Positions 1 to 64,000 of a stretch of 64,000 nt of DNA are shown one piece after another (positions within the stretch are counted from its first letter, which is position 1; each line of letters begins with the position of its first letter). This stretch comes from Burkholderiales bacterium. Lineage in GTDB: Bacteria > Pseudomonadota > Gammaproteobacteria > Burkholderiales > SG8-39. The stretch spans positions 6,419 through 70,418 of the forward strand of contig JBAUTZ010000310.1 of the NCBI GenBank assembly GCA_049582445.1. Direction: 5' to 3'. A program made the translations under genes and the position numbers. The notes under the pieces were generated by a model. That model made no database searches and had not been told where the DNA came from. It saw nothing but the letters and a program-made list of their open reading frames with translations.

Positions 1-313
1 TGCGGTACTGCAGCTCGAGCGTAGGCACCCCGGCCTTCGCTTCGTGCTGGTTTCCGCGTCTGGCATCAACGACCTGGATGCATCGGGAGTCGAGATGCTC
101 GCATCACTGCATGAGGGGCTGCGTAAGAACGGCATCGCGCTGGTGTTCAGCGGCGTCAAACCTCGGGTAAGTTCGGTCTTGGAGCGCACCGGGCTCAGAG
201 AGCGCATCAGCGCAAAGAATTTCTTCGGGACCGATCAGGACGCGTTTGCGGCGCTCGCCCGCCGCGAGGTGGTGCGCCCGCCGGAAACAGAACGTCCGCC
301 CCGAGATCGCTGA
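1..313 (+). CDS. SulP-family anion transporter, C-terminal STAS domain (5' end lies outside the window)
   Basis: The frame stays open from the window edge into ORF 44..313. The sequence VLVSASGINDLDASGVEMLASLHEGLRKNGIALVFSGVKPRV resembles the STAS fold found at SulP C-termini. Confidence 0.6.
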   Translation, partial: AVLQLERRHPGLRFVLVSASGINDLDASGVEMLASLHEGLRKNGIALVFSGVKPRVSSVLERTGLRERISAKNFFGTDQDAFAALARREVVRPPETERPPRDR

Positions 314-384
314 TGGCGGGAATGGGCCGGCGCGCGTCAGCGCCACGCAAGGGCGGCCCGCACGCCCTGTCGCCCCAAGACCCT

Positions 385-414
385 GCGCCGATCGTGTCTA
401 CCTGCGATCGGCGC
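385..414. repeat. Perfect 10-bp inverted repeat GCGCCGATCG-N10-CGATCGGCGC, followed 10 nt later by a T7 run (425..431)
   Basis: Read directly from the sequence. It lies between the SulP stop (313) and the next start (464). It could be a terminator with an atypical spacer, or an operator overlapping a TGcTAGACT extended -10-like element. Confidence 0.45.
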
Positions 415-463
415 TGTGCTAGACTTTTTTTGCTTCGCCCTACACCACTATAAGGAGAAAAGC

Positions 464-1057
464 ATGGGTGCAATCCTTCAGTCTCTGGGCCGCACGGTTA
501 CAGCGGGGGTCGTGCTGCTGATTGCCATCATCGTGATCGTCGGCGCGACCACGGGAAATTGGATACGAGCCGACCATCTTTGGTGGGCGTTCTTCTTCCG
601 CTGGTTGCATGTGCTCTCCGGCGTGATGTGGATCGGCCTGCTCTGGTACTTCAACTTCGTGCAGACGCCGTCGATGCCCAAGATTCCGGACGAGCATAAG
701 CCGGCGATCACCAAGGTGATTGCACCGGCGGCGCTGTTCTGGTTCCGCTGGGCGGCCTTGTCGACCGTGGTCACCGGACTGATTCTCGGCAGCATGAACG
801 GCTACATCTGGCAGGCGCTGACGCTGCAAAAAGGCGTGATTGCCATTGGGCTCGGCATGTGGATGGGCCTGATCATGGCGTTCAACGTGTGGTTCATCAT
901 CTGGCCGAACCAGAAGAAGGTCTTGGGCATCGTGCAAGTGGCGGCCGAGGCCAAGGCAGCCGCAGCAAAGCTCGCGGGGCAGGCTTCCCGCATCAATACG
1001 CTGCTTTCGATTCCGATGCTGTTCTGCATGGTCGCGCAGCAAAACGGCGGCCTCTAA
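464..1057 (+). CDS. Polytopic membrane protein resembling the N-terminal membrane domain of urate hydroxylase PuuD (COG3748-like); no cytochrome c domain
   Basis: ATG at 464 is preceded by AAGGAG at a spacing of 6 nt. It has several hydrophobic helices. The motif FRWLHVLSGVMWIGLLWYFNFVQ matches my memory of the PuuD/Urate_ox_N family. Confidence 0.6.
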   Translation: MGAILQSLGRTVTAGVVLLIAIIVIVGATTGNWIRADHLWWAFFFRWLHVLSGVMWIGLLWYFNFVQTPSMPKIPDEHKPAITKVIAPAALFWFRWAALSTVVTGLILGSMNGYIWQALTLQKGVIAIGLGMWMGLIMAFNVWFIIWPNQKKVLGIVQVAAEAKAAAAKLAGQASRINTLLSIPMLFCMVAQQNGGL

Positions 1058-1121
1058 GGCGCCGGACCACCGGCCGGGGCGGCACCACACGCCGCCCCGC
1101 TTCATCTTCGACCGGACCCCG

Positions 1122-2180
1122 ATGCAGACTGGCGGCAAGCGCGCGGCGGCAAGCGCGCTGCTCGCAGCGGTCCTGTTCGGAGCGAGCACGCCGGCGGCCA
1201 AGTCATTGGCCGGGGAAATGTCGCCCTTCCTGCTCGCCGGACTGCTCTATGCGGGAAGCGGTTTTGGGCTGTCCCTATGGCTGGCGGGCCTGCGCTTACG
1301 CCACGACCGCGTGGGCCATGCACCGTTGCGACGCAACGATCTGCCCTGGCTCGCCGGGGCCGTCATTTCCGGCGGTGTGGTCGGTCCGGTGCTACTGATG
1401 GCTGGTCTCGCCCGCACGCCGGCATCGAGCGCGTCGCTGCTGCTCAATCTCGAAGGCGTGTTCACTGCGCTGCTCGCATGGTTCGCGTTTCGGGAGAACT
1501 TCGATCGCCGCATTGCGCTCGGAATGGCGCTCATCGTCGGCGGCAGCGCTCTGCTATCGCTCGGCGCCGGGGCAGCCGGTCGCCTCGATATGGGCAGCCT
1601 CGCCGTGGCAGGGGCGTGCGTGGCCTGGGCGCTGGACAACAATCTCACGCGAAAGATCGCGTCGAGTGACGCAGCGACCATCGCCGCGATCAAGGGCATT
1701 GTCGCCGCCGCGGTCAACCTCTCGCTCGCGGTCGCCGTCGGGGCGGCGTGGCCCGGCGCCGGTCGCGCGGCGGCGGCGGCACTGATCGGCCTGTTCGGGT
1801 ACGGGGTAAGCCTGACGCTGTTCGTCGTCGCGCTACGGGATCTCGGCGCGGCGCGCACTGGCGCTTATTTCTCCACCGCGCCGTTTGTCGGGGTAGCGCT
1901 CGCGCTCGCCACGTTGGGTGAGTCGCCGGGCGCGCAATTCTGGTACGCCGGGCTCCTGATTGCGACCGGCGTGTGGCTGCACGTCAGCGAGCGGCATGTG
2001 CACGTGCACGCCCATGAGCCCCTGGAACACACGCACCGCCATGTTCACGAGGAGCACCATCGGCACGAGCACGCCAGCGCCTGGGATGGTCGCGAGCCGC
2101 ACACTCACTCGCATCGCCATGAACGGCTGGTACACAGCCATCCGCACTATCCGGACATCCACCACGGACATCCGCATTGA
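1122..2180 (+). CDS. EamA/DMT-family transporter with a histidine-rich C-terminal tail
   Basis: About 10 TM segments with duplicated EamA-like halves. The last 66 residues (1980..2177) contain 24 His. Confidence 0.8.
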   Translation: MQTGGKRAAASALLAAVLFGASTPAAKSLAGEMSPFLLAGLLYAGSGFGLSLWLAGLRLRHDRVGHAPLRRNDLPWLAGAVISGGVVGPVLLMAGLARTPASSASLLLNLEGVFTALLAWFAFRENFDRRIALGMALIVGGSALLSLGAGAAGRLDMGSLAVAGACVAWALDNNLTRKIASSDAATIAAIKGIVAAAVNLSLAVAVGAAWPGAGRAAAAALIGLFGYGVSLTLFVVALRDLGAARTGAYFSTAPFVGVALALATLGESPGAQFWYAGLLIATGVWLHVSERHVHVHAHEPLEHTHRHVHEEHHRHEHASAWDGREPHTHSHRHERLVHSHPHYPDIHHGHPH

Positions 2181-2186
2181 CGCGAG

Positions 2187-2711
2187 TCAGTGCCGGATCT
2201 TGTCGAGCCCCTGCAGGCGGCTTCCGGCGCGAATACCGCGCGCCGCGAACCAGCCTTGCGTCATTTCCAGGGCATAGCGCACAGGCTTCGCCGCGCAGTG
2301 CGGATCTTCGGTCTGCGGCTGCATGTCGGCGATATTGACGATCGAGCCGTCATCGTCGATGAATGCGACCGAAAGGGGAAGCAGGGTGTTCTTCATCCAC
2401 ATGCACTGCTCGCCAGGCTGCTCGAACACGAACAGCATCCCCCCGTTAGGCGCGAGCGACGTGCGATACATCAGACCCTCCATACGGGTCGTGAACTCAT
2501 TGGCGAGCTCGGCATGAATGAGGTGAATGCCGGCCACGAGTTGGACCTCCGGCAGCGGGGCTTGCTGAGCGCGCGCGAATGACGCCGACAGAATGGCGAG
2601 CGCGCACGCAAGGCTTAGGCGCGCGAAGCGCGCACGAAAAAGGAAAGGCAGGGTCTCCCCTGCCTTTCCGCGGGGCAGCTTGCGCCCCGTTTCTTCCAGG
2701 AAGCGAGTCAA
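2187..2711 (-). CDS. DUF192 (COG1430) family protein with a signal-peptide-like segment; start codon unresolved
   Basis: The core GLMYR...GMLFVF...MWMKNTLLPLSVAFID is typical of DUF192. The only in-frame canonical start upstream of the signal peptide is TTG at 2711, and that puts a strong terminator hairpin inside codons 10-25. Confidence 0.65.
   Translation of the reverse strand: MTRFLEETGRKLPRGKAGETLPFLFRARFARLSLACALAILSASFARAQQAPLPEVQLVAGIHLIHAELANEFTTRMEGLMYRTSLAPNGGMLFVFEQPGEQCMWMKNTLLPLSVAFIDDDGSIVNIADMQPQTEDPHCAAKPVRYALEMTQGWFAARGIRAGSRLQGLDKIRH
2636..2690 (-). terminator. Rho-independent terminator of the K/E/S/Q-repeat gene: two tandem hairpins followed by a T5 run
   Basis: On the minus strand, hairpin B is CGGGGC-N7-GCCCCG (2689..2671). 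Hairpin A is a perfect 12-bp stem, GGAAAGGCAGGG-gaga-CCCTGCCTTTCC (2669..2642), followed by TTTTT (2641..2637). The structure starts 25 nt after the TAG at 2715. Confidence 0.7.
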
Positions 2712-2714
2712 TCG

Positions 2715-2972
2715 CTACTTCTTCATCGACTCTTTTTGCGATTCTTTTTGCGATTCCTTTTGCGACTCTTTCATCGACTCCTTGCCCTTCTTCTGCGACT
2801 CTTTCTTCTTCTGCGATTCCTTCTTCTTCTGCGACTCTTTCTTCTTCTGCGACTCTTTCTTCTTCGGCGCTTGCTTCTGCTCTTCCTTCTGCGCTTCCTT
2901 CGGTTGAGCGAAGAGGGGCGCGCTGGTGGCCGCGAACGCGGCGGCGATCAATACCGACAACAGCTTCTTCAT
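2715..2972 (-). CDS. Small secreted low-complexity Lys/Glu/Ser/Gln repeat protein
   Basis: ATG at 2972 has an AGGAGA RBS. The signal peptide is MKKLLSVLIAAAFAATSAPLFA. The mature part is KKKESQ x4 followed by KESQ x3, flanked by KESM. Confidence 0.7.
   Translation of the reverse strand: MKKLLSVLIAAAFAATSAPLFAQPKEAQKEEQKQAPKKKESQKKKESQKKKESQKKKESQKKGKESMKESQKESQKESQKESMKK
2716..2870. repeat. Nested in-frame tandem repeats: a 12-nt unit (about 5 copies, 2728..2787) and an 18-nt unit (4 copies, 2787..2858)
   Basis: Units were read directly, for example cttcttctgcgactcttt at 2787, 2805 (2 mismatches), 2823 and 2841, and gaYtcYttttgc units from 2728. Confidence 0.85.
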
Positions 2973-3434
2973 CTGCTTCTCCTGATCAATATATATTGAG
3001 CGGGTGGCAAAACATTCGAAGTACTCCAACCCACTCCATTAAACGCGGTACCAGCGCGATGGTTGACAACCCCTGTAGCTGCGATGCCCCAATTGGCGTT
3101 GCGGCGGATCCAGCACAGGCGGCGATTCTAAAAAAACGGCGACCGCGCCACAACTGATTTCTGCGTAACTTACTGTTTTGAATGTCGTTATCGAGCGACA
3201 GCGCCGTCCCATCGAGAGCATCCAGCAGCGGCATCGGAATCGGCGCCGGCGGGTCGCCCTTCGATCCGCCCGCTGCCCTCTAGGCCGTCCGGCGTATGAT
3301 TTTTCCGAGAAGCATGCCGGGGACGCGGTCCGGCGTGCCATGGCCATCGCCAGCAGACCGCTCGGGCCCCACTCTTATATAATATATCTTTTATTAGATT
3401 CTTAGATCTGTCCACGACAGGACCAGGAGCAACC

Positions 3435-4691
3435 ATGGCGTACAAGCACATCAAGGTTCCCGCCGGCGGCGAGAAGATCAAGGTCAACAAGGACTTCTCA
3501 CTGTCCGTGCCCGACAATCCCATCATCCCCTACATCGAGGGTGATGGCACCGGAATCGACATCACCCCGGTCATGATCAAGGTGGTCGATGCCGCGGTGA
3601 GGAAGGCCTATGGCGGCAAGAAAAAGATCGTCTGGATGGAAATGTATGCCGGCGAGAAATCCTGCAAGGTCTACGGCGAGAACGTCTGGCTTCCCGAGGA
3701 GACCCTCGAGGCCTCCAAGGAATACGTCGTTTCGATCAAGGGTCCGCTTACCACTCCGGTCGGCGGCGGCATCCGATCGATCAACGTCGCCCTGCGCCAG
3801 GAGCTGGACCTCTATGTCTGCCTGCGCCCGGTGCGCTGGTTCAAGGGCGTTCCGAGCCCGCTCAAGCAACCCGACAAGGTCGACATGGTGATCTTCCGCG
3901 AGAACGCGGAGGACATCTATGCCGGCATCGAGTGGCCGGCCAAGTCAGCCGAAGCGAAGAAAGTGATCGATTTCCTGATCAAGGAGATGAAGGTCACGAA
4001 GATCCGTTTCCCGGCGAGCTCGGCGATCGGGATCAAGCCGGTGTCGATCGAGGGCTCGGAGCGCCTGATTCGCAAGGCTTACCAGTACGCGATCGACAAC
4101 AAGCGCAAGTCGGTGACGCTGGTGCACAAGGGCAACATCCAGAAGTTCACCGAGGGCGGATTCCGTGACTGGGGCTACGCCCTGGCGCAGAGAGAGTTCG
4201 GCGCCAAGCCGATCGATGGCGGTCCGTGGTGCAGTTTCAAGAACCCGAAGGGTGGCCCGGATATCGTCGTAAAGGACGTGATCACCGACGCGATGCTGCA
4301 ACAGATCCTGCTCCGGCCGGCCGAGTATGACGTGCTCGCCACCACCAATCTGAATGGCGACTACATCTCCGATGCGCTCGCGGCAGAAGTCGGAGGCATC
4401 GGCATTGCGCCTGGAGCCAATATGTCCGACTCGGTGGCGATGTTCGAGGCCACTCATGGCACCGCGCCCAAATACGCAGGCAAGGACTATGTCAATCCGG
4501 GCTCCGAGATCCTGTCGGCCGAGATGATGCTGCGTCACATGGGGTGGACCGCGGCCGCCGACGCGATCGTGAAGTCGATGGAGGCCGCGATCGGCGACAA
4601 GATCGTGACCTACGATTTCGCCCGCCAGATGGAGGGGGCCAAGCAGGTCTCCTGCTCCGGCTTCGGTCAGGCCATGATCGAGCGCATGTGA
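3435..4691 (+). CDS. icd: NADP-dependent isocitrate dehydrogenase
   Basis: 418 aa that aligns along its full length with prokaryotic homodimeric IDH ([38 protein letters not shown]). AGGAG RBS. Confidence 0.95.
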
Positions 4692-4730
4692 GGTCGCGCC
4701 GCGCGGGTTGCTCTTCCGGACACCCGCGAC

Positions 4731-4767
4731 CAAAACAAAAAGGCCGCCCGCGGGCGGCCTTTTTTTC
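4731..4767. terminator. Bidirectional Rho-independent terminator between convergent icd and csp
   Basis: The 20-nt palindrome AGGCCGCCCGCGGGCGGCCT (4741..4760) is flanked by an A-run upstream and T6 downstream. Confidence 0.8.
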
Positions 4768-4787
4768 ACATTCTTGCAGGTCGGGCG

Positions 4788-4991
4788 CTAGGCTTTCTGG
4801 ATGTTGGAGGCCTGCTTGCCCTTCGGGCCCTGGACCACATCGAAAGAGACCTTCTGCCCTTCCTTGAGGGTCTTGAAACCCGACATGTTGATCGCCGAGA
4901 AATGCGCGAAAAGGTCTTCGCTACCATCGTCGGGCGTGATGAACCCGTAGCCCTTCGCGTCGTTGAACCATTTAACGGTGCCTGTCGCCAT
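4788..4991 (-). CDS. cspA: CspA-family cold-shock protein
   Basis: [34 protein letters not shown] carries the RNP1 and RNP2 motifs. 67 aa. GGAAAGGAAG RBS. Confidence 0.95.
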
Positions 4992-5110
4992 GTGCCGCTT
5001 CCTTTCCACCTGGTTTTGAGGATTACCGCGGGAAACCCCGGGATGCCTGAACTTCACGACCCCGCCGCCCCCATTGGCGAAACAGACAGCCTGAATCCAA
5101 ACACGGGTGG

Positions 5111-5141
5111 ATTTTTACGCCCGCCCGGGGCCGCTAGTCAA
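5111..5141 (-). promoter_or_regulatory. Putative sigma70 promoter of the csp gene, giving a 5' UTR of about 110 nt
   Basis: The minus strand reads TTGACT (5141..5136), an 18-nt spacer, then TAAAAAT (5117..5111). A long leader is typical of csp genes. Confidence 0.4.
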
Positions 5142-5359
5142 GGGCCTCCGCCTGGCGGTGCGACCGAACATTTGCGCGTGCAATAGTGCCCCCGGCGACC
5201 CAAGGGCGCTCGCGTTGCGCCGCCGCAGGACATTGATTAGGATAGCCTACAAGGACTGGGTAGCATCAACCGACTCATTACGGCACACGGAGCGGGAACG
5301 AGCGAACTAGAGGGATGTCTGACCATATTGAGCTCGACGGCGCGAAGTAAGCAGGCGGC

Positions 5360-5668
5360 ATGGCGACGCAGTTCAGAGACGACACGGTACTGGAGGCGCA
5401 GAAGCGAAAGCTCAAGCCGCCTCCGATGTTCAAAGTCATGCTGTTGAACGACGACTACACGCCGATGGAGTTCGTGGTACTGGTATTGCAGAAGTTCTTC
5501 GGCATGACCAGGGAGCGGGCAACCCAAGTGATGCTCAAGGTTCACCGCGAAGGCATCGGGGTGTGCGGGGTGTATCCTCGCGATGTGGCCACGACGAAGG
5601 TGCAGCAGGTGGCCTCGTTTGCACGCAAGCACCAGCACCCGTTGCAGTGCGTAATGGAGGAAACGTAG
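5360..5668 (+). CDS. clpS: ATP-dependent Clp protease adaptor ClpS
   Basis: [27 protein letters not shown] is the ClpS core. The gene lies immediately upstream of clpA. Confidence 0.95.
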
Positions 5669-5669
5669 G

Positions 5670-7931
5670 ATGATTGCCCAGGAGCTCGAAGTCAGTCTGC
5701 ACATGGCGTTCGTCGAGGCGCGGCAGAAGCGCCACGAGTTCATTACCGTCGAACACCTCCTCCTCGCGCTTCTCGACAATCCGACCGCCGCCGAAGTGCT
5801 TCGCGCCTGCGGCGCGAACATCGACGAGCTGCGGAAGAATCTGACGCAGCACATCTCGGAACAAACGCCGCGCATCGCGGCCGATCGCGAGGTGGACACT
5901 CAACCGACACTTGGCTTCCAGCGCGTCATCCAGCGGGCTATTCTGCACGTGCAGTCTTCGGGCAAGAAGGAGGTGACCGGCGCCAATGTGCTGGTCGCGA
6001 TCTTTGGCGAAAAGGACTCGCACGCCGTGTACTTTCTCCAGCAGCAGGGCATCACCCGGCTGGACGTGGTCAACTACATTTCGCACGGCATCACCAAGAC
6101 GCCGCAGCCGCACTCCGGAAAGGCCGAACAGGAAGCCGAACAGGAGGGCCAAGCCGAGACGGCGAACAGTCCGCTCGACAATTACACCCAGAACCTGAAC
6201 TCACTCGCCCTCGCCGGCAAGATCGATCCGTTGATCGGCCGCGACAAGGAGCTCGAGCGCGTCATCCAGACACTGTGCCGGAGGCGCAAGAACAACCCCC
6301 TGCTGGTTGGAGAGGCGGGCGTGGGCAAGACGGCAATCGCCGAGGGCTTGGCGCGGCGCATCGTGGAAGGGTCTGTACCCGAACTGCTCGCGAAGTGCAC
6401 CGTGTACGCCCTCGATATGGGCGCGTTGCTGGCCGGCACCAAGTATCGCGGCGACTTCGAACAGCGGCTGAAGGCCGTGCTCAAGCAACTGGTGGACAAT
6501 CCCAACGCGATCCTTTTCATCGACGAGATCCACACGGTCATCGGCGCCGGAGCCGCCTCTGGCGGCACCTTGGACGCCTCGAACCTGCTCAAGCCGGTGC
6601 TGTCCACAGGGCAGCTCAAGTGCATCGGCGCCACGACCTACAATGAATATCGCGGCGTGTTCGAGAAAGATCATGCGCTTTCGCGGCGCTTCCAGAAGAT
6701 CGACGTCATCGAGCCCTCGGTCGAGGAGACCGTCGAAATCCTGAAGGGGCTGAAGACGCGCTTCGAGGCCCATCACAGCGTGAAGTACACGGCCAACGCG
6801 CTCAGCACCGCGGCCGAGCTTTCGGCGCGCTACATCAATGACCGGCACCTCCCCGACAAGGCGATCGACGTCATCGATGAGGCGGGCGCCGCCCAGCGCA
6901 TCGCGCCTAAAGGCAAGCAGAAGAAGATCATCGGCAAGTCCGAGATCGAAGAAATCATCGCCAAGATCGCCCGCATACCGCCGCGTTCGGTTTCGACTGA
7001 CGATCGGAGCGCTCTGGCGAACCTCGACCGGGACCTGAAGGCGGTCGTGTTCGGTCAGGACAAGGCAATCGAAGCGCTGTCCAGCGCCATCAAGATGGCG
7101 CGGTCCGGACTTGGCAACCCGCAAAAGCCGATCGGCTGCTTCCTATTTTCGGGTCCGACCGGGGTAGGCAAGACCGAGGTCGCGCGCCAGCTCGCATACT
7201 GCCTCGGCATCGAGCTGATCCGCTTCGACATGTCCGAGTACATGGAGCGGCACGCGGTGTCGCGGCTCATCGGAGCGCCGCCCGGATACGTGGGCTTCGA
7301 GCAGGGCGGCCTGCTCACGGAGCAGATCACCAAGAAGCCCTACTCCGTGCTGCTTCTGGACGAGATCGAGAAGGCGCACCCGGATATCTTCAATATCCTG
7401 CTGCAGGTAATGGACCACGGGACGCTGACCGACAACAATGGCCGGAAAGCCGATTTCCGCAACGTGGTGATCGTGATGACCACCAACGCAGGGGCGGAGC
7501 AGCTGTCCAAGAACGCGATGGGCTTTGCAGTGGTTAAGCAGGCCGGTGACGAAATGGAAGCGATCAAGCGGATGTTTACGCCCGAGTTTCGAAACCGCCT
7601 GGACGCGATCATCTCTTTCCGCGCGCTCGACCAGGACATCATCCTGCGAGTAGTGGACAAGTTCCTGATGCAGCTCGAGGAGCAGCTTCAGGAGAAGAAG
7701 GTCGAGCCGGTGTTCACTCAAAAGCTCAAGGAGCACTTGGCGAAAAAGGGCTTCGATCCGCTCATGGGTGCACGGCCAATGGCTCGCCTAATCCAAGATA
7801 CGATCCGGCGCGCGCTGGCCGACGAACTGCTGTTCGGCAAGCTTCTGCACGGCGGAAAGGTCACTATCGACGTGGACGATTCCGAGAAGATCGTCCTCAA
7901 GCTCGAGGAGGAGCCCGCAGCCATCGTCTGA
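5670..7931 (+). CDS. clpA: ATP-dependent Clp protease ATP-binding subunit ClpA
   Basis: 753 aa with two AAA+ modules (GEAGVGKT and GPTGVGKT Walker A motifs) and a Clp N-domain. Confidence 0.95.
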   Translation: MIAQELEVSLHMAFVEARQKRHEFITVEHLLLALLDNPTAAEVLRACGANIDELRKNLTQHISEQTPRIAADREVDTQPTLGFQRVIQRAILHVQSSGKKEVTGANVLVAIFGEKDSHAVYFLQQQGITRLDVVNYISHGITKTPQPHSGKAEQEAEQEGQAETANSPLDNYTQNLNSLALAGKIDPLIGRDKELERVIQTLCRRRKNNPLLVGEAGVGKTAIAEGLARRIVEGSVPELLAKCTVYALDMGALLAGTKYRGDFEQRLKAVLKQLVDNPNAILFIDEIHTVIGAGAASGGTLDASNLLKPVLSTGQLKCIGATTYNEYRGVFEKDHALSRRFQKIDVIEPSVEETVEILKGLKTRFEAHHSVKYTANALSTAAELSARYINDRHLPDKAIDVIDEAGAAQRIAPKGKQKKIIGKSEIEEIIAKIARIPPRSVSTDDRSALANLDRDLKAVVFGQDKAIEALSSAIKMARSGLGNPQKPIGCFLFSGPTGVGKTEVARQLAYCLGIELIRFDMSEYMERHAVSRLIGAPPGYVGFEQGGLLTEQITKKPYSVLLLDEIEKAHPDIFNILLQVMDHGTLTDNNGRKADFRNVVIVMTTNAGAEQLSKNAMGFAVVKQAGDEMEAIKRMFTPEFRNRLDAIISFRALDQDIILRVVDKFLMQLEEQLQEKKVEPVFTQKLKEHLAKKGFDPLMGARPMARLIQDTIRRALADELLFGKLLHGGKVTIDVDDSEKIVLKLEEEPAAIV

Positions 7932-7951
7932 CGGGCGCCACTCCGCAAACG

Positions 7952-7979
7952 AAGCCCCGCTCCGGCGGGGCTTTTTTTT
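7952..7979 (+). terminator. Rho-independent terminator after clpA
   Basis: AGCCCCGC-tccg-GCGGGGCT followed by T8. Confidence 0.8.
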
Positions 7980-8082
7980 GGCGGTCTGTCTTTGTTGACC
8001 AGAGAAAGCTTACATTCTTGACAGCATTTTCGGCCGGCCGGACACTGCGATCGTTTGCCCAATCCGGAGGAGGAGAAGCCCG

Positions 8083-8385
8083 ATGAGAGTCCTAGTGCTT
8101 TTCGCGGGGGTAGTGTGCGCTGCGCCGATCGTTGCGGACGCGGCAGACCAGACAACCGCCCGCAACCTCGCCGCAACCTGCGCCAACTGCCACGGCACCG
8201 ACGGCCGCAGTGTGACCGAGGCGGTTGCGCCGTTGGCCGGGAAGCCAAAGGACGAGATCGTCAAGCTGATGCAGGCGTTCAAGACTGGCAAGAAGCCCGC
8301 CACGGTCATGCACCAGATCTCGAAGGGCTACACAGATCAACAGATTGAACTTGTTGCCGGCTATTTGGCCGGACAGCCGAAGTGA
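8083..8385 (+). CDS. fccA: Monoheme c-type cytochrome, likely the cytochrome subunit of flavocytochrome c sulfide dehydrogenase
   Basis: It has a signal peptide, a single CANCH heme-binding motif and a distal Met (VMHQ). Its stop overlaps the flavoprotein gene start (GTGA). Strong GGAGGAGGAG RBS. Confidence 0.75.
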   Translation: MRVLVLFAGVVCAAPIVADAADQTTARNLAATCANCHGTDGRSVTEAVAPLAGKPKDEIVKLMQAFKTGKKPATVMHQISKGYTDQQIELVAGYLAGQPK

Positions 8386-9662
8386 GGCCGACCATGACGC
8401 CGCTCAAGCGACGCGAATTCATCAAACTTGCCGGCGCCGCGACGGCGCTGTCGCTGGCGGGATGCGCCGGCGTGGGGGGCAGCAAGCCCAAGGTGGTGGT
8501 CATCGGCGGGGGATTTGGCGGCGCTACGGCCGCGAGGTACATCCGCAAATGGGATCCTTCCATCGAGGTCGTGATGGTCGAGCGGGAAGCGTCGTTCACT
8601 TCGTGCCCGATGTCGAACCTGGTGATCGGCGGCAACCGCAGCATCGATGAGATTCGCCGCACCTATGACGGCCTGCGCCGCGTCGGCGTGCAGGTTGTCA
8701 CCGACGAAGTCACCGCGATCGACACCCGGGCGCGCGTGGTAAAGCTTGCAAGGGGGGGCAACCTCACGTACGACCGGCTCGTGGTTTCCCCCGGCATCGA
8801 CTTCATGTTCGACACGATCGAGGGTTACGAACCGGCGCTGGGCGCGCAAGAAGTCCTGCATGCTTGGAAGGCGGGGCCGCAGACGGTGGCGTTGCGGTCC
8901 CAGCTCGAGCGCATGCCGGATGGCGGCGTGTACCTGCTATCCATCCCGTCTGCACCGTATCGCTGCCCTCCGGGGCCCTACGAGCGCGTCTGCCAGGTCG
9001 CGCATTACTTCAAGACCTACAAGCCACGCTCCAAGATCCTGGTGCTCGACGCCAACCAGGACATCGTGTCCAAGGGCAAATTATTCCGTGAGGCCTGGAC
9101 GAGCCTGTATCCGGGAATGATCGACTACAAGCCGCAGAGCAATGTCGTCGCGGTGGACGGCGGGTCGATGGCAGTCAAGACCGAGTTCGACACCTTCAAG
9201 GCAGATGTTCTGAACGTGGTGCCTGCACAGCGCGCCGGAAGCATCGCCGCGGGAGCCGGCCTGGTCACACACAACAACCGGTGGTGCGACGTCGACTGGA
9301 TGACCTGTGAGTCGAAGGCGGCCAAGAACGTGCACATCATCGGCGATGCGACGCTGTCGGCGCCCGCCATGCCCAAGTCGGGGCATATGGCCAACTCGCA
9401 AGCCAAGGTCTGCGCTGCTGCGGTCGTCGCACTCATCAACGGTCAAGCGCTCGACCCAACGCCGGTGGTCAACAACACCTGCTACAGCTACGTCTCCGAC
9501 AAGGAGGCGGTGCACGTAGCCTCCGTGCACCAGTGGGATGCAGGGGCCAAGACCCTCCAGCCGGTCAAAGACGCCGGCGGACTGTCCCAGGCACGTAATG
9601 GAGCGGAGGGTGCGCTCGCGTGGAGCTGGGCGCAGAACATCTGGGTGGACACCCTAGGCTAG
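8382..9662 (+). CDS. fccB: Flavocytochrome c sulfide dehydrogenase flavoprotein subunit (FccB/SoxF-like), with a Tat signal and a lipobox
   Basis: The twin-arginine motif KRREFIK is present, LSLAGC is a lipobox, and VVVIGGGFGGATAA is an FAD dinucleotide fold. The start is GTG 8382 or ATG 8394. Confidence 0.8.
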   Translation: MRPTMTPLKRREFIKLAGAATALSLAGCAGVGGSKPKVVVIGGGFGGATAARYIRKWDPSIEVVMVEREASFTSCPMSNLVIGGNRSIDEIRRTYDGLRRVGVQVVTDEVTAIDTRARVVKLARGGNLTYDRLVVSPGIDFMFDTIEGYEPALGAQEVLHAWKAGPQTVALRSQLERMPDGGVYLLSIPSAPYRCPPGPYERVCQVAHYFKTYKPRSKILVLDANQDIVSKGKLFREAWTSLYPGMIDYKPQSNVVAVDGGSMAVKTEFDTFKADVLNVVPAQRAGSIAAGAGLVTHNNRWCDVDWMTCESKAAKNVHIIGDATLSAPAMPKSGHMANSQAKVCAAAVVALINGQALDPTPVVNNTCYSYVSDKEAVHVASVHQWDAGAKTLQPVKDAGGLSQARNGAEGALAWSWAQNIWVDTLG

Positions 9663-9720
9663 CGCCGCGCCATTAGACCATCCTGCCGCGATCCGACAAC
9701 GTTCCCGGCAGTACGCTACG

Positions 9721-10167
9721 TCACCGTCCCGTGCTGCCGAACCCCTCCGCGCCTCGGCTCGAGGCGGCGAATTCATCGACCACGTGCAGCTCGACCTGTG
9801 CGACCGGCACCACCACCAGTTGTGCGACGCGATCCATCGGCTGGATGGTGAACGCGGCTTTGCCGCGGTTCCATACCGAGAGCAATACCTCTCCCTGGTA
9901 GTCCGAGTCGATCAGACCGAGGAGATTGCCGAGTACGATGCCGTGCTTGGCGCCTAGCCCCGAGCGTGGGAGCACGATTGCGGCATAACCCGGGTCGGCG
10001 AGGTGAATTGCGATGCCTGAAGGCACGAGTTGACTGTCGCCCGGCTCCAGCGTCAGAGGTGCGTCCACGCAGGCCCGCAGGTCGAGACCCGCTGCGCCAG
10101 GCGTGGCGTAGTGGGGCATGGCGTGACGGACCCTCGGGTCGAGTACCTTCACCTGTAGCTTTTGCAT
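9721..10167 (-). CDS. dut: dUTP diphosphatase
   Basis: [10 protein letters not shown]...AAGLDLRA...RSGLG...[10 protein letters not shown] are the dUTPase motifs. The ATG at 10167 lies 4 nt downstream of the coaBC stop. Confidence 0.95.
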
Positions 10168-10171
10168 GTCG

Positions 10172-11374
10172 TTATTTTCGCTTGCCGGCGGCGAGCATGC
10201 CCGCGATATGCAGCATGAGCTTGCGCGCCAGATCCAGCTTCGCACCGCGGCCCAGAGGGTGTGGGCCGAGTTCATCGAATAGGGTAATGTCGTTTTCATC
10301 GGCGCCCAGCGCCTGGTGGGCGAGATTCGCAGCGACGAGCTGCAACTTCTTCTTCCTGCGCTTGGCCTCCGCGTGCTCCGCCAGCTTTTCGCTCTCCGCG
10401 GCAAACCCGACGCAGAAAGGCGGTCTGGTTCGCTTCGCGACCCATTCGAGGATATCCGGGTTCTCCTCCAAGACCAGTGTCGTGCCTCGGCCAGACTCCT
10501 TCTTGATCTTCTGCCGGGCCGGGCTTTTGACCCGGTAGTCGGCGACCGCCGCGACCGAAACGAACACGTCGCAAGCGCTCACGGCAGCCTTTACCGCGTC
10601 GAACATCTCGCCGGCGGTTCGCACGTCGACGCGGGCCGCTCCGGTGGGCGTCGGCAGTGAGACTGGGCCGCTGACTAGCGTTACCTGTGCGCCCGCCTCG
10701 TGCGCCGCACGTGCCACGGCAAATCCCATCTTTCCTGAACTCAAATTGGTGATCACTCGCACCGGATCGATCGGTTCCTCCGTCGGACCTGCAGTTACCA
10801 GCACGCGTTTCCCCGCTAGGACCTTCGGCTGGAAGAACGCCTCGATTTCCTCGGCGATCTGCGCAGCTTCGAGCATGCGGCCCATTCCCGTCTCGCCGCA
10901 GGCCTGATCGCCCGCCGTGGGCCCCGCGAAGGCAACCCCGTCATCGCGTAGCGTCAGCACGTTTCGTTGTGTCGCAGGGTTTTCCCACATCTCGACGTTC
11001 ATCGCCGGAGCCAGCATGAGCGGGCAGCGGCGAGCAAGTACGAGCGTCGAAAGAAGATCGCCAGCCAGGCCCACTGCCAGCTTGGCGATGAAATCGGCGG
11101 AAGCCGGCGCCACGACGATCAACTCGCGGTCGCGGGACAGCTCTATATGCCCCATGTTGTCACCGACGCGAGCGTCCCACAGGTCGGTCCACGCCGGTTG
11201 CCCGCTAAGCGCCTGCATGGTCACGGGCGTCACGAAACGCGTCGCGGCTTCGCTCATGGCAACACGCAGATCGACGCCCGCCTTGACCAGGATGCGTGCG
11301 AGCTCGGCTGCCTTATAAGCAGCGATGCCTCCTGTCATGCCGAGTAGCAGCTTCTTACCCTTGATCGATGTCAT
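10172..11374 (-). CDS. coaBC: Bifunctional phosphopantothenoylcysteine decarboxylase / phosphopantothenate-cysteine ligase
   Basis: 400 aa. The N-terminal flavoprotein domain has GGIAAYK, and a C-terminal CoaB domain follows. The coaBC-dut arrangement is conserved. Confidence 0.95.
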
Positions 11375-11434
11375 CGGCCCGGGCGCTAGCGCGTTGGATG
11401 GAAAGGGATTCTAGGTGAATTCAGGGGGGGGCGC

Positions 11435-12109
11435 ATGGCAATTACCGACTGGCCTAGCGAGCAACGCCCACGCGAGCGCCTGCTGGCGCGGGGGCCGGCC
11501 CTGCTCTCCGATGCCGAGCTCGTCGCGCTGTTCTTGCGCACCGGTGTCGCTGGCAAAAGTGCCGTTGCGTTGGCGCAGGAGCTGCTCGAACGTTTCGGAG
11601 GTCTCCGGGGCCTGCTCGGCGCTGACCATCGCGCCTTCCGGCGGGTGAAAGGGTTCGGCGACGCAAAGGCTGCGCAGCTCGCTGCGATCCTCGAGCTTGC
11701 CCGTCGTTGTCTCGGGGAGGAAATGCGCGTGGGCACGGCGCTCACCTCACCCGGTGCGGTGCGCGACTACCTGAGGCTCGCGCTCGGAAACCGCGAGTAC
11801 GAAGTGTTCGCGGCCCTGTTCCTCGACGCGCAGCACCGCGTGGTCGCAGCCGAGGAACTATTCCGCGGAACGCTAACGCAAACCAGCGTGTATCCGCGCG
11901 AGGTGGTCAAAGCGGCGCTGCGTGCCAACGCGGCTGCGGTGATCTTCGCCCACAACCATCCTTCCGGCATTGCGGAGCCCAGTCAGGCGGACGAGTTGCT
12001 CACGCGCACTCTGAAGGAGGCGCTCGCGCTGGTGGAAGTGAAGCTGCTCGATCATTTCATCGTCGCCGGTAGCCAGACTCTGTCGTTCGCCGAGCGCGGA
12101 CTTCTCTGA
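11435..12109 (+). CDS. radC: RadC-family (UPF0758) JAB-domain protein
   Basis: [24 protein letters not shown] is a helix-hairpin-helix region, and the C terminus has the HNHPSG JAMM motif. Confidence 0.9.
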
Positions 12110-12112
12110 ATC

Positions 12113-12142
12113 TTGAAAAGCCCATGATTATTCGCGTATAAT
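12113..12142 (+). promoter_or_regulatory. Putative sigma70 promoter of rpmB-rpmG
   Basis: TTGAAA (12113..12118), an 18-nt spacer, then a perfect TATAAT (12137..12142), 27 nt upstream of the rpmB ATG. Confidence 0.55.
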
Positions 12143-12168
12143 CTCAGTTTTTTCGCGGAGCGCCATCC

Positions 12169-12432
12169 ATGTCCCGAGTCTGTGAAGTCACCGGCAAGAA
12201 GCCGATGAAGGGCAACCTGGTTTCGCACGCCAACAACAAAACCCGCCGCGTGTTTCAACCCAATTTGCACTACCGCCGCTTCTGGGTCGAAAGCGAGAAT
12301 CGCTGGGTCCGCCTGCGGGTATCTACGGCGGGGCTGCGCCGTATCGACAAGCTTGGCATCGACGTCGTTCTGGCCGAAGTGCGCGCCAAGGCGAAGGCAA
12401 AGGCCGCGGCCGGCTCTCGGGTCAAGGTCTAA
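12169..12432 (+). CDS. rpmB: 50S ribosomal protein L28
   Basis: [33 protein letters not shown] is canonical L28. Confidence 0.95.
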
Positions 12433-12444
12433 ACGGAGTCCACC

Positions 12445-12600
12445 ATGCGCGAGAAAATCAAGCTCGAATCGACCGCCGGTACCGGCCACTTCTACACCAC
12501 CACGAAGAACAAGCGCACCACGACCGAGAAGCTTGAGATTCGGAAATACGATCCCAAGGCGCGCAAACACGTGGTTTATAAGGAAGCCAAGCTCAAATAG
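12445..12600 (+). CDS. rpmG: 50S ribosomal protein L33 (51 aa; below the ORF-track length cutoff)
   Basis: My translation is [59 protein letters not shown] is present, and the gene sits directly after rpmB. Confidence 0.9.
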
Positions 12601-12616
12601 TACGTTCTTGGCGCGA

Positions 12617-12647
12617 ACAAAAAAGCCCGCTTAGGCGGGCTTTTTTG
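12617..12647. terminator. Bidirectional Rho-independent terminator between rpmG and the convergent desaturase gene
   Basis: AAAAAGCCCGC-ttag-GCGGGCTTTTTT. Confidence 0.8.
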
Positions 12648-12668
12648 TTTCTATGGGCCGTCGTCGAC

Positions 12669-13856
12669 TTACGCGTAGCAGCGCAGCCGTCGCGAGAAGT
12701 CCTGCAAAGGTGCGATGCCACTTGATTCTGCGCGATGGCACCAGTCTTGCAGCTGCCGCAAAAGCTGCTCTTTCGATGCGCTCGAGCGCTCCCAGAGTGC
12801 GACCAGTTCGTGGCGCATTGCCACCACGGTCGCCAGCGCACGCGAGTTCTTCAGCGCCTCGCCGAGTCTCGCGCGCTCTGCTTCCGAAAGTCGTTGCGCG
12901 CGCAACAGCGCCCGCTTCAGCGACTTTAGCGCCGCAGCGTCCTTCGGCGACCAGTGGGTCAGGCGGTCCAGCTCTTCCCGATAGGTCTTCTTGATCGACT
13001 TCGCGTAGCGTGAAAGAACATCGTATCGGTTGGCGATGACCGCATGCAGGGTGTCGAAGTCGGCAGCGGCCTTCGGTTCCGCGAAACGCGGCTTCGGTGC
13101 TACCTTCTTCACCGACGCCAGTCCCAGCATCTCGAGGGTGCTGATGTATAGCCATCCGATGTCGAACTCGTACCACTTGTTCGAAAGCTTGGCCGACGAG
13201 GCGAAGGCGTGGTGGTTGTTGTGCAACTCCTCGCCTCCGATCAGGATGCCCCATGGCACGATGTTCGTGCTGGCATCAGCGCAATCGTAGTTACGGTAGC
13301 CGAAATAGTGGCCCAGGCCGTTGATCACGCCGGCCGCCCAGAACGGGATCCACACGATTTGCGTCAGCAGGATGAGCGCTCCCGGCACCAGACCGAAAAG
13401 CAGGAGGTCCGCGGCCCCCATGACGGTCAGGCCCAGGATCGCGTATCGGGAGTAGAAGTTGCGCTCGATCCAGTCATCCGGCGTGCCGTGGCCATACCGC
13501 TCCATGGTCTCCGGATTGCGCGACTCTTTGACGTAGAGGAACACTCCGGCCCACAGCACCCGGTTGATGCCCAGCACTTGCGGGCTATGAGGATCCTCCG
13601 CGGTCTCGCACTTCGCATGGTGCTTGCGGTGAATAGCCGCCCACTCCTTGGTGACCATCCCGGTCGTTAGCCACAACCAGAAGCGAAAGAAGTGCGACAC
13701 GATCGGATGCAGGTCGAGCGCGCGGTGTGCTTGGTGGCGATGCAGGAATATCGTTACCGACGCGATGGTTACGTGCGTGAGGCCGAGAGCCACGAGCACG
13801 TAACCCCACCACGGCAAATCGAAGAATCCGGAAAAAATCATCAGGTTGGCCCGCAA
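12669..13856 (-). CDS. desA: Membrane fatty-acid (delta-9-type) desaturase, DesA-like
   Basis: Three histidine boxes are present (HRHQAH, HRKHH, HNNHHAF). The length of 395 aa and the long helical C-terminal extension match the Pseudomonas DesA type. Confidence 0.8.
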   Translation of the reverse strand: MRANLMIFSGFFDLPWWGYVLVALGLTHVTIASVTIFLHRHQAHRALDLHPIVSHFFRFWLWLTTGMVTKEWAAIHRKHHAKCETAEDPHSPQVLGINRVLWAGVFLYVKESRNPETMERYGHGTPDDWIERNFYSRYAILGLTVMGAADLLLFGLVPGALILLTQIVWIPFWAAGVINGLGHYFGYRNYDCADASTNIVPWGILIGGEELHNNHHAFASSAKLSNKWYEFDIGWLYISTLEMLGLASVKKVAPKPRFAEPKAAADFDTLHAVIANRYDVLSRYAKSIKKTYREELDRLTHWSPKDAAALKSLKRALLRAQRLSEAERARLGEALKNSRALATVVAMRHELVALWERSSASKEQLLRQLQDWCHRAESSGIAPLQDFSRRLRCYA

Positions 13857-14115
13857 TAGTCGTTATGAAGTCAGGCGGCCGTCATTGTACGTGAATCCCC
13901 CTCGCGCGCAAGGAACAATCCCTGCGCTTGCGCCGCATCGCAAATTGCTCAATGCGGCCGATAAGTTCCTGCGCCGAAAGGCAAAATCCAGCGCGCAGAA
14001 AACCGCACCTTACTATCAGCCCGCCATAAGAGTACATGCGGATAGGAAAGTTCCGCCTGGCTCGGAATCGCGCGCCCACGTGTAAGAATGACTATCGTTC
14101 CGGAGGGAGGTTTGC

Positions 14116-14886
14116 ATGACTGATCTGCTCACCGATCCACAGTCTTGGATCGCTTTCGCGACCCTCACCGCGCTCGAGCTCGTGCTCGGGATCGACAACA
14201 TCATATTCATCTCGATTCTTGTCGACCGGCTGCCACCGGCTCAGCGCGATCGCGCGCGCCGAGTGGGTTTGTTCGGGGCGATGTTCATGCGTATCGGACT
14301 GCTACTGGTCCTGGCGTGGATTATCGGCCTCACCGCGCCACTGTTTACCGTCCTGGGCACGCAGATTTCCGGGCGCGACCTCATTCTCATCGGCGGCGGA
14401 TTGTTCCTGCTGTGGAAGAGCACGGTCGAGATCCACCAACTGCTCGAGGGCGAGGAGGACCACGGCCAGGCTGACACCGCGCGCGCCTCATTCGGCGCGC
14501 TGATCGCCCAGATCATGGTGATCGACCTGGTGTTTTCGCTCGACTCCATCATTACCGCGGTCGGCATGGTGAAGAACGTGGAAGTGATGATCGCGGCAGT
14601 CGTCGCCTCGGTTGCGCTGATGATGGTATTCGCCGGTCCCATCGGGCGCTTCGTTTCCATGCATCCGACGATCAAGATGCTCGCGTTGTCCTTCCTGGTC
14701 GTGGTCGGAGTGGTACTCGTCGCCCAGGGCTTCGGTCACGACGTCCCCAAGGGTTACATCTATTTCGCGATGGCATTCTCGGTGTGCGTCGAGATGCTCA
14801 ACATACGGATGCGCCGTGCGAAGGTGAGACCGGTGCACCTGCATGCGCGTTACGCGCCGCGTGACAGCGATCAGGACTCGCCCTGA
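14116..14886 (+). CDS. TerC-family integral membrane protein
   Basis: ELVLGIDNIIFISIL and SLDSIITAVGM are the paired TerC motifs. GGAGGGAGG RBS. Confidence 0.85.
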   Translation: MTDLLTDPQSWIAFATLTALELVLGIDNIIFISILVDRLPPAQRDRARRVGLFGAMFMRIGLLLVLAWIIGLTAPLFTVLGTQISGRDLILIGGGLFLLWKSTVEIHQLLEGEEDHGQADTARASFGALIAQIMVIDLVFSLDSIITAVGMVKNVEVMIAAVVASVALMMVFAGPIGRFVSMHPTIKMLALSFLVVVGVVLVAQGFGHDVPKGYIYFAMAFSVCVEMLNIRMRRAKVRPVHLHARYAPRDSDQDSP

Positions 14887-16145
14887 GCGTCTTGGCGGCG
14901 GGCGAACGCCGCCGCGAAGAAGCCGTCGGTATCGTGGCGATGTGGCCAGAGTTGCAGCGTCGGCCCAGTGGCAAGGGTGATGCGCTGGGCAGCCAGCAGC
15001 TCGTCACACGCAAGCGGCAGAAACTCCGGGTGGGCCGCGGCAAAACTCTCGGCAACGGCCTCGTTCTCCTCCCGCAGGATGCTGCATGTGGCGTAGACCA
15101 GGCGTCCTCCCGGTTTCACCAGCCGCGCTGCCGCGCGCAGGATGTCTGCCTGCTTTCGTGCCAGCTCTGCGATCGACGCCGGGACATGGCGCCACTTCAG
15201 GTCCGGATTGCGGCGCAAGGTGCCGAAGCCGCTGCACGGGGCGTCAACCAGCACTCGATCGATCTTCGCCGAGAGGCGCTTGGCGCGGACATCGCCTTGC
15301 CCCTCCAGGACCAGAGGGTGCACGTTGGAGATACCGGCTCGCGCAGCGCGCGGCGCAAGCGCCTGCAGGCGCCTTGCGGAAACGTCCATTGCATAGAGCC
15401 TGCCCGTGCCGCGCATGATCGCGGCCATCGCCAGCGTTTTGCCTCCCGCCCCGGCGCAGAAATCGACGATCATCTCGCCGCGACGCGGCGCAACGAGATA
15501 GGCCAGCAACTGGCTGCCTTCGTCCTGTACCTCGATCAGGCCCTGCTCGAATAGCTCATGGCGATTGATCGGCGGCTTTCCGGCAAGTCGTATGCCCGCC
15601 GGCGAAAAAGGTGTCGGCACGCCGTCGATTCCGCTTGCGGCAAGCCGCTGCAGCACGGTATCGCGGTCGATGCGCGCCAGGTTGACGCGCACGTCGAGCG
15701 GCGCGGAGCCGAGTAGTCCCTGGGCGATAAGCATCGCCTCGGCCGGGCCCTGCTCGGCCTCGAGCCGCTGCCACAGCCAGTCGGGCAGGTCGGCCCGGAC
15801 GGCGGGCGACCAGTGCTCGGCCTTCGCGGATCGCGCGCGGGCGACGAGTTCGTCCTCTCCCCTGCGCAGCACCCCGTGCATCGACCGCGCGGACATTCCC
15901 TGCACCCGCGCGAGCGCCGCGATCAGCAGCGCACGCGGCGCCGCGGATCCAACGGCAGCCTCTAGCGAGCGCCGCCTGCGCAGCAGCGCATACACGCTTT
16001 CGGCGACGAACGCGCGATCGGCCTGCCCCAGTTCCCGGTGCGCACGGAAGTATCGCGAAACGGCCTGGTCGGCGGGTCCCGCAAAGCGCAGCAGATCCGC
16101 CGCAAGGGCCTCGGCGTGCGCAAGCTGCCCCGCATGCAAATTCAC
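14871..16145 (-). CDS. rsmB: RsmB/NOP2/Sun-family RNA (cytosine-C5) methyltransferase
   Basis: DFCAGAGGKT is the SAM motif, and the catalytic cysteines sit in DAPCSGFG and ATCS. The GTG start overlaps the upstream stop (GTGA). Confidence 0.8.
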   Translation of the reverse strand: MNLHAGQLAHAEALAADLLRFAGPADQAVSRYFRAHRELGQADRAFVAESVYALLRRRRSLEAAVGSAAPRALLIAALARVQGMSARSMHGVLRRGEDELVARARSAKAEHWSPAVRADLPDWLWQRLEAEQGPAEAMLIAQGLLGSAPLDVRVNLARIDRDTVLQRLAASGIDGVPTPFSPAGIRLAGKPPINRHELFEQGLIEVQDEGSQLLAYLVAPRRGEMIVDFCAGAGGKTLAMAAIMRGTGRLYAMDVSARRLQALAPRAARAGISNVHPLVLEGQGDVRAKRLSAKIDRVLVDAPCSGFGTLRRNPDLKWRHVPASIAELARKQADILRAAARLVKPGGRLVYATCSILREENEAVAESFAAAHPEFLPLACDELLAAQRITLATGPTLQLWPHRHDTDGFFAAAFARRQDAQGES

Positions 16146-16825
16146 GGGATGTCGATTCGGGTCGCCACCTGATCGATGCGCGTACCGTCCTTATCTACGA
16201 TCAGCAGACGCACCGGGAGGTAGCCACGGTCGACCGCCAGCCACAGTTCGGTCGATTTGTCTTCGGGACCGTCTTTCTGCTTGACCAGCTTGAGCGTGTC
16301 GAACTCGCCCGCGGGCGTCTTGAGCGGCTCGCGCCCTCCCACCTTGTAGGTGTACTTCGAGATTCCTTTGCCGTCGGCCGAATTCACCGTTACCGGCTGG
16401 GAGCCGGGCACCGCGAACGAGAACGTAAACGCGACCGACAGGCGGTCCTGAGCGTTCGCGGGCATCGGCTGTACTTCGGGCGGCCCCTTGAACTTCATGG
16501 TGAGCGTCCGACGTGCCCAGTCGAAGCTCGCGCTCGCGGGGTCGCGCCGGGGGCGTTCATCGGTGAACTCGAGCGGTTGCAGTCCATGTGGGCCAATGAT
16601 GCCGCGGCTGGTGCGCCTGATTTGCCCAAGAAACGCCAGCGGACCCTTGCCCCTGGTGTCCTCCTCGATGCTGTACGTCTTGTCATCGTGCTGCAGCTTC
16701 TCGACGACCTCGGCCAGGCTCGTGCCGTTGTACATCACGTCGTAGGTGATCTCCGCGCGCTGAGGCGGTGCCGCGTGGGCACCGACGCTGGCGCTAATCG
16801 CGATCGCTGTAAACCAGCTGCGCAT
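16142..16825 (-). CDS. DUF3108-like exported protein
   Basis: The start is set at ATG 16825 (MRSWFTAIAISASVGAHA is a signal peptide). The part of the track ORF upstream of this is the antisense/overlap of purN. The family call is from memory of purN-adjacent DUF3108 genes. Confidence 0.6.
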   Translation of the reverse strand: MRSWFTAIAISASVGAHAAPPQRAEITYDVMYNGTSLAEVVEKLQHDDKTYSIEEDTRGKGPLAFLGQIRRTSRGIIGPHGLQPLEFTDERPRRDPASASFDWARRTLTMKFKGPPEVQPMPANAQDRLSVAFTFSFAVPGSQPVTVNSADGKGISKYTYKVGGREPLKTPAGEFDTLKLVKQKDGPEDKSTELWLAVDRGYLPVRLLIVDKDGTRIDQVATRIDIP

Positions 16826-17411
16826 GATTGTCCTTAACACGCACCACCCCGGCGTCGACGACCAGCTTGCCCTCCAGAAACCAGCGCACCGCGCGCGGAT
16901 AAACAACGTGCTCCTGGCGCAGAACCCTCGCCGCGAGCGTATCCGGTGAGTCGTCCGGCCGCACAGGGACCGCCGCCTGGGCGATGATCGGCCCTTGATC
17001 AAGCTCCGCGGTCACGAAATGCACGGTGCAGCCGTGCACCTTGACGCCGGCGGCGAGGGCCCGCTCGTGCGTCTCGAGTCCCGGAAACGCCGGCAACAGG
17101 GACGGATGAACGTTTACCACCCGGCCGTCGTAGCGAGCCACGAATGCCGGCGTCAGCACGCGCATGAATCCGGCGAGCGCCAGGAGCCTGGGTGCGTAGC
17201 GATTGATCTCGCCGGCGAGCGCGGTATCGAAAGCCTCGCGCGAGGCGAACTCTCGGTGCGCGACGACGCACGTCGGCACGCCGCGCTGGCGCGCGATCGC
17301 CAGCCCCGCGGCATCGGCGCGGTTGCTGACCACCGCAGACACGGGCAGTCCGGCGTCCAGCAGCGCCTGCATGTTGCTGCCGCGGCCGGAAATGAGGACG
17401 ACGACTGACAT
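16794..17411 (-). CDS. purN: Phosphoribosylglycinamide formyltransferase
   Basis: VVLISGRGSNMQAL and NVHPSLLPAFPG are PurN motifs. Confidence 0.95.
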   Translation of the reverse strand: MSVVVLISGRGSNMQALLDAGLPVSAVVSNRADAAGLAIARQRGVPTCVVAHREFASREAFDTALAGEINRYAPRLLALAGFMRVLTPAFVARYDGRVVNVHPSLLPAFPGLETHERALAAGVKVHGCTVHFVTAELDQGPIIAQAAVPVRPDDSPDTLAARVLRQEHVVYPRAVRWFLEGKLVVDAGVVRVKDNHAQLVYSDRD

Positions 17412-17434
17412 TGCGGGGCGAATGTTACCAGCCC

Positions 17435-18835
17435 CTATTTCGGTTCACCCGATCCCGTCATGCGCTCGGGTCGCACCCATCGGTCGAAATCCTCCGCACT
17501 CACGTAGTTGAGCGCGAGCGCCGCCTGGCGCAGCGTAGTCCCCTCTAGGTGCGCTTTCTTCGCGATTTCCGCGGCCTTGTCGTATCCGATCCTGGGCGCG
17601 AGCGCGGTGACCAGCATCAGCGAGCGCTCGACGAGTTCCGCGATGCGGCCTTCGTTCGCCTGGATGCCGCGCACGCAGTGCGCCTCGAACGACTTGCAGC
17701 CGTCGGCCAGCAGCCGCGCGCTCTGCAGGAAGTTGTGTATGAGCACCGGCTTGAAGACGTTCAGCTCGAAATTTCCAGAGGCACCGGCATAGTTGATCAC
17801 GACGTCATTGCCGAAGACCTGGGCGCACAGCATCGTCAGCGCCTCGGCCTGGGTCGGGTTGACCTTGCCTGGCATGATCGAGCTGCCGGGCTCGTTCTCC
17901 GGCAGCGACAACTCTCCCAGACCGGAGCGGGGCCCGGACGCGAGCCAGCGCAGATCATTCGCGATCTTCAATAGCGCTGCCGCGAGCGTCTTGAGCGCAC
18001 CGTGCGCGAATAGCAGCGCTTCGTGCCCCGCAAGCACGGCGAATTTATTGCGCGCGGCGTTGAACGGGAGGCTGGTCGCGCTCGCCAGATCGAGCGCCAC
18101 GCGCGGGCCGAACTCCGGGTGCGTATTCAGTCCTGTTCCCACTGCGGTGCCGCCGATCGCCAGCTCGTGGAGCCCTTCCTGCGACGCTGCGATCGCGTCG
18201 CTCGCCCGTTCCAGCTGCGCCACGTATCCCGAGAACTCCTGTCCAAGCGTGAGCGGCGTTGCGTCCTGCAGATGCGTACGCCCGATCTTGACGACCGCCG
18301 CGAAGGCATCCTGCTTCGCCGCGAGCGCCGCGCGCAGCCGCTCCAGCGCGGGCAGCAGGTCCTCGCGAATCGCGCGCGCCGCGGCGACGTGCATTGCGGT
18401 CGGGAAGACGTCGTTGGAAGACTGCCCGCGATTGACGTCGTCGTTGGGGTGCACCAGGCGCCTGACGCCGCGTTCGCCCCCCATCAGCTCGGAGGCCCGG
18501 TTGGCCAGAACCTCGTTCACGTTCATGTTCGACTGCGTTCCAGAACCGGTCTGCCAGACCAGAAGCGGGAATTCAGCGTCGTGCCGGCCGTCGAGCACTT
18601 CGTCCGCCGCGCGTTCGATCGCCGCGGCTTTCGCCGGGTCGAGCAGTCCGAGGTCCCGGTTGACGCGCGCGGCGGCGCGCTTGACGAGCGCAAGCGCGTG
18701 AATCACGGCAAGCGGCATGCGCTCGTCCGAAATCCGGAACAGGCGTCTGCTTCTTTCCGTTTGCGCGCCCCACAGTCTGTCTGCCGGGACCTCGATCGTC
18801 CCGAAGGAGTCCTGCTCGAGGCGCGAATTGCCCAA
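17435..18835 (-). CDS. fumC: Class II fumarate hydratase
   Basis: 466 aa, with the [13 protein letters not shown] signature and [18 protein letters not shown] at the N terminus. TTG start with a GGAG RBS. Confidence 0.95.
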
Positions 18836-18847
18836 GACTGAGCTCCG

Positions 18848-19546
18848 CTACCCGAGATCGAAGAGCAGCACTTCGGCGTTCTTTCCGCCCTCGAGAACGA
18901 TCTCTGAAACTTCGGTCGCCTTCAGGGCATCGCCCGCGGTCAGCGCCTGGGAATTGACCGTTATTCCGCCACGCACCACGTGCACATAGGCGCGCCGGCC
19001 CTGAGGCAGGCGATAAACGGCGCGCTCGGCGCCATCGAGGAGCGCCGCGTACATGTTTGCATCCTGGTGGATCGTCACTGAACCGTCGCGCCCGTCCGGC
19101 GACGCGACCAGACGAAGCTTTCCGCGCTTCGAAGCAGTGTCGAAATTTCTCTGTTCGTAGCCCGGCGCGATGCCGCGCACGTTCGGCTCGATCCAGATCT
19201 GCAGGAAGTGGGTAACGCTCGACTTCTCATGGTTGAATTCGCTGTGGCGCACGCCACTGCCGGCGCTCATGCGCTGGACGTCACCGGGCACGATGGTCGA
19301 GCCGTTACCCATCGAGTCCTTGTGCGCCAGCGCGCCCTCGAGCACGTAACTGATGATCTCCATGTCGCGATGGCCATGCGTGCCGAACCCCGTGCCGGGC
19401 TGAATGCGGTCCTCGTTGATGACGCGCAGGCTGCCAAAACCCATGTGACGGGGATCGTAGTAGTCGGCGAACGAAAAGCTGTGAAACGAGTCGAGCCAAC
19501 CGTGATTGGCGTGACCCCGTTCTGCGGCCCGGCGCAGTTCGATCAT
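18848..19546 (-). CDS. Pirin-family protein
   Basis: GFGTHGHRDMEIISYVLEG is the cupin metal site typical of pirin. Confidence 0.9.
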   Translation of the reverse strand: MIELRRAAERGHANHGWLDSFHSFSFADYYDPRHMGFGSLRVINEDRIQPGTGFGTHGHRDMEIISYVLEGALAHKDSMGNGSTIVPGDVQRMSAGSGVRHSEFNHEKSSVTHFLQIWIEPNVRGIAPGYEQRNFDTASKRGKLRLVASPDGRDGSVTIHQDANMYAALLDGAERAVYRLPQGRRAYVHVVRGGITVNSQALTAGDALKATEVSEIVLEGGKNAEVLLFDLG

Positions 19547-19560
19547 CGCGCGACCTCGTG

Positions 19561-19941
19561 TCAGGCGCTCTTGGCCTCAGAGGCCTCGCGCTCGGCAACT
19601 TCCTTGTGTACCTGCGCCATGTCGAGCGCCTTCGCCTGCGTGATCACCTGGTCCAGCGCCGATGCCGGAAGCGCACCGGCCTGCTGGAACAGCAGCACCT
19701 TTTCGCGAAACACCATCAGCGTCGGAATCGAGCGAATGCCAAACGCGCCGGCGAGTTCCTGCTGGTCGTCGGTGTTGACCTTGGCGAAAACCACGCCTTC
19801 GTGCTTGTCGGATGCGCTCTCGAATACCGGCGCGAAACCCTTACACGGGCCACACCACGGAGCCCAGAAATCCACCACCACCATCGGGCTGTCTGTCACG
19901 ACCTGCTCGAAGTTGTCCTTGTTCAGCTCCACCGTCGCCAT
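19561..19941 (-). CDS. trxA: Thioredoxin (126 aa, with a short C-terminal extension)
   Basis: The WCGPC active site is present. ATG at 19941 has an AGGAGA RBS. The longer track ORF upstream is unsupported. Confidence 0.9.
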   Translation of the reverse strand: MATVELNKDNFEQVVTDSPMVVVDFWAPWCGPCKGFAPVFESASDKHEGVVFAKVNTDDQQELAGAFGIRSIPTLMVFREKVLLFQQAGALPASALDQVITQAKALDMAQVHKEVAEREASEAKSA

Positions 19942-20006
19942 CCGCGCTTCTCCTGTACAAAATGGCACTATACCTGTCTTGGTCGCCCGCCGTGCCCGGA
20001 CCCGAC

Positions 20007-20891
20007 ATGAACTACATCGGCCGTTTCGCCCCGTCGCCGACCGGGCCATTGCATTTCGGTTCGCTGGTTGCAGGGCTTGCAAGCTGGCTCGACGCGCGCG
20101 CGGCGCGCGGCAAATGGCTGCTGCGCATGGAGGACCTCGACAAGCCGCGCGAGCAACCCGGCGCAGCGGACGCGATCCTGCAGCAGCTCGATGACCTCGG
20201 ACTGCACTGGGACGGACCTGTGTTCCATCAAAGCAGCCGCGCAGCGGCCTACGCGGCGGCGCTGCAGCGCCTTTCGACGCTCGGCGCGACCTACCCTTGC
20301 GGCTGCACGCGCAGCGAAATGGCAGATTCCGCGCTGGCAATCGACGGCGCGCGCATCTATCCGGGTACTTGCCGCGCGGGCCTGGCGCCGGGGAAAGCCG
20401 CTCGCGCGACGCGCGTTCGTACCACCAGCGACCCGATCGAGTTCGTCGACCGGGTTCAGGGAAGAATGGTGCAGTGGGTAGAACAGGAGGTTGGCGATTT
20501 CGTGCTGCGTCGTGCCGATGGCCTGATCGCCTACCAGCTCGCGGTGGTGGTCGACGACGCCGAACAGGGCGTCACGGACGTGGTACGCGGCGCGGACTTG
20601 CTCGACTCCACCGCACGGCAGATCTGCCTGCAGCGCCTGCTCGGATACGCTACGCCGCGCTATCTGCACGTGCCGATTGCAGTGAGCGCCGCGGGCGAGA
20701 AACTAAGCAAGCAGACCGGCGCCCAGCCCATCGATCGCGCGCAGGTCGCCGAGTGGCTGGCGCGCGCGCTGGCATTTCTCGGTCACCCGCCGCCGCGCGG
20801 GCTCGCCGCTCATGAGCTGCTCGAATGGGCGCTTGCCAACTGGGACGTCGCGCGCATTCCGCGGTTGCGCGCCTCGCCCGCAGGCCTCTAG
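20007..20891 (+). CDS. gluQ: Glutamyl-Q tRNA(Asp) synthetase
   Basis: IGRFAPSPTGPLHFGS (HIGH-like) and KLSKQ (KMSKS-like) are present, and the protein is a truncated GluRS of about 295 aa. An alternative ATG lies at 19962. Confidence 0.9.
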   Translation: MNYIGRFAPSPTGPLHFGSLVAGLASWLDARAARGKWLLRMEDLDKPREQPGAADAILQQLDDLGLHWDGPVFHQSSRAAAYAAALQRLSTLGATYPCGCTRSEMADSALAIDGARIYPGTCRAGLAPGKAARATRVRTTSDPIEFVDRVQGRMVQWVEQEVGDFVLRRADGLIAYQLAVVVDDAEQGVTDVVRGADLLDSTARQICLQRLLGYATPRYLHVPIAVSAAGEKLSKQTGAQPIDRAQVAEWLARALAFLGHPPPRGLAAHELLEWALANWDVARIPRLRASPAGL

Positions 20892-21790
20892 GGTACTCTG
20901 CGCGGCACGACGACCGTCAGCAGCGAGGCGATGACCAGGGCGAGCGCGGCGTACTCGGCCCAGCTTGGACGCTCGCCGAGGAATAGCATGCCGCTGATCA
21001 CGCCGACTACGGGGATCATCAGCATGCTGAGCGACGATACGGCCACGGGCACCGAAGTGGCGATGCGGGTCCATGCCCAGGTCGCGAATGCGAACGCAAC
21101 CAGTACGTTGTAAACCACCCCCAGCGCGGGCCACAGGCTCACGGTCAGCAGCCGGGACGGGTGTTCCATGACCAGGGCGGCAATGAAGATGGGGACGCCG
21201 CCAATCAGCATCAACCACGCGGAATAGGGTCCCGCCGGCATCGACATCGGATAGCGTCTCTGCAGCACGGTGCCGAGCGCCCAGGTGAACGCCGCCGACA
21301 ACACGAGCAGCGAGCCGACCGGGGCCGCCCTCAGGCTCACCGCGGCCTCACCCAGGAGCAGGCCCATGCCCGCCATGCCGAGCACCAGGCCGGTGACGCG
21401 GCGGCCGTTCATGCGCTCGCCGAGGAGCCATACCGACAGCGGAATGGCCCATGCGGGCATGGTGAACGCGAGGATCGATGCGCGCCCGGACGGAATCATC
21501 ATCACGCCGAACACCACCAGCGTGTTCCAGCACGTCGTGTTGAAGAACGCGAGCATCATCAAGCGAGGCCACTGCTGTCGCGGCACGCGCAGCCGCTGCC
21601 CGCTGAGGCGCATGACCAAAAACAGTACCGCCGCGCCCGCGCCGAGGCATATGCTCCTGAAGGTGAGCGGCGGCACCTCGCTCAGTGCCACCTTGATGGC
21701 GGTCCAGTTGAAGCCCCAGGCAAGCGTCAGGCCGGCGAGCGTCAGCCACAGCGCCCGCGGTAGCTGCCCGCTTTCGCGCCCGGCGCTCAC
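20888..21790 (-). CDS. EamA/DMT-family transporter
   Basis: 300 aa, about 10 TM segments, two EamA repeats. It overlaps the upstream gene by 4 nt. Confidence 0.85.
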   Translation of the reverse strand: MSAGRESGQLPRALWLTLAGLTLAWGFNWTAIKVALSEVPPLTFRSICLGAGAAVLFLVMRLSGQRLRVPRQQWPRLMMLAFFNTTCWNTLVVFGVMMIPSGRASILAFTMPAWAIPLSVWLLGERMNGRRVTGLVLGMAGMGLLLGEAAVSLRAAPVGSLLVLSAAFTWALGTVLQRRYPMSMPAGPYSAWLMLIGGVPIFIAALVMEHPSRLLTVSLWPALGVVYNVLVAFAFATWAWTRIATSVPVAVSSLSMLMIPVVGVISGMLFLGERPSWAEYAALALVIASLLTVVVPRRVP

Positions 21791-22839
21791 CGCAACGTTC
21801 CGCGCAATGCGGCGGCATGGGCCTCCGGATACACCATCGCGAATTTCTCCCCAAGCAGCAATTGCATATAGGCAACGTCGGAGTTGTGCAGCGTGGGATT
21901 CAGGTAGAAACGCGGCAGCAAGCGGGCCACCAGCCGGTGCCGGCGCGCGCCCTCGCTTTGCGCGTCGGGAAGCAAGGTGAGGTTGAAGCTCCAGAAACCG
22001 AGCCGCGCGTATGCGGCAAGCACGCGCACCAGAAAATCGGCAAAAGCCTCCAGCTCGTCATCGCTGCACTCCGTCAGCGTTGCCCGGTCGCGGAACATGC
22101 CTTGCGCGTCGCCCAGCATTCCTACGGGACAGTACGGCACCCACCAGTCCACCGGGCCGTGCTCGCCCAGCCAGCGCGAGCCGTCGCGACGCTCGGCTTG
22201 CGCAAGCGCCTCGCCGTATGGCTTCCCGTAACGCAACGCAAAGAGTGCCTCGGCCTCCAGTTCGCGGCGCAACGCGTTTCCCGGCGTATCGGTCACGATG
22301 ACCTGCATGTGCGGATGAACCTGCGACGCTCCCGAAGGCGGCATGTAGTTCCACGTGACGACGCCGTAGACGGCGCGCTCGCCCAGCCCGGGCGCCGCAA
22401 GGGAGATGAAATCGCGGGCCAGCTTGAGCGAATCGGCGACCGTGCGCGCCGGCACCCGGTCCATTGGCAGGAAGTGCGCCCGCGACATCACCAAGATCGC
22501 GGAAACGTCGTCGTAGGGAAAAAGGTTCGGCACCAGCAGGGCCTCGCCGCGCGCCATGCGTCCGCCGGGCAACAATGCCTCCGGATAGCGGGGCGTAACC
22601 CGCTCGATGATCTGCGGGCAGAAGGGGCAATGCGGCTCCGATGCCTCGAGCAGCGGCGTGAGATCGGGAACCTCCCGCTTCGGTACTGCAAAGTGACAGA
22701 TGCGGGCGGTGTCGCCGGTGAGCGGGTCGTAGCGCACTTCGCTTTCGATCTCGCTCAGCTCGAAATTCCGTCGCGGATCGTGAAGTCGCGCGACCTTCTT
22801 CACCGCCCGGTAAGTGATCGGATCAGGCATGCCGCGCAC
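21787..22839 (-). CDS. GalT/HIT-superfamily nucleotidyltransferase-like protein (galactose-1-phosphate uridylyltransferase fold)
   Basis: The CPFCP zinc-type motif and an HPHMQ nucleotidyl-histidine motif (compare GalT HPHGQ) are present. The start is GTG 22839 or ATG 22830. Confidence 0.55.
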   Translation of the reverse strand: MRGMPDPITYRAVKKVARLHDPRRNFELSEIESEVRYDPLTGDTARICHFAVPKREVPDLTPLLEASEPHCPFCPQIIERVTPRYPEALLPGGRMARGEALLVPNLFPYDDVSAILVMSRAHFLPMDRVPARTVADSLKLARDFISLAAPGLGERAVYGVVTWNYMPPSGASQVHPHMQVIVTDTPGNALRRELEAEALFALRYGKPYGEALAQAERRDGSRWLGEHGPVDWWVPYCPVGMLGDAQGMFRDRATLTECSDDELEAFADFLVRVLAAYARLGFWSFNLTLLPDAQSEGARRHRLVARLLPRFYLNPTLHNSDVAYMQLLLGEKFAMVYPEAHAAALRGTLR

Positions 22840-22942
22840 GATGTCTCGAATCGGCGCCCTCGGGTAGCGGTTTCGGCGAAACAGGCCGCCGGGGGGCCTT
22901 TGTGCGACACATCAACAGGTTAGGTTGCATTGCACAAGAGCC

Positions 22943-22970
22943 TTGACTTTTAAGGCGATCGGCCTAGAAT
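22943..22970 (+). promoter_or_regulatory. Putative sigma70 promoter of the phasin gene
   Basis: TTGACT (22943..22948), a 16-nt spacer, then TAGAAT (22965..22970). It is bracketed by TGC-N3-GCA motifs at 22926..22934 and 22980..22988. Confidence 0.5.
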
Positions 22971-23064
22971 TCACATTGCTGCACCGCACCAAACAGCGGT
23001 TTGAGGCAGCCCGGATCGAAGCCAGACCAGATTTCTTACTCATCGCCAGTACAGGAGCCACATC

Positions 23065-23607
23065 ATGTATGTAACCCCGGAACAAATCCAAGCGGCCAAC
23101 AAGGCCAACGTCGAAGCCGTTCTCTCGCTCGCCGCGACCCAGTTTGCAGCGCTCGAGAAACTCGGCAGCCTCCACGCCAACGCAGTCAAGGCAGCGTTCG
23201 AAGACTCGCTCGCAAATACGCGCGCGCTGCTGGGCGCGAAGGACGTGCAGGAGTTCGTGAATCTGCAAAGCACCCTCGCCCAGCCCGCAATCGAGAAGGC
23301 GATCGCCTACTCGAAGAGCGCGTATGAAGTCGCAACCGAGGCGAACGCCGAATTCTCGAAGATGGCGGAAAAGCGCATCGCCGAGTGGAACGAAAACTTC
23401 GTGTCCATGCTCGACAAGGCGACCAAGAACGCCCCCGCCGGCTCGGACGTCGCCGTCGCGGCCGTCAAGTCGATGCTCGCCGCTGCGAACTCGGCGTATG
23501 ACAATTTCAACAAAGTCGCCAAGCAAGCAACCGAAATCGCCGAAGCCAATGTCACGGCTGCGACCGAGACGGTGAAGGGGCTCAGCAAAGCAAAAAAGGC
23601 CGCCTGA
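23065..23607 (+). CDS. phaP: Phasin (PHA granule-associated protein)
   Basis: An Ala-rich amphipathic helical protein. The N terminus TPEQIQAANKANVEAVLSLAATQFAALEKL is typical of the TIGR01841-type phasin family. Confidence 0.85.
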   Translation: MYVTPEQIQAANKANVEAVLSLAATQFAALEKLGSLHANAVKAAFEDSLANTRALLGAKDVQEFVNLQSTLAQPAIEKAIAYSKSAYEVATEANAEFSKMAEKRIAEWNENFVSMLDKATKNAPAGSDVAVAAVKSMLAAANSAYDNFNKVAKQATEIAEANVTAATETVKGLSKAKKAA

Positions 23608-23704
23608 GTTCCGCTGCGCGGAGACGCCCGAAAACCGGCGTCCGGCGCGGTAAGGGACCAAGCGCGACGCGGGCTACAAGGCCGGCGAAGCGCAAGTAAC
23701 ACCA

Positions 23705-23730
23705 GGGCCCGGGAGATCCCCGGGCCTTTT
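23705..23730 (+). terminator. Rho-independent terminator after the phasin gene
   Basis: GGGCCCGGG-agat-CCCCGGGCC followed by TTTT. It abuts the stop of the convergent cinA-like gene. Confidence 0.6.
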
Positions 23731-24491
23731 CATTTTCCGGGCTCGCGAAACGGAAATCCCGCCTCGCGCACGCCGGCGCGGATCTGCTCCATCGCCTGCG
23801 CGACCTGCGTCGGGTCGCCGCGCACCCCGAGCTCCACGTGGCGCCGGCTGCCGTCTTCGCCCATCGACGGCAGGCTGAAGACTTTCACGCCGGGATAGGT
23901 CGCTCCCACCGACTCCATGACCGGGATGAGCTGGCTTTCGCCCGCCTCGAACACGAGGATCGACGCTTCGGACCATCGGTCGCGGTCCGCCAAATGGCGG
24001 TAACGGTGGTCCAGCACCCATTCCACCATGGGCCACGCCATCTGCGGAAAACCGGGCACGAAATGATGCTCCCGTATGGAGAAGCCCGGCACCCGGTTGA
24101 CCGGATTGGGAATGATCTGCGCGCCCTCGGGAAACTCGACCATCTTTAGACGCTGGGGCGTAAGCTCGTCTCCGAAGCGCGCGCGCAATTCCTGCTCGCC
24201 CTGCGGATGCACGGCGACCGCAACGCCGAGCGCCGACGCGGCGCATTGGCGAGTGTGGTCGTCGGGAGTGGCGCCGATGCCGCCGAAGCTGAACACGATG
24301 TCGCCCGCGGCGAAGGTGCGCCTGAGCGCAGCGGTCAGCCGTGCCGGGTCGTCACCGTGGTACTCGCAGTACGCGAGGCGCAGTCCGCGCTTGGCAAGCG
24401 CCGTGACCGCAAACGCGAAGTGCTTGTCCTGGCGCTTGCCGACGAGGATCTCGTCGCCGATCACCAGCGCGCCGATCGCGGCATGGGTCAT
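23730..24491 (-). CDS. CinA-like molybdopterin-binding (MoCF_biosynth) domain protein
   Basis: GALVIGDEILVGKRQDKH and FSFGGIGATPDD are typical of the MoaB/Mog/CinA fold. Confidence 0.7.
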   Translation of the reverse strand: MTHAAIGALVIGDEILVGKRQDKHFAFAVTALAKRGLRLAYCEYHGDDPARLTAALRRTFAAGDIVFSFGGIGATPDDHTRQCAASALGVAVAVHPQGEQELRARFGDELTPQRLKMVEFPEGAQIIPNPVNRVPGFSIREHHFVPGFPQMAWPMVEWVLDHRYRHLADRDRWSEASILVFEAGESQLIPVMESVGATYPGVKVFSLPSMGEDGSRRHVELGVRGDPTQVAQAMEQIRAGVREAGFPFREPGK

Positions 24492-25234
24492 GGGCGAAGC
24501 ACCTCACCCTCGATCGGCGCTTGGCGCAGCGCCTCGAGCTCGGCCAGCAGGTAGTGAATGAACGCGAGTCCGAACAGCACCGGTGCGAACAGCCCCAGAA
24601 TTGGAACGTACGCCACGAGGGCCAGCACCACGCCGAGCAGATACATCGATACGCGTCGCTGCGCGAACACGGTTCGCATCTCATGCGCGTCCGCATGCTC
24701 GGCGAGCGCGTCGTAGCGCAGGATCCTCTGGTTGACCCAGCCCAGGATGACGACCGGAATTGCCGGCCACAGCGGCGGAAAGATCCAGAACGGCGCGCTT
24801 GCGATACCGAGCAGTACGAGCCCTAGCACCCCCACCGCGCTGTTCCAGACGCTGCCCGCGAAGCTGCCGCCGCGACGTCGCTCGAGAGAGGGGAATGCGC
24901 GCCCGGCGACATAGTCGACCATCGCCGGCATGCCGAACACGCCCAGTATCAGCAGCGCGGAGAGCTGAATCAGCGGCACCAGGCCAACGATCACCAGAAT
25001 CTTCGCCGCAAACAGCGCGGCGCTGCTCGCGTCCCACTGTACGAAGAAAGTCGCGGTCTCCATCCAGTGGCGCAGGACATCGGCGAGCCAAAGCACGAGC
25101 CCGGTCCAGGACCAGACAGCCACCAATCCCCAGAATCCTGCCGCGATCAGCACCGGCCACAGCATCAGCCAGAGCATGCGTGGATGCAGAATGTTGCCGA
25201 GAGCGAACGAAAGCGAGGGGCCGATACCGCGCAT
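24488..25234 (-). CDS. EI24/CysZ-like integral membrane protein
   Basis: The start is set at ATG 25234 (MRGIGPSLSF...). It has about 5-6 TM helices. The track ORF upstream of 25234 is Arg/Ala-rich, low-complexity sequence. The family call is tentative. Confidence 0.55.
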   Translation of the reverse strand: MRGIGPSLSFALGNILHPRMLWLMLWPVLIAAGFWGLVAVWSWTGLVLWLADVLRHWMETATFFVQWDASSAALFAAKILVIVGLVPLIQLSALLILGVFGMPAMVDYVAGRAFPSLERRRGGSFAGSVWNSAVGVLGLVLLGIASAPFWIFPPLWPAIPVVILGWVNQRILRYDALAEHADAHEMRTVFAQRRVSMYLLGVVLALVAYVPILGLFAPVLFGLAFIHYLLAELEALRQAPIEGEVLRP

Positions 25235-25242
25235 GGTGCTCA

Positions 25243-28200
25243 CTATTGTGCGTGCCTGATACTTTGCCACAACTTCGTCAGGCGCTTGACCGACACCGGG
25301 ACCGGCGTCCTCAGGCCCTGCGCGAACAGTGACACGCGCAGCTCCTCGAGCAGCCAGCGAAACTGCTCGATCTCCGGCCCCGGCAATCCCTGCTTCTGCC
25401 GCGCAACGTACTCGCGCTGCCAGGCGGCCTGCAGCGGCGCGAATTCCGCCATCAGGCGCGCATCGCGTACCGGGTCGGCGCGCAGCTTGTCGAGGCGCAG
25501 CGCGGCCGCCTTTAGATAGCGGGGGAATTGCTGCACGCGTTCCCACGGCGTGCGAGAGAGGAAATGCGGCTGCAGCAGTCGGCCGATTGCCGCCTGCACG
25601 TCCTCCACGGCCTGCGGGAACGCCTTGCCGGCCGCCGCCAGGCGCTTATGCACCTGTGCGTGCTCGGCGAGGATCGTGGCGATCGTGCGCAGGATTTCCT
25701 GCGCGATGAGATTGAGCCGGCTGCGCCCTTCCTCCACGCGTCGCTCGAAATCCGACTGCCGGGTAGGCAGCGATTCTGCGAGGAACGCGCGCTCCAGCGC
25801 CGCGCTAACGACTTCGTCCTTCAGCTCCACCTCGCGCGAGAGCTGCGAGAATTGCAGATTGAGCGCGTTGTCCTTGACCACCGATTTCTCGATATCGCGA
25901 ATGCGCTCCCGAAACGCGATCATCAGCAGGCGCTTCACCCCGGCCCGATGCACCTCGCGGGCACGCTCCGGCGAATCGAATACCTGCAGCGTCACGCCGT
26001 CGCCGGCATCAGCCAGGGCCGGATAACCCACCATCGTGCGGCCGCCGCGTTCGATCTCCATGATCTCCGCCAGGTCGCCGAAGGTCCAGGATCCGTAAAG
26101 CTCCCCTTCCGCGGCGGGGAGCTGCTCCTGCAGCACCGCTTCGGTCGCGCCGGCGAGCTCGCGCTTGAGCGCGCCGAGATTCCGCCCCAGGGCGAGTTGC
26201 CGGCCGTGCTCGTCGATCACGCGAAAGTTCATGTGCAGGTGCGGCGGGGCAGAGTCGGGTCGGAATGCATCAACCGGCACCTCGAGGTTGAGCTCGCCCC
26301 TGATATGGCGCGACAGCGCGGTCGCGAGCGGCACGTCTGCGGGTTTCTCCGCCGCAACGAAGGCCTCGGCGAACGCCTCGAGCGGGCCGAGCCTGTGGCG
26401 CAGTCGTTGCGGAAGCGACTTGGCGAGCAGCCGCACCTTCTCCTTGAGCAGCCCCGGCACTAGCCACTCGCAGCGCGCCGCCGGCACCTGGTTAAGCAGC
26501 GCCACGGCGACGGTCATGGTGATTCCGTCGCGCGGCGAGCCGGGCTCGAAGTGGTACTCGAGCTCGAAGGCGTTCGGCCCGAGCTGCAGTCGCGGCGGGA
26601 AGTTCTCCGTGGTGATGCCGGCGGCCTCGTGCCGCATGAGGTCGCCACGCTCGAGATACAGCAGCCTCGGGTTCGCGCGCTCGGCTTCCTTCCTCCATTT
26701 CTCGAAATCGGCACCGTTGTGGAGTCCCTCGGGCAGGCGGGCGTCGTAGAACGCGTAGATCAGCCCGTCGTCGACCAGGATGTCGGGCCGGCGAGACTTG
26801 TGCTCAAGCTTCTCGATGTCGCGCAACAGCCGCCGGTTGTGTTCGAAGAAGGGAGCGCGCGTGTCGAAGTCTCCTTCGACCAGCGCCGAGCGGATGAATA
26901 TCTCGCGCGCCAGTTCCGGCTCGAGCGGCCCGTAATGGATGCGCCGGTTGACGTACACCGGCAGCCCGTACAACGTGCCGCGCTCCAGCGCCACGACCTG
27001 CGCGCGCGCCTTTTCCCAGTGCGGGCGCTCGCGGTGCCGCTTGATCAGGTGCGCCCCGAGCTCCTCCAGCCACTGCGTCTCGATCGACGCCACGGTGCGC
27101 GCGTAAAGGCGGGTCGTTTCGACCAGCTCGGCGGCGACAATCCACTTTCCCGGCTTCTTGGCCCAGGAGCCTGGATGCACCGAGAACTTGATGCCGCGCG
27201 CGCCCGTGTAGCCACCGCCCTCCTCGTCCCGCAGGCCGACGTTGCCGAGCAGACCCGCAAGGAGCGCACGGTGGAGCGCACGGTAGCCCTCGGCCCTGGC
27301 CGGGTCGGCACTCGAGGCGCGCCAACCCATCTCGGCGACCGTCGCATGCAGCTGACCGTGAACGTCGCGCCACTCGCGCATCCGGGGGATCGAAATGAAA
27401 TTCTCGCGACAGGCCTTTTCCCATTTTCCCTCGAACAGCTTCCACATCTTCAGGTAAGCGAGGAAATCGGAGCGCTCGTCGGCATAGCGCGCGTGGCGCT
27501 CGTCCGCCGCCGCCGGATTTTCCATCGGTCGCAAGCGCGGGTCCTGAGCCGACAGCGCCGCAGCGATCACCAGAACCTGATCGAGGCAGCCTTCGCGCCG
27601 CGCCGCGATCAGCATGCGACCAACCCGTGGATCGAGCGGCAGCCTGGCGAGCTCGCGGCCCACGTCGGTCAATTCGTTGGCCTCGTCGACCGCGCCCAGC
27701 TCGGCGAGCAGCGCGTAGCCATCGGCGATGGCGCGTGGGACGGGCGGGTCGAGGAAGGGAAATTCCTCGACGTTCCCGAGGCCGAGGCTCTTGGCGCGCA
27801 GGATCACGGCGGCGAGCGAGGAGCGCAGGACTTCCGGTTCGCTGTAGGGTGGGCGCCCCTCGTAGTCCGCCTCGGAATAGAGTCGCACGCAGATGCCGTC
27901 ACGTACACGACCGCAGCGCCCGGCACGCTGCGTGGCGGCTGCCTGCGAGACGTTCTCGACGCGCAGCTGCTCGACCTTGTTGCGGTAGCTATAGCGCTTG
28001 ACGCGCGCCAGCCCGGTGTCGACGACGTAGCGGATGCGCGGCACCGTGAGCGAGGTTTCCGCCACGTTGGTGGCGAGTACGATGCGGCGCGCCGCACCGG
28101 GCCGGAACACGCGGTCCTGCTCCGCCGTCGACAGGCGGGAGTAAAGGGGCAGGATCTCGGTATGAGGCGGATGGTGCTTGCGCAGCACTTCGGCGGCGTC

Positions 28201-28953
28201 GCGGATTTCCCGTTCTCCGGGAAGAAACACCAGCACGTCGCCCGGCCCCTCGGCGCACAGCTCGTCGACCGCCGCGGCGAGCGCCCGCTCTTCTTCGTCG
28301 CGAGTGGTGTCCTCCTTGTCCCCCTCGACCGGGCGATAGCGCATCTCGACCGGATAGAGCCGCCCCGACACCTCGATCACCGGCGCGCCGCCGAAATGCC
28401 TGGCGAAGCGCTCGGCATCGATAGTCGCCGAAGTGACCACGAGCTTGAGATCCGGGCGCTGCGGCAACAAGCGCTTGAGGTAGCCGAGCAGGAAGTCGAT
28501 ATTGAGGCTGCGCTCATGCGCCTCGTCGATGATGATCGAGTCGTACTGACGCAGCATGGGGTCGGACTGCGTTTCGGCGAGCAGGATGCCGTCAGTCATC
28601 AGCTTGACGATCGAGTCGGCGTGAAGCGTGTCGTGAAAGCGCACCTTGTAGCCGACCACAGACCCGGGCTCGGTGTTCAACTCCTCGGCGATGCGGGCGG
28701 CCACGGAGCGCGCGGCAATCCTGCGCGGCTGCGTGTGGCCGATATAGCCCGCGGCACCGCGCCCCATCTCGAGCAGGATCTTCGGTAGCTGGGTGGTCTT
28801 GCCCGAGCCGGTCTCGCCGCACACGATTACGACCTGGTGGCGCTCGATCGCCGCCCGGATTTCTTCGCGTCGGGAGCTGACCGGGAGTACAGGATCGAAC
28901 TTCGGCGGCGGCAGGCGGGCGAGCCGCTCGGTTCGTGACGAAGCGGATTTCAA
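25243..28953 (-). CDS. hrpA: ATP-dependent RNA helicase HrpA (DEAH box)
   Basis: GETGSGKTTQLPK, DEAHERS, SATID and QRAGRCGR are the DEAH helicase motifs, with a long HrpA C-terminal region. No in-frame ATG is available near the N terminus. TTG 28953 is a provisional start. The track ORF up to 29892 runs antisense through livG. Confidence 0.85.
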   Translation of the reverse strand: MKSASSRTERLARLPPPKFDPVLPVSSRREEIRAAIERHQVVIVCGETGSGKTTQLPKILLEMGRGAAGYIGHTQPRRIAARSVAARIAEELNTEPGSVVGYKVRFHDTLHADSIVKLMTDGILLAETQSDPMLRQYDSIIIDEAHERSLNIDFLLGYLKRLLPQRPDLKLVVTSATIDAERFARHFGGAPVIEVSGRLYPVEMRYRPVEGDKEDTTRDEEERALAAAVDELCAEGPGDVLVFLPGEREIRDAAEVLRKHHPPHTEILPLYSRLSTAEQDRVFRPGAARRIVLATNVAETSLTVPRIRYVVDTGLARVKRYSYRNKVEQLRVENVSQAAATQRAGRCGRVRDGICVRLYSEADYEGRPPYSEPEVLRSSLAAVILRAKSLGLGNVEEFPFLDPPVPRAIADGYALLAELGAVDEANELTDVGRELARLPLDPRVGRMLIAARREGCLDQVLVIAAALSAQDPRLRPMENPAAADERHARYADERSDFLAYLKMWKLFEGKWEKACRENFISIPRMREWRDVHGQLHATVAEMGWRASSADPARAEGYRALHRALLAGLLGNVGLRDEEGGGYTGARGIKFSVHPGSWAKKPGKWIVAAELVETTRLYARTVASIETQWLEELGAHLIKRHRERPHWEKARAQVVALERGTLYGLPVYVNRRIHYGPLEPELAREIFIRSALVEGDFDTRAPFFEHNRRLLRDIEKLEHKSRRPDILVDDGLIYAFYDARLPEGLHNGADFEKWRKEAERANPRLLYLERGDLMRHEAAGITTENFPPRLQLGPNAFELEYHFEPGSPRDGITMTVAVALLNQVPAARCEWLVPGLLKEKVRLLAKSLPQRLRHRLGPLEAFAEAFVAAEKPADVPLATALSRHIRGELNLEVPVDAFRPDSAPPHLHMNFRVIDEHGRQLALGRNLGALKRELAGATEAVLQEQLPAAEGELYGSWTFGDLAEIMEIERGGRTMVGYPALADAGDGVTLQVFDSPERAREVHRAGVKRLLMIAFRERIRDIEKSVVKDNALNLQFSQLSREVELKDEVVSAALERAFLAESLPTRQSDFERRVEEGRSRLNLIAQEILRTIATILAEHAQVHKRLAAAGKAFPQAVEDVQAAIGRLLQPHFLSRTPWERVQQFPRYLKAAALRLDKLRADPVRDARLMAEFAPLQAAWQREYVARQKQGLPGPEIEQFRWLLEELRVSLFAQGLRTPVPVSVKRLTKLWQSIRHAQ

Positions 28954-29118
28954 TGCGGGGGCATTGTAGCGCGGCGGCGGGCCGACCCGCCGCGCGGGGC
29001 CGATTGCCAGATTCGCGTCGGGCAATGTACCCTTTCGCCCGAGGCCCGCGCTGCGGGGAGGAGGAGTGGAGATGTTCTGCACTTGCCGTTGCGCGGGCGC
29101 GTCGGCGCGCGAGCGTTT

Positions 29119-29895
29119 GTGACCTCGCCGGCCAGCATCCTGCAGGTTCGCGATGTGGCCGTGCACTTCGGCGGCATCGTGGCGCTCGACGGGGTGAGCT
29201 TCGATGTCCCGCGCGGCGGCATCCTCGGACTGATCGGCCCCAACGGCGCTGGGAAGACCACGCTCTTCAACTGCCTGAGCTGCCTCTACGTTCCGACCTC
29301 GGGCGACATCCTGCTCGACGGGCGCTCCATTCGGGGCGTCGCATCGCACCGCATGGCGGGGATCGGCATCGGCCGCACGTTCCAGAACCTTGCGCTGTTT
29401 CACCGGCTGACGGTGCTCGAAAACGTGCTCGTGGGCGCGCAGACACGGGGACGCAGCGATTTCCTCTCGAACGCGCTGCGGCTGCCGTGGGTGCGGCGCG
29501 AGGAGAAGCGACTCCAGGACGAGGCCTGGGACCTGCTCGAATATCTCGATCTCACCGCGGTCGCCCATCTCCCGGCCGGCGCCCTTCCGTTCGGCACGCA
29601 AAAACGCATCGAGCTCGCGCGCGCGCTTGCAAGCAAGCCGAAGCTGCTTCTGCTCGACGAGCCCGCGGGTGGCCTGAACCACGAGGAAGTCGAAGAACTC
29701 GGCAACCTGTTCAAGAAGATCCGTGACGACAATCAGCTCACCGTGCTTCTGGTGGAGCATCACATGAGCCTCGTCATGGCGATATCCGACCACGTCGTGG
29801 TCCTCAACTTCGGCCGCAAGATCTTCGAAGGGCTGCCGGCCGAGGTGCAGAAACACCCCGAAGTGATCGAGGCCTACCTGGGGACGGGGCACTGA
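29119..29895 (+). CDS. livG: Branched-chain amino acid (HAAT-family) ABC transporter, ATP-binding protein LivG-like
   Basis: GPNGAGKTT is the Walker A motif, and LLLDEPAGG is the Walker B region after the signature motif. The start is ambiguous (GTG 29119 or TTG 29083). Confidence 0.85.
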   Translation: MTSPASILQVRDVAVHFGGIVALDGVSFDVPRGGILGLIGPNGAGKTTLFNCLSCLYVPTSGDILLDGRSIRGVASHRMAGIGIGRTFQNLALFHRLTVLENVLVGAQTRGRSDFLSNALRLPWVRREEKRLQDEAWDLLEYLDLTAVAHLPAGALPFGTQKRIELARALASKPKLLLLDEPAGGLNHEEVEELGNLFKKIRDDNQLTVLLVEHHMSLVMAISDHVVVLNFGRKIFEGLPAEVQKHPEVIEAYLGTGH

Positions 29896-30605
29896 TGGCG
29901 CTGCTCGAGGTCGCCAAGCTCGAGGCCTTCTACGGCCAGACCCAGGTGCTGCGCGGCCTGAGCTTCAAGCTCGAGGAAGGCAGCGTCACCGCCATTCTCG
30001 GCGCGAACGGCGCCGGAAAGACGACGACGCTGCGCGCGATCTGCGGCATGGTGCGAACGAGCGGCGAGATCCGCTTCGCCGGCGAGCGCATCGGGTCCAG
30101 GGCGACCGAGTCGATCGTACGGTATGGCATTGCGCACGTTCCCGAGGGACGCGGTACGTTCGTTCGGCTGAGCGCCGAGCAGAACTTGCGTCTCGGCGCC
30201 TATGCGCGCAAGGACAAAACTGGCGTGGTTGAGGATCTCGAGCGCGTGTACCAGTATTTTCCGCGCCTCAAGGAGCGCCGCAACCAGCAGGCCGGCACCC
30301 TCTCGGGCGGTGAACAGCAAATGCTCGCGGTCGGCCGGGCGCTGATGATGCGGCCGAAGCTGATGCTGCTCGACGAGCCGTCGTTCGGCCTGGCGCCGCT
30401 GCTCACCGAGGAACTGTTCCGCATCCTGGGCGCGATCAGCCGCGAGCGGCAGGTCAGCATGCTGGTCGTGGAGCAGAACGCCTCGCTCGCGCTGGGCATC
30501 GCCGACGAAGCCTATCTGCTGGAAACCGGACGCATCGTGATGAGCGGCAAGGCGAGCGACATCGGCCGGGACGAGACCGTGCGCAAGGCCTACCTCGGGT
30601 ACTAG
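29895..30605 (+). CDS. livF: HAAT-family ABC transporter, ATP-binding protein LivF-like
   Basis: GANGAGKTT, LSGGEQQML and LLLDEPS are present. The junction with livG is TGATG. Confidence 0.9.
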   Translation: MALLEVAKLEAFYGQTQVLRGLSFKLEEGSVTAILGANGAGKTTTLRAICGMVRTSGEIRFAGERIGSRATESIVRYGIAHVPEGRGTFVRLSAEQNLRLGAYARKDKTGVVEDLERVYQYFPRLKERRNQQAGTLSGGEQQMLAVGRALMMRPKLMLLDEPSFGLAPLLTEELFRILGAISRERQVSMLVVEQNASLALGIADEAYLLETGRIVMSGKASDIGRDETVRKAYLGY

Positions 30606-30614
30606 GGGAGAGCG

Positions 30615-31493
30615 ATGGATCTGTTCCTGCAGCAAACGTTCGCGGGGCTCGCCTTCGGCGGCATTTACGCCTGCGTCGCACTGGCGGTGGTGATGATCTA
30701 TCAGGCGACCGACGAATTTAACTTCGCCCAGGGCGAGATGGCCATGTTCTCGACCTATATCGCGTACACCCTGCTCCATCACGGCGTGCCGTACTGGTGG
30801 GCCTTCCTGCTGACGATGGCGATCTCCTTCGTCGGCGGAGTGCTGGTCGAGCGCCTCATCGTGCGCCCCGTGGAGGGAACCTCGGTGCTAAACGCGGTGA
30901 TCGTGTTCATCGGCCTGATCGCGATCTTCAACTCGATGGCGGGCTGGATCTGGGAATACACCATCAAGCCCTTCCCCAGCCCGTTCCCGAAGGAGACGCT
31001 GATCCCGCTCAAGTTCATCGGCCCGCACGATCTCGGCGTGATCGGAGTGACGCTGCTCGTGCTCGCCGCGGTGTTCCTGTTCTTCCGCTTCACCCCCGTG
31101 GGCCTCGCCATGCGCGCCGCGGCGCAGAACCCGGATTCGGCGCGCCTGGTGGGCATCCGCGTCGGCTGGATGCTGGCGCTCGGCTGGGGTCTCGCGGCGG
31201 CGATCGGCTCGGTCGCCGGCATGATGGTCGCGCCGATCGTGTTCCTGGAGCCCAACATGATGGCCGGGATCCTGCTCTACGGCTTTGCCGGCGCGCTGCT
31301 CGGCGGCATCACCAATCCGGTAGGCGCGGTCGCCGGCGGCTTCATGGTGGGCGTGCTGGAAAACCTGGTCGGTACCTACGTGCCGTTCATAGGCAGCCAG
31401 CTCAAGCTCACCGTCGCGCTGGTGCTGATCGTCGCCGTACTGGTGTTCCGGCCGAGCGGGCTGTTCGGCTACGCGGTGGTGAAGAGGGTCTAG
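30615..31493 (+). CDS. livH: HAAT-family ABC transporter permease LivH-like
   Basis: 292 aa and polytopic. The N terminus FLQQTFAGLAFGGIYACVALAVVMIY is typical of LivH. Confidence 0.9.
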   Translation: MDLFLQQTFAGLAFGGIYACVALAVVMIYQATDEFNFAQGEMAMFSTYIAYTLLHHGVPYWWAFLLTMAISFVGGVLVERLIVRPVEGTSVLNAVIVFIGLIAIFNSMAGWIWEYTIKPFPSPFPKETLIPLKFIGPHDLGVIGVTLLVLAAVFLFFRFTPVGLAMRAAAQNPDSARLVGIRVGWMLALGWGLAAAIGSVAGMMVAPIVFLEPNMMAGILLYGFAGALLGGITNPVGAVAGGFMVGVLENLVGTYVPFIGSQLKLTVALVLIVAVLVFRPSGLFGYAVVKRV

Positions 31494-31494
31494 C

Positions 31495-32514
31495 ATGAAC
31501 GCGCGGACGAGACCGGATACGAGGGAGCTCGCGGCGCTGGCGAGCGGTGCGCGGCTGTCGAAGCCGCAGGTGCTCGGGGTGGTCGCCGCGCTGGCCGCCG
31601 CCGTGGTGCTTCCCTGGTTCCTCAGCGACTACCGCACCTTCCAGTTCACGCTGGCGATCATTTACGCCATCGCGGTGCTCGGACTCAATATCCTCATCGG
31701 TTACAACGGCCAGTTCTCGCTCGGCCACGGTGCGTTCTACGCCATCGGCGCCTACACCGCCGCGATCATGATGACGCAGGGTGGGCTGGCCTACTACTGG
31801 ACCATTCCGTCCGCCGGGGCAGTGTGCCTGGTCGCGGGCTTCCTGTTCGGGCTTCCGGCATTGCGCCTAGAGGGTCTGTACCTCGCGCTCGCCACCTTCG
31901 CGCTCTCGGTGGCGACGCCGCAGTTATTAAAGTACGACGCGATCTCCAAATGGACCGGAGGGGTGCAGGGCGTAACGATCATCAAGCCGGACCCTCCTTT
32001 CGGGCTCGGAATCTCCCAGGACCGGTGGCTCTACTATTTTTCGCTCGTAGTGATGCTGCTGCTGTTCGTTTGCGCGTGGAACCTGCTGCGCGGGCGTACC
32101 GGGCGAGCCCTCAAGGCGATCCGCGATAACCCGATCGCGGCGAGCGCCATGGGCGTCAACACCGCGCTCTACAAGTCGCTCACCTTCGGCGTCAGCGCGC
32201 TCTATACCGGGGTGGCCGGCGCGCTCGGTGCCATTGCGGTGCAGTTCGTGGCGCCTGACAGCTTCAACCTGTTCCTGTCGATAAGCTTTCTGGTCGGCTT
32301 GGTCATCGGGGGGCTGGGATCGATTCCCGGCGCGGTATTCGGCGGCGTGGTCATTGTGTTCATCCCCAACTTCGCCGAGCAAGTCTCGAAAGCCGCACCG
32401 TGGGCGATCTATGGCACCTTCCTGATCCTGTTCATGTTCTTCATGCCGACGGGAATATGGGGATTTCTCAGGATGCTGTATGCTAGGTTGACAAGAGGGC
32501 GTCGGGCAGGTTGA
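31495..32514 (+). CDS. livM: HAAT-family ABC transporter permease LivM-like
   Basis: 339 aa and polytopic. GQFSLGHGAFYAIGAY is the LivM motif. Confidence 0.9.
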   Translation: MNARTRPDTRELAALASGARLSKPQVLGVVAALAAAVVLPWFLSDYRTFQFTLAIIYAIAVLGLNILIGYNGQFSLGHGAFYAIGAYTAAIMMTQGGLAYYWTIPSAGAVCLVAGFLFGLPALRLEGLYLALATFALSVATPQLLKYDAISKWTGGVQGVTIIKPDPPFGLGISQDRWLYYFSLVVMLLLFVCAWNLLRGRTGRALKAIRDNPIAASAMGVNTALYKSLTFGVSALYTGVAGALGAIAVQFVAPDSFNLFLSISFLVGLVIGGLGSIPGAVFGGVVIVFIPNFAEQVSKAAPWAIYGTFLILFMFFMPTGIWGFLRMLYARLTRGRRAG

Positions 32515-32580
32515 CGGGCCCGGCCGCCCCGCGAATCGCTGATCGAATCAGTTGTCACCGCAGAACAAAGGAGGAGGCAC

Positions 32581-33789
32581 ATGTTGATCCATAGGAAACT
32601 GCTTGTTGCGGCCGCCGTGGCTACGTTCGCGCTTGGCGCGGGCACCGCCGTGGGCGCGGGAAAGTACGGCCCTGGCGTCACCGACACCGAAATAAAAATC
32701 GGCCACATCGGCCCGTACAGCGGACCCGCCTCCGCCTACGGCACCATCGGCAAGGCGATTGCCGCCTACTTCAAGATGGTCAACGACAATGGCGGAATCA
32801 ACGGGCGCAAGATCGACTTCCTGAGCATGGACGACGGCTACAGCCCGCCCAAGGCCGTCGAGCAAGCGCGCAAGCTGGTCGAGCAGGACCAGGTGCTGCT
32901 GATCTTCCAGTCGCTCGGCACGCCATCCAACAGCGCGATCCACCAGTACATGAACGCGAAGAAGGTGCCGCAGCTGTTTGTCGCCACCGGCGCCAGCAAG
33001 TGGGGCGACCCGAAGCATTTTCCCTGGACCATGGGCTGGCAGCCGTCGTATCCCTCCGAGGCGAAGATCTACGCCCATTACCTTTTGACCGAGAAGCCGA
33101 ACGCCAAGGTCGCGATCCTGTACCAGAACGACGACTACGGTAAGGACTACCTGAACGGCTTCCTCGAAGGCCTGGGCGACAAGGCGAAGACGATGGTGGT
33201 GGCCAAGGAGTCCTACGAGGTGACCGACCCGACGGTCGATTCGCAGATCATCAAGCTGAAGAATTCGGGGGCCGACACCTTCTTCAACATCACGACGCCG
33301 AAGTTCGCGGCGCAGGCGATTCGCCAAGCCTACGACATCGGCTGGAAGCCGCTGCATTTCCTCAACAACGTGTCGTCGTCGATCGGCAGCGTGCTCAAGC
33401 CCGCTGGACTGGACAAGTCGGTCGGCCTGATCACCACCGCTTACCTGAAGGACGCGACCGACCCGCAATGGAAAGACTCTCCTGACATGAAGGCCTGGAA
33501 TGCCTGGATGGACAAGTACCTGCCGGGCGCAGACAAGGCCAATAGCTTCTACGTCTACGGCTATGCGGTGGGCTACTCCATGGCGGAGGTGCTAAAGCGC
33601 GCCGGCAACGACCTGACGCGCGAAAACGTCATGAAGGTCGCGTCGAACCTGAAAGACGTGGAGTTCCCGCTGGCGCTGCCGGGAGTCAAGCTCGACACCA
33701 CCGACTACTTCCCGATCGACTGCCAGCAGCTGGCCAGGTTCGACGGCCAGAAGTGGTCGCTGTTCGGCAAGGTGATCTGCCCGAAATAA
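32581..33789 (+). CDS. HAAT-family periplasmic substrate-binding protein (LivK-like; ligand unknown)
   Basis: It has a signal peptide, IKIGHIGPYSGPAS, and a type-I periplasmic binding-protein layout. AGGAGGAGG RBS. Confidence 0.85.
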   Translation: MLIHRKLLVAAAVATFALGAGTAVGAGKYGPGVTDTEIKIGHIGPYSGPASAYGTIGKAIAAYFKMVNDNGGINGRKIDFLSMDDGYSPPKAVEQARKLVEQDQVLLIFQSLGTPSNSAIHQYMNAKKVPQLFVATGASKWGDPKHFPWTMGWQPSYPSEAKIYAHYLLTEKPNAKVAILYQNDDYGKDYLNGFLEGLGDKAKTMVVAKESYEVTDPTVDSQIIKLKNSGADTFFNITTPKFAAQAIRQAYDIGWKPLHFLNNVSSSIGSVLKPAGLDKSVGLITTAYLKDATDPQWKDSPDMKAWNAWMDKYLPGADKANSFYVYGYAVGYSMAEVLKRAGNDLTRENVMKVASNLKDVEFPLALPGVKLDTTDYFPIDCQQLARFDGQKWSLFGKVICPK

Positions 33790-33810
33790 CTCTCACAGCA
33801 CCATCGACAC

Positions 33811-33841
33811 AAGGCCCGTCGGGATCCGGCGGGCCTTTTTC
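33811..33841. terminator. Rho-independent terminator between convergent livK-like and ribE
   Basis: AGGCCCG-N11-CGGGCCT followed by TTTTT. Confidence 0.7.
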
Positions 33842-33852
33842 GTTCTGATGCC

Positions 33853-34440
33853 TCAGGGCGCCGAGAGCATCCGCTCGACGTAACGCGCAATCAGGTCGAT
33901 CTCCAGGTTCACGCGGGCGCCGCGCGCCAGCCGTGCGAGCGTGGTCGCTTCGAGCGTATGCGGGATCAGGTTGATGTCGAACACATCGCCCTCGACGCGG
34001 TTCACGGTGAGCGAGACACCGTCGACGCAGATCGAGCCCTTGCGCGCGACGTAGCGTGCCAGCCCCTGCGGCGCGCGCAGCCGCAGCAGCATCGACTCGC
34101 CGGCCCGCTCGAACGCAAGCACCTCGCCGATGCCGTCGACGTGGCCGGTCACCAGGTGCCCGCCGAGCTTGTCGCCCATGCGCAGTGCCTTCTCAAGGTT
34201 GACGTTGCCCGGCCGCTCGAGCCCGACGGTGCACTCCAGCGTCTCGCGCGACACGTCGAACGACAGCCGCTTTGCGGCGATCGCCACGACGGTGAGGCAA
34301 GCGCCCTGCACGCAGATCGAATCGCCGAGCCCCACGTCGGTCACGTCGAGGCCGTCGGCCGCCACCGTGAGGCGTACACCGCGTTCCAGCGGCGCCACAG
34401 CCTCGATCGTCCCCACCGCCTGCACGATTCCGGTGAACAT
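33853..34440 (-). CDS. ribE: Riboflavin synthase (alpha chain)
   Basis: [10 protein letters not shown] starts the protein, and the lumazine-binding repeats are duplicated (GDSICVQGACLTV / GSICVDGVSLTV). Confidence 0.9.
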   Translation of the reverse strand: MFTGIVQAVGTIEAVAPLERGVRLTVAADGLDVTDVGLGDSICVQGACLTVVAIAAKRLSFDVSRETLECTVGLERPGNVNLEKALRMGDKLGGHLVTGHVDGIGEVLAFERAGESMLLRLRAPQGLARYVARKGSICVDGVSLTVNRVEGDVFDINLIPHTLEATTLARLARGARVNLEIDLIARYVERMLSAP

Positions 34441-35510
34441 CAGAGCCTCGCCAGGATTCTCAGGTCTTCACCGATGCGCTCTATCGAACGGATGCTCACC
34501 GGCACGCGCTCATCGAGCGAGCCCATGGGGGCGAGATCGACCATGCCCTGCGCCGCGCCACCGAGCAGGCTCGGTGCGAGATAGATCAGCAGCTCGTCCA
34601 CGCAGCGCTCGCGCATCAACGAGCCGTTTAGCTTGAAGCCGCCCTCGACGTGCAGCTCGTTGACGCCGCGGCGCGCGAGCTCGCCAAGCATCGCCGGAAG
34701 GTCGACCTTGCCCCGCTGGTTCGGGAGCGCAATCACATCGATTCCCTTGGGTGGCTTGTTCGAGGTCTCACCGACGAAAATCAGGGTATTGCCGCCTTCC
34801 AGGATACGCGCGCCCGGCGGCGTCTCGAGCCGACTGTCGACCAGCACCCGCAGCGGCTGGCGCGGGGTCTCGACCTCGCGCACGGTGAGGCGTGGGTTGT
34901 CCGCCCGCACCGTGCCGACGCCGGTAAGCAGCGCGCAGGCGCGCGCGCGCCAGCGATGGCCATCCTTGCGCGCCTCGGATCCTGTGATCCACTGCGAATC
35001 TCCATTGGCGAGGGCCGTGCGCCCGTCGAGCGTCGCGGCGATCTTCATGCGGACCCAGGGCCGGCCGCGCGTCATGCGCGAAACGAAGCCGATGTTGAGC
35101 TCGCGCGCCTCCTCCGCCAACAGACCGTGCTCGAACCGGATGCCGGCAGCGATCAGCCGCTCCGCGCCGCGCGCTGCCTGCGGGTTCGGGTCGCGCATCG
35201 CCGCCACGACCCGCTCGACCCCGGCTGCAACCAGCGCCTCCGCGCACGGCGGCGTGCGGCCATGGTGGTTGCATGGCTCGAGGGTGATGAAAGCCGTGGC
35301 ACCGCGGGCAGCGACACCCGCGGCGGTTAACGCGATCGCCTCCGCGTGCGGCGCGCCGGCTTTCTCGTGCCAGCCCTCGCCGACGATTCTCTGCTCCCGC
35401 GTGATGACGCAACCGACCCGCGGGTTGGGCGTAGCGGTGTACAGACCGCGCTCGGCCAGCGCCAGCGCGCGGCGCATCATGGCGTGGTCGAACGCGGAAA
35501 AGGGAGTCAC
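34440..35510 (-). CDS. ribD: Bifunctional riboflavin biosynthesis deaminase/reductase RibD
   Basis: HAEAIAL and [11 protein letters not shown] form the deaminase zinc site, followed by a C-terminal reductase domain. The GTG start overlaps the nrdR stop. Confidence 0.95.
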
Positions 35511-35971
35511 TTCCTGCGGCGCGGCTTGTTGAACTCCTGCACCACCTCGCGGAAGTCTTCCGGCGTTTCGAAGCTGCGGTAGACCGAAGCGAAGCGGATG
35601 TAGGCGATCTTGTCGAGCTTCGCGAGCTCACGCATCACAAGATCGCCCACCCGGCTGGTAGGGATCTCGCGCTCGCCCAGCGAACGCAGCTTCTCCTCGA
35701 TGCGGTCGAGCGCCGCGTCCACGGCCTCCGTCGCGACCGGGCGTTTCCTCAGCGCAAGCATCATGCTGCCGAGCAGCTTGTCGCGATCGAAGTCGGTGCG
35801 ACTGCCATCCTTCTTGACGAGCCGCGGCATGCGCAGCTCGACGCGCTCGTAGGTCGTGAACCGTTTGTCGCACTTCGGGCAGCGACGCCGGCGTCGGATG
35901 ACGTTCGCCTCCGGGTTGGAGCGCGTGTCCACGACCTGCGTGTCGTCGTGGTTGCAGAACGGGCAGCGCAT
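35507..35971 (-). CDS. nrdR: Transcriptional repressor NrdR
   Basis: [17 protein letters not shown]...[12 protein letters not shown] is a zinc ribbon, followed by an ATP-cone. Confidence 0.95.
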
Positions 35972-35980
35972 GCGCGGCGT

Positions 35981-37222
35981 CTACCCGTACACCGGAAAGC
36001 TGGCGCAAAGTGCCTTGGCCTCGCCCGCGACGTGCCTGATCTGCGCGTCATCGGAGGGATTGTCGAGGACGTCGGCGATGAGGTTCGCCAGGATCTCCGC
36101 CTCGCCGCTGCGAAAGCCGCGCGTGGTCATCGCCGCAGTTCCGATACGGATGCCCGAGGTCACGGTGGGCTTTTCCGGATCGTTCGGAATCGCGTTCTTG
36201 TTGACGGTGATGTGCGCGCGCCCCAGCGCGGCTTCGGCGTCCTTGCCGGTGATCCGCTTCTTGCGCAGGTCGACGAGGAACATGTGGCAATCGGTCCGAC
36301 CCGAGACGATGCGCACGCCACGCTCGGTCAGCACGCGCACCATCGCTCGCGCGTTATCGAGCACGTGCTGCTGATATTCGCGGAATTCGGACCGCAGCGC
36401 CTCGCCCAGCGCGACCGCCTTGGCGGCGATGACGTGCATCAGCGGGCCGCCCTGGATCCCGGGGAAGATCGCCGAATTGATCGCGCGCTCGTGCTCGGGC
36501 TTGCCCAGGATCATGCCGCCGCGCGGCCCTCGCAGCGTCTTATGCGTGGTGGTCGTGACGTAGTCCGCCACTCCGACAGGAGACGGGTAAAGGCCCGTGG
36601 CGACCAGCCCCGCGTAGTGCGCCATGTCCGCCATGAGCAGCGAGCCCGACTTGTCGGCGATGGCGCGGAACCGCTTCCAGTCGATCGCCAGCGCATAGGC
36701 GGAGGCGCCGGTCACGATCATCTTCGGTCGATGTTCCATCGCCAGAGCCTCGGCCTGCTCGTAGTCGATCTCCTCGTTATCGTCCAGGCCGTAGGACAGC
36801 ACCTTGTAGAGCTTGCCCGACAGGTTGACGGGCGAGCCGTGGGTCAGGTGTCCGCCGTGCGCGAGCGACATGCCGAGGATGGTGTCCCCGGGCTTGAGCG
36901 CCGACGCATACACCGCCTGGTTCGCCTGCGACCCGGAATGAGGCTGTACGTTCGCCCAGTCGGTGCCGAACAGGCGCCGCGCCCGCTCGATGGCGATCGA
37001 CTCGGCCATGTCGACGTATTCGCAGCCGCCGTAGTAGCGCTTTCCCGGGTAACCCTCCGCGTACTTGTTTGTGAGTTGCGATCCCTGCGCCACCAGCACT
37101 GCGGGACTGACGTAGTTCTCCGAAGCGATCAGCTCGATGTGGTCTTCCTGTCGGCGGTGCTCGAGTCGCACCGCGTTCCACACTTCTGGGTCGGATTGCG
37201 CGAGCAGGTTGGCGGCGAACAT
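35981..37222 (-). CDS. glyA: Serine hydroxymethyltransferase
   Basis: 413 aa. The PLP site is [14 protein letters not shown], and LIASENY is present. Confidence 0.95.
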
Positions 37223-37277
37223 ATTAGGAGAAAGCCGTGGCGAAAACGCCCGATTCTACCGTGGGTCGAGTTCCGAC

Positions 37278-38171
37278 CTAGTCGCCCTCGTGTTCCACGC
37301 GAAAGCGCAGCGTGTGCTCCCCGTGCTCGTTCGCGCTGTGCCCGAGCCCGATCCAGCCGCGCTCCCCGAGCACCGCCTCCTCCCGGCGCAGCATGATCTC
37401 CGCAGCTCCACCGTCGGGCAACAGGAAGGTCCCGTTGGAGGACTGGTCCGCGAGCAGGAAATGCCCGCCGCGCGCCACGATGCGGGCGTGAAAGCGCGAA
37501 GCGTAGTTGCTCTTCACCACCAGGTCGTTCGCCTTGTCGCGCCCCAGCCTGAGCGCCGCAGGGCGGTGCAGGACCGCCGTCGCGTCGCCGCCGTACGTCA
37601 GCTTCAGGACACGCTCACCCTGGCGCGGCCGCAGGACGTTCGCCAGGGTGAGATCGGGATCCGCGCGCCAAAGCACCTCGTAGGCGGTGACCTCCTCCAG
37701 CCTGCCCTTGACCCGGATCGGAAACAGCCTACGGCAGCGCTCCCGCAACGCGGGCTCGAGAGCCCCGCACGTCGGCTCGTTGGTCAGCACTTGCTCCGAA
37801 TTGGCGAGCGACGCGAGCCGCGCGCAGACGTTTACCGTGTCGCCGAACACGTCGCCATCCGCGAGAACCACCGGCCCGTAGGTAAACGCGATCTTGATGG
37901 TCAGCCTGTGCGGGCGATGGCGATCATGCGCCGCCACCGCCTCCTGCATGTCGCAGGCGACCCGCGCTGCGGCGCTGGCGTCGGCGAACATGCAGACGAT
38001 GCCATCGCCCAGGCTCTTGACCACCGTGCCCGCCTGGCGCACCACGACTTCGCCCAGGCGCCGCAGCAGCGGGTCGATCACCGCCAAGGCCTGCGCGTCG
38101 CCGAGCGATTCGTAGATTCTGGTGCTATCGGTAACGTCGGCAAAAAGTATCGCGCGCTCGACCTTCTCCAC
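37278..38171 (-). CDS. Class III adenylyl cyclase domain fused to a C-terminal FHA domain
   Basis: The cyclase motifs are FADVTDST, KSLGDG and GDTVNVCARL, with K...D specificity residues. The FHA motifs are LGR...SRFHA...NGTF. The start is set at GTG 38171, with a GGGAAGG RBS. Confidence 0.8.
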   Translation of the reverse strand: MEKVERAILFADVTDSTRIYESLGDAQALAVIDPLLRRLGEVVVRQAGTVVKSLGDGIVCMFADASAAARVACDMQEAVAAHDRHRPHRLTIKIAFTYGPVVLADGDVFGDTVNVCARLASLANSEQVLTNEPTCGALEPALRERCRRLFPIRVKGRLEEVTAYEVLWRADPDLTLANVLRPRQGERVLKLTYGGDATAVLHRPAALRLGRDKANDLVVKSNYASRFHARIVARGGHFLLADQSSNGTFLLPDGGAAEIMLRREEAVLGERGWIGLGHSANEHGEHTLRFRVEHEGD

Positions 38172-38236
38172 GCCGCCTTCCCGCTTGTGGCAAAGGCGCG
38201 ATTTTAGTCCACCCTCCGCGCGCGAGCCTGACTCGG

Positions 38237-38821
38237 CTATACGGCCAGCGGCGGCACGAGGTCTCCCGGCGCATCGATGTCGCGGATCACGCCGGGGTCG
38301 CCACACGGGATCTTGACCAGCAAGTTCTCGTGCTGCACGAGGACTCGGCGCGCGCCCTCGTCACCCGAAAGTGCCTCCAGCTCGGCGCGAAAGCGTCCCG
38401 CGATGCCGACGGGATGGCCACGCCTGCGGCGAAAGTACGGCGCCGCGAGCAGCGCGCCCGCTTCGAGAGCTTCTCGAACGGCGGCGATCGAACTGGGGCG
38501 CACGAAGGGCATGTCGGCCAATGCGACGATGTAGCCGCGCGCCTCCCCTGCGGCGCGGACCGCACAGGCCAGGCTGGCGCCCATGCCCTCGTCCGCGTTC
38601 GCGCACACGACCACGTCGCAGCCTTCCGCCGCGAGGCTGCGCGCGCGTTCCTCGGCGCCCGGGCGCACCACGGCGACCACGCGCGAGACCTGGCTCAGCA
38701 GGTGGCGGGCCGCCTGCACCGCCATCGGGACCCCGTGCGGCAGGCGATGTTGCAGCTTGTCCGACCCGAAGCGCGAAGCAGACCCGGCCGCCAGCAGCAG
38801 GCCGACGAAGTCCTGGCTCAA
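38237..38821 (-). CDS. mocA: MobA-like nucleotidyltransferase, probable molybdenum cofactor cytidylyltransferase MocA
   Basis: GLLLAAGSASRFG is a P-loop-like motif, and ALADMPFV is present. The provisional TTG start at 38821 overlaps the xdhC stop (TTGA). Confidence 0.7.
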   Translation of the reverse strand: MSQDFVGLLLAAGSASRFGSDKLQHRLPHGVPMAVQAARHLLSQVSRVVAVVRPGAEERARSLAAEGCDVVVCANADEGMGASLACAVRAAGEARGYIVALADMPFVRPSSIAAVREALEAGALLAAPYFRRRRGHPVGIAGRFRAELEALSGDEGARRVLVQHENLLVKIPCGDPGVIRDIDAPGDLVPPLAV

Positions 38822-39834
38822 GCTTTCTGCGGCGCGACCTCGCAGGCCGACGGCGCGAAGCGGCTCCCTTCCTTCTCGGCCCAATCCGGCGCGGTGACAC
38901 CGTGGCGCACTGCCGTCATCTCGGCGAGGATAGCCACCGCGATCTCGGGCGGCGTCTTGGAGCCGATGTAGAGTCCGACCGGGCCGCGCAAACGCGCGAT
39001 CTCCGAGTCGGAAAGGTCGAACTCGCGCAGCCGCCTGCGGCGCGAATCGTTGTTCTTCTTCGAGCCGATGGCGCCGACGTAGAACGCCGCCGACTTGAGC
39101 GCCTCGAGCAACGCCATGTCGTCGAGCTTCGGATCGTGCGTCAGCGCCACTACGGCACTGTGGCCGTCAAGATTTAGACCTGCGATAACGTCATCCGGCA
39201 TGCCACGATCGAGGGCCACGCCGGCCAGGTTCCAGCCTTCTGCGTACTCCTCGCGCGGATCGACCACGGTCACGTGGTAATCGAGCATCCGCGCCATCTC
39301 TGCGAGATAGCGCGTCAGCTGCCCTGCGCCGATCAGAACAAGGCGCCAGCGCGGGCCATGCACGGTCGTAAGCGCCTTGCCGTCGTACTCCAGCACGTCC
39401 TGCCAGCCGCCTGGCTCGAGCGTAACGCGGCCGGAATCCATCTCCAGGCGCCGGCGCACCAGCTGCTGCTTGCCGATCGTGTCGAGCAGTTGCCCGATCG
39501 CGCTGGCGTCACCCACCGGCTCTAGCACGACCTGCAGCGTCCCGCCGCAGGGCAGGCCCCAGCGGGTCGCTTCCTCGTTCGTCACTCCGTAGGTCAGCTC
39601 CTGCGGCCGCGTCGCAGCGACCGCCCTGGCTCTCACCTTCTCCACCAGATCGTCCTCGACACAGCCCCCAGACACCGAGCCGGATATCTGGCCGTCGTCC
39701 CGCACGGCGACCAGGGCACCCACCGGACGCGGCGCCGAGCCCCAGGTCTTCACGATGGTCCCGAGAGTCACCCCGTGGCCCGCCTTGCGCCAGGCCTCGG
39801 CGCTTCGCAACACCTCGATGTCTACGCTGTCCAT
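38818..39834 (-). CDS. xdhC: XdhC/CoxI-family molybdoenzyme maturation (sulfuration/insertion) factor
   Basis: The N-terminal XdhC_CoxI region has GSAPRPVGALVAV...GSVSGGCVE. A C-terminal Rossmann-like domain (LVLIGAG) follows. ATG at 39834 has a GGAGG RBS. Confidence 0.8.
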   Translation of the reverse strand: MDSVDIEVLRSAEAWRKAGHGVTLGTIVKTWGSAPRPVGALVAVRDDGQISGSVSGGCVEDDLVEKVRARAVAATRPQELTYGVTNEEATRWGLPCGGTLQVVLEPVGDASAIGQLLDTIGKQQLVRRRLEMDSGRVTLEPGGWQDVLEYDGKALTTVHGPRWRLVLIGAGQLTRYLAEMARMLDYHVTVVDPREEYAEGWNLAGVALDRGMPDDVIAGLNLDGHSAVVALTHDPKLDDMALLEALKSAAFYVGAIGSKKNNDSRRRRLREFDLSDSEIARLRGPVGLYIGSKTPPEIAVAILAEMTAVRHGVTAPDWAEKEGSRFAPSACEVAPQKA

Positions 39835-39874
39835 GCATGCCTCCAATCCGGGGCTATGGCGCTATTTTATTCCC

Positions 39875-41263
39875 TTATGCGGACAGGACCGGAAAAATCA
39901 AGGTCACTCTGCAGCCCTTTCCCGTGGTCGCCGGCTCGCCGATCTCGAGGCTGGCGCCATGCGATGCGGCGATCTCGCCTACGATCGCCAGCCCCAGCCC
40001 GCTGCCCGTGCCGAGGGTTCCCGGAACGCGGTAGAACCGCTGCAGCACGTGCGCGCGCTCTTCGGGCGGAATGCCTGGCCCGTCATCCTCGACCTCGAGG
40101 ATGGCCTGCGGACGACCCTCGGCCGCGCGCGTGCCCGTGCGCACCGTGACGTGGCCCCCGGACGGGGTGTACTCGAGCGCGTTGTGCACCAGGTTCGCGA
40201 GCGCCTCGCGCAACAGAAACTCGTTGCCCCGCGCGCGCGCCTCGCCGAGTTCGAAGCCCAGATCGATGTCCCGCGCCAAGGCGCGGTGAACCCACTCGTC
40301 GGCTACACCCTCGACGATGCGCCTGATATCGAGCGTCTGCATCCCTGCTTCGGGATTCCCTCCGGGCTCCGCGCGCGCCAGCGCGAGCAGCTGATTCGCA
40401 AGCCGCGCGGTCCTTATAGTCGCCAAGTGCACCTGCTCGAGCTCGGTGCGGCACCCCTCTGGTACCGGCTGTGCGAGGGCAAGCTCGGTATGCGCTTGCA
40501 GTCCGGCAAGCGGCGTGCGCAACTGGTGCGCCGCGTTGGCCAGGAACCGCTGCTGGTTGTTGTTCGCTTCCGCCACCCGCCCGAAGAGGTCGTTCAGCGC
40601 GCCAACGAGCGGTTTCGCTTCCTCGGGTGCGTGTTCGACTTCGATCGGCCGCAGGTCCCGCGGCGAGCGTTCCTTGATCTGCTCGGAGAGCCGGGCGAGC
40701 GGCGTCAGCCCGCGCTTTACGCCGAACCACACGATCACCAGTGTGGCGACCGCGATCAGCAAGGTCGGCACCAGGCTGGAAAGCACGATGTCGCGCACGA
40801 GGCGCCTGCGCTTGACGGTGGTCTCGGCGACCTGGACGGTGCATACCTTTCCCTCGCAGGGGACGAGCACGCCAACCACCCGCACGGGGCGGTCCATGTA
40901 ACGGTCGTCATAGGCAATGACGCCTTCCTTGGGCACGGCCTTCGGAGGCGGTGGCGCCAGACCCGGATCCCCCCCTACGGGCGTGCCGTCCGGCGCCAGC
41001 ACGCGGAAGTAGATCTGGTCGCGGCGGTCGGTGCGCAGCACCCGCTCAGCCGCAACGGGCAAGTCCAGAGCGTAGACACCATTTTCCAGCCGGATGCGCT
41101 CGCCGAGCGCCAGGCCGATATCGATCAGGGCTTGGTCATAAGCCGCCCTGGCAGGGCCAATTACCGGGTAGTAAGCGATCACTGCGCCCGCGGCCAAGAG
41201 CGCAGAGATCGGCGGCAGCAGCCGCCGCAGCAGTTGAACTCGAAGACTTCGGCCGGTGGTCAC
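39875..41263 (-). CDS. Sensor histidine kinase with a TctE/QseC-like periplasmic N-terminal domain
   Basis: The start is set at GTG 41263, 1 nt after the response-regulator stop. There are two TM segments, the H-box NAAHQLRTPL, the G1 motif DDGPGIP and the G2 motif GSGLGLAIV. Confidence 0.85.
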   Translation of the reverse strand: MTTGRSLRVQLLRRLLPPISALLAAGAVIAYYPVIGPARAAYDQALIDIGLALGERIRLENGVYALDLPVAAERVLRTDRRDQIYFRVLAPDGTPVGGDPGLAPPPPKAVPKEGVIAYDDRYMDRPVRVVGVLVPCEGKVCTVQVAETTVKRRRLVRDIVLSSLVPTLLIAVATLVIVWFGVKRGLTPLARLSEQIKERSPRDLRPIEVEHAPEEAKPLVGALNDLFGRVAEANNNQQRFLANAAHQLRTPLAGLQAHTELALAQPVPEGCRTELEQVHLATIRTARLANQLLALARAEPGGNPEAGMQTLDIRRIVEGVADEWVHRALARDIDLGFELGEARARGNEFLLREALANLVHNALEYTPSGGHVTVRTGTRAAEGRPQAILEVEDDGPGIPPEERAHVLQRFYRVPGTLGTGSGLGLAIVGEIAASHGASLEIGEPATTGKGCRVTLIFPVLSA

Positions 41264-41264
41264 G

Positions 41265-41939
41265 TCAAGGCCCCACGAAATCCTCGAGCATGTAGCCGAA
41301 CCCGCGGACGGTCCGGACGCGGATCCCGGCGGGCTCGAGCTTCGCGCGCAGGCGCGACAGGTAGACCTCGATCGCGTTGGGCGAGAGCTCCTCGCCCCAG
41401 CTTGCGACCGCCTGGATGATCGATTCCTTCGAGACGACGCGCTCGACGTTGGCGAGCAATACCTCGAGTACTGCCCATTCGCGCGCGGCCAGGTCGAGCG
41501 GCGCACCCCCGAGGTAGGCGCGGCGCGCTACGGTATCGAGGACCAGCGGCCCGTGCACGACCTTCGGTCCAGCCTGCGACTGGCTGCGGCGAATCAGGGC
41601 ACGGACGCGTGCTGCAAGCTCGGGCATTGCGAATGGCTTGGCAACGTAGTCGTCGCCACCGATGTCTAGCCCGCGCACCCGGTCGTCGGTCGCGTCGCGC
41701 GCCGTGAGCAGCAATACCGGGACGCGGTTGGGCGCGGCGCGAAGACGGCGCAGCGCCTCGAAACCATCGATGCCAGGCAAGCCCACGTCGAGGATGACGA
41801 GGTCGAAGCGCTCCTGCTTCGCCGCGAGAACCGCCTGCTCACCGCTCCTCACGGAGTCGACCGCGTAGCCCTCCGACTCAAGGATGCGGGTCAGGCCACT
41901 GACGAGAACGGGATCATCCTCGACGATCAGGATGCGCAT
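41265..41939 (-). CDS. OmpR/PhoB-family response regulator (TctD-like), copy 1
   Basis: The REC domain has VEDD...DLVILD...LLLTA...KPF, followed by a winged-helix domain (VRGFGYML). Confidence 0.9.
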   Translation of the reverse strand: MRILIVEDDPVLVSGLTRILESEGYAVDSVRSGEQAVLAAKQERFDLVILDVGLPGIDGFEALRRLRAAPNRVPVLLLTARDATDDRVRGLDIGGDDYVAKPFAMPELAARVRALIRRSQSQAGPKVVHGPLVLDTVARRAYLGGAPLDLAAREWAVLEVLLANVERVVSKESIIQAVASWGEELSPNAIEVYLSRLRAKLEPAGIRVRTVRGFGYMLEDFVGP

Positions 41940-42008
41940 GGGGCAGGCATGGAACGGGGCGCAGCATCATAGCGCCCGCCCGCCCCGCACGCATCCGCCC
42001 CACGCGCT

Positions 42009-42764
42009 TCAGGCGGCCTTGCGGCTGGGATACTCCAGCAGCATGTAACCGAAGCCGCGAACCGTGCGAATGCGGATGCCGCCCGGTTCGAGCTTGGCCC
42101 GCAGGCGCGAAACGTAGACCTCGATCGCGTTCAGCGACAAGTCGTCGCTCACCCCCGCGACCGCCTCGATAATCGCTTCCTTCGATACCGTGCGCTCGAT
42201 GCGCTCGAGCAGCACCATCAGCACCGACCATTCGCGGGCGGCCATTTCCAGGGGCTGCCCGCTTAGCCACGCTCGCCTCGCGTTGGTGTCGAGCGTCAGC
42301 GGCCCGTGCACGATGCGCGGCCCGGTCTGTCCACGGCCGCGCCGTCCTAGTGCACGAACGCGCGCCGCCAGCTCGGGCAAGGCGAACGGCTTGGGCATAT
42401 AGTCGTCGGCGCCGAGGTCCAGTCCGCGTACCCGGTCATCGACCGCGTCGCGCGCCGTGAGGATCAGCACCGGTTGCGCGTGTCCGGCCGCGCGCATGCG
42501 CTTCAGGACCTCGAAGCCGTCGATTCCCGGCAGGCCAATGTCCAGCACCATCAGGTCGAAACGCTCGGCGGAAATGCGGCCGAGAGCCTCCTCACCGTTG
42601 CCCGTGGCGGCCACCTCGTAGCCCTGGTTGACGAGCGCGCGCGACAATCCTGCGGCGAGCGACGCGTCATCCTCCACGAGCAGCAGGCGCACTGGCGCGG
42701 GACCTTGGGGAGAGGGCGGCACGCCAGACGCTTCAGGGGCATGATTGACCTGCGCATGATTCAT
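42009..42764 (-). CDS. OmpR/PhoB-family response regulator, copy 2 (paralogue of copy 1 with a 27-aa N-terminal extension)
   Basis: It has the same architecture as copy 1. My hand alignment gives about 145/219 identical residues. GAGGAG RBS 6 nt before the ATG. Confidence 0.9.
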   Translation of the reverse strand: MNHAQVNHAPEASGVPPSPQGPAPVRLLLVEDDASLAAGLSRALVNQGYEVAATGNGEEALGRISAERFDLMVLDIGLPGIDGFEVLKRMRAAGHAQPVLILTARDAVDDRVRGLDLGADDYMPKPFALPELAARVRALGRRGRGQTGPRIVHGPLTLDTNARRAWLSGQPLEMAAREWSVLMVLLERIERTVSKEAIIEAVAGVSDDLSLNAIEVYVSRLRAKLEPGGIRIRTVRGFGYMLLEYPSRKAA

Positions 42765-42784
42765 TTTCGGCTCCTCGTTAGTTT

Positions 42785-42803
42785 GCGGTAGGCCGCGGTA
42801 GGC
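42785..42803. repeat. Tandem direct repeat GCGGTAGGC-c-GCGGTAGGC (10-nt period) just upstream of response regulator copy 2
   Basis: Read directly from the sequence at 42785..42793 and 42795..42803. Confidence 0.6.
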
Positions 42804-43037
42804 GGATTGCGCAAGGCTAGCTTCGGCGCCTTACCCCTTGCTTAAACAAGTCTTGCAGTAACCTTGCGACAGGATTCCCGCGATTTCTTTTCTGCGGTGC
42901 AACATTGCCCACGCTTATGGGCTTCGCTACGATAGGCGCGCAAATCACGCGATCGCCAAGCCCGTAGCCACGGTTCCACTTCAAACGGGCGCCGGCGCGG
43001 TACATCCAGCCACAAGAACCGTCCCGAAGGAGGCAAT

Positions 43038-43517
43038 ATGGCAGTGAAGATTTCCATGAAGGTCAACGGCAAGCCCGTCTCGGCCGAGGTCGAGGCGCGC
43101 ACGCTGCTGGTGACGTTCATCCGCGAACACCTCAGACTCACCGGCACGCACGTGGGTTGCGACACCGCCCAGTGCGGCGCCTGCACCGTTCACATGAACG
43201 GCAAGGCGGTGAAGTCGTGCTCGATGCTGGCGATGCAGGCCGAGGGCGCCGAGATCGTGACCATCGAAGGCGTGGCCAAGGCCGATGGCACATTGCATCC
43301 GATGCAGGCCGCGTTCAAGGAGCACCACGGTTTGCAGTGCGGCTTCTGCACGCCGGGCATGGTGATGAACGCGATCGACTACGCCGGCAAGCACCCGGGC
43401 GCGAGCGAGCAGGAAGTGCGCGAGAGCCTCGAGGGCAATCTGTGCCGCTGCACCGGCTACCACAATATCGTCAAGGCGATCATGGCCGGTTCCAAGACCA
43501 TGGCCGCGTCCAAGTAA
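43038..43517 (+). CDS. coxS: Molybdenum hydroxylase small subunit, 2x[2Fe-2S] (CoxS-like)
   Basis: The cysteine clusters are [12 protein letters not shown]...SC and CGFCTPG...CRCTGY. GAAGGAGG RBS. Confidence 0.9.
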
Positions 43518-43529
43518 GGAGGACATGCC

Positions 43530-45890
<2,361 letters not shown>

Positions 45891-45910
45891 GAAGGAAAAA
45901 GGAGAACACC

Positions 45911-46708
45911 ATGCACGCATTCGAATACCATCGCCCCTCGTCGCTCGCCGACGCGTCCAAGCTGGCGACCAAGGGCGCCGACACCAAGCTTCTGGCCGGC
46001 GGCCAGAGCCTGGTGCAGACAATGAAGCTGCGCCTGTCCGCGCCGAGCGACCTCGTAGACCTGAACGCGATCGGCGAGCTGCGCGGCATCAAGTCCGACG
46101 GCAAGACGGTCACCATTGGTGCGATGACGCGCCACGCCGAGGTCGCGGCCTCCGCGGACGTGAAGAAGGCGATCCCCGCCCTCGCCGCGCTCGCCAGCAT
46201 GATCGGCGACCGGCAGGTGCGCCACCAGGGAACGATCGGCGGCTCGCTCGCCAACAACGACCCCGCCGCCGACTACCCGGCCGCGGTCCTCGGCCTCGGC
46301 GCCACGGTAGTGACCAACAAGCGCAGGATCGAGGCAGACAAGTTCTTCAAGGGCATGTTTGAGACCGCCCTCGAGGGCGGCGAGATCATCACGCAAGTCT
46401 CCTTCCCCGTGCCGAAGCGCGCCGCGTACACGAAATTCAAGAACCCGGCCTCGCGCTTTGCCATCGTCGGCGTGTTCGTCGCCGACACCGGCAGCGGCGT
46501 GCGGGTGGCCATCACCGGCGCGGGTCCGAGCGTATTCCGCCAGGGCGACATGGAGAAGGCGCTGTCGGCCAAGTTCGACTCCGCATCCGTCGCCAGCGTC
46601 AAGCAGAAGGCCGATGGCCTGAACAGCGACCTGCACGCGAGCGCGGAGTATCGGGCTCACCTCGTCACGGTCATGGCGAAGCGCGCGGTGGAGGCGGCAC
46701 TGAAATAG
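45911..46708 (+). CDS. coxM: Molybdenum hydroxylase medium FAD-binding subunit (CoxM-like)
   Basis: LLAGGQSL and GTIGGSLANNDPAADY are FAD_binding_5 motifs. The ATG at 45911 follows AAGGAAAAAGGAGAA. Confidence 0.9.
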   Translation: MHAFEYHRPSSLADASKLATKGADTKLLAGGQSLVQTMKLRLSAPSDLVDLNAIGELRGIKSDGKTVTIGAMTRHAEVAASADVKKAIPALAALASMIGDRQVRHQGTIGGSLANNDPAADYPAAVLGLGATVVTNKRRIEADKFFKGMFETALEGGEIITQVSFPVPKRAAYTKFKNPASRFAIVGVFVADTGSGVRVAITGAGPSVFRQGDMEKALSAKFDSASVASVKQKADGLNSDLHASAEYRAHLVTVMAKRAVEAALK

Positions 46709-46730
46709 CCGTGCCGCGAGCCCCTTCCAA

Positions 46731-46760
46731 CGGCCCGCCCCTGGCGGGCCGTTTCTTTTT
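46731..46760 (+). terminator. Rho-independent terminator after coxM
   Basis: CGGCCCGCC-cct-GGCGGGCCG followed by TTTCTTTTT, with a TACAAT hexamer immediately after at 46761..46766. Confidence 0.75.
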
Positions 46761-46790
46761 TACAATGTGAGTTTTGTAGGTCTCCCCGCC

Positions 46791-47702
46791 ATGCCTCGCC
46801 CCCTGCCGAAATCGATCGACGAAACCCAGCACCTGCTCACCTCGGCCGATTACGTCGCCGACCGCAGCCTCGCCACCGCTCTGTTCCTGGCGCTCGCCAT
46901 GCGGCGCCCCCTGTTCCTCGAGGGCGAGGCCGGAGTCGGCAAGACCGAGATCGCCAAGGTTATCGCCGAAGCGCTCGGCCGCGAGCTGATCCGGCTGCAA
47001 TGCTACGAGGGTTTGGACATCGCGCAGGCGGCCTACGAGTGGAACTACTCGCGCCAGATGATCGAAATCCGCCTGGCGGAGGCGGCAGGCGAAAAGTCCA
47101 AGGAAAAGATCTCCCAGGACATCTTCAACGAGCGCTTCCTGGTCAAGCGTCCCCTGGCGCGGGCCCTCGAGGGTAAGCCCGGCAGTGCGCCGGTGCTGCT
47201 GATCGACGAGCTCGACCGCACCGACGAGCCCTTCGAGGCGTACCTGCTCGAGGTGCTCTCCGACTGGCAGATCTCGATTCCCGAGATCGGTACCCTGCGT
47301 GCCATCGAGCCGCCCATCGTGGTCATCACCTCGAACCGAACGCGCGAGATCCACGATGCGGTAAAGCGGCGCTGCTTCTACCACTGGGTCGATTACCCTG
47401 ACGCAGCGCGCGAGCTTGAGATCCTCAAGCGCAAGGCACCGAAGGCGGCCGAGGCATTGTCCAGGGAAGTCGTCGCGTTCGTGCAGCGCCTGCGCAGCGT
47501 CGAGCTGTTCAAACTGCCGGGCGTCGCCGAGACCATCGACTGGGTCAACTGCCTGGTGGCGCTCGACCGCATCGCGCTCGATCCCGAGACCGTGAACAAC
47601 ACGCTCGGCGTGCTGCTCAAGTACCAGGACGACATCGAAAAGATTGCCGGCGAAGAGGCGACGCGCCTGGTCGCGGACGCGAAGGCGGCGGCCGCCGCCT
47701 GA
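46791..47702 (+). CDS. coxD: MoxR-type AAA+ ATPase (CoxD-like)
   Basis: GEAGVGKT is the Walker A motif and LLIDELDR is the Walker B motif. ATG 46791 is preferred over the track's GTG 46767. Confidence 0.85.
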   Translation: MPRPLPKSIDETQHLLTSADYVADRSLATALFLALAMRRPLFLEGEAGVGKTEIAKVIAEALGRELIRLQCYEGLDIAQAAYEWNYSRQMIEIRLAEAAGEKSKEKISQDIFNERFLVKRPLARALEGKPGSAPVLLIDELDRTDEPFEAYLLEVLSDWQISIPEIGTLRAIEPPIVVITSNRTREIHDAVKRRCFYHWVDYPDAARELEILKRKAPKAAEALSREVVAFVQRLRSVELFKLPGVAETIDWVNCLVALDRIALDPETVNNTLGVLLKYQDDIEKIAGEEATRLVADAKAAAAA

Positions 47703-47709
47703 TCGAACG

Positions 47710-49002
47710 ATGCGCCTGCCAACCCTGCTCGGGCGGCTGTTCGGCGCGGGGCCCGGGCCAGCCGAGCGCGTCACGCGCAGGACCGAAGCATTGTGCCGTG
47801 CATTGCTCTCGGAGCGCGGCGAGGCCGCCGGCACCGCGCTCGCCCGCCAGGCGCTGGATGCCTACCAGTCGCTCGATGAGGAAGGCCGCGCGCGCCTGTT
47901 CGATGCTCTCGCACGTGAGTTCTCGCCGGACCCCGAGCGCGCCGCCAAGGCGGCAGAGGCCTACCGCCGCGACCCGTCTGCGGCGAACCAGGTACGCTTG
48001 CAGGCCGCCGTCGAGCCGCCGCGCCAGGAGCTGTTCCGGCGCCTGAACATGGCGCCGGGCGGCACCGCCGGGCTGGTCGCCCTGCGCCGGCAGCTGCTGA
48101 ACGAGCTGCCACGACACCCGGAATGGACTGCGCTCGACGCCGATCTCGCGCACCTGCTGCGTTCCTGGTTCAACCGCGGGTTTCTCGTGCTCGAGCGCAT
48201 CGACTGGCGAAGCTCTGCGATCGTGCTGGAGAAGCTCATCCAGTACGAGGCGGTGCACGCGATCAAGGGCTGGCCTGACCTTCACCGGCGACTTGAGGCG
48301 GACCGGCGCTGCTTTGCGTTCTTTCATCCCGCGCTACCCGACGAGCCGCTGATCTTCATCGAAGTGGCTCTGACGAGCAAGATGGCGAGCCGGGTGGAGC
48401 CCCTGCTCGACGTCTCGGCGCCGCTCGGGGATCCGCGCCGGGCGCGCTGCGCGATGTTTTATTCCATCACCAACTGCCAGGACGGATTGCGCGGCATCTC
48501 GTTCGGGAGCTTCCTGATCAAGCAGGTCGCGGAGGAGCTTCGGCGCGAGCTCCCCCAGCTGCGCACGTTCGCCACGCTGTCGCCGATCCCGGGATTTCGC
48601 CGCTGGCTCAAGGACCGCAAGGTCGCGGGGCTGGACCTGCTGGAGGAGCCCGAGTGGCCGCAGGCGAAGAAACCCGATCCGCTCGAAAAGCTGCTGATGC
48701 CGCTGTGCGCGGAATATCTGCTCGGCGCAAAGCGCGGCACGGAGCCGCTTGACCCGGTGGCGCGCTTTCATCTTGGCAACGGCGCGCGCCTGGAGCGCAT
48801 CAATTGGCTCGCCGACACCTCGCCGTCGGGGATCGAGAGCTCGGCGGGAATGATGGCGAACTACGTCTACCGGCTCGACGAGGTGGAGCACAACCACGAG
48901 CTGTTCGTGAACGAACACCGCGTCATCGCGTCGCGCCAGGTGGAACACCTGGCGCGCGAGCGCGCTCCCGCGCAGCGTCCGCGCACCGCGGTGCAGGCCT
49001 GA
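47710..49002 (+). CDS. Malonyl-CoA decarboxylase (MCD/MatA family)
   Basis: MFYSITNCQDGLRGISFGSFLIKQV...TFATLSPIPGFRRWL closely parallels the MLYCD catalytic-domain motif FYSIS.TQ.GL.G..LG.FLIK.V...SLSPIPGF.KWL. Confidence 0.85.
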   Translation: MRLPTLLGRLFGAGPGPAERVTRRTEALCRALLSERGEAAGTALARQALDAYQSLDEEGRARLFDALAREFSPDPERAAKAAEAYRRDPSAANQVRLQAAVEPPRQELFRRLNMAPGGTAGLVALRRQLLNELPRHPEWTALDADLAHLLRSWFNRGFLVLERIDWRSSAIVLEKLIQYEAVHAIKGWPDLHRRLEADRRCFAFFHPALPDEPLIFIEVALTSKMASRVEPLLDVSAPLGDPRRARCAMFYSITNCQDGLRGISFGSFLIKQVAEELRRELPQLRTFATLSPIPGFRRWLKDRKVAGLDLLEEPEWPQAKKPDPLEKLLMPLCAEYLLGAKRGTEPLDPVARFHLGNGARLERINWLADTSPSGIESSAGMMANYVYRLDEVEHNHELFVNEHRVIASRQVEHLARERAPAQRPRTAVQA

Positions 49003-49003
49003 G

Positions 49004-50224
49004 ATGTTTCCGGGACTTGACACCGACACGCGCGGCGCCGGCCGGCTCGCGCAGAACGTCATGCACTTCGCGCGACTGCTGCGCGCAGCGGGACTGCGCA
49101 TCGGCCCGGACCGTGTGATCGATTGCGTCCGCGCACTGGAGATCGCGGGCGCATCACGGCGCGAAGACTGGTACTGGACCATGTCGAGCGTGCTGCTCTC
49201 GCGCGAGGAGCAGCGCCCGATCTTCGACCAGGCGTTCCGCATTTTCTGGCGTGATCCAAAGCTCGTCGAGAAGATGATGCAGATGCTCCTGCCCAAGACG
49301 TACGGCCGCGCCGGCAAGGACGAAGAGCAACAGGCGCAGCGGCTCACCGATGCGCTGTTCGGCCAGAAGAAGCCCGAGCCGCGCGAGCAGCAGGAGCAGC
49401 GCATCGAGCTCGACGCAAAACTCACGTTCTCCGCGCGCGAAGTGCTGCAGCGCCTGGACTTCGACACCATGTCCGCGGCGGAGCTTGCCGAGGCGAAGAA
49501 GATGATCGCGGCGCTTCGGCTGCCGCTTCCCCAGATCCGCACGCGCCGGCTGGCGCGCAGCCAGCGCGGACGCCGAGTCGACCTGCGGGCGACACTGCGC
49601 GAGAGCCTGCGCGAGGGAGCGGACGTAATCCCGCTGGTGCGCGCGGCGCCAAAGCAGGTGCATCCGCCTCTCGTGGTGCTGTGCGACATCTCCGGCTCCA
49701 TGAATCCCTACTCGCGAATGTTCCTGCATTTCCTGCACGCGATCACCAACGACCGTGACCGGGTGTCGGTGTTCGTGTTCGGCACCCGGCTTACCAACAT
49801 CACGCGCCAGCTTCGACATCGCGACGTCGACGTCGCGATGGCCAAGGTCGCCGACGCGATCAAGGACTGGTCCGGCGGCACGCGGATCGGTGCCTGCTTG
49901 CGAGAGTTCAACTGGCGCTGGAGCCGGCGCGTGCTTGGCCAGAACGCGTGCGTGCTTCTGGTCTCCGACGGCCTGGATCGCGAGGCGGGCGAAGGCCTGA
50001 ACGAGGAAATGGAGCGGCTTGCGAAATCGTGCCGCTATCTCGTTTGGCTCAACCCGCTGCTGCGCTACGAACGCTTCGAGGCGCGACCCGCGGGGGTGCG
50101 CGCCATGCTGCCGCACGTCGACTTGTTCCTGCCGGTGCATAATCTCAAAAGCCTGCTGGACCTCGCCCGTACCATAAGCGGCCCAATGACACGTACCAAT
50201 CAGGAGAACCGCGCATGGAAATGA
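49004..50224 (+). CDS. coxE: VWA-domain protein (CoxE-like)
   Basis: VVLCDISGSM is the MIDAS DxSxS motif. The family partners with the MoxR ATPase. The ATG lies 1 nt after the MCD stop. Confidence 0.85.
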   Translation: MFPGLDTDTRGAGRLAQNVMHFARLLRAAGLRIGPDRVIDCVRALEIAGASRREDWYWTMSSVLLSREEQRPIFDQAFRIFWRDPKLVEKMMQMLLPKTYGRAGKDEEQQAQRLTDALFGQKKPEPREQQEQRIELDAKLTFSAREVLQRLDFDTMSAAELAEAKKMIAALRLPLPQIRTRRLARSQRGRRVDLRATLRESLREGADVIPLVRAAPKQVHPPLVVLCDISGSMNPYSRMFLHFLHAITNDRDRVSVFVFGTRLTNITRQLRHRDVDVAMAKVADAIKDWSGGTRIGACLREFNWRWSRRVLGQNACVLLVSDGLDREAGEGLNEEMERLAKSCRYLVWLNPLLRYERFEARPAGVRAMLPHVDLFLPVHNLKSLLDLARTISGPMTRTNQENRAWK

Positions 50225-50814
50225 CCGGCGAGCAGCTGATCCCTGCTTCACAGCAGGAGACGTGGAACGCGCTCAATGACCCCGAGATTCTCAAGGCCTG
50301 CGTACCCGGCTGCGAATCGATCGAGCCGATCGGCGAGAACGAGTACCAGGTGCTGATGGTCGCGCGGGTCGGACCCGTGAGCGCCAAGTTCAAGGGCAAG
50401 CTCTCGCTTTCGGACCTGAACCCGCCCAATTCCTACTCGATCGCCTTCGAAGGTCAGGGCGGCGCTGCGGGCTTCGGCAAGGGCGGCGCGCAGGTGAGCC
50501 TCGCGCAGGAGGCCGACGGTACCCGCCTGAGCTATGCGGTCAAGGCGAGCGTCGGCGGGAAGCTGGCACAAATCGGTTCGCGTCTGGTCGACGCGGCGGC
50601 GCGCAAGATCTCCGAAGACTTCTTCAAGGCGTTCACCGAGAAGGTCGCAGCCCTGCATGGGGGTCACGGCCACGAGGAGGCGCATGCCGAGCACGGCCCC
50701 GAGCCGGTGCCTGTCGACCCCGACATGCCCACCGTATCGGACGCCACCGTCGCCCTCATCGCGGCCGGCGCGCTGATCGCGGTTTTCGTCACGTTGTACG
50801 TGCTCTACGGATGA
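50215..50814 (+). CDS. coxG: SRPBCC/CoxG-family protein with a His/Glu-rich linker and a C-terminal TM anchor
   Basis: The CoxG-like core has VSAKFKGK...GGAAGFGKG. The tail is HGGHGHEEAHAEHG followed by ALIAAGALIAVFVTLYVLYG. An alternative ATG at 50221 forms an ATGA overlap with coxE. Confidence 0.8.
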   Translation: MEMTGEQLIPASQQETWNALNDPEILKACVPGCESIEPIGENEYQVLMVARVGPVSAKFKGKLSLSDLNPPNSYSIAFEGQGGAAGFGKGGAQVSLAQEADGTRLSYAVKASVGGKLAQIGSRLVDAAARKISEDFFKAFTEKVAALHGGHGHEEAHAEHGPEPVPVDPDMPTVSDATVALIAAGALIAVFVTLYVLYG

Positions 50815-51521
50815 GCGTGCTGCTGTTTCGCGATGATCCCTACCTCAAGGCCTGCGAGGCGACGGTCGTGGCCACGCGCGGCGATGCGCTCGAGCTAGAT
50901 CGCACGGTGTTCTTTCCCGCCGGTGGAGGCCAGCCGGGTGATCGCGGAGTGCTGCGTTGCGACGACGGCACCGAGTTCGAGGTCATCGATACGCGTAAGG
51001 GCGAACTGGCCGATCATGTGCTGCATGTACTCCCGGCGGGCAGCGCGCCACCCGCGGTCGGCTCGAAGCTCCGGGCGGAGCTCGAATGGGACCTGCGCCA
51101 TCGCCACATGCGATTTCATACCGCGCTTCACCTGCTGTGCGCGGTGGTCAAGGCGCCCGTCACGGGTGGCCGCATCGCCGCAGACAAGGCGCATCTCGAC
51201 TTCGATATCGACATGGAAAAACTGGATAAAGAAGCTATCGAAGCCGCGCTCAATGGCTTGGTCGGCGCCGCGCACGGTACGAGCGCGCGCTGGGTGAGCG
51301 ACACCGAGCTAGATGCGCGACCCGATCTCGTCAGAACGATGTCGGTCGCACCGCCGCGCGGCGAAGGGCGCGTGCGTCTGATCGAAATCCCCGGCGTCGA
51401 CCTGCAGGCCTGTGGCGGAACTCACGTCGCCAACACGAGCGAGATTGGCCGGCTGAAGGTCGCGCGAATTCGCTCGGAAGGAAAGCACAACAAGCGGGTC
51501 ACTATTGCATTCGCGCAATAG
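50811..51521 (+). CDS. AlaX-type alanyl-tRNA editing domain protein (COG2872)
   Basis: HTALHLL and CGGTH are the zinc motifs of the AlaRS second additional/editing domain. The junction with coxG is an ATGA overlap. Confidence 0.8.
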   Translation: MSVLLFRDDPYLKACEATVVATRGDALELDRTVFFPAGGGQPGDRGVLRCDDGTEFEVIDTRKGELADHVLHVLPAGSAPPAVGSKLRAELEWDLRHRHMRFHTALHLLCAVVKAPVTGGRIAADKAHLDFDIDMEKLDKEAIEAALNGLVGAAHGTSARWVSDTELDARPDLVRTMSVAPPRGEGRVRLIEIPGVDLQACGGTHVANTSEIGRLKVARIRSEGKHNKRVTIAFAQ

Positions 51522-51661
51522 ATCGCCCCGACGCGGGTCCGCCCGTCGGCCGGTTTGGACCACCGGTCTGAGGCCCCCTGGGCGCAGGCACTATTTCCTC
51601 TCGCGCACATTTTTTCAGTATCTATGATGGCAGCGACGTATCAGGCCAAGGGCGATTCGAA

Positions 51662-52291
51662 ATGGGAGACATGGCAATGTCCGCGTTGAGGAAGCGCGAG
51701 CGCGTCGCGACGGAACGGCGCGAGGCGGTCATCCTGTTCGCCGAGCTGCGCAACTTCACTCGCGTGTCCGAAATGCTCCCGCCGGAAAAGGTGCTGGCCC
51801 TCGCCAGCCAGTTCTTCGCTCTCGTCGCCACGGCAGTCGAGGAGAACGGGGGCGAGTTGCTCGCCGTGCACAACGACGAGCAGATGGCGATGTTTCGCAG
51901 CGGAGACATGGGCGAGGATGCGCGGCGGGCCGTCCTGGCGGCGCAGCGGGTTCAGCGTGAGTTCGGTACGCTCGCCGAGACATGGGAGCAGGAATACGGC
52001 CTGCGCGCCGCGGTAGCCATGGGCCTGCACCTAGGCGAAGCGGTGTTCGGAATGGCGGGCCCGACGGGAGCAGAACAATACGTCGCGTTCGGTGACTGCG
52101 TCAGCATCGCCGAGAGGCTGGTTCACCGCGCTCGTGCAGGCGAGTTCGTCTTCTCGCAGGCGCTGATGGACGCGCTATCCGCCTCGGGTATGGAGATCGA
52201 CGCGTCGAAACTTCCCGTCCTCGATCTGGCGCGACGCGAACGAATCGAAATCTACGGCGTCCTGCTCGACACGCGGCTCGATTTCACCTGA
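51662..52291 (+). CDS. Stand-alone class III nucleotide cyclase homology domain with divergent catalytic residues
   Basis: By-eye alignment gives FAELRNFT (metal Asp replaced by Glu), HNDEQMAMF (second Asp kept, specificity Lys absent) and GDCVSIAERL (Asn replaced by Ser, Arg kept). Confidence 0.7.
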   Translation: MGDMAMSALRKRERVATERREAVILFAELRNFTRVSEMLPPEKVLALASQFFALVATAVEENGGELLAVHNDEQMAMFRSGDMGEDARRAVLAAQRVQREFGTLAETWEQEYGLRAAVAMGLHLGEAVFGMAGPTGAEQYVAFGDCVSIAERLVHRARAGEFVFSQALMDALSASGMEIDASKLPVLDLARRERIEIYGVLLDTRLDFT

Positions 52292-52297
52292 GCGGCA

Positions 52298-52954
52298 CTA
52301 GCCGCCGGCGTCGGCGGCCGCTTCCCGGATCGCGGTCGCGATCATCTGCGGCGGCTGCGCGCCCGACACCGCGAACTTACGGTCGATGATATACGTGGGC
52401 ACGCCCGAAATCCCGAGTCTTTTCATTTCCTCCTCGAGTTCCGCCACCCGGCGCACTTCCGATTTATCGGCCCAACGCGCCTCCAGTCTTGCGGCGTCGA
52501 GTCCACAGGCCGCTGCGATGTCCTTCAGCACGGAGGCATCGCCGGTATCGCGCGCCTCTTCGAAGTAGGCCCGAAACAGGGCGTCGACCACCACCCCGCC
52601 CATCCCGTCCTCCTGGGCCATGTCGATCATCTGATGGGCCGCGAAAGTGTTCGGCGTACGTTGCATGCGATCAAACGCAAATTCGATTCCCTCTCTGCGA
52701 CCCTCGGCAGCGACGCCCGCGTCGAGCTGCCGGGCGCGCTCCAGGGACCCGAACTTGGCGCGTCGGTATTCCGCGCGCCGCATGCCCTCGCGCGGCATGC
52801 CAGGATTGAGCTGGAAAGGCAGCCACGTGATGCGGGGCTCGATCCCCGGCTCCAGGAGCGCAAGCGCCTTCTCCAGCCGCCGCTTGCCGACATAACACCA
52901 GGGACAGATGACGTCGGACACGACCTCTATCGTTACGCTTCGCGGTTCAACCAT
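52298..52954 (-). CDS. DsbA-family thiol oxidoreductase (FrnE/HCCA-isomerase-like)
   Basis: SDVICPWCYVGK is the CxxC motif in a DsbA-like fold. Confidence 0.85.
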   Translation of the reverse strand: MVEPRSVTIEVVSDVICPWCYVGKRRLEKALALLEPGIEPRITWLPFQLNPGMPREGMRRAEYRRAKFGSLERARQLDAGVAAEGRREGIEFAFDRMQRTPNTFAAHQMIDMAQEDGMGGVVVDALFRAYFEEARDTGDASVLKDIAAACGLDAARLEARWADKSEVRRVAELEEEMKRLGISGVPTYIIDRKFAVSGAQPPQMIATAIREAAADAGG

Positions 52955-52963
52955 CTGACCTCC

Positions 52964-53248
52964 TCAAGGCGAAAAACCGGTTGCCCAGCGGCTCGACATG
53001 ACTGCTTCGTCGATTTCGTGATCGGGAGGCGCCTGCTCTTCGCCCGCACCCTTGTCCGGCCCTGCGGCATCGGGGGTCTCGGCGAAGACTTCCTCGATGT
53101 CCTGCGATCCGATGACCGCCAGGCGGACCCACACCAGCAATACGATCGTGATCGCGATTGCGATCAGCCCGACCCAGCCGGCCACCGGATGATCCCGATC
53201 ACCCGTGCGGTCAAGGTCCAGGTTCCGACGCGGCTTGGCAGCGATCAT
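52964..53248 (-). CDS. Hypothetical single-pass membrane protein
   Basis: The third-codon positions are GC-rich in this frame and there is one clear TM segment (GWVGLIAIAITIVLLVWVRLAV). The ORF fits tightly between pmbA and the dsbA-like gene. I see no recognisable RBS or family. Confidence 0.4.
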   Translation of the reverse strand: MIAAKPRRNLDLDRTGDRDHPVAGWVGLIAIAITIVLLVWVRLAVIGSQDIEEVFAETPDAAGPDKGAGEEQAPPDHEIDEAVMSSRWATGFSP

Positions 53249-53291
53249 GGCGGTTGGACCGCGTACGACGTCAGATGTTCGGCGGCGGCGC

Positions 53292-54659
53292 TCAGTCCCC
53301 CGCGATCGTCATGTTGTCGACGAGAATCGAGCCCGACCGGCGGGCGCCGCGCACCACGAGGTCTCCGCCGATCGCGGCAATGCCACGCAGCATCTCCTTG
53401 AGATTTCCGGCGATCGTGATTTCCTCGACTGGATAGCGGATCTCTCCGCCCTCGACCCAGTATCCGGCCGCGCCGCGCGAATAGTCTCCGGTAATGAGGT
53501 TGACGCCCTGACCCATCAGTTCCGTCACCAGGAGCCCGGTACCCAGCACCTTCAGCATGCCGACGAAGTCCGGCGCCGGTCCGCGGCCAACCTGGCGCAC
53601 GCTGAGGTTGTGATGCCCGCCCGCGCTACCCGTGCTCTGCAGGCCGAGCTTGCGCGCCGAATAGCAGCCGAGAAAATACCCTTGCAGCACCCCTTCGCGC
53701 ACGACCAGCCGCGGCCGCGTCGCGACGCCTTCCTCGTCGAACGGCGAGCTGGCGAGCGCCTGGCGCTCGAGCGGCTCCTCCTCGATCGTGACGATCGGCG
53801 AAAACACCTGCTTACCGAGGCTGTCGACGAGGAACGACGCCTTGCGGTACAAGTTGCCTCCGCTCGCCGCGGACACGAACGCGCCGATGAGCTGTGTCGC
53901 GACCGGTGCCTCGAACAGCACCGGGGCCTTGCGCGTGGTGATCTTGCGTGCGCCAAGTCGGGCCAGCGCACGCTCACCCGCGTAGCGTCCCAGCGCGACG
54001 GCGTCCGCGAGCCTGCCCGGCACGCGCGCGGCGCTGTACCAGTCGTCTCGCTGCATGAAGCCCTTGTCTTCCGCGATCACCGAGCACCAGAGTGAATGGC
54101 GCGATGTCGGGAATCCGCTCATGAACCCCAGGCTGTTCGCAAGAACGAACTGCGAGTGCTGCGAGCTGAGCGATGCACCCTCGGAATTCTTCAGCTTGGG
54201 CGACAGGGCAAACGCCGCTGCCTCGCACCGACGCGCGGTCTCGATGGCCTGCTCCGTCGTCAGGTCCCACGGATGGAACAGGTCCAGATTGGGGAACTCG
54301 CGTGCGAGCAAGTTGGGCTCGGGAGGGCCGGCGCAGTCGTCCTCCGCCGTATGGCGCGCGATCGCGAGCGCCGCCGCGACGGTTTGCTCCAGCGCTGCGG
54401 CGGAAAAATCCGACGTGCTGGCATGTCCCCTCCGCGCATGCGGGCGTTCGCCGAGGTATACGGTCACGCCGATGCCCTTGTCGCGATTGTGCTCCAGCGT
54501 GTCGACGTTTCCCTTGCGCACCGTAACGGAAAGTCCATAGCCCTCCGATACGTCGCATTCGCAGGCGTTCGCTCCCAGACGGACGGCATGCGCCAGCACG
54601 ACCGAGGCGAAGTCTCGCAACTGTCCGGCCGAGTACGTGAAGCGGTGCGACTTGGACAT
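53292..54659 (-). CDS. pmbA: Metalloprotease PmbA (TldE)
   Basis: 455 aa of the PmbA/TldD family along its full length (for example GHHNLSV and YWVEGGEIRYPVEEITIAGN). Confidence 0.9.
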   Translation of the reverse strand: MSKSHRFTYSAGQLRDFASVVLAHAVRLGANACECDVSEGYGLSVTVRKGNVDTLEHNRDKGIGVTVYLGERPHARRGHASTSDFSAAALEQTVAAALAIARHTAEDDCAGPPEPNLLAREFPNLDLFHPWDLTTEQAIETARRCEAAAFALSPKLKNSEGASLSSQHSQFVLANSLGFMSGFPTSRHSLWCSVIAEDKGFMQRDDWYSAARVPGRLADAVALGRYAGERALARLGARKITTRKAPVLFEAPVATQLIGAFVSAASGGNLYRKASFLVDSLGKQVFSPIVTIEEEPLERQALASSPFDEEGVATRPRLVVREGVLQGYFLGCYSARKLGLQSTGSAGGHHNLSVRQVGRGPAPDFVGMLKVLGTGLLVTELMGQGVNLITGDYSRGAAGYWVEGGEIRYPVEEITIAGNLKEMLRGIAAIGGDLVVRGARRSGSILVDNMTIAGD

Positions 54660-54681
54660 GGCGCGTTATCATAACAGCGCG

Positions 54682-55200
54682 ATGCAGGACGACCTCGAAT
54701 TCAGCAAGACGAAGCGCAAGCAGGCGATGCACGAGCTGCAGGCGCTCGGAACCGCTCTTGTCGCGCTCTCCGAAGGGCAGCTCGAGTCGCTGGAGCTGCC
54801 TGACGAGCTCGCCAGCGCCGTCGCGGAAGCCCGGCGGATCTCGAGCCGCGAAGGCCGCCGACGCCAGTTGCAGTACATCGGCAGGCTCATGCGGGACCTT
54901 GACCCGGCGCCGATCCGTGCGCAGCTCGATCGCCTTGCCGGTCGCTCGGCGGAGGACAGTGCACGGCATCGGCGGGTCGAGCATTGGCGTGCGCGCTTGC
55001 TCGAGGACGATGCGGCCCTCACCGAGTTCGCGAGCGAGCACCCCGCCGTGGACCTGCAGGCTCTGCGCGCGCTGATCCGCAACGCGCGTCGAGAACAAAA
55101 GGAAGGCCGCCCGCCACGCGCCTTCCGCGAAATCTACCGCGTGTTGCGCGAGGCGAGCGCGTCGCCCGCGGTCGATAGCAACTCGGAAACGTCGGCCTAA
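54682..55200 (+). CDS. yjgA: Ribosome-associated protein YjgA (DUF615)
   Basis: SKTKRKQAMHELQALG and GRRRQLQYIGRLMR are typical YjgA motifs, and the gene is divergent from pmbA as in many proteobacteria. The start is set at ATG 54682. Confidence 0.8.
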   Translation: MQDDLEFSKTKRKQAMHELQALGTALVALSEGQLESLELPDELASAVAEARRISSREGRRRQLQYIGRLMRDLDPAPIRAQLDRLAGRSAEDSARHRRVEHWRARLLEDDAALTEFASEHPAVDLQALRALIRNARREQKEGRPPRAFREIYRVLREASASPAVDSNSETSA

Positions 55201-55266
55201 TGGGTTCGTGCATTGATCGTAGGGGCGAACCTGTCCATGGACGCGGCTAGCGAAGGGGGCACACTC

Positions 55267-55719
55267 ATGCTGCAGCTCGAGCCGCTGTTTCGCGCCGAGA
55301 TCACGCTTGCACGAGCGCAGGACCTCGGCGAAACGCCGATGGGCCGCAGGCGCATCATTCCGATTACGGGCGGAACCTTTTCCGGGGCGCGGCTCTCGGG
55401 CAAGGTGCTGCCCGGCGGCGCAGACTGGCAGGTGATCCGCCCGGACGGAGTGGCGTACCTGGATGCCCGCTACAGCATCGAGACCGCCGACGGCGCGCTG
55501 GTCTATGTACGCAATCGCGGCTACCGTCATGGCCCGCCCGAAGTGTTGGCCCGCCTTGCCCGCGGCGAGGCCGTCGACCCTGCGCTGTACTACATGCGCA
55601 CCACGCCATGGTTCGAGACCGGCGACGCGCGCTACGCCTGGCTCAACCGCACCGTCTGCGTGGGCAGCGGAATGCGGCTCGCATCGGCCGTGCGGATCGA
55701 TTTCTACGCCGTAAAATGA
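55267..55719 (+). CDS. DUF3237 (UPF0311) family protein
   Basis: GRRRIIPITGGTFSG...GADWQ is the hallmark of the family. ATG 55267 is preceded by GAAGGGGG. Confidence 0.7.
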   Translation: MLQLEPLFRAEITLARAQDLGETPMGRRRIIPITGGTFSGARLSGKVLPGGADWQVIRPDGVAYLDARYSIETADGALVYVRNRGYRHGPPEVLARLARGEAVDPALYYMRTTPWFETGDARYAWLNRTVCVGSGMRLASAVRIDFYAVK

Positions 55720-55723
55720 CTTT

Positions 55724-56320
55724 ATGACGGATATGGAACAGCTCGTGGTGGGGCTGGTGTCGATCAGCGACCGAGCCTCGACGGGCGTCTACCAGGACGA
55801 GGGTCTGCCCGCGCTCAGGGACTGGCTCGCCGGCGCGATCGCATCGCCCGCCTTGCGCGACGAGACACGGCTGATCGCGGACGAGCAGCCGGTCATCGAG
55901 GCGACGCTGAAAGAGCTGGTCGACCGGAAGGGCTGTCACCTCGTGCTAACCACCGGCGGCACCGGGCCCGCGAAGCGCGACGTCACGCCGGAGGCGACGC
56001 TCGCGGTAGCGGACAAGGTGATGCCCGGCTTCGGCGAGCAGATGCGTCAGATCAGCCTGCAGTTCGTGCCGACCGCGATCCTTTCCCGGCAGGTCGCGGT
56101 GATCCGGAAGCAGGCGTTGATCATCAACTTGCCGGGGCAGCCCAAGTCGATCAAGGAGACGCTCGAAGGACTCAAGGACGACGCGGGAAGGCAGATCGTC
56201 CATGGCATCTTCGCGGCGGTGCCCTATTGCATCGACCTGATCGGCGGACCTTATATCGAGACCCGCGAAGCGGTCGTAAAGGCATTTCGCCCAAAGTCCG
56301 CCGTCCGCCCCAAGCCCTGA
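55724..56320 (+). CDS. mogA: Molybdopterin adenylyltransferase MogA
   Basis: It is near-colinear with E. coli MogA (GLVSISDRAS.GVYQD, LVLTTGGTGPA.RDVTP, GFGEQMRQISL.FVPTAILSRQ). Confidence 0.9.
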   Translation: MTDMEQLVVGLVSISDRASTGVYQDEGLPALRDWLAGAIASPALRDETRLIADEQPVIEATLKELVDRKGCHLVLTTGGTGPAKRDVTPEATLAVADKVMPGFGEQMRQISLQFVPTAILSRQVAVIRKQALIINLPGQPKSIKETLEGLKDDAGRQIVHGIFAAVPYCIDLIGGPYIETREAVVKAFRPKSAVRPKP

Positions 56321-56794
56321 TCAGCCGCGCCCGACCTGGCTCTGATCGATGGTTTCCATCGCTCGGCGCCTGAAGTCGAGCGGCGAGTCGATGTTCTGGA
56401 TCGGGGTCTTGCCACCACCGGTGCCGTTGACGATCAGGGTTCCGAAATCGAAGATCCTGCCGAATATGCCCTGGTCGACGTTGAAGCTCTCCACCTTGCT
56501 GTGATTGAGCTCGACGGTGTGGCGCATGATGAGGCCCGTCTTGGCGATGACGCGCTTCGAAGTCACTGCCAGCTCGGTGGCAATCTTGACCACCAGCGCC
56601 TTGAGCAGCCACCAGAGCGCGACGAGCAGCGCGATACCGCCGAGAATCGGCCCGATGCCATGCGGCAGCGTCAAGGCGCATAGCACAAGCCCGAGCACGA
56701 AGAGCGCTGCGCCTGGAACGAAGATGAACCAGTGAATCTTCGCCTGGTAGACGATCTGCTCGCCCGGCATCAGATTGCCGCTTACGTATCCCAT
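56321..56794 (-). CDS. Membrane protein with a bacterial PH (bPH_2/YdbS-like) domain
   Basis: GEQIVYQAKIHW is followed by two TM helices and then a PH-like beta region. Confidence 0.7.
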   Translation of the reverse strand: MGYVSGNLMPGEQIVYQAKIHWFIFVPGAALFVLGLVLCALTLPHGIGPILGGIALLVALWWLLKALVVKIATELAVTSKRVIAKTGLIMRHTVELNHSKVESFNVDQGIFGRIFDFGTLIVNGTGGGKTPIQNIDSPLDFRRRAMETIDQSQVGRG

Positions 56795-56832
56795 CCGGTT
56801 CCCCTTTCGCCCATCCTATCGAAGACCTGGAA

Positions 56833-57633
56833 TCAACGCGTCGTGGCGGTGAGACCACCGTCGACCACGATCTCGGCGCCGGTGACGTACCTGGCCTCGT
56901 CGGAGGCGAGGTACAGCGCCGCCCATGCCACGTCCCAGGCATCGCCCATGCGTCCCATCGGAGGGCGCGCATGGCGCCGCGCGACGAGCGCCGCGGCGTC
57001 GCCCCCGGCCTGCTGGTGCGCGAGCCGCGCAGCTACCAGCGGCGTGTTCATGAGCCCGGGAATGACGGTGTTCACCCGCACGCCGTGCGGCGCATAGCGA
57101 ACCGCCGCCACGCGCGAGAAGTGCTGCAGCCCCGCTTTCGATGCAGCGTAGGCGGCGAGTTCGTTGCCGAGGTGACGCAGCCCCGCGATCGACGACAGAT
57201 TGACGATCGACCCGCCCCCCTGCTTCACCATCAGCGGCGCCACCATGCGGATCGAAAGGTAGACGTAGTGCAGATTGTGATGAAATTGCGCGTGCCAGTC
57301 CTCGGGCGCGATCTCCTCGGGTCCCCCGGGGATGCTGCCGCCGACGTTGTTCACCAGTACATCGAGGCGCCCGAATCTCTCGACGGTGGCATCGATCACC
57401 CGCCGCAGGTCTTCCTCCTTCGTCACGTCGGCGGCAAGCACCAGCATCGCTTTGCCTTCGGAGGCGACCAGCCGCGCGGTTTCTTCGGCAGCCGCGAGGC
57501 TCACGTCGACCCCCGCCAGCTTCGCCCCCTCTCGTGCGAACAACACGCAGATCGCGCGACCGTTGCCCACGCCCTGGCCCACCGAGCCCGCGCCCAACAC
57601 CAGCGCCACCTTGCCTTTCAGTCTATCTGCCAT
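56833..57633 (-). CDS. Short-chain dehydrogenase/reductase (SDR)
   Basis: The Rossmann motif resembles TGxxxGxG (VLGAGSVGQGVG), NNVG is present, and the catalytic YxxxK is YAASK. Confidence 0.9.
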   Translation of the reverse strand: MADRLKGKVALVLGAGSVGQGVGNGRAICVLFAREGAKLAGVDVSLAAAEETARLVASEGKAMLVLAADVTKEEDLRRVIDATVERFGRLDVLVNNVGGSIPGGPEEIAPEDWHAQFHHNLHYVYLSIRMVAPLMVKQGGGSIVNLSSIAGLRHLGNELAAYAASKAGLQHFSRVAAVRYAPHGVRVNTVIPGLMNTPLVAARLAHQQAGGDAAALVARRHARPPMGRMGDAWDVAWAALYLASDEARYVTGAEIVVDGGLTATTR

Positions 57634-57648
57634 CTAGCCTAAACCCCG

Positions 57649-57996
57649 TTATCTGGATCCACGTTCCCAGTGAAACTTGTGCATGAGGCGATGCATCAGC
57701 GGCGCGAACAGGATGCCCGCGGCGATCAGGAACACCAGGCCCGCGTAGAGCGCGTAGCAGCCGGCGAACAGCTTGCCAGCGTCGGTGCGCGGCGCATCGA
57801 CCGGGCCCATGCCGCCGAGCAGCATCGCCGCATTGAGAAATGCGTCACGCCAGGCGAGACGTTCAAAATGCATGTAGCCCGCCATGCCGATCGCGAGCGA
57901 CCACGCCAGGAGCGCCAGCACAGCGGCGACGTGACGGAATACGCGCCGTGCGAACTGGGGGCCCGGCAGCGGTGGATGCATGCTCGATTCGTACAC
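57649..57996 (-). CDS. Small 2-TM membrane protein with K-channel-like pore topology and a non-canonical filter
   Basis: The layout is TM1, then WRDAFLNAAMLLGGMGP, then TM2. This parallels the KcsA layout W.S.ETATTVGYGD. The call is based on pattern only. Confidence 0.5.
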   Translation of the reverse strand: MYESSMHPPLPGPQFARRVFRHVAAVLALLAWSLAIGMAGYMHFERLAWRDAFLNAAMLLGGMGPVDAPRTDAGKLFAGCYALYAGLVFLIAAGILFAPLMHRLMHKFHWERGSR

Positions 57997-58095
57997 CTCC
58001 CTACTCCTTTAACGCGGATGATACGCGCCCACGCGCCGCCTCATTGCCTAAGGCGATGGCGCTTGGCACAATGCAACTAGGCGCCTCACTTGTCC

Positions 58096-59349
58096 ATGCA
58101 CTTCCTCATCGTCGACGAGTCTCCCGAGCTCCGCACCGCGCTCGGCATCATGCTGTGCACACGCTGGCTGGACGCGGACATCGACCTGTACGATCCCTCC
58201 GAGCGCGACGCACTGCGCGCGTCCCTCGCCAAAGGCGGGATCTCCGCGTTGCTGCTGCAGGCGCCGTTCCCCGGCGAGGACGTGGTGGCGCTGGTCCGCT
58301 CGATCTGCAAAGACCCGAAGGCGCCGCCGGTGCTTCTGCTCACCGACAAAGGCAGCGAAGAACTGGCGGTGCGCGGGATGAAGGCGGGAGCGACGGATTT
58401 CCTGCCGCGGCAGGGCCTCACCGCCCCGCTGTTGGGCCGCCTGGTCGAGGATGCGCTGCAGGAGCATGACGCTCATATGCGGATCGCGGCGGAAACGACG
58501 GTGCACCAGAAGGCCACTACCGTGCCCATGGACACCAACACGCTTCGCGCCGCCGCGCGCGGCGGCGAGCAGCCGGTGGCCGGCTACCGAATTCTCGGCC
58601 AGATCGGCGAAGGTGGCATGTCGCGCGTTTACCTCGCCGAGCGCGAACACGATGGGCTCGAGCTGGTGCTCAAGCTGCTCGACCCCGCGTTGTGGGAGGA
58701 CAAGACCTTCCTGCAGCGCTTCGTGCAGGAGTACAAGATCGTCGCGGGCATGCAGAATGAGTATGTCGCGCGTATCTACGACCAGGGATTCGCGGCCAGG
58801 CACCCGTTCATTGCGATGGAGTACTTCCCGGGCGGACACCTCAGGGCCAAAATGCAGGCCGGAATCTCGCCCGTTGAAGCGGCTCGCATCACCTCGCAGA
58901 TTGCCCGCGCGCTCGATGCAATCCACGGCCACAACATCGTGCACCGTGACCTCAAGCCGCAGAACATCCTGTTCCGCGCGGACGGACGTCCCGCAATCGT
59001 CGATTTCGGATTGGCCAAGGACCTTCTGGCGGACGCCGACCTGACGCGCGAAGGCGTGGTGTTCGCCACGGCGCGATACATGAGCCCGGAGCAGTGCCTG
59101 AGGCTGCCGGTCGACGCGCGTTCTGATCTTTACAGCCTGGGAGCGGTCTTCTACGAGATGCTGACCGGCAAGAAGCTGTACGAGGAGTACTCCGACGCCG
59201 ACCTCATGCGGATGCACGTCTCCGGGCCACTGCCCAAGCTTCCTCCCGCGATCGCCGGCTTCCAGCCCGTGCTCGACCGCTTGCTCGCCAAGAGACCCGA
59301 GCACCGATACCAGAGCGCGCGGGAGCTGTTCGCCGTCATCGCCGTATGA
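58096..59349 (+). CDS. Pseudo-receiver (REC-like) domain fused to a Hanks-type Ser/Thr protein kinase
   Basis: The kinase motifs are [26 protein letters not shown] and SPEQ. The N-terminal REC-like fold has Gln (58258..58260) where the phospho-acceptor Asp is expected, and Arg in place of the conserved Lys. Confidence 0.85.
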
Positions 59350-60158
59350 ATTTCAATGCGGGCGAGCAGCAGTATCTCGACCTCCTGGGCGAGTTGCTGG
59401 AGCACGGCGCGAGCAAGACCGATCGCACCGGGACCGGGACCTTGTCGGTATTCGGGCGTCAGATGCGCTTCGACCTCGAACGAGGCTTCCCTCTGCTCAC
59501 CACCAAGAAGCTTCATTTTAAGTCGATCATCTACGAGCTGCTCTGGTTCCTGCGCGGCGACACCAACGTCGGATGGCTGCGAGAACATGGCGTTACCATC
59601 TGGGACGAGTGGGCCGACGCCCAAGGCGAGCTGGGTCCGGTGTACGGTTACCAGTGGCGGCACTGGCGCACCCCGGATGGCCGCGAAATCGACCAGATCG
59701 CGCAGGTGGTTGAATCGATCCGGAACCGTCCCGATTCCCGGCGCCACATCGTAACCGCGTGGAACCCCGCCGACGTCGGCAGGATGGCGCTGCCACCGTG
59801 CCACGCGATGTTCCAGTTCTACGTCGCTCAGGGGCGGCTGTCATGCCAGATGTACCAGCGGAGCGCCGACATGTTTCTCGGCGTGCCGTTCAACATCGCG
59901 TCGTATTCGCTGCTGACGCTGATGATCTCCCAAGTAGCGGACCTCGCGCCTGGCGAATTCGTGCTGACGCTGGGCGACGCGCACCTGTATCTCAACCACC
60001 TAGACCAGGCGCGCGAGCAACTGGCGCGCGCACCCAGGCCGTTCCCGCGCATGCGGCTTGATCCATCGGTGCGCGAACTGTTCGCGTTCGGCTACCAGCA
60101 CTTCGCTCTGGAGGGCTACAACCCTCACCCCGCGATCAAGGCGCCGATCGCGGTCTAA
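59346..60158 (+). CDS. thyA: Thymidylate synthase
   Basis: [12 protein letters not shown] and the catalytic Cys region ALPPCH are present. The junction with the kinase gene is an ATGA overlap. Confidence 0.95.
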
Positions 60159-60177
60159 GACCAACGAGGAGTCCGCG

Positions 60178-60567
60178 ATGAGCGTCGACAGTCACAAGAA
60201 GTCAGAGTGGGTGTTCAACCTGAAGGACGATGCCCGGGGGATCCAGCGCAAGCTCGGAGAAGGCATCGTCACGCGAATCTTCCCGGGAGAGCAGGCGATG
60301 CTCTCCGTGGTACGCATCGCACCCCACGCAATTGGCACGGTGCACAGCCATCCGCAGGAGCAATGGGGCGTGCTGCTCGAGGGCCGCTGCGTGCGCATAC
60401 AGGGCGGCGAGGAAATTGAAATGCAGGCGGGCGACTTCTGGCACACACCGGGAGGCGTCGAACATGGCATCCGCACCGGCGCTGAGGGCGCCGTGGTGCT
60501 CGATATTTTCAGCCCGCCGCGCGACGAATATCGCAAGACCGGGGAGGGATTCGGCATTGCGCGATGA
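60178..60567 (+). CDS. Cupin-domain protein
   Basis: HSHPQEQWGVLLEG and PGGVEHG are the cupin_2 motifs. GAGGAG RBS. Confidence 0.8.
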   Translation: MSVDSHKKSEWVFNLKDDARGIQRKLGEGIVTRIFPGEQAMLSVVRIAPHAIGTVHSHPQEQWGVLLEGRCVRIQGGEEIEMQAGDFWHTPGGVEHGIRTGAEGAVVLDIFSPPRDEYRKTGEGFGIAR

Positions 60568-60577
60568 GCCCGCGCCG

Positions 60578-61276
60578 ATGAGTGATTCGGAGGACGTCCG
60601 CCTCGCCGTTTTCGACTTCGGCGGCACGCTGATCCACGACACGGCCGACGTTTCGGCGATCTTCAAGGCGGCGCTCGCCCAGCATGGCCTGGAGGTGGAC
60701 GATGGGCGGCTGGTTGCCTTGCGCGGAGCGGCGAAGCGCGAAGCGATCGCCCGGCTCGCCGCCGGATCTGAAGCCGATCCGGAGCGGATCTACGCCACGT
60801 TTCGCGAGCTACTGGTTGCCGCCTTCGCCGGACAGGGGGTGCGCACGATCGACGGCGTGGAGCAGGCGCTCGATCGCCTCAGGAAGCGCGGCCTGCGCCT
60901 GGCCCTCACCACCGGATTTGATCGAGTGGTCACGGAATGGCTGCTCGCGCGACTTCCCTGGGCTACATTGATCCACGCGGTGGTATGCGCCGACGAGGTC
61001 GCCGTCGGGCGGCCGGCGCCCTACATGGTCTTTCGCGCGATGGAAAAAACCCGTGTCGAGGACGTGCGGCAGGTGGCCAACGTCGGCGATACCGACAACG
61101 ACCTGATGGCCGGACAGCGCGCCGGCATCGGGACGAACGTCGGCGTACTGAGCGGCGCGCACGACCGCGCGCGTCTCGAAAAGGTGCCGCATACCGTGTT
61201 GCTCGGGAGCGCCGCCGAGCTGCCGGATTGGCTCGAACGAAATGCGGGCGCCGAAAAAAAGAAGGCCCGCCGTTAG
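60578..61276 (+). CDS. HAD-superfamily hydrolase (subfamily IA, phosphonatase-like)
   Basis: AVFDFGGTL is motif I, TTG is motif II and GDTDNDLMAG is motif IV. An alternative TTG start lies at 60557. Confidence 0.8.
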   Translation: MSDSEDVRLAVFDFGGTLIHDTADVSAIFKAALAQHGLEVDDGRLVALRGAAKREAIARLAAGSEADPERIYATFRELLVAAFAGQGVRTIDGVEQALDRLRKRGLRLALTTGFDRVVTEWLLARLPWATLIHAVVCADEVAVGRPAPYMVFRAMEKTRVEDVRQVANVGDTDNDLMAGQRAGIGTNVGVLSGAHDRARLEKVPHTVLLGSAAELPDWLERNAGAEKKKARR

Positions 61277-61292
61277 GGGGAAGTGGCGGGCC
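61254..61292 (-). terminator. Rho-independent terminator of the 61361..61693 gene, overlapping the 3' end of the convergent HAD gene
   Basis: On the minus strand, GGCCCGCC-N13-GGCGGGCC is followed by TTCTTTTTTT. Confidence 0.6.
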
Positions 61293-61360
61293 CAGGGGAG
61301 ATATTTCAGCAGTGTTCGTGGTCGGCGATCCCTCCAGTCAGTCGATGAATCGGTTCGTTT

Positions 61361-61693
61361 CTAGAACGTGCCGCCGGTGGCCATTCGCACCATGAAGAGG
61401 AGACCTGCCGCGGCGAACGAATAAAGCACCAGGTCGGCGATACGATTCTCCTCTGCAGGCGAGGCCCAATCGCGCGCGAACCAGCCCATGACGCCAATGA
61501 ACAGCACAGAAGCCATCGCCGCAGCTCCGACCGACGCGTCCGAGCCCAGCGCGCGTGCGATCCATCCATCCGGCGCGGCGATCTTGAAGATCGAGCCGCA
61601 CACGCCGAGCACCACCAGCGCAAGCAGCCAGAAACCGCCGAGAGTGCGCAGAAGTAAGCTTGTGTCCTTCAACTGCTTGATGTCTTGCAGCAT
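61361..61693 (-). CDS. Hypothetical small membrane protein (3 predicted TM segments)
   Basis: A strong GGAGGAGG RBS precedes the ATG at 61693. There are three hydrophobic segments and a downstream terminator. I recognise no family. Confidence 0.6.
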   Translation of the reverse strand: MLQDIKQLKDTSLLLRTLGGFWLLALVVLGVCGSIFKIAAPDGWIARALGSDASVGAAAMASVLFIGVMGWFARDWASPAEENRIADLVLYSFAAAGLLFMVRMATGGTF

Positions 61694-61940
61694 GATCCTC
61701 CTCCGGTCGGTGATCGCTCTGACAGTTGCTCACCTTTCTGCAATGACCGTGCCACGAACAAATAGACTTTATTGTTCAGCGAGATGAAGCGACATCGTGA
61801 AAAAATTCGCATGCGCAGAAACGCGTCGAAACGTCTGCCAACGGCGACGAAAGAAGTCACAGTCCGGCGATGTAATTGATGCGTCGGGAGTTTCGCTGTC
61901 GTGCAGGGGCGACAGAAGCGACGCGCGATAACATCGCAGC

Positions 61941-62933
61941 ATGAAGCTCTCCGTTCTCGATCAGTCACCGATCATCGGCAATCTCGGCGCGCGCCGCGCG
62001 CTGGAGGAAACGCTCGCGCTCGCTCAGCGCGCCGATGCGCTCGGCTACGAGCGCTACTGGCTCGCCGAACATCACGCGATCGGCGCCCTGGCCGACCCGT
62101 GTCCCGAAGTGCTGCTGGCGCGCCTTGGGGCCGAGACCCGGCGTATGCGCGTCGGGACCGGCGGTGTGCTGCTGCCGTACTACAGCGCATTCAGGACCGC
62201 TGAGGCCTTCCGCATGCTCGAGGCCCTGTATCCGGGGCGCATCGATCTCGGAATCGGGCGCGCGCCCGGCGGTGACACGCGCACCGCACAGGCCGTCGGC
62301 GGCGGCCAGCCGCCGGATGCGCGCAACTTTCCGGAACAGGTCTGGCAGCTGGTTGGCCATCTCGACGGGACGCTGCCCGATGACCATCCGTTCCGCCACC
62401 TGCGCGTACAACCGGAGGTCGACACGTCCCCGCAGGTGTGGCTGCTCGGATCGTCCGACTACAGCGGCGCACTCGCGGCGCAGCTCGGGCTGCGCTTTGC
62501 CTTCGCGCATTTCATCAATCCGCACGGCGGTGACGAGGTTACCCGCGCCTACCGGCTGCAGTACCGCACCTCGCAGCGGGAACCGCAGCCGCAAGCAATC
62601 GTGTGCACCTTCGCCATCTGCGCCGAATCGGACGAGCGGGCCGAGCAACTCGCCGCGTCGATCGACCTGAGGCGGCTGCACATGGCCCTCAACTTAGACA
62701 CGCCGGTGCCGACCCTCGAGGAGGCGCAGCGCCACGTGTACAGCGACGAGCAGCGCCGATACGTCATGGCGCAGCGCGCCCGCGCGGTCATCGGCAGCCC
62801 CGAAAAATGCCGGCGCGAGATCCAGGCGCTCGCGGAGCGATATGCGGCCGACGAAGTAATGGTGCTGACGATCACGGGCGACTACGCTTCGCGCCTTCGC
62901 TCCTACGAGCTGCTCGCCGAGGAATTGCTCTAG
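61941..62933 (+). CDS. LLM-class flavin-dependent oxidoreductase (luciferase-like monooxygenase, YhbW-like)
   Basis: MKLSVLDQSP...GYERYWLAEHH is the typical N terminus of this family. Confidence 0.85.
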   Translation: MKLSVLDQSPIIGNLGARRALEETLALAQRADALGYERYWLAEHHAIGALADPCPEVLLARLGAETRRMRVGTGGVLLPYYSAFRTAEAFRMLEALYPGRIDLGIGRAPGGDTRTAQAVGGGQPPDARNFPEQVWQLVGHLDGTLPDDHPFRHLRVQPEVDTSPQVWLLGSSDYSGALAAQLGLRFAFAHFINPHGGDEVTRAYRLQYRTSQREPQPQAIVCTFAICAESDERAEQLAASIDLRRLHMALNLDTPVPTLEEAQRHVYSDEQRRYVMAQRARAVIGSPEKCRREIQALAERYAADEVMVLTITGDYASRLRSYELLAEELL

Positions 62934-63652
62934 TGGGTACTTAGCGGGGGTCGGCGCGGATCGTCGATGTCGAGCGTCTCGAAGTTGCTCTTGGGCTCCT
63001 CGGTCACCGGCGCCTCGAGCAACTTGACGATCTCGTCCTGGCCGCGTGCTCTGGCGTAGTCCGCCGCCGTGAGCCCCTTGCGGTTCTTGGCCTGCGGCTG
63101 GTCTGTCACTGGCAGCAGTATCTTGACGACGCCCAGAAAGCCACCGTCAGCCGCGCCGTGCAGGGGCAGGTTGCCATGGATGTCCGCGACGTTCGGGTCC
63201 GCGCCTGCGGCGAGCAGCGCCTGCACGGTAGCCGCATTGCCGCTCAACGCCGCCCAATAGAGCACCGATTCGCCGTCGTCGTTGCGCGCCTTCGGATCCG
63301 CACGCGCAGCGAGCAGCAGCTCGACGAAGCGCGGATCCGATTGCAGCGCCGCGAGATGCAGGGCCGTTTCGCCGTGGTTCGAGCGCGCCTTGACGCTCGC
63401 ATCCGCCTTGAGCAGCACGCGAATCAGCTCCTTCATTCCCTTCTCGACGGCGTGGTGCAGCGGCGTCTCGCCGTTCGCGTCGCGGGCGTTGACGTCGGCT
63501 TTGCCTCGAAGGACGAGTCCCTCGGCATACACTTCCTTGTCCTCGTCGATCGCGGAAAAGAGCGATACGCCGGGCGGCGGGTCGGCCGCCGGCTGCGCCG
63601 CCACCGCAGGAAGCGCCACCAGGAGAACGAGCGCCAGCGCCCAGGCTTGCAT
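62930..63652 (-). CDS. Secreted ankyrin-repeat protein
   Basis: The signal peptide is MQAWALALVLLVALPAVAA. About 5 ANK repeats follow (G.TPLH.A......v..LL..GAD.NA pattern). Confidence 0.85.
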   Translation of the reverse strand: MQAWALALVLLVALPAVAAQPAADPPPGVSLFSAIDEDKEVYAEGLVLRGKADVNARDANGETPLHHAVEKGMKELIRVLLKADASVKARSNHGETALHLAALQSDPRFVELLLAARADPKARNDDGESVLYWAALSGNAATVQALLAAGADPNVADIHGNLPLHGAADGGFLGVVKILLPVTDQPQAKNRKGLTAADYARARGQDEIVKLLEAPVTEEPKSNFETLDIDDPRRPPLSTH

Positions 63653-63662
63653 GGGCTGAATT

Positions 63663-64000
63663 TTACCGGCCGAGGGCGCGCGCCAGCAGCTGCGCCAAGT
63701 GCAGCGTCTCGCGTCCCGAGAGGTCCTCGACCTGCTCGCGGCAGGAGAAGCCATCGGCGACGACGCTCACCCCGGGGCCGGCGGCGCGCAGCGCCGGCAA
63801 CAGGGCCAGCTCGGCGATGCGGCGCGAAGCATCGTAGTGCTGCGGCTTGAAGCCGAAGGAACCCGACATGCCGCAGCAGCCGCTATCGGGCGCCGCCACC
63901 TCCAGCCCCGCCTCGCGCAGGAGGCCCAGCTCGGCCGAGATGCCACCGAGCGACTTCTGGTGGCAATGGCCGTGCAGCAGCGCGCGCCCGCCAATCGCCG
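63663..64000 (-). CDS. C-terminal CCG (cysteine-rich) domain of an FAD/Fe-S oxidoreductase (GlcF/YdiJ-like); the 5' part lies outside the window
   Basis: LLHGHCHQKS...PDSGCCGMSGSFG is the CCG-domain pattern, and the frame stays open to the window edge. Confidence 0.65.
   Translation of the reverse strand, partial: AIGGRALLHGHCHQKSLGGISAELGLLREAGLEVAAPDSGCCGMSGSFGFKPQHYDASRRIAELALLPALRAAGPGVSVVADGFSCREQVEDLSGRETLHLAQLLARALGR

Follow-up and report, generated by a model that had tools for sequence, protein, structure and literature searches.

A probable form-II, CO-dehydrogenase-like molybdoenzyme cluster of a Burkholderiales bacterium with mcd and alaX in its helper-gene operon

Results

Gene content and layout of the cox locus

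The window, i.e. the whole stretch of 64,000 nucleotides that was analysed, harbors a contiguous block of genes for a molybdenum-containing enzyme and its putative accessory proteins between positions 38237 and 51521. The genes and motifs named in an initial annotation of this DNA were found at the coordinates given there, and the gene products carry the expected Pfam and NCBIfam domains. The features are as follows.

38237-38884 (maximal; likely TTG start at 38821), minus strand: mocA; the start overlaps the xdhC stop
38818-39846, minus strand: xdhC/coxI-type gene (PF02625 and PF13478)
39875-41506 (maximal ORF; likely GTG start at 41263), minus strand: sensor histidine kinase; the start lies 2 nt past the RR1 stop
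41265-41939, minus strand: RR1, OmpR-family response regulator (PF00072 and PF00486)
42009-42764, minus strand: RR2, second OmpR-family response regulator (PF00072 and PF00486)
42900-42933, plus strand: promoter-like motif 5' of coxS (conserved pattern)
43038-43517, plus strand: coxS, small subunit with two [2Fe-2S] clusters (PF01799 and PF00111)
43530-45890, plus strand: coxL, form-II molybdopterin subunit (PF01315/PF02738/PF20256)
45912-46708, plus strand: coxM, FAD-binding medium subunit (PF00941 and PF03450)
46729-46762, plus strand: intrinsic terminator or attenuator in the coxM/coxD gap (stem and T-run)
46791-47702 (ATG start), plus strand: coxD, MoxR-class AAA+ ATPase (PF07728, PF00004)
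47710-49002 (ATG start), plus strand: mcd, MatA-type malonyl-CoA decarboxylase (PF05292, 331 bits; PF17408, 93 bits)
49004-50224, plus strand: coxE, VWA protein with the MIDAS motif DISGS (PF05762, 241 bits)
50215-50814, plus strand: coxG, SRPBCC-fold accessory protein (PF06240, 121 bits)
50811-51521, plus strand: alaX, AlaX-M-type free-standing alanyl-tRNA editing domain (PF07973 and PF01411)

The true start of coxM is the ATG at 45912, which is preceded by AGGAG. The same layout was found on about 100 independent contigs, and from this recurrence we conclude that the gene arrangement is no assembly artefact.

Class of the enzyme

The two [2Fe-2S] clusters, the FAD and the molybdopterin are distributed over three separate subunits with the domains of the xanthine oxidase family. 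CoxL contains the catalytic Gln (in SQNPH) and Glu (in GCGEAG), both of which occur without variation in all form-II orthologues compared and align with residues of the Oligotropha carboxidovorans CoxL that we take to be Gln240 and Glu763. The active-site loop AYRGAGR, located exactly at 44634-44654 as previously annotated, aligns with AYRCSFR of 1N5W and of the pHCG3 CoxL, so that Cys is replaced by Gly and the Cu-ligand Cys of the form-I loop (A/S)YRCS(F/L)R is absent from CoxL by alignment. The extended loop YRGAGRPE is identical in the xanthine-oxidase-family oxidoreductase 4ZOH of S. tokodaii. In addition, CoxL scores 700.5 bits with the form-I model TIGR02416 and thus stays below its cut-off of 991.15. 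The initial designation as a three-subunit form-II CoxL-type molybdo-flavoenzyme, form II being defined by the AYRGAGR loop (PMC13240472, PMC2864759), could therefore be upheld.

Sequence identities of CoxL amount to 74% with Ralstonia, 68% with Azospirillum, 62% with Ruegeria and 60% with Sinorhizobium (S. meliloti), compared with 42% for form I of O. carboxidovorans. In a small neighbor-joining tree without bootstrap support, with PaoC as outgroup, CoxL groups with the proteins of these four genera, and form I of O. carboxidovorans represents the sister group. No grouping of CoxL with an enzyme of known substrate was found, and we agree with the initial annotation that the sequence does not reveal the substrate.

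The gene order S-L-M had been noted as a departure from the canonical one. Form I on pHCG3 is indeed arranged M-S-L, but S-L-M is in fact diagnostic of form II: Ralstonia, Azospirillum, Ruegeria and S. meliloti share it, and coxSLM with coxD, coxE, coxG and an XdhC gene behind it is the usual form-II arrangement, which has already been described as coxSLM-coxDEGI for Cupriavidus metallidurans CH34 (PMC2864759). The core cluster is thus an ordinary and widely conserved one with relatives already known, and since it belongs to a well-known and widely annotated family, the label of an uncharacterised module was not retained.

Accessory genes and the two-component system

The accessory set had been described as complete and of unusual composition. 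It is complete in that XdhC, MocA, CoxD, CoxE and CoxG are all encoded; however, it represents the standard kit with two genes inserted, and because mcd and alaX are no maturation genes, its make-up is not unusual. MocA matches PF12804 with 120 bits, and its top NCBIfam match is TIGR03310 with 91 bits against a cut-off of 186; as a molybdenum cofactor cytidylyltransferase-like protein (MobA-like NTP transferase), it would convert the cofactor to its cytosine-dinucleotide form. XdhC is predicted to be a chaperone of the xdhC/coxI type for cofactor insertion and sulfuration; its gene lies upstream and divergent in most of the Burkholderiales MAG relatives and 3' of coxG in Ralstonia and Caballeronia. 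CoxD and CoxE combine a MoxR-class AAA+ ATPase with a VWA_CoxE protein bearing the MIDAS motif, and both genes are linked to coxSLM with synteny to pHCG3, Ralstonia and Azospirillum. In both Ralstonia and Azospirillum, the MoxR ATPase gene comes after coxM, and in O. carboxidovorans after coxL.

The divergent two-component system comprises two response regulators, not one, both of the OmpR type. RR1 is the partner of the kinase and best matches PmrA, TctD and QseB, each below the respective cut-off, while RR2 next to RR1 is confined to L001, L002 and L004, the closest relatives. The kinase (PF08521, PF00512, PF02518), which has a periplasmic 2CSK_N domain, is of the QseC/PmrB/TctE-like class, scores below all NCBIfam equivalog cut-offs and is tied to the cox cluster in an inner clade only.

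Operon packing and transcription signals

As initially reported, coxD-mcd-coxE-coxG-alaX are tightly packed, with gaps of 7 nt (coxD/mcd) and 1 nt (mcd/coxE) followed by overlaps of 10 nt (coxE/coxG) and 4 nt (ATGA, coxG/alaX). These genes had been proposed to form a second unit, parted from coxSLM by a terminator and a TACAAT hexamer. The terminator (46729-46753) is strong, with an 11-bp stem including 9 GC pairs and a T-run, whereas the hexamer (46760-46765), a putative promoter element, lacks a -35 element and was not called as a promoter by the scan. Many relatives carry a similar GC-rich hairpin with a T-run but differing stem sequences after coxM, and others lack it; since Ralstonia and a different mcd-carrying group have coxM and coxD 16-21 nt apart without a terminator, the split between coxSLM and the genes from coxD onward is lineage-specific. 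The structure may also act as an attenuator.

Upstream of coxS, we identified a -35 element (TTGCCC, 42905-42910) and a -10 element (TACGAT, 42928-42933) separated by a 17-nt spacer, with a GCAAnnTTGC half-palindrome overlying the -35 element. With a degenerate pattern built from these same loci, 29 matches were obtained across 3.9 Mb of related loci, and at least 24 of them are located within 320 nt 5' of coxS (24 of 81 loci). We regard this motif as a putative coxSLM promoter.

Distribution and conservation of mcd and alaX

The sole unusual trait of the locus, seen in a group of uncultured soil Burkholderiales, is that mcd lies among the helper genes of the operon, and this position within a form-II helper operon is what is new here. 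Mcd comprises full-length MCD_N and MCD domains, scores 400 bits with the Rhodopseudomonas palustris MCD structure 4KSA and contains the motifs FYSITNCQ and ARFHLGNGA, which are at least 98% conserved among 62 copies. The gene lies between coxD and coxE in 18 of the 49 species-level relatives, and the order coxD-mcd-coxE is found for 78 of the 80 nearest metagenome Mcd homologues, down to 61% identity. It is intact in 99 of 101 loci with invariant core motifs, and Mcd distances track those of CoxD and CoxE (Spearman 0.53-0.59 vs 0.68 for CoxD-CoxE). Mcd evolves under purifying selection and has been inherited together with its neighbours. In one locus (L029), mcd is linked in another order, coxM-mcd-coxD. 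Neither matB, matC, a CoA-transferase, a malonate carrier nor a GntR regulator was found near mcd in the 64-kb window, whereas alphaproteobacterial Mcd relatives lie in GntR-matA-matB-matC operons.

The persistence of mcd, comprising its embedding in 78 of 80 cases, its integrity in 99 of 101 loci, the tracking distances and the linkage in L029, counts against a neutral passenger.

The outgroups Ralstonia, Caballeronia, Herbaspirillum and Azospirillum have coxD directly adjoining coxE. Clean coxD/coxE junctions of 34-121 nt also occur in close sisters of mcd-positive loci (L028 and L008 beside L015; L034 beside L023), and in other lineages the same junction holds unrelated genes (Amidohydro_2, TctC, Ldh_2). 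At locus L138, an Mcd of 63% identity is encoded among the housekeeping genes ychF, pth and L25.

Fewer loci carry alaX: it is present in 10 of 80 genome loci, and each of these also has mcd. AlaX scores 215 bits with NF040865 (cut-off 300) and contains the Zn-binding motifs HxxxH (H-TAL-H) and CxxxH (C-GGT-H). The gene is a tail-end addition of narrower distribution than mcd and is putatively co-transcribed. The initial question of whether these neighbours form a conserved set can thus be answered for mcd by its wide recurrence, while alaX recurs only narrowly.

Discussion

Proposed mechanism and alternative substrates

We consider it probable that the product of the locus is a xanthine oxidase family enzyme of form II ("BMS-type", CO-dehydrogenase-like), encoded together with standard accessory genes, and that mcd and alaX are passengers. 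As known for the family, CoxL would hold a mononuclear Mo-molybdopterin-cytosine-dinucleotide centre with the conserved Gln and Glu and without the Cu-binding Cys, and would hydroxylate an organic C-H bond by base-assisted attack of Mo-OH with hydride transfer to Mo=S. Since CoxL retains Gln and Glu but lacks the Cys, we infer that it catalyses C-H hydroxylation rather than CO oxidation at a Mo-S-Cu site; judging from the absent Cys, the substrate would most likely be an aldehyde or a small heterocycle. Electrons would pass from the two [2Fe-2S] clusters of CoxS via the FAD of CoxM to some acceptor. For maturation, MocA would supply the cytidine form of the cofactor, XdhC would sulfurate and insert it, and the CoxD/CoxE pair would remodel the apo-enzyme to mature the active site, with CoxG as an SRPBCC accessory protein. 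Transcription of coxSLM would start from the conserved sigma-70-like promoter at about 42905-42933, and the strong terminator in this clade would reduce read-through into coxD-mcd-coxE-coxG-alaX and thereby hold the helper proteins at sub-stoichiometric levels. The locus is probably under the control of the divergent two-component system.

We regard it as very improbable that the enzyme truly functions as an aerobic CO dehydrogenase, even one of low activity, as claimed for form II of Bradyrhizobium japonicum. The closest solved structures are indeed form-I CO dehydrogenases (8UEM, 641 bits; 1N5W, 582 bits), O. carboxidovorans has the same coxD/E/G and XdhC set, and B. japonicum USDA110 was reported to oxidise CO with form II alone, as cited in PMC2864759. 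Against this stand the Cys-to-Gly replacement in the loop, the TIGR02416 score and the fact that AYRGAGR is common to non-CODH hydroxylases (PMC13240472). Moreover, the 2026 literature lists the substrate and CO activity of form II as unresolved and keeps form-I sequences alone as true aerobic CO dehydrogenases (PMC13240472), and the coxSLM complex of Rubrivivax gelatinosus, a "putative mononuclear Mo CODH" described as being of unknown function, is constitutive, being present without CO (PMC10434068). It is also unlikely that the enzyme is the specific bacterial equivalent of the glyceraldehyde (aldehyde) oxidoreductase of archaea: the corresponding NCBIfam models are best or second-best for the three subunits and the loop is the same as in S. 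tokodaii 4ZOH, but the scores for alpha, beta and gamma (688, 236 and 230 bits) remain under the cut-offs of 790, 350 and 290. In addition, 4ZOH matches with 376 bits, i.e. more weakly than form-I CO dehydrogenase, Qor or Kdh, and sugar-acid pathway genes were not found in the 64-kb window.

Passenger or partner: the role of mcd

Because mcd has been cleanly lost in sister lineages and other lineages have unrelated genes at this junction, it is most likely a long-retained passenger and no maturation factor. Both mcd and alaX would have entered the accessory operon in an ancestral member of the group of uncultured soil Burkholderiales and since been carried along as co-transcribed passengers, the former with a predicted catalytically intact MatA-type malonyl-CoA decarboxylase and the latter with a putative tRNA-editing domain as product.

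Alternatively, mcd could be functionally integrated with the Cox system, which we judge to be rather unlikely. A C3 aldehyde (malonate semialdehyde or its CoA ester) might be oxidised to malonyl-CoA, which Mcd would convert to acetyl-CoA and CO2, or Mcd might be a second client of the MoxR-VWA pair, by analogy to RavA-ViaA with lysine decarboxylase and CbbQ-CbbO with RuBisCO. Such a role would fit the placement of mcd exactly at the coxD/coxE junction in so many homologues and species-level loci, the tight 7-nt and 1-nt junctions, the purifying selection and co-inheritance, the linkage kept in L029 despite the other order, and the missing matB, matC and regulator, as well as a Rhizobium plasmid on which paoABC-xdhC-mocA directly adjoins a mat operon. 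However, mcd is missing from the majority of form-II clusters, among them every cultured one examined; sisters that lost it retained coxD and coxE, and the junction accommodates unrelated genes. Furthermore, a malonyl-CoA-forming enzyme is not linked to the locus, and the literature search yielded no paper that ties Mcd to Cox. Since the loci all come from one bacterial group, the conservation of mcd may also reflect operon inertia. A recruitment of a MatA-type Mcd into the form-II cox system across a large group of uncultured soil Burkholderiales, as a downstream pathway step or a CoxD/CoxE client, is doubtful; if true, the position of mcd would for the first time hint, from genome data, at what form-II "CO dehydrogenases" act on.

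Comparison with known systems

The locus was compared with the form-II clusters of C. metallidurans CH34 (Rmet_0365-0359), the Ralstonia solanacearum megaplasmid, Azospirillum lipoferum and R. gelatinosus ("pCOD"). It shares with them AYRGAGR, S-L-M, the MoxR ATPase, the VWA protein, CoxG and XdhC, with CoxL identities of 60-74% and invariant Gln and Glu, and cultured Ralstonia and Azospirillum show an identical layout of coxSLM, MoxR, VWA, CoxG and XdhC genes. It differs from them in mcd between coxD and coxE, alaX after coxG, the position of xdhC and mocA upstream on the opposite strand behind a two-component system, and the coxM/coxD terminator. The form-I CoxMSL enzymes of O. (Afipia) carboxidovorans (1N5W) and Mycobacterium smegmatis (8UEM) have three subunits as well, are the nearest structures (582-641 bits) and share the accessory families CoxD, CoxE, CoxF/I and CoxG, but form I differs in its 42% identity, the M-S-L order and the AYRCSFR loop with the Cu-binding Cys and extra loop residues, and CoxL fails TIGR02416. 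The archaeal glyceraldehyde oxidoreductase (NF041018-20), of which we take 4ZOH to be a structural relative, resembles the enzyme in the YRGAGRPE loop, the mononuclear Mo and the high-scoring matches of three subunits, but the three cut-offs are not reached and the PDB match is more distant than that of form-I CO dehydrogenase. Finally, Mcd resembles rhizobial MatA of matABC and the MCD structures 4KSA, 4KSF and 4KS9 in its MCD_N and MCD domains, in 47-55% identity and in the motifs FYSI(S/T)N and FHLGNGA, whereas its gene, unlike that of rhizobial MatA, has no adjoining malonyl-CoA synthetase, malonate carrier or GntR gene and instead sits between those of a MoxR ATPase and a VWA protein.

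Organization and genomic setting of the cox locus

The genes of the cox locus were identified by ORF listing and profile searches (Pfam, NCBIfam), which recovered every gene named in the initial annotation. Rechecking of the coordinates also bore out the gaps and overlaps described for the tightly packed genes coxD-mcd-coxE-coxG-alaX.

Features of the cox locus (window coordinates, strand, description)
38237-38821, minus: mocA, TTG start overlapping the xdhC stop
38818-39846, minus: xdhC
39875-41263, minus: sensor kinase, 2CSK_N-type, GTG start 2 nt past the RR1 stop
41265-41939, minus: RR1, OmpR-type response regulator
42009-42764, minus: RR2, OmpR-type response regulator, between RR1 and coxS
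42900-42933, plus: promoter-like motif (-35 TTGCCC, 17-nt spacer, -10 TACGAT)
43038-43517, plus: coxS
43530-45890, plus: coxL
45912-46708, plus: coxM, ATG start
46729-46753, plus: intrinsic terminator, 11-bp stem with 9 GC pairs, T-run
46760-46765, plus: TACAAT hexamer
46791-47702, plus: coxD
47710-49002, plus: mcd, 7 nt downstream of coxD
49004-50224, plus: coxE
50215-50814, plus: coxG
50811-51521, plus: alaX

An origin of the cluster as a mobile island was rejected, since its GC content is the same as that of its flanks (about 0.66 and high over the entire window), the flanks consist of housekeeping genes (left: a cyclase-FHA gene, glyA, nrdR, ribD and ribE; right: a cyclase-domain gene, dsbA and pmbA, followed by darP and mog), and many relatives show synteny over the right-hand flank (cyclase, dsbA, pmbA). 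Two adenylate/guanylate-cyclase-domain genes bracket the cluster, one of them with an FHA domain (37278-38306, minus strand), the other syntenic 3' of coxG or alaX in many relatives (51662-52291, plus strand); in Sinorhizobium meliloti (L169) a cyclase-domain gene lies directly upstream of coxS. The gene mog for molybdopterin adenylyltransferase (55724-56320, plus strand; NF006932, 333 bits, above the cut-off of 158) is located 4 kb downstream of the cluster and represents a further Moco-biosynthesis gene in its vicinity. Elsewhere on the plus strand, the window harbors a fragmentary Urate_ox_N ORF (membrane urate oxidase-like, 416-1057), a flavocytochrome-c sulfide dehydrogenase flavoprotein-like gene (8382-9662) and a receiver-domain/Ser-Thr-kinase fusion gene (58090-59349).

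The window stems from a MAG of an uncultured soil member of the Burkholderiales. Mapping by tblastn over 80 species-representative genome loci (L001-L080; higher numbers denote further fetched loci) revealed that coxS-L-M is universal and that coxD-coxE-coxG follows in most loci. The gene xdhC, with or without mocA, is divergent and upstream in the MAG clades and lies downstream of coxG in Burkholderiaceae.

CoxL belongs to the form II group

The AYRGAGR loop is encoded within coxL at exactly 44634-44654, as initially annotated. CoxL scored below the cut-off of both the NCBIfam model of the aerobic CODH large subunit (700 bits, cut-off 991) and that of the archaeal glyceraldehyde dehydrogenase alpha subunit (688 bits, cut-off 790), and thus cannot be counted as a curated member of either family. 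Among proteins of known structure, it matched form-I CODH (8UEM, 641 bits; 1N5W, 582 bits), quinoline 2-oxidoreductase (484 bits), the ketone dehydrogenase Kdh (436 bits), the S. tokodaii enzyme (4ZOH, 376 bits), 4-hydroxybenzoyl-CoA reductase (268 bits) and xanthine dehydrogenase (175 bits). In residue-level alignments, the AYRCSFR loop of form-I CODH aligns with the loop of the window protein, in which the Cu-ligand Cys is replaced by Gly, and the YRGAGRPE loop of 4ZOH is identical to it. Without this Cys there would be no Mo-S-Cu site, and physiological CO oxidation by this CoxL is thus unlikely.

We placed the protein in a small neighbor-joining tree with annotated orthologues of cultured bacteria, Oligotropha carboxidovorans pHCG3 and PaoC as outgroup (26% identity), where it falls into the group termed "form II" in the CO-dehydrogenase literature; form-I CoxL is the sister group (42% identical to the window CoxL). 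Identities to the window protein amount to 74% for Ralstonia solanacearum, 74-75% for Caballeronia and Herbaspirillum, 68% for Azospirillum, 62% for Ruegeria and 60% for S. meliloti. Over Alpha- and Betaproteobacteria, form-II orthologues share 60-86% identity, and the 13-residue active-site loop, SQNPH (Gln) and GCGEAG (Glu) are invariant among those compared. This protein comparison shows form-II CoxL to be a close-knit group of strongly conserved orthologues, which, together with the invariant loop and the core-genome site among housekeeping genes, suggests one common, conserved substrate of the family.

Going by what is known of related enzymes, CoxL would carry a mononuclear Mo=S centre on molybdopterin cytosine dinucleotide, with MocA as the presumed cofactor maker and XdhC acting in sulfuration and insertion. 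Catalysis would proceed by Glu-assisted attack of Mo-OH on the carbon of a C-H bond, after which hydride would be transferred to the sulfido ligand, and the electrons would pass via CoxS to the FAD of CoxM. CoxD and CoxE would form a MoxR-VWA remodelling pair and CoxG would be an SRPBCC accessory protein. The best NCBIfam matches of CoxD ("MadB AAA-type ATPase", 258 versus a cut-off of 475) and CoxE ("MadC VWA protein", 67 versus 600) were dropped as a lead, because the scores are far below cut-off and a literature search yielded no paper on such a system.

Putative regulatory elements

Upstream of xdhC and mocA, the initial annotation had named one two-component system, which is indeed present, but with two response regulators, RR1 and RR2. 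The extra regulator RR2 had gone unmentioned and is confined to the closest relatives (L001, L002, L004). Since the hits of the kinase and the response regulators were to generic models alone (QseC/PmrB/TctE-type), each scoring below cut-off, the signal is not deducible from the models.

When the 320 nt upstream of coxS were aligned, a conserved promoter-like motif emerged, CAACATTGC-N-GCTTGGCTA(C/G)GAT, also written CAACATTGC...GCTTGGCTACGAT; the predicted transcription start is near 42940. Searching 3.9 Mb of related sequence with a degenerate pattern built from these same loci gave 29 matches; 24 are located within 320 nt upstream of coxS, with or without an adjacent two-component system. 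The half-palindrome GCAAnnTTGC overlapping the -35 element is a possible operator. In the clade of the window, the coxS leader (42934-43037) exceeds that of other relatives by about 60 nt (104-112 versus 39-54 nt between motif end and ATG), and Rfam returned no riboswitch or known RNA at E ≤ 1 for the leader and the region 36-54 kb.

The terminator reported after coxM was found and is strong. A comparable hairpin with T-run, differing in stem sequence, lies 3' of coxM in many loci and is absent in Ralstonia and in another mcd-carrying group with a 16-nt spacer; the proposed division into two units is therefore a lineage feature. The most plausible reading of the terminator is an attenuator, which would lower accessory-gene expression. 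Among the 80 loci, coxM and coxD are separated by 1 nt to about 9 kb (variable spacers in L005, L030, L038, L042, L044, L048 and others), with inserts such as ABC substrate-binding genes, often opposite-strand paralogues of the ABC_sub_bind family (PF04392), and a histidine kinase (dCache-type in L005). A promoter at the TACAAT hexamer is unsupported: the hexamer is present, but lacks a -35 element, and a sigma-70 scan of 38-52.5 kb called no promoter-like site.

A malonyl-CoA decarboxylase gene is stably embedded between coxD and coxE

The gene mcd encodes a full-length MatA-type malonyl-CoA decarboxylase (PF05292, 331 bits; PF17408 present; 400 bits against the Rhodopseudomonas palustris enzyme 4KSA). 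Of 49 informative species-level loci, 18 carry it at the coxD-coxE junction. In addition, mcd stands in the order coxM-mcd-coxD in L029, and L037 is cut at the contig end. We also searched metagenomes with Mcd itself and examined the 80 closest homologues (61-97% identity), of which 61 are flanked by both coxD and coxE. The single visible flank is correct in a further 17, and two differ, one being surrounded by ychF, pth and a ribosomal protein L25 gene (L138). In total, mcd is intact in 99 of 101 loci; the only copy with an in-frame stop (L130:4206-5435) may be a pseudogene or reflect a sequencing error.

Such persistence might speak for a role of mcd in the cox system, and the core motifs FYSITNCQ and ARFHLGNGA are invariant (at least 98% conserved in 62 copies). 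Pairwise distances are correlated (Spearman 0.53 for Mcd-CoxD, 0.59 for Mcd-CoxE, 0.68 for CoxD-CoxE), which fits co-inheritance from a single old insertion, and Mcd evolves roughly twice as rapidly as CoxD and CoxE (mean p-distances of 0.28, 0.14 and 0.17, respectively). Evidence against a required role is that mcd is missing from all outgroups, close sisters of mcd-positive loci have clean coxD-coxE junctions of 34-121 nt, and unrelated genes occupy the same junction elsewhere: Amidohydro_2 in L011 (14102-14935) and L027 (7086-7922), a TctC-family receptor in L054 (14380-15441) and Ldh_2 on the opposite strand in L061 (4350-5594). The junction seems to be a recurrent insertion site, and mcd-positive and mcd-negative loci are interleaved on the CoxL tree. 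Among the 80 genome loci, only 10 have alaX, each of them also carrying mcd, and so do some of the metagenome loci; its product has the Zn-binding HxxxH and CxxxH motifs and scores below the AlaXM cut-off. From these gene-neighbourhood comparisons we conclude that mcd and alaX are presumably co-transcribed passengers and no maturation factors, and we consider a real functional link of mcd to the cox system improbable.

The nearest cultured relatives of Mcd (47-55% identity) are encoded in ordinary operons, either GntR-matA-matB or CoA-transferase plus carrier, which makes the cox-embedded context distinctive. On the plasmids and secondary replicons of cultured organisms that we checked, mcd was not found near cox and lay in ordinary mat operons, and neither matB, matC nor a malonate regulator was found over the entire window. 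The only Mo-enzyme neighbour of mcd on these replicons is the paoABC-xdhC-mocA aldehyde oxidoreductase cluster adjoining GntR-matA(mcd)-matB-matC on pRlX4 of Rhizobium ruizarguesonis (L164, 1-10268), a second, independent neighbourhood of Mo hydroxylase and mcd that is probably coincidental; none was found in Sinorhizobium, Bosea, Pseudosulfitobacter or Pseudoroseomonas. Our literature search found no paper mentioning the cox-embedded context. The conserved position of mcd therein adds a modest new observation to comparative genomics and gives a lead that can be tested: its stable embedding in the accessory operon of one lineage offers a cheap hint to the substrate, with malonate semialdehyde and related C3 aldehydes as candidates. 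Should this lead prove negative, the locus would be a clear case of long-term hitch-hiking of unrelated genes within an operon.

Relation to known form II systems

Form-II CoxL genes are very common in Proteobacteria of soil and sea, and their routine annotation as "carbon-monoxide dehydrogenase" leads to an overestimation of CO-oxidising potential. To our knowledge, the real substrate of form II has been an open question since the mid-2000s, and the present locus leaves this well-known question unsolved. The observation made in the initial annotation is confirmed, and its interpretation is supported in part. According to a survey of 2026, form-II activity "remains unresolved", and other molybdenum hydroxylases have AYRGAGR as well (PMC13240472). 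The coxSLM product of Rubrivivax gelatinosus, described as a "putative mononuclear molybdenum CODH" without known function, is made constitutively, reduces NBT and co-purifies with an XdhC-like CoxI (PMC10434068). The genome paper of Cupriavidus metallidurans CH34 describes coxSLM plus coxDEGI, assigned to form II by the S-L-M order and AYRGAGR (PMC2864759); this order, initially regarded as non-canonical, is hence the norm for form II, and the core locus, rather than being an uncharacterised module, belongs to a known, widely annotated family.

Follow-up and report, generated by a model that had tools for sequence, protein, structure and literature searches.

A gene predicted to encode an ordinary, catalytically competent malonyl-CoA decarboxylase (MCD) is lodged between coxD and coxE in a form II cox cluster of the 64,000-nucleotide stretch of Burkholderiales DNA analysed here (the window), and sequence comparisons indicate that this coxD-mcd-coxE arrangement is old and conserved in a lineage of uncultured soil Burkholderiales. 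We consider the best explanation, at a probability of roughly 55%, to be that mcd is an ancient capture encoding an ordinary MCD, co-transcribed with its neighbors and kept for its own activity as a co-expressed passenger that takes no part in maturation of the Mo site. Under this proposal mcd would have been captured into the form II cox accessory unit in the ancestor of the lineage, with its enzymatic function, the conversion of malonyl-CoA to acetyl-CoA and CO2, left unchanged. It would be expressed within a coxD-mcd-coxE-coxG-alaX unit, with an intrinsic terminator or attenuator between this unit and coxSLM and with translation coupled at TGAnATG or ATGA junctions. Purifying selection would keep the gene for its own activity, the position in the operon would give it co-regulation with the Mo-enzyme, and MCD would not be a component of Mo-cofactor or active-site maturation.

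The cox cluster occupies 43.0-51.5 kb of the plus strand in the order coxSLM-coxD-mcd-coxE-coxG-alaX, within a core chromosomal region bordered by nrdR-glyA on one side and pmbA-darP on the other. Its structural genes, all on the plus strand, are coxS (43038..43517; the [2Fe-2S] small subunit of the form II Mo-hydroxylase, Pfam Fer2_2 and Fer2), coxL (43530..45890; the form II large, Mo-binding subunit, Pfam Ald_Xan_dh_C, MoCoBD_1 and MoCoBD_2) and coxM (45911..46708; the FAD-binding medium subunit, Pfam FAD_binding_5 and CO_deh_flav_C). Form II CoxL is recognized by AYRGAGR instead of (A/S)YRCS(F/L)R, together with the S-L-M gene order (PMC13240472, PMC2864759); the CoxL translation of the window carries the AYRGAGR active-site motif and its genes follow that order. 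Its match to the NCBIfam model CO_dehy_Mo_lg (aerobic CO dehydrogenase, form I) reaches 700 bits, under the cutoff of 991. The substrate and activity of form II CoxL are called unresolved in the literature (PMC13240472). Upstream of the cluster, on the minus strand, lies a gene for a Mo-cofactor insertion chaperone of the xdhC/coxI family (38818..39846; Pfam XdhC_CoxI and XdhC_C), which is likewise found upstream of coxS in relatives, and a two-component system is also encoded upstream. Rfam and tRNA scans of the whole window gave no matches.

The accessory genes, again all on the plus strand, begin with coxD (46791..47702; Pfam AAA_5), a MoxR-type AAA+ ATPase whose translation contains the Walker A and Walker B motifs GEAGVGKT and LLIDELD. 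An alternative start is available at GTG 46767; we regard ATG 46791 (303 aa) as probably the true start, because the GTG abuts the T-tract of the terminator described below and the relatives are called at 303 aa. The VWA-domain partner of CoxD is encoded by coxE (49004..50224; Pfam VWA_CoxE, 240.8 bits). Thus, the window has the AAA+ protein with both Walker motifs and the VWA_CoxE protein that define the accessory pair, both downstream of coxSLM, but the two genes are not directly adjacent, since the 1293 nt of mcd separate them. Matches of CoxD and CoxE to the NCBIfam families MadB and MadC fall under the cutoffs (258 vs 475 and 67 vs 600, respectively), and a literature search on MadB/MadC-type matches of CoxD and CoxE found nothing. 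The unit continues with coxG (50215..50814; SRPBCC fold, Pfam COXG), which overlaps coxE by 10 nt, and an alaX-like gene for a tRNA-editing domain (50811..51521; Pfam tRNA_SAD), which overlaps coxG by 4 nt. The alaX product scores 215 bits against NCBIfam AlaXM, under the cutoff of 300; its gene is the second 'unrelated' member of the coxD-mcd-coxE-coxG-alaX unit and follows coxG in many relatives.

Read directly from the sequence, the coxD stop codon (TGA, 47700-47702) lies 7 nt before the ATG of mcd at 47710, and the mcd stop codon (TGA, 49000-49002) is separated by a single nucleotide from the ATG of coxE at 49004 (TGAgATG). The first-pass annotation, which had placed a full-length MCD-family gene between coxD and coxE with exactly these gaps, was therefore right on the spacing, and also on the gene (47710..49002, plus strand, 430 aa), since MCD_N and MCD together match its whole length. 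Its premise that MoxR and VWA genes are normally adjacent agrees with the contiguous coxDEGI genes of the cultured reference strain Cupriavidus metallidurans CH34. The form II cox system of that strain (coxSLM, Rmet_0365-0363; coxDEGI, Rmet_0362-0359) resembles that of the window in its S-L-M order, its AYRGAGR motif and the presence of coxD, coxE, coxG and an xdhC/coxI-type gene; however, coxD and coxE are contiguous in CH34, whereas the window has mcd between them, alaX after coxG, and the xdhC/coxI gene upstream on the opposite strand. The CoxD-CoxE(-CoxF-CoxG) system of Oligotropha carboxidovorans likewise pairs a MoxR-type AAA+ ATPase with a VWA protein, both genes lying downstream of those for the enzyme subunits, but there the enzyme is form I with a [CuSMoO2] site, coxF is present and there is no MCD, whereas the window has a form II enzyme and no coxF was seen.

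MCDs (EC 4.1.1.9) combine an N-terminal helical domain (PF17408) with a C-terminal catalytic domain of the GNAT fold (PF05292). The mcd product matches both well over their gathering scores (MCD_N, 92.8 bits against a cutoff of 22.4; MCD, 331.3 bits against 23.2, E 5.7e-99), which by sequence comparison puts its membership in the family far beyond chance. The closest structures in the PDB are the MCDs of Rhodopseudomonas palustris (4KSA, 1e-118) and Agrobacterium vitis (4KSF, 7e-118), the alignment to 4KSA spanning residues 27-413. Human MCD has the catalytic dyad Ser329/His423, and the R. palustris enzyme (RpMCD) has Ser312/His389; in human MCD, Tyr456 holds the His while Phe288 lies over the leaving carboxylate (Froese et al., PMC3701320). 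A HMMER alignment to RpMCD places the counterparts at S291 (TLSPIPGF), H354 (RFHLGNGA), F250 (FYSI) and Y385/Y387. All of these are invariant in 88 of 88 aligned MCDs, namely that of the window and those of related loci L001-L087, so that the examination of the catalytic residues by HMM alignment proposed in the first-pass annotation finds them conserved. The two-domain architecture, the Ser/His dyad and the supporting Phe and Tyr are shared with MatA of the rhizobial matR-matABC operon and with the solved MCDs (4KSA, 4KSF and 4KS9, the last from C. metallidurans); identity to the rhizobial copies is about 50-55%.

Across the 88 sequences, no alignment column tells cox-linked from non-linked MCDs (a residue in at least 90% of one group and at most 15% of the other), and therefore there is no sign of a changed function; a neofunctionalized cox-linked MCD was considered and rejected, with zero clade-specific substitutions at this threshold. 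With a GC3 of 0.86, mcd does not stand out from its neighbors (0.84-0.90), and hence the gene is not a recent import. Eleven pairwise comparisons gave dN/dS values of 0.09-0.32 for mcd, indicating purifying selection; those of coxD and coxE are 0.04-0.23, mcd being 2-5 times more relaxed than both.

The arrangement is not unique to this genome, so that the uniqueness which the first-pass annotation would have taken as refuting it does not hold. Five MCD homologs on long contigs, at 83-63% identity, lie between coxD and coxE in all five cases. A profile scan for MCD across one genome per GTDB species recovered 80 loci (80-49% identity), which were then searched by tblastn with the Cox proteins of the window; these and the five homolog loci include 23 with adjacent coxD-mcd-coxE, and six more from CoxE-based look-ups bring the number to about 30, answering the search for coxD-mcd-coxE synteny in other genomes that had been suggested from the first reading. 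These calls of synteny rest on tblastn and database gene calls, the GC3-based gene caller being noisy and antisense ORFs sometimes winning. All 23 loci come from MAGs, the labels across the set of about 30 being Burkholderiales, Betaproteobacteria or Pseudomonadota, and the lowest identities among coxD-mcd-coxE loci are 59% for MCD, 72% for CoxD and 59% for CoxE. The MCDs of Acidobacteriota, Alphaproteobacteria, Pseudomonas and Rhizobium are not linked to cox genes, and many non-cox MCD loci adjoin genes for a matB-like ligase, a TRAP transporter, GntR or a CoA-transferase. In a plasmid collection no cox-linked MCDs were found, the only MCDs there being of the alphaproteobacterial mat type. 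L064 and L030 were considered as cox-linked and rejected, their distant CoxL-, CoxM- or CoxG-like matches lying several kb from mcd. In the literature searched, no paper combines malonyl-CoA decarboxylase with coxD/coxE or MoxR, and the one that also names carbon monoxide dehydrogenase is a transcriptomics review on rhizobia. We came across no earlier account of the arrangement, which would be a novel form of the form II cox cluster peculiar to this lineage.

The junctions within the unit are tight. Between coxD and mcd there are 1-25 nt or a 4-nt overlap; between mcd and coxE a single nucleotide (TGAnATG or TGAnGTG) separates the genes in 13 loci including the window, and a 4-nt overlap is seen in several others. 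The overlap of coxE with coxG is 10 nt in nearly all loci having both genes, and that of coxG with alaX is mostly 4 nt. By contrast, coxM and coxD lie anywhere between 15 and 4324 nt apart, and in L005, L006, L014, L022 and L023 foreign genes have entered the gap. Several loci are rearranged: the order is coxM-mcd-coxD in L033; coxSLM-x-mcd-coxG, without coxD or coxE, in L047; x-mcd-coxG in L031; and mcd-coxG preceded by a divergent xdhC in L043 and L044. In L021, coxD-mcd has no coxSLM nearby, and two transporter genes on the opposite strand come between it and coxE; L024, on a shorter contig, has the same coxD-mcd start, also without nearby coxSLM.

A hairpin followed by a T-run, resembling an intrinsic terminator (46729..46761, plus strand; detected by terminator scan and folding), separates coxM from coxD. 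The hairpin itself (46729-46753) starts 20 nt after coxM; its 11-bp stem, in which 9 pairs are GC, closes a 3-nt loop, and TCTTTTTT comes next. It folds at -22.6 kcal/mol (z = -6.15), and relatives share a hairpin and T-run at this site, including those whose sequence is not the same (L003, L013, L007 and L027). Directly after the T-run lies the hexamer TACAAT (46761..46766, plus strand), singled out by its conservation as (T/C)TACAATGT in the six closest loci (the window, WIN, together with L001, L008, L002, L009 and L015); this hexamer may serve the accessory unit as a -10 element. A scan of 42.5-52.5 kb for sigma-70-like sites found none, including no full promoter at TACAAT. From coxD to alaX no convincing promoter- or terminator-like site was found; within mcd the sole terminator match (48294-48316) is weak, with 8 pairs of which 3 are GC, and was rejected, the total number of matches equalling the shuffle expectation. 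The simplest reading of this architecture would be [coxSLM], attenuator, [coxD-mcd-coxE-coxG-alaX], in which read-through or a local promoter would drive the second unit, whose genes would be translationally coupled. Co-transcription and coupled translation, which the first-pass annotation had read from the short gaps, thus remain the natural interpretation: junctions of 1 nt or a 4-nt overlap recur in about 30 loci, and nothing resembling a terminator or promoter lies between mcd and its neighbors.

CoxE homologs at 82-87% identity were also sampled. Two of the clusters so sampled carry mcd (L095-L097 and L101-L103), and in three others (L089-L094 and L098-L100) coxE comes immediately after coxD, at distances of 1 and 20 nt; downstream of these mcd-less loci lie coxG, a cyclase gene and pmbA, the same context as in the mcd-bearing loci. 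In a simple distance tree, built by neighbor joining from concatenated CoxD and CoxE with 100 bootstraps, the deep branches L036, L027 and L021, all of them mcd-bearing, split from the rest in 100/100 replicates. The two mcd-less groups are sisters in 0/100 replicates, and each branches from within the mcd-bearing loci (98/100 and 100/100). Given that these groups are nested separately among mcd-bearing loci, at least two independent clean losses have occurred, and the parsimonious history would be a single ancient capture of mcd followed by at least two clean deletions. Two losses with coxD-coxE intact, together with the mcd-less coxDEGI of CH34, in turn indicate that the cox accessory system does not need MCD. 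Furthermore, given that alaX too has joined the unit, the operon appears to accrete passengers. Two observations run against the passenger interpretation: gene order and coupled junctions persist at protein identities as low as about 59%, which is more typical of functionally linked genes than of neutral passengers, and mcd stays beside some cox gene even after rearrangement (L033, L047, L031, L043, L044, L021 and L024).

These same observations leave some room for a metabolic coupling, in which carbon from a pathway of the form II CoxSLM enzyme would reach malonyl-CoA, malonate or malonate semialdehyde, with MCD catalyzing the downstream step, making the gene a clue to the substrate; we regard this as a tentative second choice. 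The linkage is long-lived and survives rearrangement, both without coxD and coxE (L047) and as mcd-coxG (L031, L043 and L044), and the form II substrate being unresolved in the literature is compatible with such a role. One route of the XOR family, the oxidative degradation of pyrimidines through barbiturate, ends in malonate. However, the neighboring genes give this idea no support. Neither the cox cluster nor the scanned window genes (about 50 of roughly 60, by Pfam) include a malonyl-CoA synthetase (matB), a CoA-transferase or a matC/malonate transporter, so that mcd does not lie beside matB and matC or an equivalent transporter as in a mat operon; the scanned genes are housekeeping or unrelated (icd, clpSA, fccAB, coaBC, fumC and a branched-chain amino-acid ABC transporter, as well as ribDE, nrdR, glyA, pmbA, darP and a mog-like gene). 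By contrast, a matB-like ligase, a TRAP transporter or GntR is encoded at non-cox MCD loci, and on Rhizobium leguminosarum pRL1 a divergent GntR gene precedes mcd, malonyl-CoA synthase and a carrier, whereas the mcd of the window lies between coxD and coxE without genes for malonate activation or uptake. Moreover, mcd belongs to the accessory unit, with the terminator between it and coxSLM; L021 and L024 retain coxD-mcd without nearby coxSLM; and two lineages have dropped mcd while retaining the whole cox cluster. Thus, where the first-pass annotation had left it between a hint at the metabolic context of the substrate and a hitch-hiking insertion, the former lacks support from the neighboring genes, and the latter is favored, as a passenger of long standing that selection has maintained but that has twice been cleanly lost.

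A role in maturation is much less probable. Here MCD would be a third component or a client of the CoxD-CoxE machine for Mo active-site assembly, or would be remodelled by CoxD and CoxE, as its position exactly between their genes with coupled junctions, and the joint occurrence of coxD-mcd without coxSLM in L021 and L024, might suggest. However, coxD-coxE stayed intact through two clean losses of mcd, mcd persists without coxD or coxE in L031, L043, L044 and L047, and the reference systems of C. metallidurans (coxDEGI) and O. carboxidovorans (coxDEFG) lack MCD. In addition, the protein shows no clade-specific substitutions and a fully conserved decarboxylase site, and it evolves faster than CoxD and CoxE. 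Equally hard to sustain is a neutral hitch-hiker or decaying insertion, without a selected function and held by linkage alone: although the dN/dS of mcd is above that of its neighbors and the gene has been lost repeatedly, its values stay well below 1, it is full length in every locus with catalytic residues invariant in 88 sequences, and it has been retained over a divergence at which dS is near saturation.

Genes for form II CoxL abound in soil and marine bacteria, and a conserved neighbor of defined chemistry is among the few genomic clues to their role. In the present case the linkage appears ancient within an abundant uncultured Burkholderiales lineage, and the enzyme appears to be an unmodified MCD; the natural occurrence of the operon both with and without mcd allows a direct comparison of such genomes. 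Should the linkage reflect a real pathway link, with a form II Mo-hydroxylase feeding a route that ends in malonyl-CoA, or should MCD be a client or partner of CoxD-CoxE, which we judge unlikely, it would offer a first genomic entry point to what form II 'CO dehydrogenases' do physiologically. If mcd is a mere passenger, as is most likely, it would represent a clean case of unrelated genes (mcd and alaX) welded into an accessory operon by translational coupling, and would counsel caution against inferring function from MoxR/VWA neighborhoods.

Comparison of the window with L008, a close relative that also has the coxD-mcd-coxE arrangement, reveals two classes of genes in terms of synonymous divergence: coxS, coxL, coxM and coxD fall at 0.13-0.22, mcd, coxE, alaX and the cyclase gene at 0.62-0.90, and coxG (0.33) lies between both classes. 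Given that the divergence between these two loci rises sharply from coxD to mcd, the pattern looks like the trace of a recent homologous-recombination breakpoint close to window position 47700, at or near the coxD/mcd boundary. On the 5' side of coxD, an intrinsic-terminator hairpin and then a TACAAT hexamer, both conserved, are found 3' of coxM (46729-46766, plus strand). The GTG listed as the coxD start (46767) adjoins the T-tract, and the ATG at 46791 is therefore the likelier start codon.

The interval between xdhC/coxI and coxS codes for a sensor kinase together with two response regulators of the OmpR type (39875-42764, minus strand). One kinase gene and two such regulator genes occupy the same interval in L008 and in two further close relatives, L001 and L002, and are missing from it in two other related loci, L003 and L007. 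These proteins could regulate the cox cluster in a lineage-specific way.

At the other end of the cluster, a gene for an AlaX-like tRNA-editing domain (50811-51521, plus strand) begins with a 4-nt overlap of the coxG stop, a position that is kept in many relatives. Its translation contains HxxxH and CxxxH motifs, and it scores 215 against the NCBIfam AlaXM model, below the cutoff of 300. After mcd, it is the second functionally unrelated gene to be joined into the cox accessory unit. The two lineages in which coxE directly follows coxD, without mcd, are unlike each other in gene context: L089-L093 also lack alaX and have ABC_sub_bind and other genes, rather than coxSLM, directly upstream of coxD, whereas L098-L100 retain both coxLM upstream and alaX downstream.

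In L021, a putative metal transporter pair, MgtE-like and NRAMP-like (9354-12071, minus strand), lies on the opposite strand in the mcd/coxE interval; in L024 a minus-strand ORF begins at the matching position, after which the contig ends. Such a pair recurs in the Bryobacteraceae locus L037 (10539-13104, plus strand), about 1.3 kb downstream of a non-cox mcd; the transporter labels in L021 and L037 come from reading the sequences. In L027, coxM directly follows coxS (5633-6921), coxL is absent from the whole 13.9-kb locus, and coxD-mcd-coxE-coxG come next in their normal order.

Elsewhere in the window, a minus-strand ORF (12669-13856) combines an FA_desaturase match (residues 16-219) with a DDE_Tnp_ISL3 transposase fragment (residues 273-392). 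One possibility is a desaturase gene that an IS remnant has interrupted or become fused with; another is an artefact of the ORF caller. A flavocytochrome c sulfide dehydrogenase gene pair, coding for a cytochrome c and the FCSD flavoprotein (8083-9662, plus strand), suggests that the source organism has the capacity for sulfide oxidation.

Follow-up and report, generated by a model that had tools for sequence, protein, structure and literature searches.

Gene layout of the kinase and thyA

The window (the whole stretch of 64,000 nucleotides analysed) carries a kinase gene whose stop codon overlaps the start of thyA. The features of this locus are as follows.

57997..58095, no strand assigned: 99-nt divergent intergenic region, the probable location of the kinase-thyA promoter (from gene layout)
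58096..59349, + strand: gene for a (pseudo-)receiver, linker and Hanks Ser/Thr kinase, 417 aa (open reading frame and sequence; Pfam Response_reg and Pkinase)
58096..58497, + strand: receiver-fold (REC) domain, residues 1–134 (PDB phmmer alignments, AF2, Foldseek)
58258..58260, + strand: CAG codon, Gln55 at the phospho-acceptor position (sequence and alignments)
58408..58410, + strand: codon for Arg105 in place of the conserved receiver Lys (alignment of 'DFLPRQ' with FixJ 'DFLEKP')
58483..58566, + strand: predicted disordered inter-domain linker, about residues 130–157 (AF2 pLDDT <50 over 130–157)
58585..59346, + strand: PknB-like kinase domain, residues 164–417 (Pfam Pkinase; Foldseek match to PknB 1o6y; residue conservation)
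59346..59349, + strand: ATGA stop/start overlap of kinase and thyA (sequence; same (A/G)TGA junction in 41/48 loci)
59346..60158, + strand: thyA, thymidylate synthase, 270 aa (Pfam PF00303 and NCBIfam NF002497)

The kinase start was placed at the ATG at 58096; the mechanical open reading frame opens earlier, at a TTG at 58090, and the consensus N-terminus of the family is MRFLIVDES. The 417-aa product is identical to a database protein (P0001) whose record is named 'protein kinase, Burkholderiales bacterium MAG'. The thyA product matched Pfam Thymidylat_synt (PF00303) over its full length at 409 bits; with the NCBIfam thymidylate synthase equivalog NF002497 it scored 464 bits (cutoff 327).

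The kinase stop codon (TGA, 59347–59349) shares bases with the thyA ATG at 59346, and the ATGA overlap described in the first-pass annotation is thus borne out at 59346–59349. Window thyA has no Shine-Dalgarno (SD)-like motif at functional spacing, the sole match being a GGAG about 20 nt 5′ of the ATG, which is too distant. No terminator, promoter or Rfam element was detected in the interval between kinase and thyA. Rfam gave no match across 54000–64000 at E up to 0.1, and a consensus scan of 57997..58095 returned no sigma-70-like site.

Domains of the kinase protein

A receiver fold had been proposed for the N-terminal region by eye, and profile, model and structure searches agree on it. Pfam Response_reg (PF00072) matched residues 4–104 at 32.6 bits (gathering score 30.2). 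An AF2 model of residues 1–135 showed a (βα)5 fold (pLDDT 92, pTM 0.87) with strands β1 at 2–6, β2 at 28–32, β3 at 51–56, β4 at 79–83 and β5 at 101–104, and Foldseek searches with this model returned the FixJ, DgcR, PhoP and CpxR receivers at TM 0.7–0.83. In phmmer alignments to solved receivers, Gln55 falls under the acceptor Asp of FixJ, CpxR and RstA ('vvsDvrmPG' versus 'lllQapfpg') and Arg105 under the conserved Lys ('GAVDFLEKP' versus 'GATDFLPRQ'). The model places Gln55 at the C-terminal end of β3, Thr83 at the end of β4 and Arg105 just past β5. The Gln (CAG, 58258–58260) and Arg substitutions read earlier from the sequence therefore hold in both the alignments and the structure prediction, with no Asp at the acceptor position. 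The number of the conserved Thr is corrected from 84 to 83.

The active-site residues are accordingly D7, E8, Q55 (acceptor position), T83, F102 and R105 (Lys position): the acidic pair D7-E8, the Thr at the end of β4 and the aromatic switch F102 are kept, and both the Asp acceptor and the post-β5 Lys that mark a phosphorylatable response regulator are replaced. Given Gln55, Arg105 and established receiver chemistry, the window REC is incapable of classical His-Asp phosphotransfer, and from the alignments and the model it is classed as an aspartate-less receiver, or pseudo-receiver, and not as a two-component phosphorylation site. No histidine kinase is encoded within ~16 kb of the kinase gene; the nearest histidine kinase (39875–41506) pairs with its own OmpR-type regulator.

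The kinase domain matched Pfam Pkinase (PF00069) over residues 164–405 at 144.1 bits (gathering score 31.7). Its motifs are GEGGMS (171–176), K193, E212, HRDLKPQN (283–290, with HRD at 283–285 and N290), DFG (303–305), SPE (330–332) and R404, and Thr317 and Thr325 are candidate activation-loop residues. The top Foldseek matches were the PknB structures 1o6y (E 2.6e-19) and 5u94, both with E about 1e-19 and TM 0.85 on the target. No transmembrane segment was found in the 417-aa protein (maximum Kyte-Doolittle value 1.35 over 19 residues). With all catalytic motifs, a PknB fold and no membrane segment, the earlier description of an intact soluble Hanks kinase stands, and the gene is predicted to encode a soluble Ser/Thr protein kinase of PknB type. 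A small-molecule (APH-like) kinase was also considered, on the strength of weak Pfam matches to APH and ABC1, and was ruled out because the PknB fold, together with the motifs [11 protein letters not shown] and SPE, identifies a protein kinase.

PknB is activated by dimerisation. The window kinase resembles the PknB-like kinases (M. tuberculosis PknB and PknA, S. aureus Stk1) at 30–34% identity and TM 0.85, its best structural matches. It shares with them the RD type, a full set of catalytic motifs and a Thr in the activation loop. Unlike them, it appears cytosolic, with no transmembrane helix, PASTA or other extracellular sensor, and it carries a pseudo-receiver at the N-terminus, where its sister clade has nothing.

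Conservation of the pair and variation of the receiver

In genome loci of the family, thyA lies directly 3′ of the kinase in all 46 that are informative. The junction is (A/G)TGA in 41/48 loci and falls within -11 to +10 nt in the remaining 7, and an SD-like motif is absent from the 24 nt upstream of the junction in 44/48. Gene insertions were seen between esterase and kinase and between thyA and folA, and never between kinase and thyA. A metagenome scan was seeded with ThyA, and loci were judged only if they had enough flank. ThyA relatives at ≥78% identity had the kinase or its remnant upstream in 13/13 cases, and so did a further 5 loci at 74–77% ThyA identity (18 loci in total). The 50 kinase-less metagenome loci, mostly of thyA-folA arrangement, had ThyA identities of 65 to 77.6%, and the closest ThyA relatives outside the clade are without the kinase. 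The kinase family is restricted to a single clade of uncultured Burkholderiales from soil, with records named Burkholderiales or Betaproteobacteria bacterium.

A conserved pair need not be a functional one. Kinase and ThyA may be functionally unrelated in what is, in effect, a frozen operon, with the kinase acting on targets other than thymidylate synthesis; we give this reading somewhat less than an even chance. It supposes that thyA lost its promoter and ribosome-binding site in the ancestor of the clade and came to rely on translation of whichever open reading frame preceded it, after which breakage of the junction would kill an essential gene. A precedent exists in E. coli, where thyA is transcribed from the promoter of lgt (umpA) and is translationally coupled to it at an overlapping stop/start, according to a passage in PMC8316002 that cites Gan et al. 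1995. The two loci are alike in the stop/start overlap and in a thyA without detectable SD or promoter of its own; they differ in what the upstream gene encodes, a signalling kinase in the window and a lipoprotein-maturation enzyme in E. coli, and in their independent origin in different lineages. The partnership that the first-pass annotation called unusual is thus real and clade-wide, but it is not without parallel, and since lgt is functionally unrelated to the thyA to which it is coupled, overlap alone shows no functional link. The synteny is also wider than the pair: the mog and esterase neighbours are likewise conserved (mog-esterase-kinase-thyA) and inherited vertically, so part of the kinase-thyA adjacency is ordinary vertical synteny.

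Three loci bear on the same reading through damaged kinases beside intact thyA: in L038 in-frame deletions remove the G-loop, L086 has an in-frame stop and L091 retains a C-lobe remnant only. In each the 3′ end of the open reading frame still abuts thyA, as a frozen operon would predict. Unless the damage reflects errors of assembly, ThyA can function without the kinase in at least some lineages. Against that reading, the catalytic residues (G-loop, K193, E212, HRD, N290, DFG, T317, T325, SPE and R404) are invariant in 47/48 orthologous loci (19/19 REC-type, 28/29 short forms), from which it follows that the open reading frame is not merely a translated leader, and the pair has outlasted repeated rearrangement of both flanks. 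Coupling would also mean that synthesis of the kinase is no less frequent than that of a housekeeping enzyme, which one would hardly expect of a signalling kinase that acts catalytically and which would better suit a stoichiometric partner.

Direct signs of a partnership were sought in fusions, in ThyA residues and in the literature. A query of kinase domain concatenated with ThyA against 5.8 billion proteins gave no credible kinase-ThyA fusion. Three proteins with both Pfam domains (P0121, P0122 and P0123) were read as assembly chimeras: they are singletons with three different internal junctions and no contig on record, and they are without ThyA residues 1 to about 65–75. A fourth apparent fusion (P0129), on a long contig, results from read-through after a frameshift. 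Nine ThyA residues are clade-specific, three of them clustered in the 104–114 loop (S106H, P108R, x114E), and the motif of the kinase-linked clade is QWRHWRT..GREIDQ versus QWRSWP.. elsewhere. Locus L147 has the kinase present yet its ThyA carries the 'kinase-less' motif. The residues are therefore not strictly tied to the kinase, and with the kinase-linked group being essentially one clade they may be plain synapomorphies; the co-variation was set aside as evidence of partnership and kept as a lead only. A literature search found nothing relevant linking Ser/Thr kinases with bacterial thyA or thymidylate synthase, which, like the lack of fusions, is as expected if the two products are unrelated. 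FHA domains have a general affinity for phosphothreonine. The FHA-cyclase, suggested earlier as a possible substrate, is encoded at a distance of 20 kb (37278–38306, minus strand) and has no link to the kinase beyond that affinity.

The receiver is far less constant than the pair. Among 120 family members, the acceptor column holds D in 71, Y in 17, E and S in 9 each, Q in 6, V in 4, A in 2, and G and T in 1 each; the Lys column holds K in 83 and R in 34, and the Thr column A in 61, T in 44 and S in 15. Genome-derived members alone have D in 7, Y, E and Q in 3 each, G in 2 and F in 1. The complete canonical quintet occurs in about 23/120. Gln at the acceptor position is confined to the 6 closest relatives of the window protein among the 120, and Arg at the Lys position accompanies a Q or S acceptor in 15/15. 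The sister clade is a bare kinase of ~265 aa, and 29/48 genome loci have no REC HMM match. Clades with and without REC separate in a neighbour-joining tree, in which L025 (REC deleted) and L038 (REC remnant) are nested in the REC clade, marking secondary REC loss or erosion in two lineages. No REC-kinase fusions were seen among the more distant kinases fetched from other phyla (L049–L080). In 8 REC-type loci an NtrC-like regulator and a histidine kinase lie between thyA and folA; they were rejected as a cognate system, since they accompany D, Y, F and G acceptors alike and the window clade does not have them.

The clade-wide conserved feature is therefore the kinase followed by thyA, not the REC. 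The pseudo-receiver does not define the gene: its Gln and Arg substitutions are present here, but the acceptor varies across the family (Asp in 71/120), and the domain is absent from the sister clade and lost in two lineages. Across the family the REC is an accessory of the kinase-thyA unit, optional and decaying.

Whether the window REC retains a function is a separate matter. About 30 REC residues outside the active site are invariant or near-invariant in the family (W24, P34, K96, G98, D101, F102 and L103 among them). That the domain is a functionless relic heading for deletion in the window lineage is unlikely. The window clade does lie on a long branch of the neighbour-joining tree and departs from the near-invariant family residues R2, P25, W32, G38 and P40. 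L025 and L038 have lost the domain or keep an eroded form of it, and it is found nowhere in the sister clade. All of this would fit decay. On the other side stand the confidently predicted fold, a REC that is an intact open frame at 75–85% identity among the six closest relatives, and an α4-β5 motif (K96-AGAxDFL) that the window protein retains; fold, open frame and motif are together consistent with purifying selection.

Still less probable is that the REC remains a phospho-switch gating the kinase by non-classical chemistry, at Ser, Thr or Tyr or at the pocket residue D7. In 27/120 members a Y, S or T, each phosphorylatable by O-kinases, stands at the acceptor position, S/T/Y substitutions account for 12% of aspartate-less receivers (ALRs) and are possible kinase targets (PMC4395418), and the window protein keeps D7, E8, T83 and F102. 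The window acceptor, however, is an unphosphorylatable Gln, and others are V, A, G or F, so the site looks to be under relaxed constraint, with no one new chemistry adopted in its place. That the kinase-thyA unit can do without a receiver is shown by the secondary deletions and by the sister clade, which has no REC.

A receiver recognised computationally but lacking the residues required for phosphotransfer is by definition an ALR or pseudo-receiver (PMC4395418, PMC12632262). The survey of Maule et al. 2015 (PMC4395418) found ALRs enriched in attachment to Ser-Thr kinase/phosphatase modules. Asp-less receivers on Ser/Thr kinases are an already known category. The window REC conforms to it, with a PF00072 match, no acceptor Asp and a changed Lys. 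A 2025 review of pseudo-receivers in J Bacteriol (PMC12632262) lays emphasis on dimerisation that needs no phosphorylation and on newly evolved functional surfaces, among them α1-β2-α2, the region on which the kinase family conserves W24, W32, P34, G38 and P40. Unlike the known cases, the acceptor varies over at least 9 residues within one orthologous family in which the REC has been gained, lost or eroded, and no characterised ALR is known to sit on a kinase locked to thyA.

In the fungal kinase Rim15 the receiver is C-terminal. Rim15 (mentioned in PMC8510515 and PMC12632262) is a Greatwall-like Ser/Thr kinase that, like the window protein, is joined to a pseudo-receiver, a receiver-like domain without conventional phospho-acceptor function; it differs in being eukaryotic, of an unrelated kinase family and without a link to thymidylate synthesis.

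Proposed role of the kinase-thyA unit

Taken as a whole, the account we favour, and hold to be moderately probable, is of a soluble kinase with a pseudo-receiver that forms a clade-conserved unit with thyA and to which the REC is accessory. In the clade the kinase always stands immediately upstream of thyA, and thyA in almost all loci lacks a recognisable ribosome-binding site of its own, which suggests co-transcription and translation of thyA by termination-reinitiation at the (A/G)TGA. The REC would be an accessory input or dimerisation module of one sub-clade, where it has drifted from Asp phosphorylation many times and in some cases been deleted; in the window protein its phospho-acceptor chemistry has been lost by the changes of Asp to Gln55 and Lys to Arg105.

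From the conserved motifs we infer an active kinase that would autophosphorylate its activation loop, for which the invariant Thr317 is a candidate site. The pseudo-receiver, put forward earlier as a probable docking or dimerisation module, most likely works without phosphorylation and would dimerise through the conserved α4-β5-α5 face (K96-AGAxDFL103) to join kinase domains. The full-length AF2 model has a pTM of 0.60 and its inter-domain geometry is uncertain, so the model lends the dimerisation role no support.

What the kinase acts on is a more tentative matter. It is possible, if doubtful, that it adjusts the supply of thymidylate or of DNA precursors; the foremost candidate for its substrate or binding partner would then be ThyA. 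Rather unlikely, in our estimate, is the fully specified form of this idea, a dedicated kinase made in fixed proportion to ThyA that would bind or phosphorylate ThyA, or a linked dTMP or replication factor, and throttle DNA-precursor synthesis, with the REC-derived module of the sub-clade as a phosphorylation-independent input. A precedent for a Hanks kinase that phosphorylates a nucleotide-synthesis enzyme is Stk1 with PurA, in work cited in PMC2884019. Stk1 is a pleiotropic membrane sensor that is not encoded beside its target and has a strain-dependent effect (PMC2884019), whereas the candidate target ThyA shares a translational unit with the window kinase. Should the pair be a frozen operon only, the finding would shrink to an ordinary uncharacterised ALR-kinase.

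Thymidylate synthase, a classic target of drugs, is the only enzyme that supplies dTMP de novo. In bacteria, to our knowledge, it is considered to be subject to essentially no regulation once translated. A kinase that forms one unit with thyA in inheritance, transcription and translation throughout a clade is a lead for post-translational regulation of ThyA, and the pairing hints at a link between protein phosphorylation and DNA-precursor synthesis; if such control by the kinase were true, it would make this the first thymidylate synthase in bacteria to be controlled directly by a Hanks kinase, with both encoded in a single translational unit. The family is also a natural experiment in the loss of receiver Asp phosphorylation with output domain and genomic context held constant, its range running from canonical-looking acceptors through Glu, Gln, Tyr, Ser, Val and Gly to partial deletions and complete loss of the REC.

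The kinase gene and its N-terminal receiver domain

58096..59349, +: REC-kinase gene (REC, receiver domain), ORF of 417 aa
59346..60158, +: thyA, thymidylate synthase (PF00303, 409 bits; NF002497, 464 bits against a cutoff of 327)

The mechanical start of the kinase ORF is TTG 58090, and ATG 58096 agrees with the family consensus start MRFLIVDES; the ORF has a GC3 of 0.86 in a window of 65% G+C, with a codon-position pattern like that of a real gene. An identical protein in the database is titled only 'protein kinase, Burkholderiales bacterium (MAG)'. Pfam placed Response_reg at residues 4–104 with 32.6 bits, barely clearing its gathering score (30.2), and Pkinase at residues 164–405 with 144 bits; weak matches to APH, ABC1 and Kdo were set aside as the usual cross-matches inside the kinase clan. 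The top NCBIfam model was the PASTA-kinase Stk1/PknB family, which covered the kinase domain only and fell far under the equivalog cutoff, while FixJ, OmpR and MtrA models matched residues 3–133 weakly. By sequence, the gene downstream is unambiguously a thymidylate synthase gene. Between an SDR gene and the kinase gene lies a hydrophobic 115-aa ORF (57649–57996, −) whose codon bias resembles that of a gene and which has no Pfam match; it is present in L081 (the same sequence) and missing at L082, the locus of the 86%-identical ortholog.

The first-pass annotation had read the N-terminus by eye as a receiver with Gln at the acceptor position and Arg for the conserved Lys. In phmmer alignments to PDB sequences, residues 2–124 aligned with full-length FixJ and the receivers of CpxR, RstA and PhoB, with Gln55 under the acceptor Asp, Arg105 under the Lys, D7-E8 as the acidic pair, T83 at the Thr position and F102 as the aromatic switch. 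An AlphaFold2 model of residues 1–135, built from an input alignment of 80 family sequences (pLDDT 92.3, pTM 0.87), had the canonical order β1-α1-β2-α2-β3-α3-β4-α4-β5-α5 with Gln55 at the C-terminal end of β3, and Foldseek matched it in the PDB to receivers only (FixJ, PhoP, DgcR, CpxR, PleD, NtrX and others; TM 0.7–0.83). Both parts of that reading held: the fold is that of a receiver, and proper alignment restores no acceptor Asp. The domain is an aspartate-less or pseudo-receiver by published definitions (PMC4395418, PMC12632262). Its classical site, with these two substitutions, cannot take a phosphoryl group, as had been claimed.

The Hanks motifs are complete (GEGGMS, K193, E212, [14 protein letters not shown], R404). 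The nearest structures to the full-length model were M. tuberculosis PknB and PknA and S. aureus PknB/Stk1 (30–34% identity, TM 0.85 on target); disorder was predicted at residues 130–157 and confidence was low in the activation loop, 310–323. No membrane-helix-like hydrophobic segment (Kyte-Doolittle maximum 1.35) and no domain beyond receiver and kinase were found in the 417 aa, in agreement with the first-pass description of an intact catalytic domain lacking TM or sensor regions. The kinase is soluble, PknB-like and apparently active.

Other signalling genes lie in the window. In a 342-aa protein (37278–38306, −), Pfam finds a class III nucleotidyl cyclase domain and, C-terminal to it, an FHA domain; this FHA-cyclase had been put forward as a candidate substrate, and the only link found to the kinase, 20 kb away, is that FHA domains bind phosphothreonine. 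A stand-alone class III cyclase catalytic domain of 209 aa (51662–52291, +) is conserved in position in the genome that carries the 86%-identical ortholog (L082 622–1236). A histidine kinase (39875–41506, −; 2CSK_N, HisKA, HATPase_c) and an OmpR-type response regulator (42009–42764, −) form a pair of their own, the sole two-component genes among the scanned window proteins. At three unrelated Acidobacteria loci (Blastocatellia; L052, L064, L080), a receiver-containing gene of ~460 aa lies directly upstream of a same-strand Hanks kinase.

Variation of the receiver across the kinase family

The best 120 database relatives are all ~416 aa with the same architecture. At the acceptor position they have D 71, Y 17, E 9, S 9, Q 6, V 4, A 2, G 1 and T 1, at the Lys position K 83 and R 34, and at the Thr position A 61, T 44 and S 15; only ~23 of the 120 keep the full canonical quintet. 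Gln was confined among them to the window protein and the five relatives nearest to it (82–100% identity), and an acceptor Q or S was always accompanied by Arg at the Lys position (15/15). In 19 genome-derived members the acceptor was D 7, Y 3, E 3, Q 3, G 2 and F 1. Near-invariant residues lie outside the active site, at W24-P25, W32, P34, G38 and P40 (α1-β2-α2 side) and at K96-AGAxDFL103 (α4-β5), so that constraint appears to act on the receiver fold and some surfaces and not on the phosphorylation site.

With one genome scanned per species, 48 related loci were recovered; their records are titled Burkholderiales or Betaproteobacteria bacterium (a few of them evidently wrongly). The receiver was present in only 18, and 28 encoded a bare kinase of ~265 aa starting ~10 residues ahead of the conserved PGY motif; catalytic residues were invariant in 47 of 48 kinases. 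In a neighbour-joining tree of kinase domains, members with and without the receiver form separate clades, and L025 and L038 are nested inside the REC clade. At L025 (2024–2929) an in-frame deletion has removed receiver and linker and joined 'LMVDESSAFRS' to the kinase, a form that converges on the REC-less sister form. L038 has lost the linker, the Gly-rich loop and most of the receiver through two in-frame deletions.

The kinase-thyA junction and gene order

The kinase stop, TGA 59347–59349, overlaps the thyA start, ATG 59346–59348, as the ATGA noted in the first pass. An (A/G)TGA overlap occurs at 41 of 48 junctions (window included; L037 omitted, its contig stopping at the kinase stop codon), and at the remaining 7 the spacing lies between an overlap of 11 nt and a gap of 10 nt; at 44 of 48 loci no SD-like motif was found in the 24 nt examined upstream. 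Judged from these overlaps and short junctions, and from the missing SD-like motif, thyA would be translated by ribosomes terminating on the kinase ORF. Kinase and thyA form one predicted operon in which thyA would rely on kinase translation.

thyA directly follows the kinase at all 46 loci with a long enough contig. In a second scan, of metagenomes and seeded with ThyA instead of the kinase, a kinase or kinase remnant lay upstream in 13 of 13 ThyA relatives of at least 78% identity with adequate upstream sequence, and in 5 further relatives at 74–77% (18 metagenome loci in total). Kinase-less metagenome loci (n = 50) had ThyA identities of 65.4–77.6%, the groups overlapping at ~74–78%, and usually had folA directly after thyA. 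The inherited regional order is mog - esterase - kinase - thyA ... folA, with extra genes inserted between esterase and kinase and between thyA and folA, and none ever between kinase and thyA. The window clade has three minus-strand genes in place of the esterase, and cupin and HAD genes after thyA. The conserved feature is kinase followed by thyA. The thyA-folA adjacency, usual in kinase-less relatives (e.g. L106, L107, L109), is broken in the kinase-linked clade (compared here: L005–L017 and the window) by gaps of ~270 nt to >4 kb; 8 loci have an insertion there, on the opposite strand, of genes for an NtrC-like regulator, a lipoprotein and a histidine kinase.

Relation of the kinase to ThyA

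PknB-type RD kinases autophosphorylate their activation loop, and this kinase would do likewise at the invariant Thr317. The pseudo-receiver would work without phosphorylation, most likely as a dimerisation or docking module through its conserved α4-β5-α5 face, as has been documented for many pseudo-receivers (PMC12632262). Since reinitiation can be no more frequent than translation of the upstream ORF, the kinase would be synthesised at least as often as ThyA, a level that would suit a partner needed in stoichiometric amounts better than a signalling enzyme needed in traces. That the kinase directly controls ThyA or the dTMP supply is less likely than not, and is retained mainly because the expected kinase level fits such a partner.

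The main rival, a frozen operon in which the two functions are unrelated, we put at somewhat below an even chance. It has a precedent in E. coli: there too, transcription of thyA starts from an unrelated upstream gene, lgt, to which thyA is translationally coupled (PMC8316002, citing Gan et al. 1995). It also accords with damaged kinases that abut an intact thyA and keep the 3′ end of the kinase ORF: L038 (1912–3003; in-frame deletions of REC core, linker and G-loop), L086 (415–1713; in-frame stop after ~50 kinase residues) and L091 (2606–2986; a 127-aa C-lobe remnant). 'Translational lock-in' would predict such damage with a retained 3′ end; the damage is either real decay or assembly error.

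Clade-specific substitutions in ThyA, clustered in one surface loop, do not strictly track the kinase, which also argues against a functional link. Kinase-linked ThyA proteins read QWRHWRT-P(D/E)G(R/G)EIDQ in this loop at residues 104–114 (window 59655–59687; [12 protein letters not shown]) and have R38, M169, L207 and F233 in common; the same loop reads QWRSWP(T/A)-PDGxxIDQ in kinase-less relatives, and L147 has a kinase with the kinase-less motif. A search for kinase-ThyA fusions, in the same direction, returned only chimeras and one frameshifted read-through, and no paper linking bacterial ThyA to Ser/Thr kinases was found. The database proteins P0121, P0122 and P0123 (Pkinase + Thymidylat_synt) are singletons from source 'src' without a recorded contig, with differing internal junctions and no ThyA N-terminus, and P0129 (same domains) is the read-through; all four are probably artefacts. 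The ThyA relatives P0195, P0220 and P0230 comprise predicted DHFR-ThyA fusions (PF00186 + PF00303; 445 and 420 aa) and one PF02567 + PF00303 fusion (456 aa).

Aspartate-less receivers occur commonly, and their enrichment on Ser-Thr kinase/phosphatase modules has been reported (PMC4395418); the combination of receiver and Ser/Thr kinase is therefore of a known kind. The kinase family is uncharacterised, with members only in uncultured bacteria. What is new is a clade-wide kinase-thyA unit with predicted translational coupling, and a single orthologous family that spans near-canonical receiver, pseudo-receiver and no receiver.
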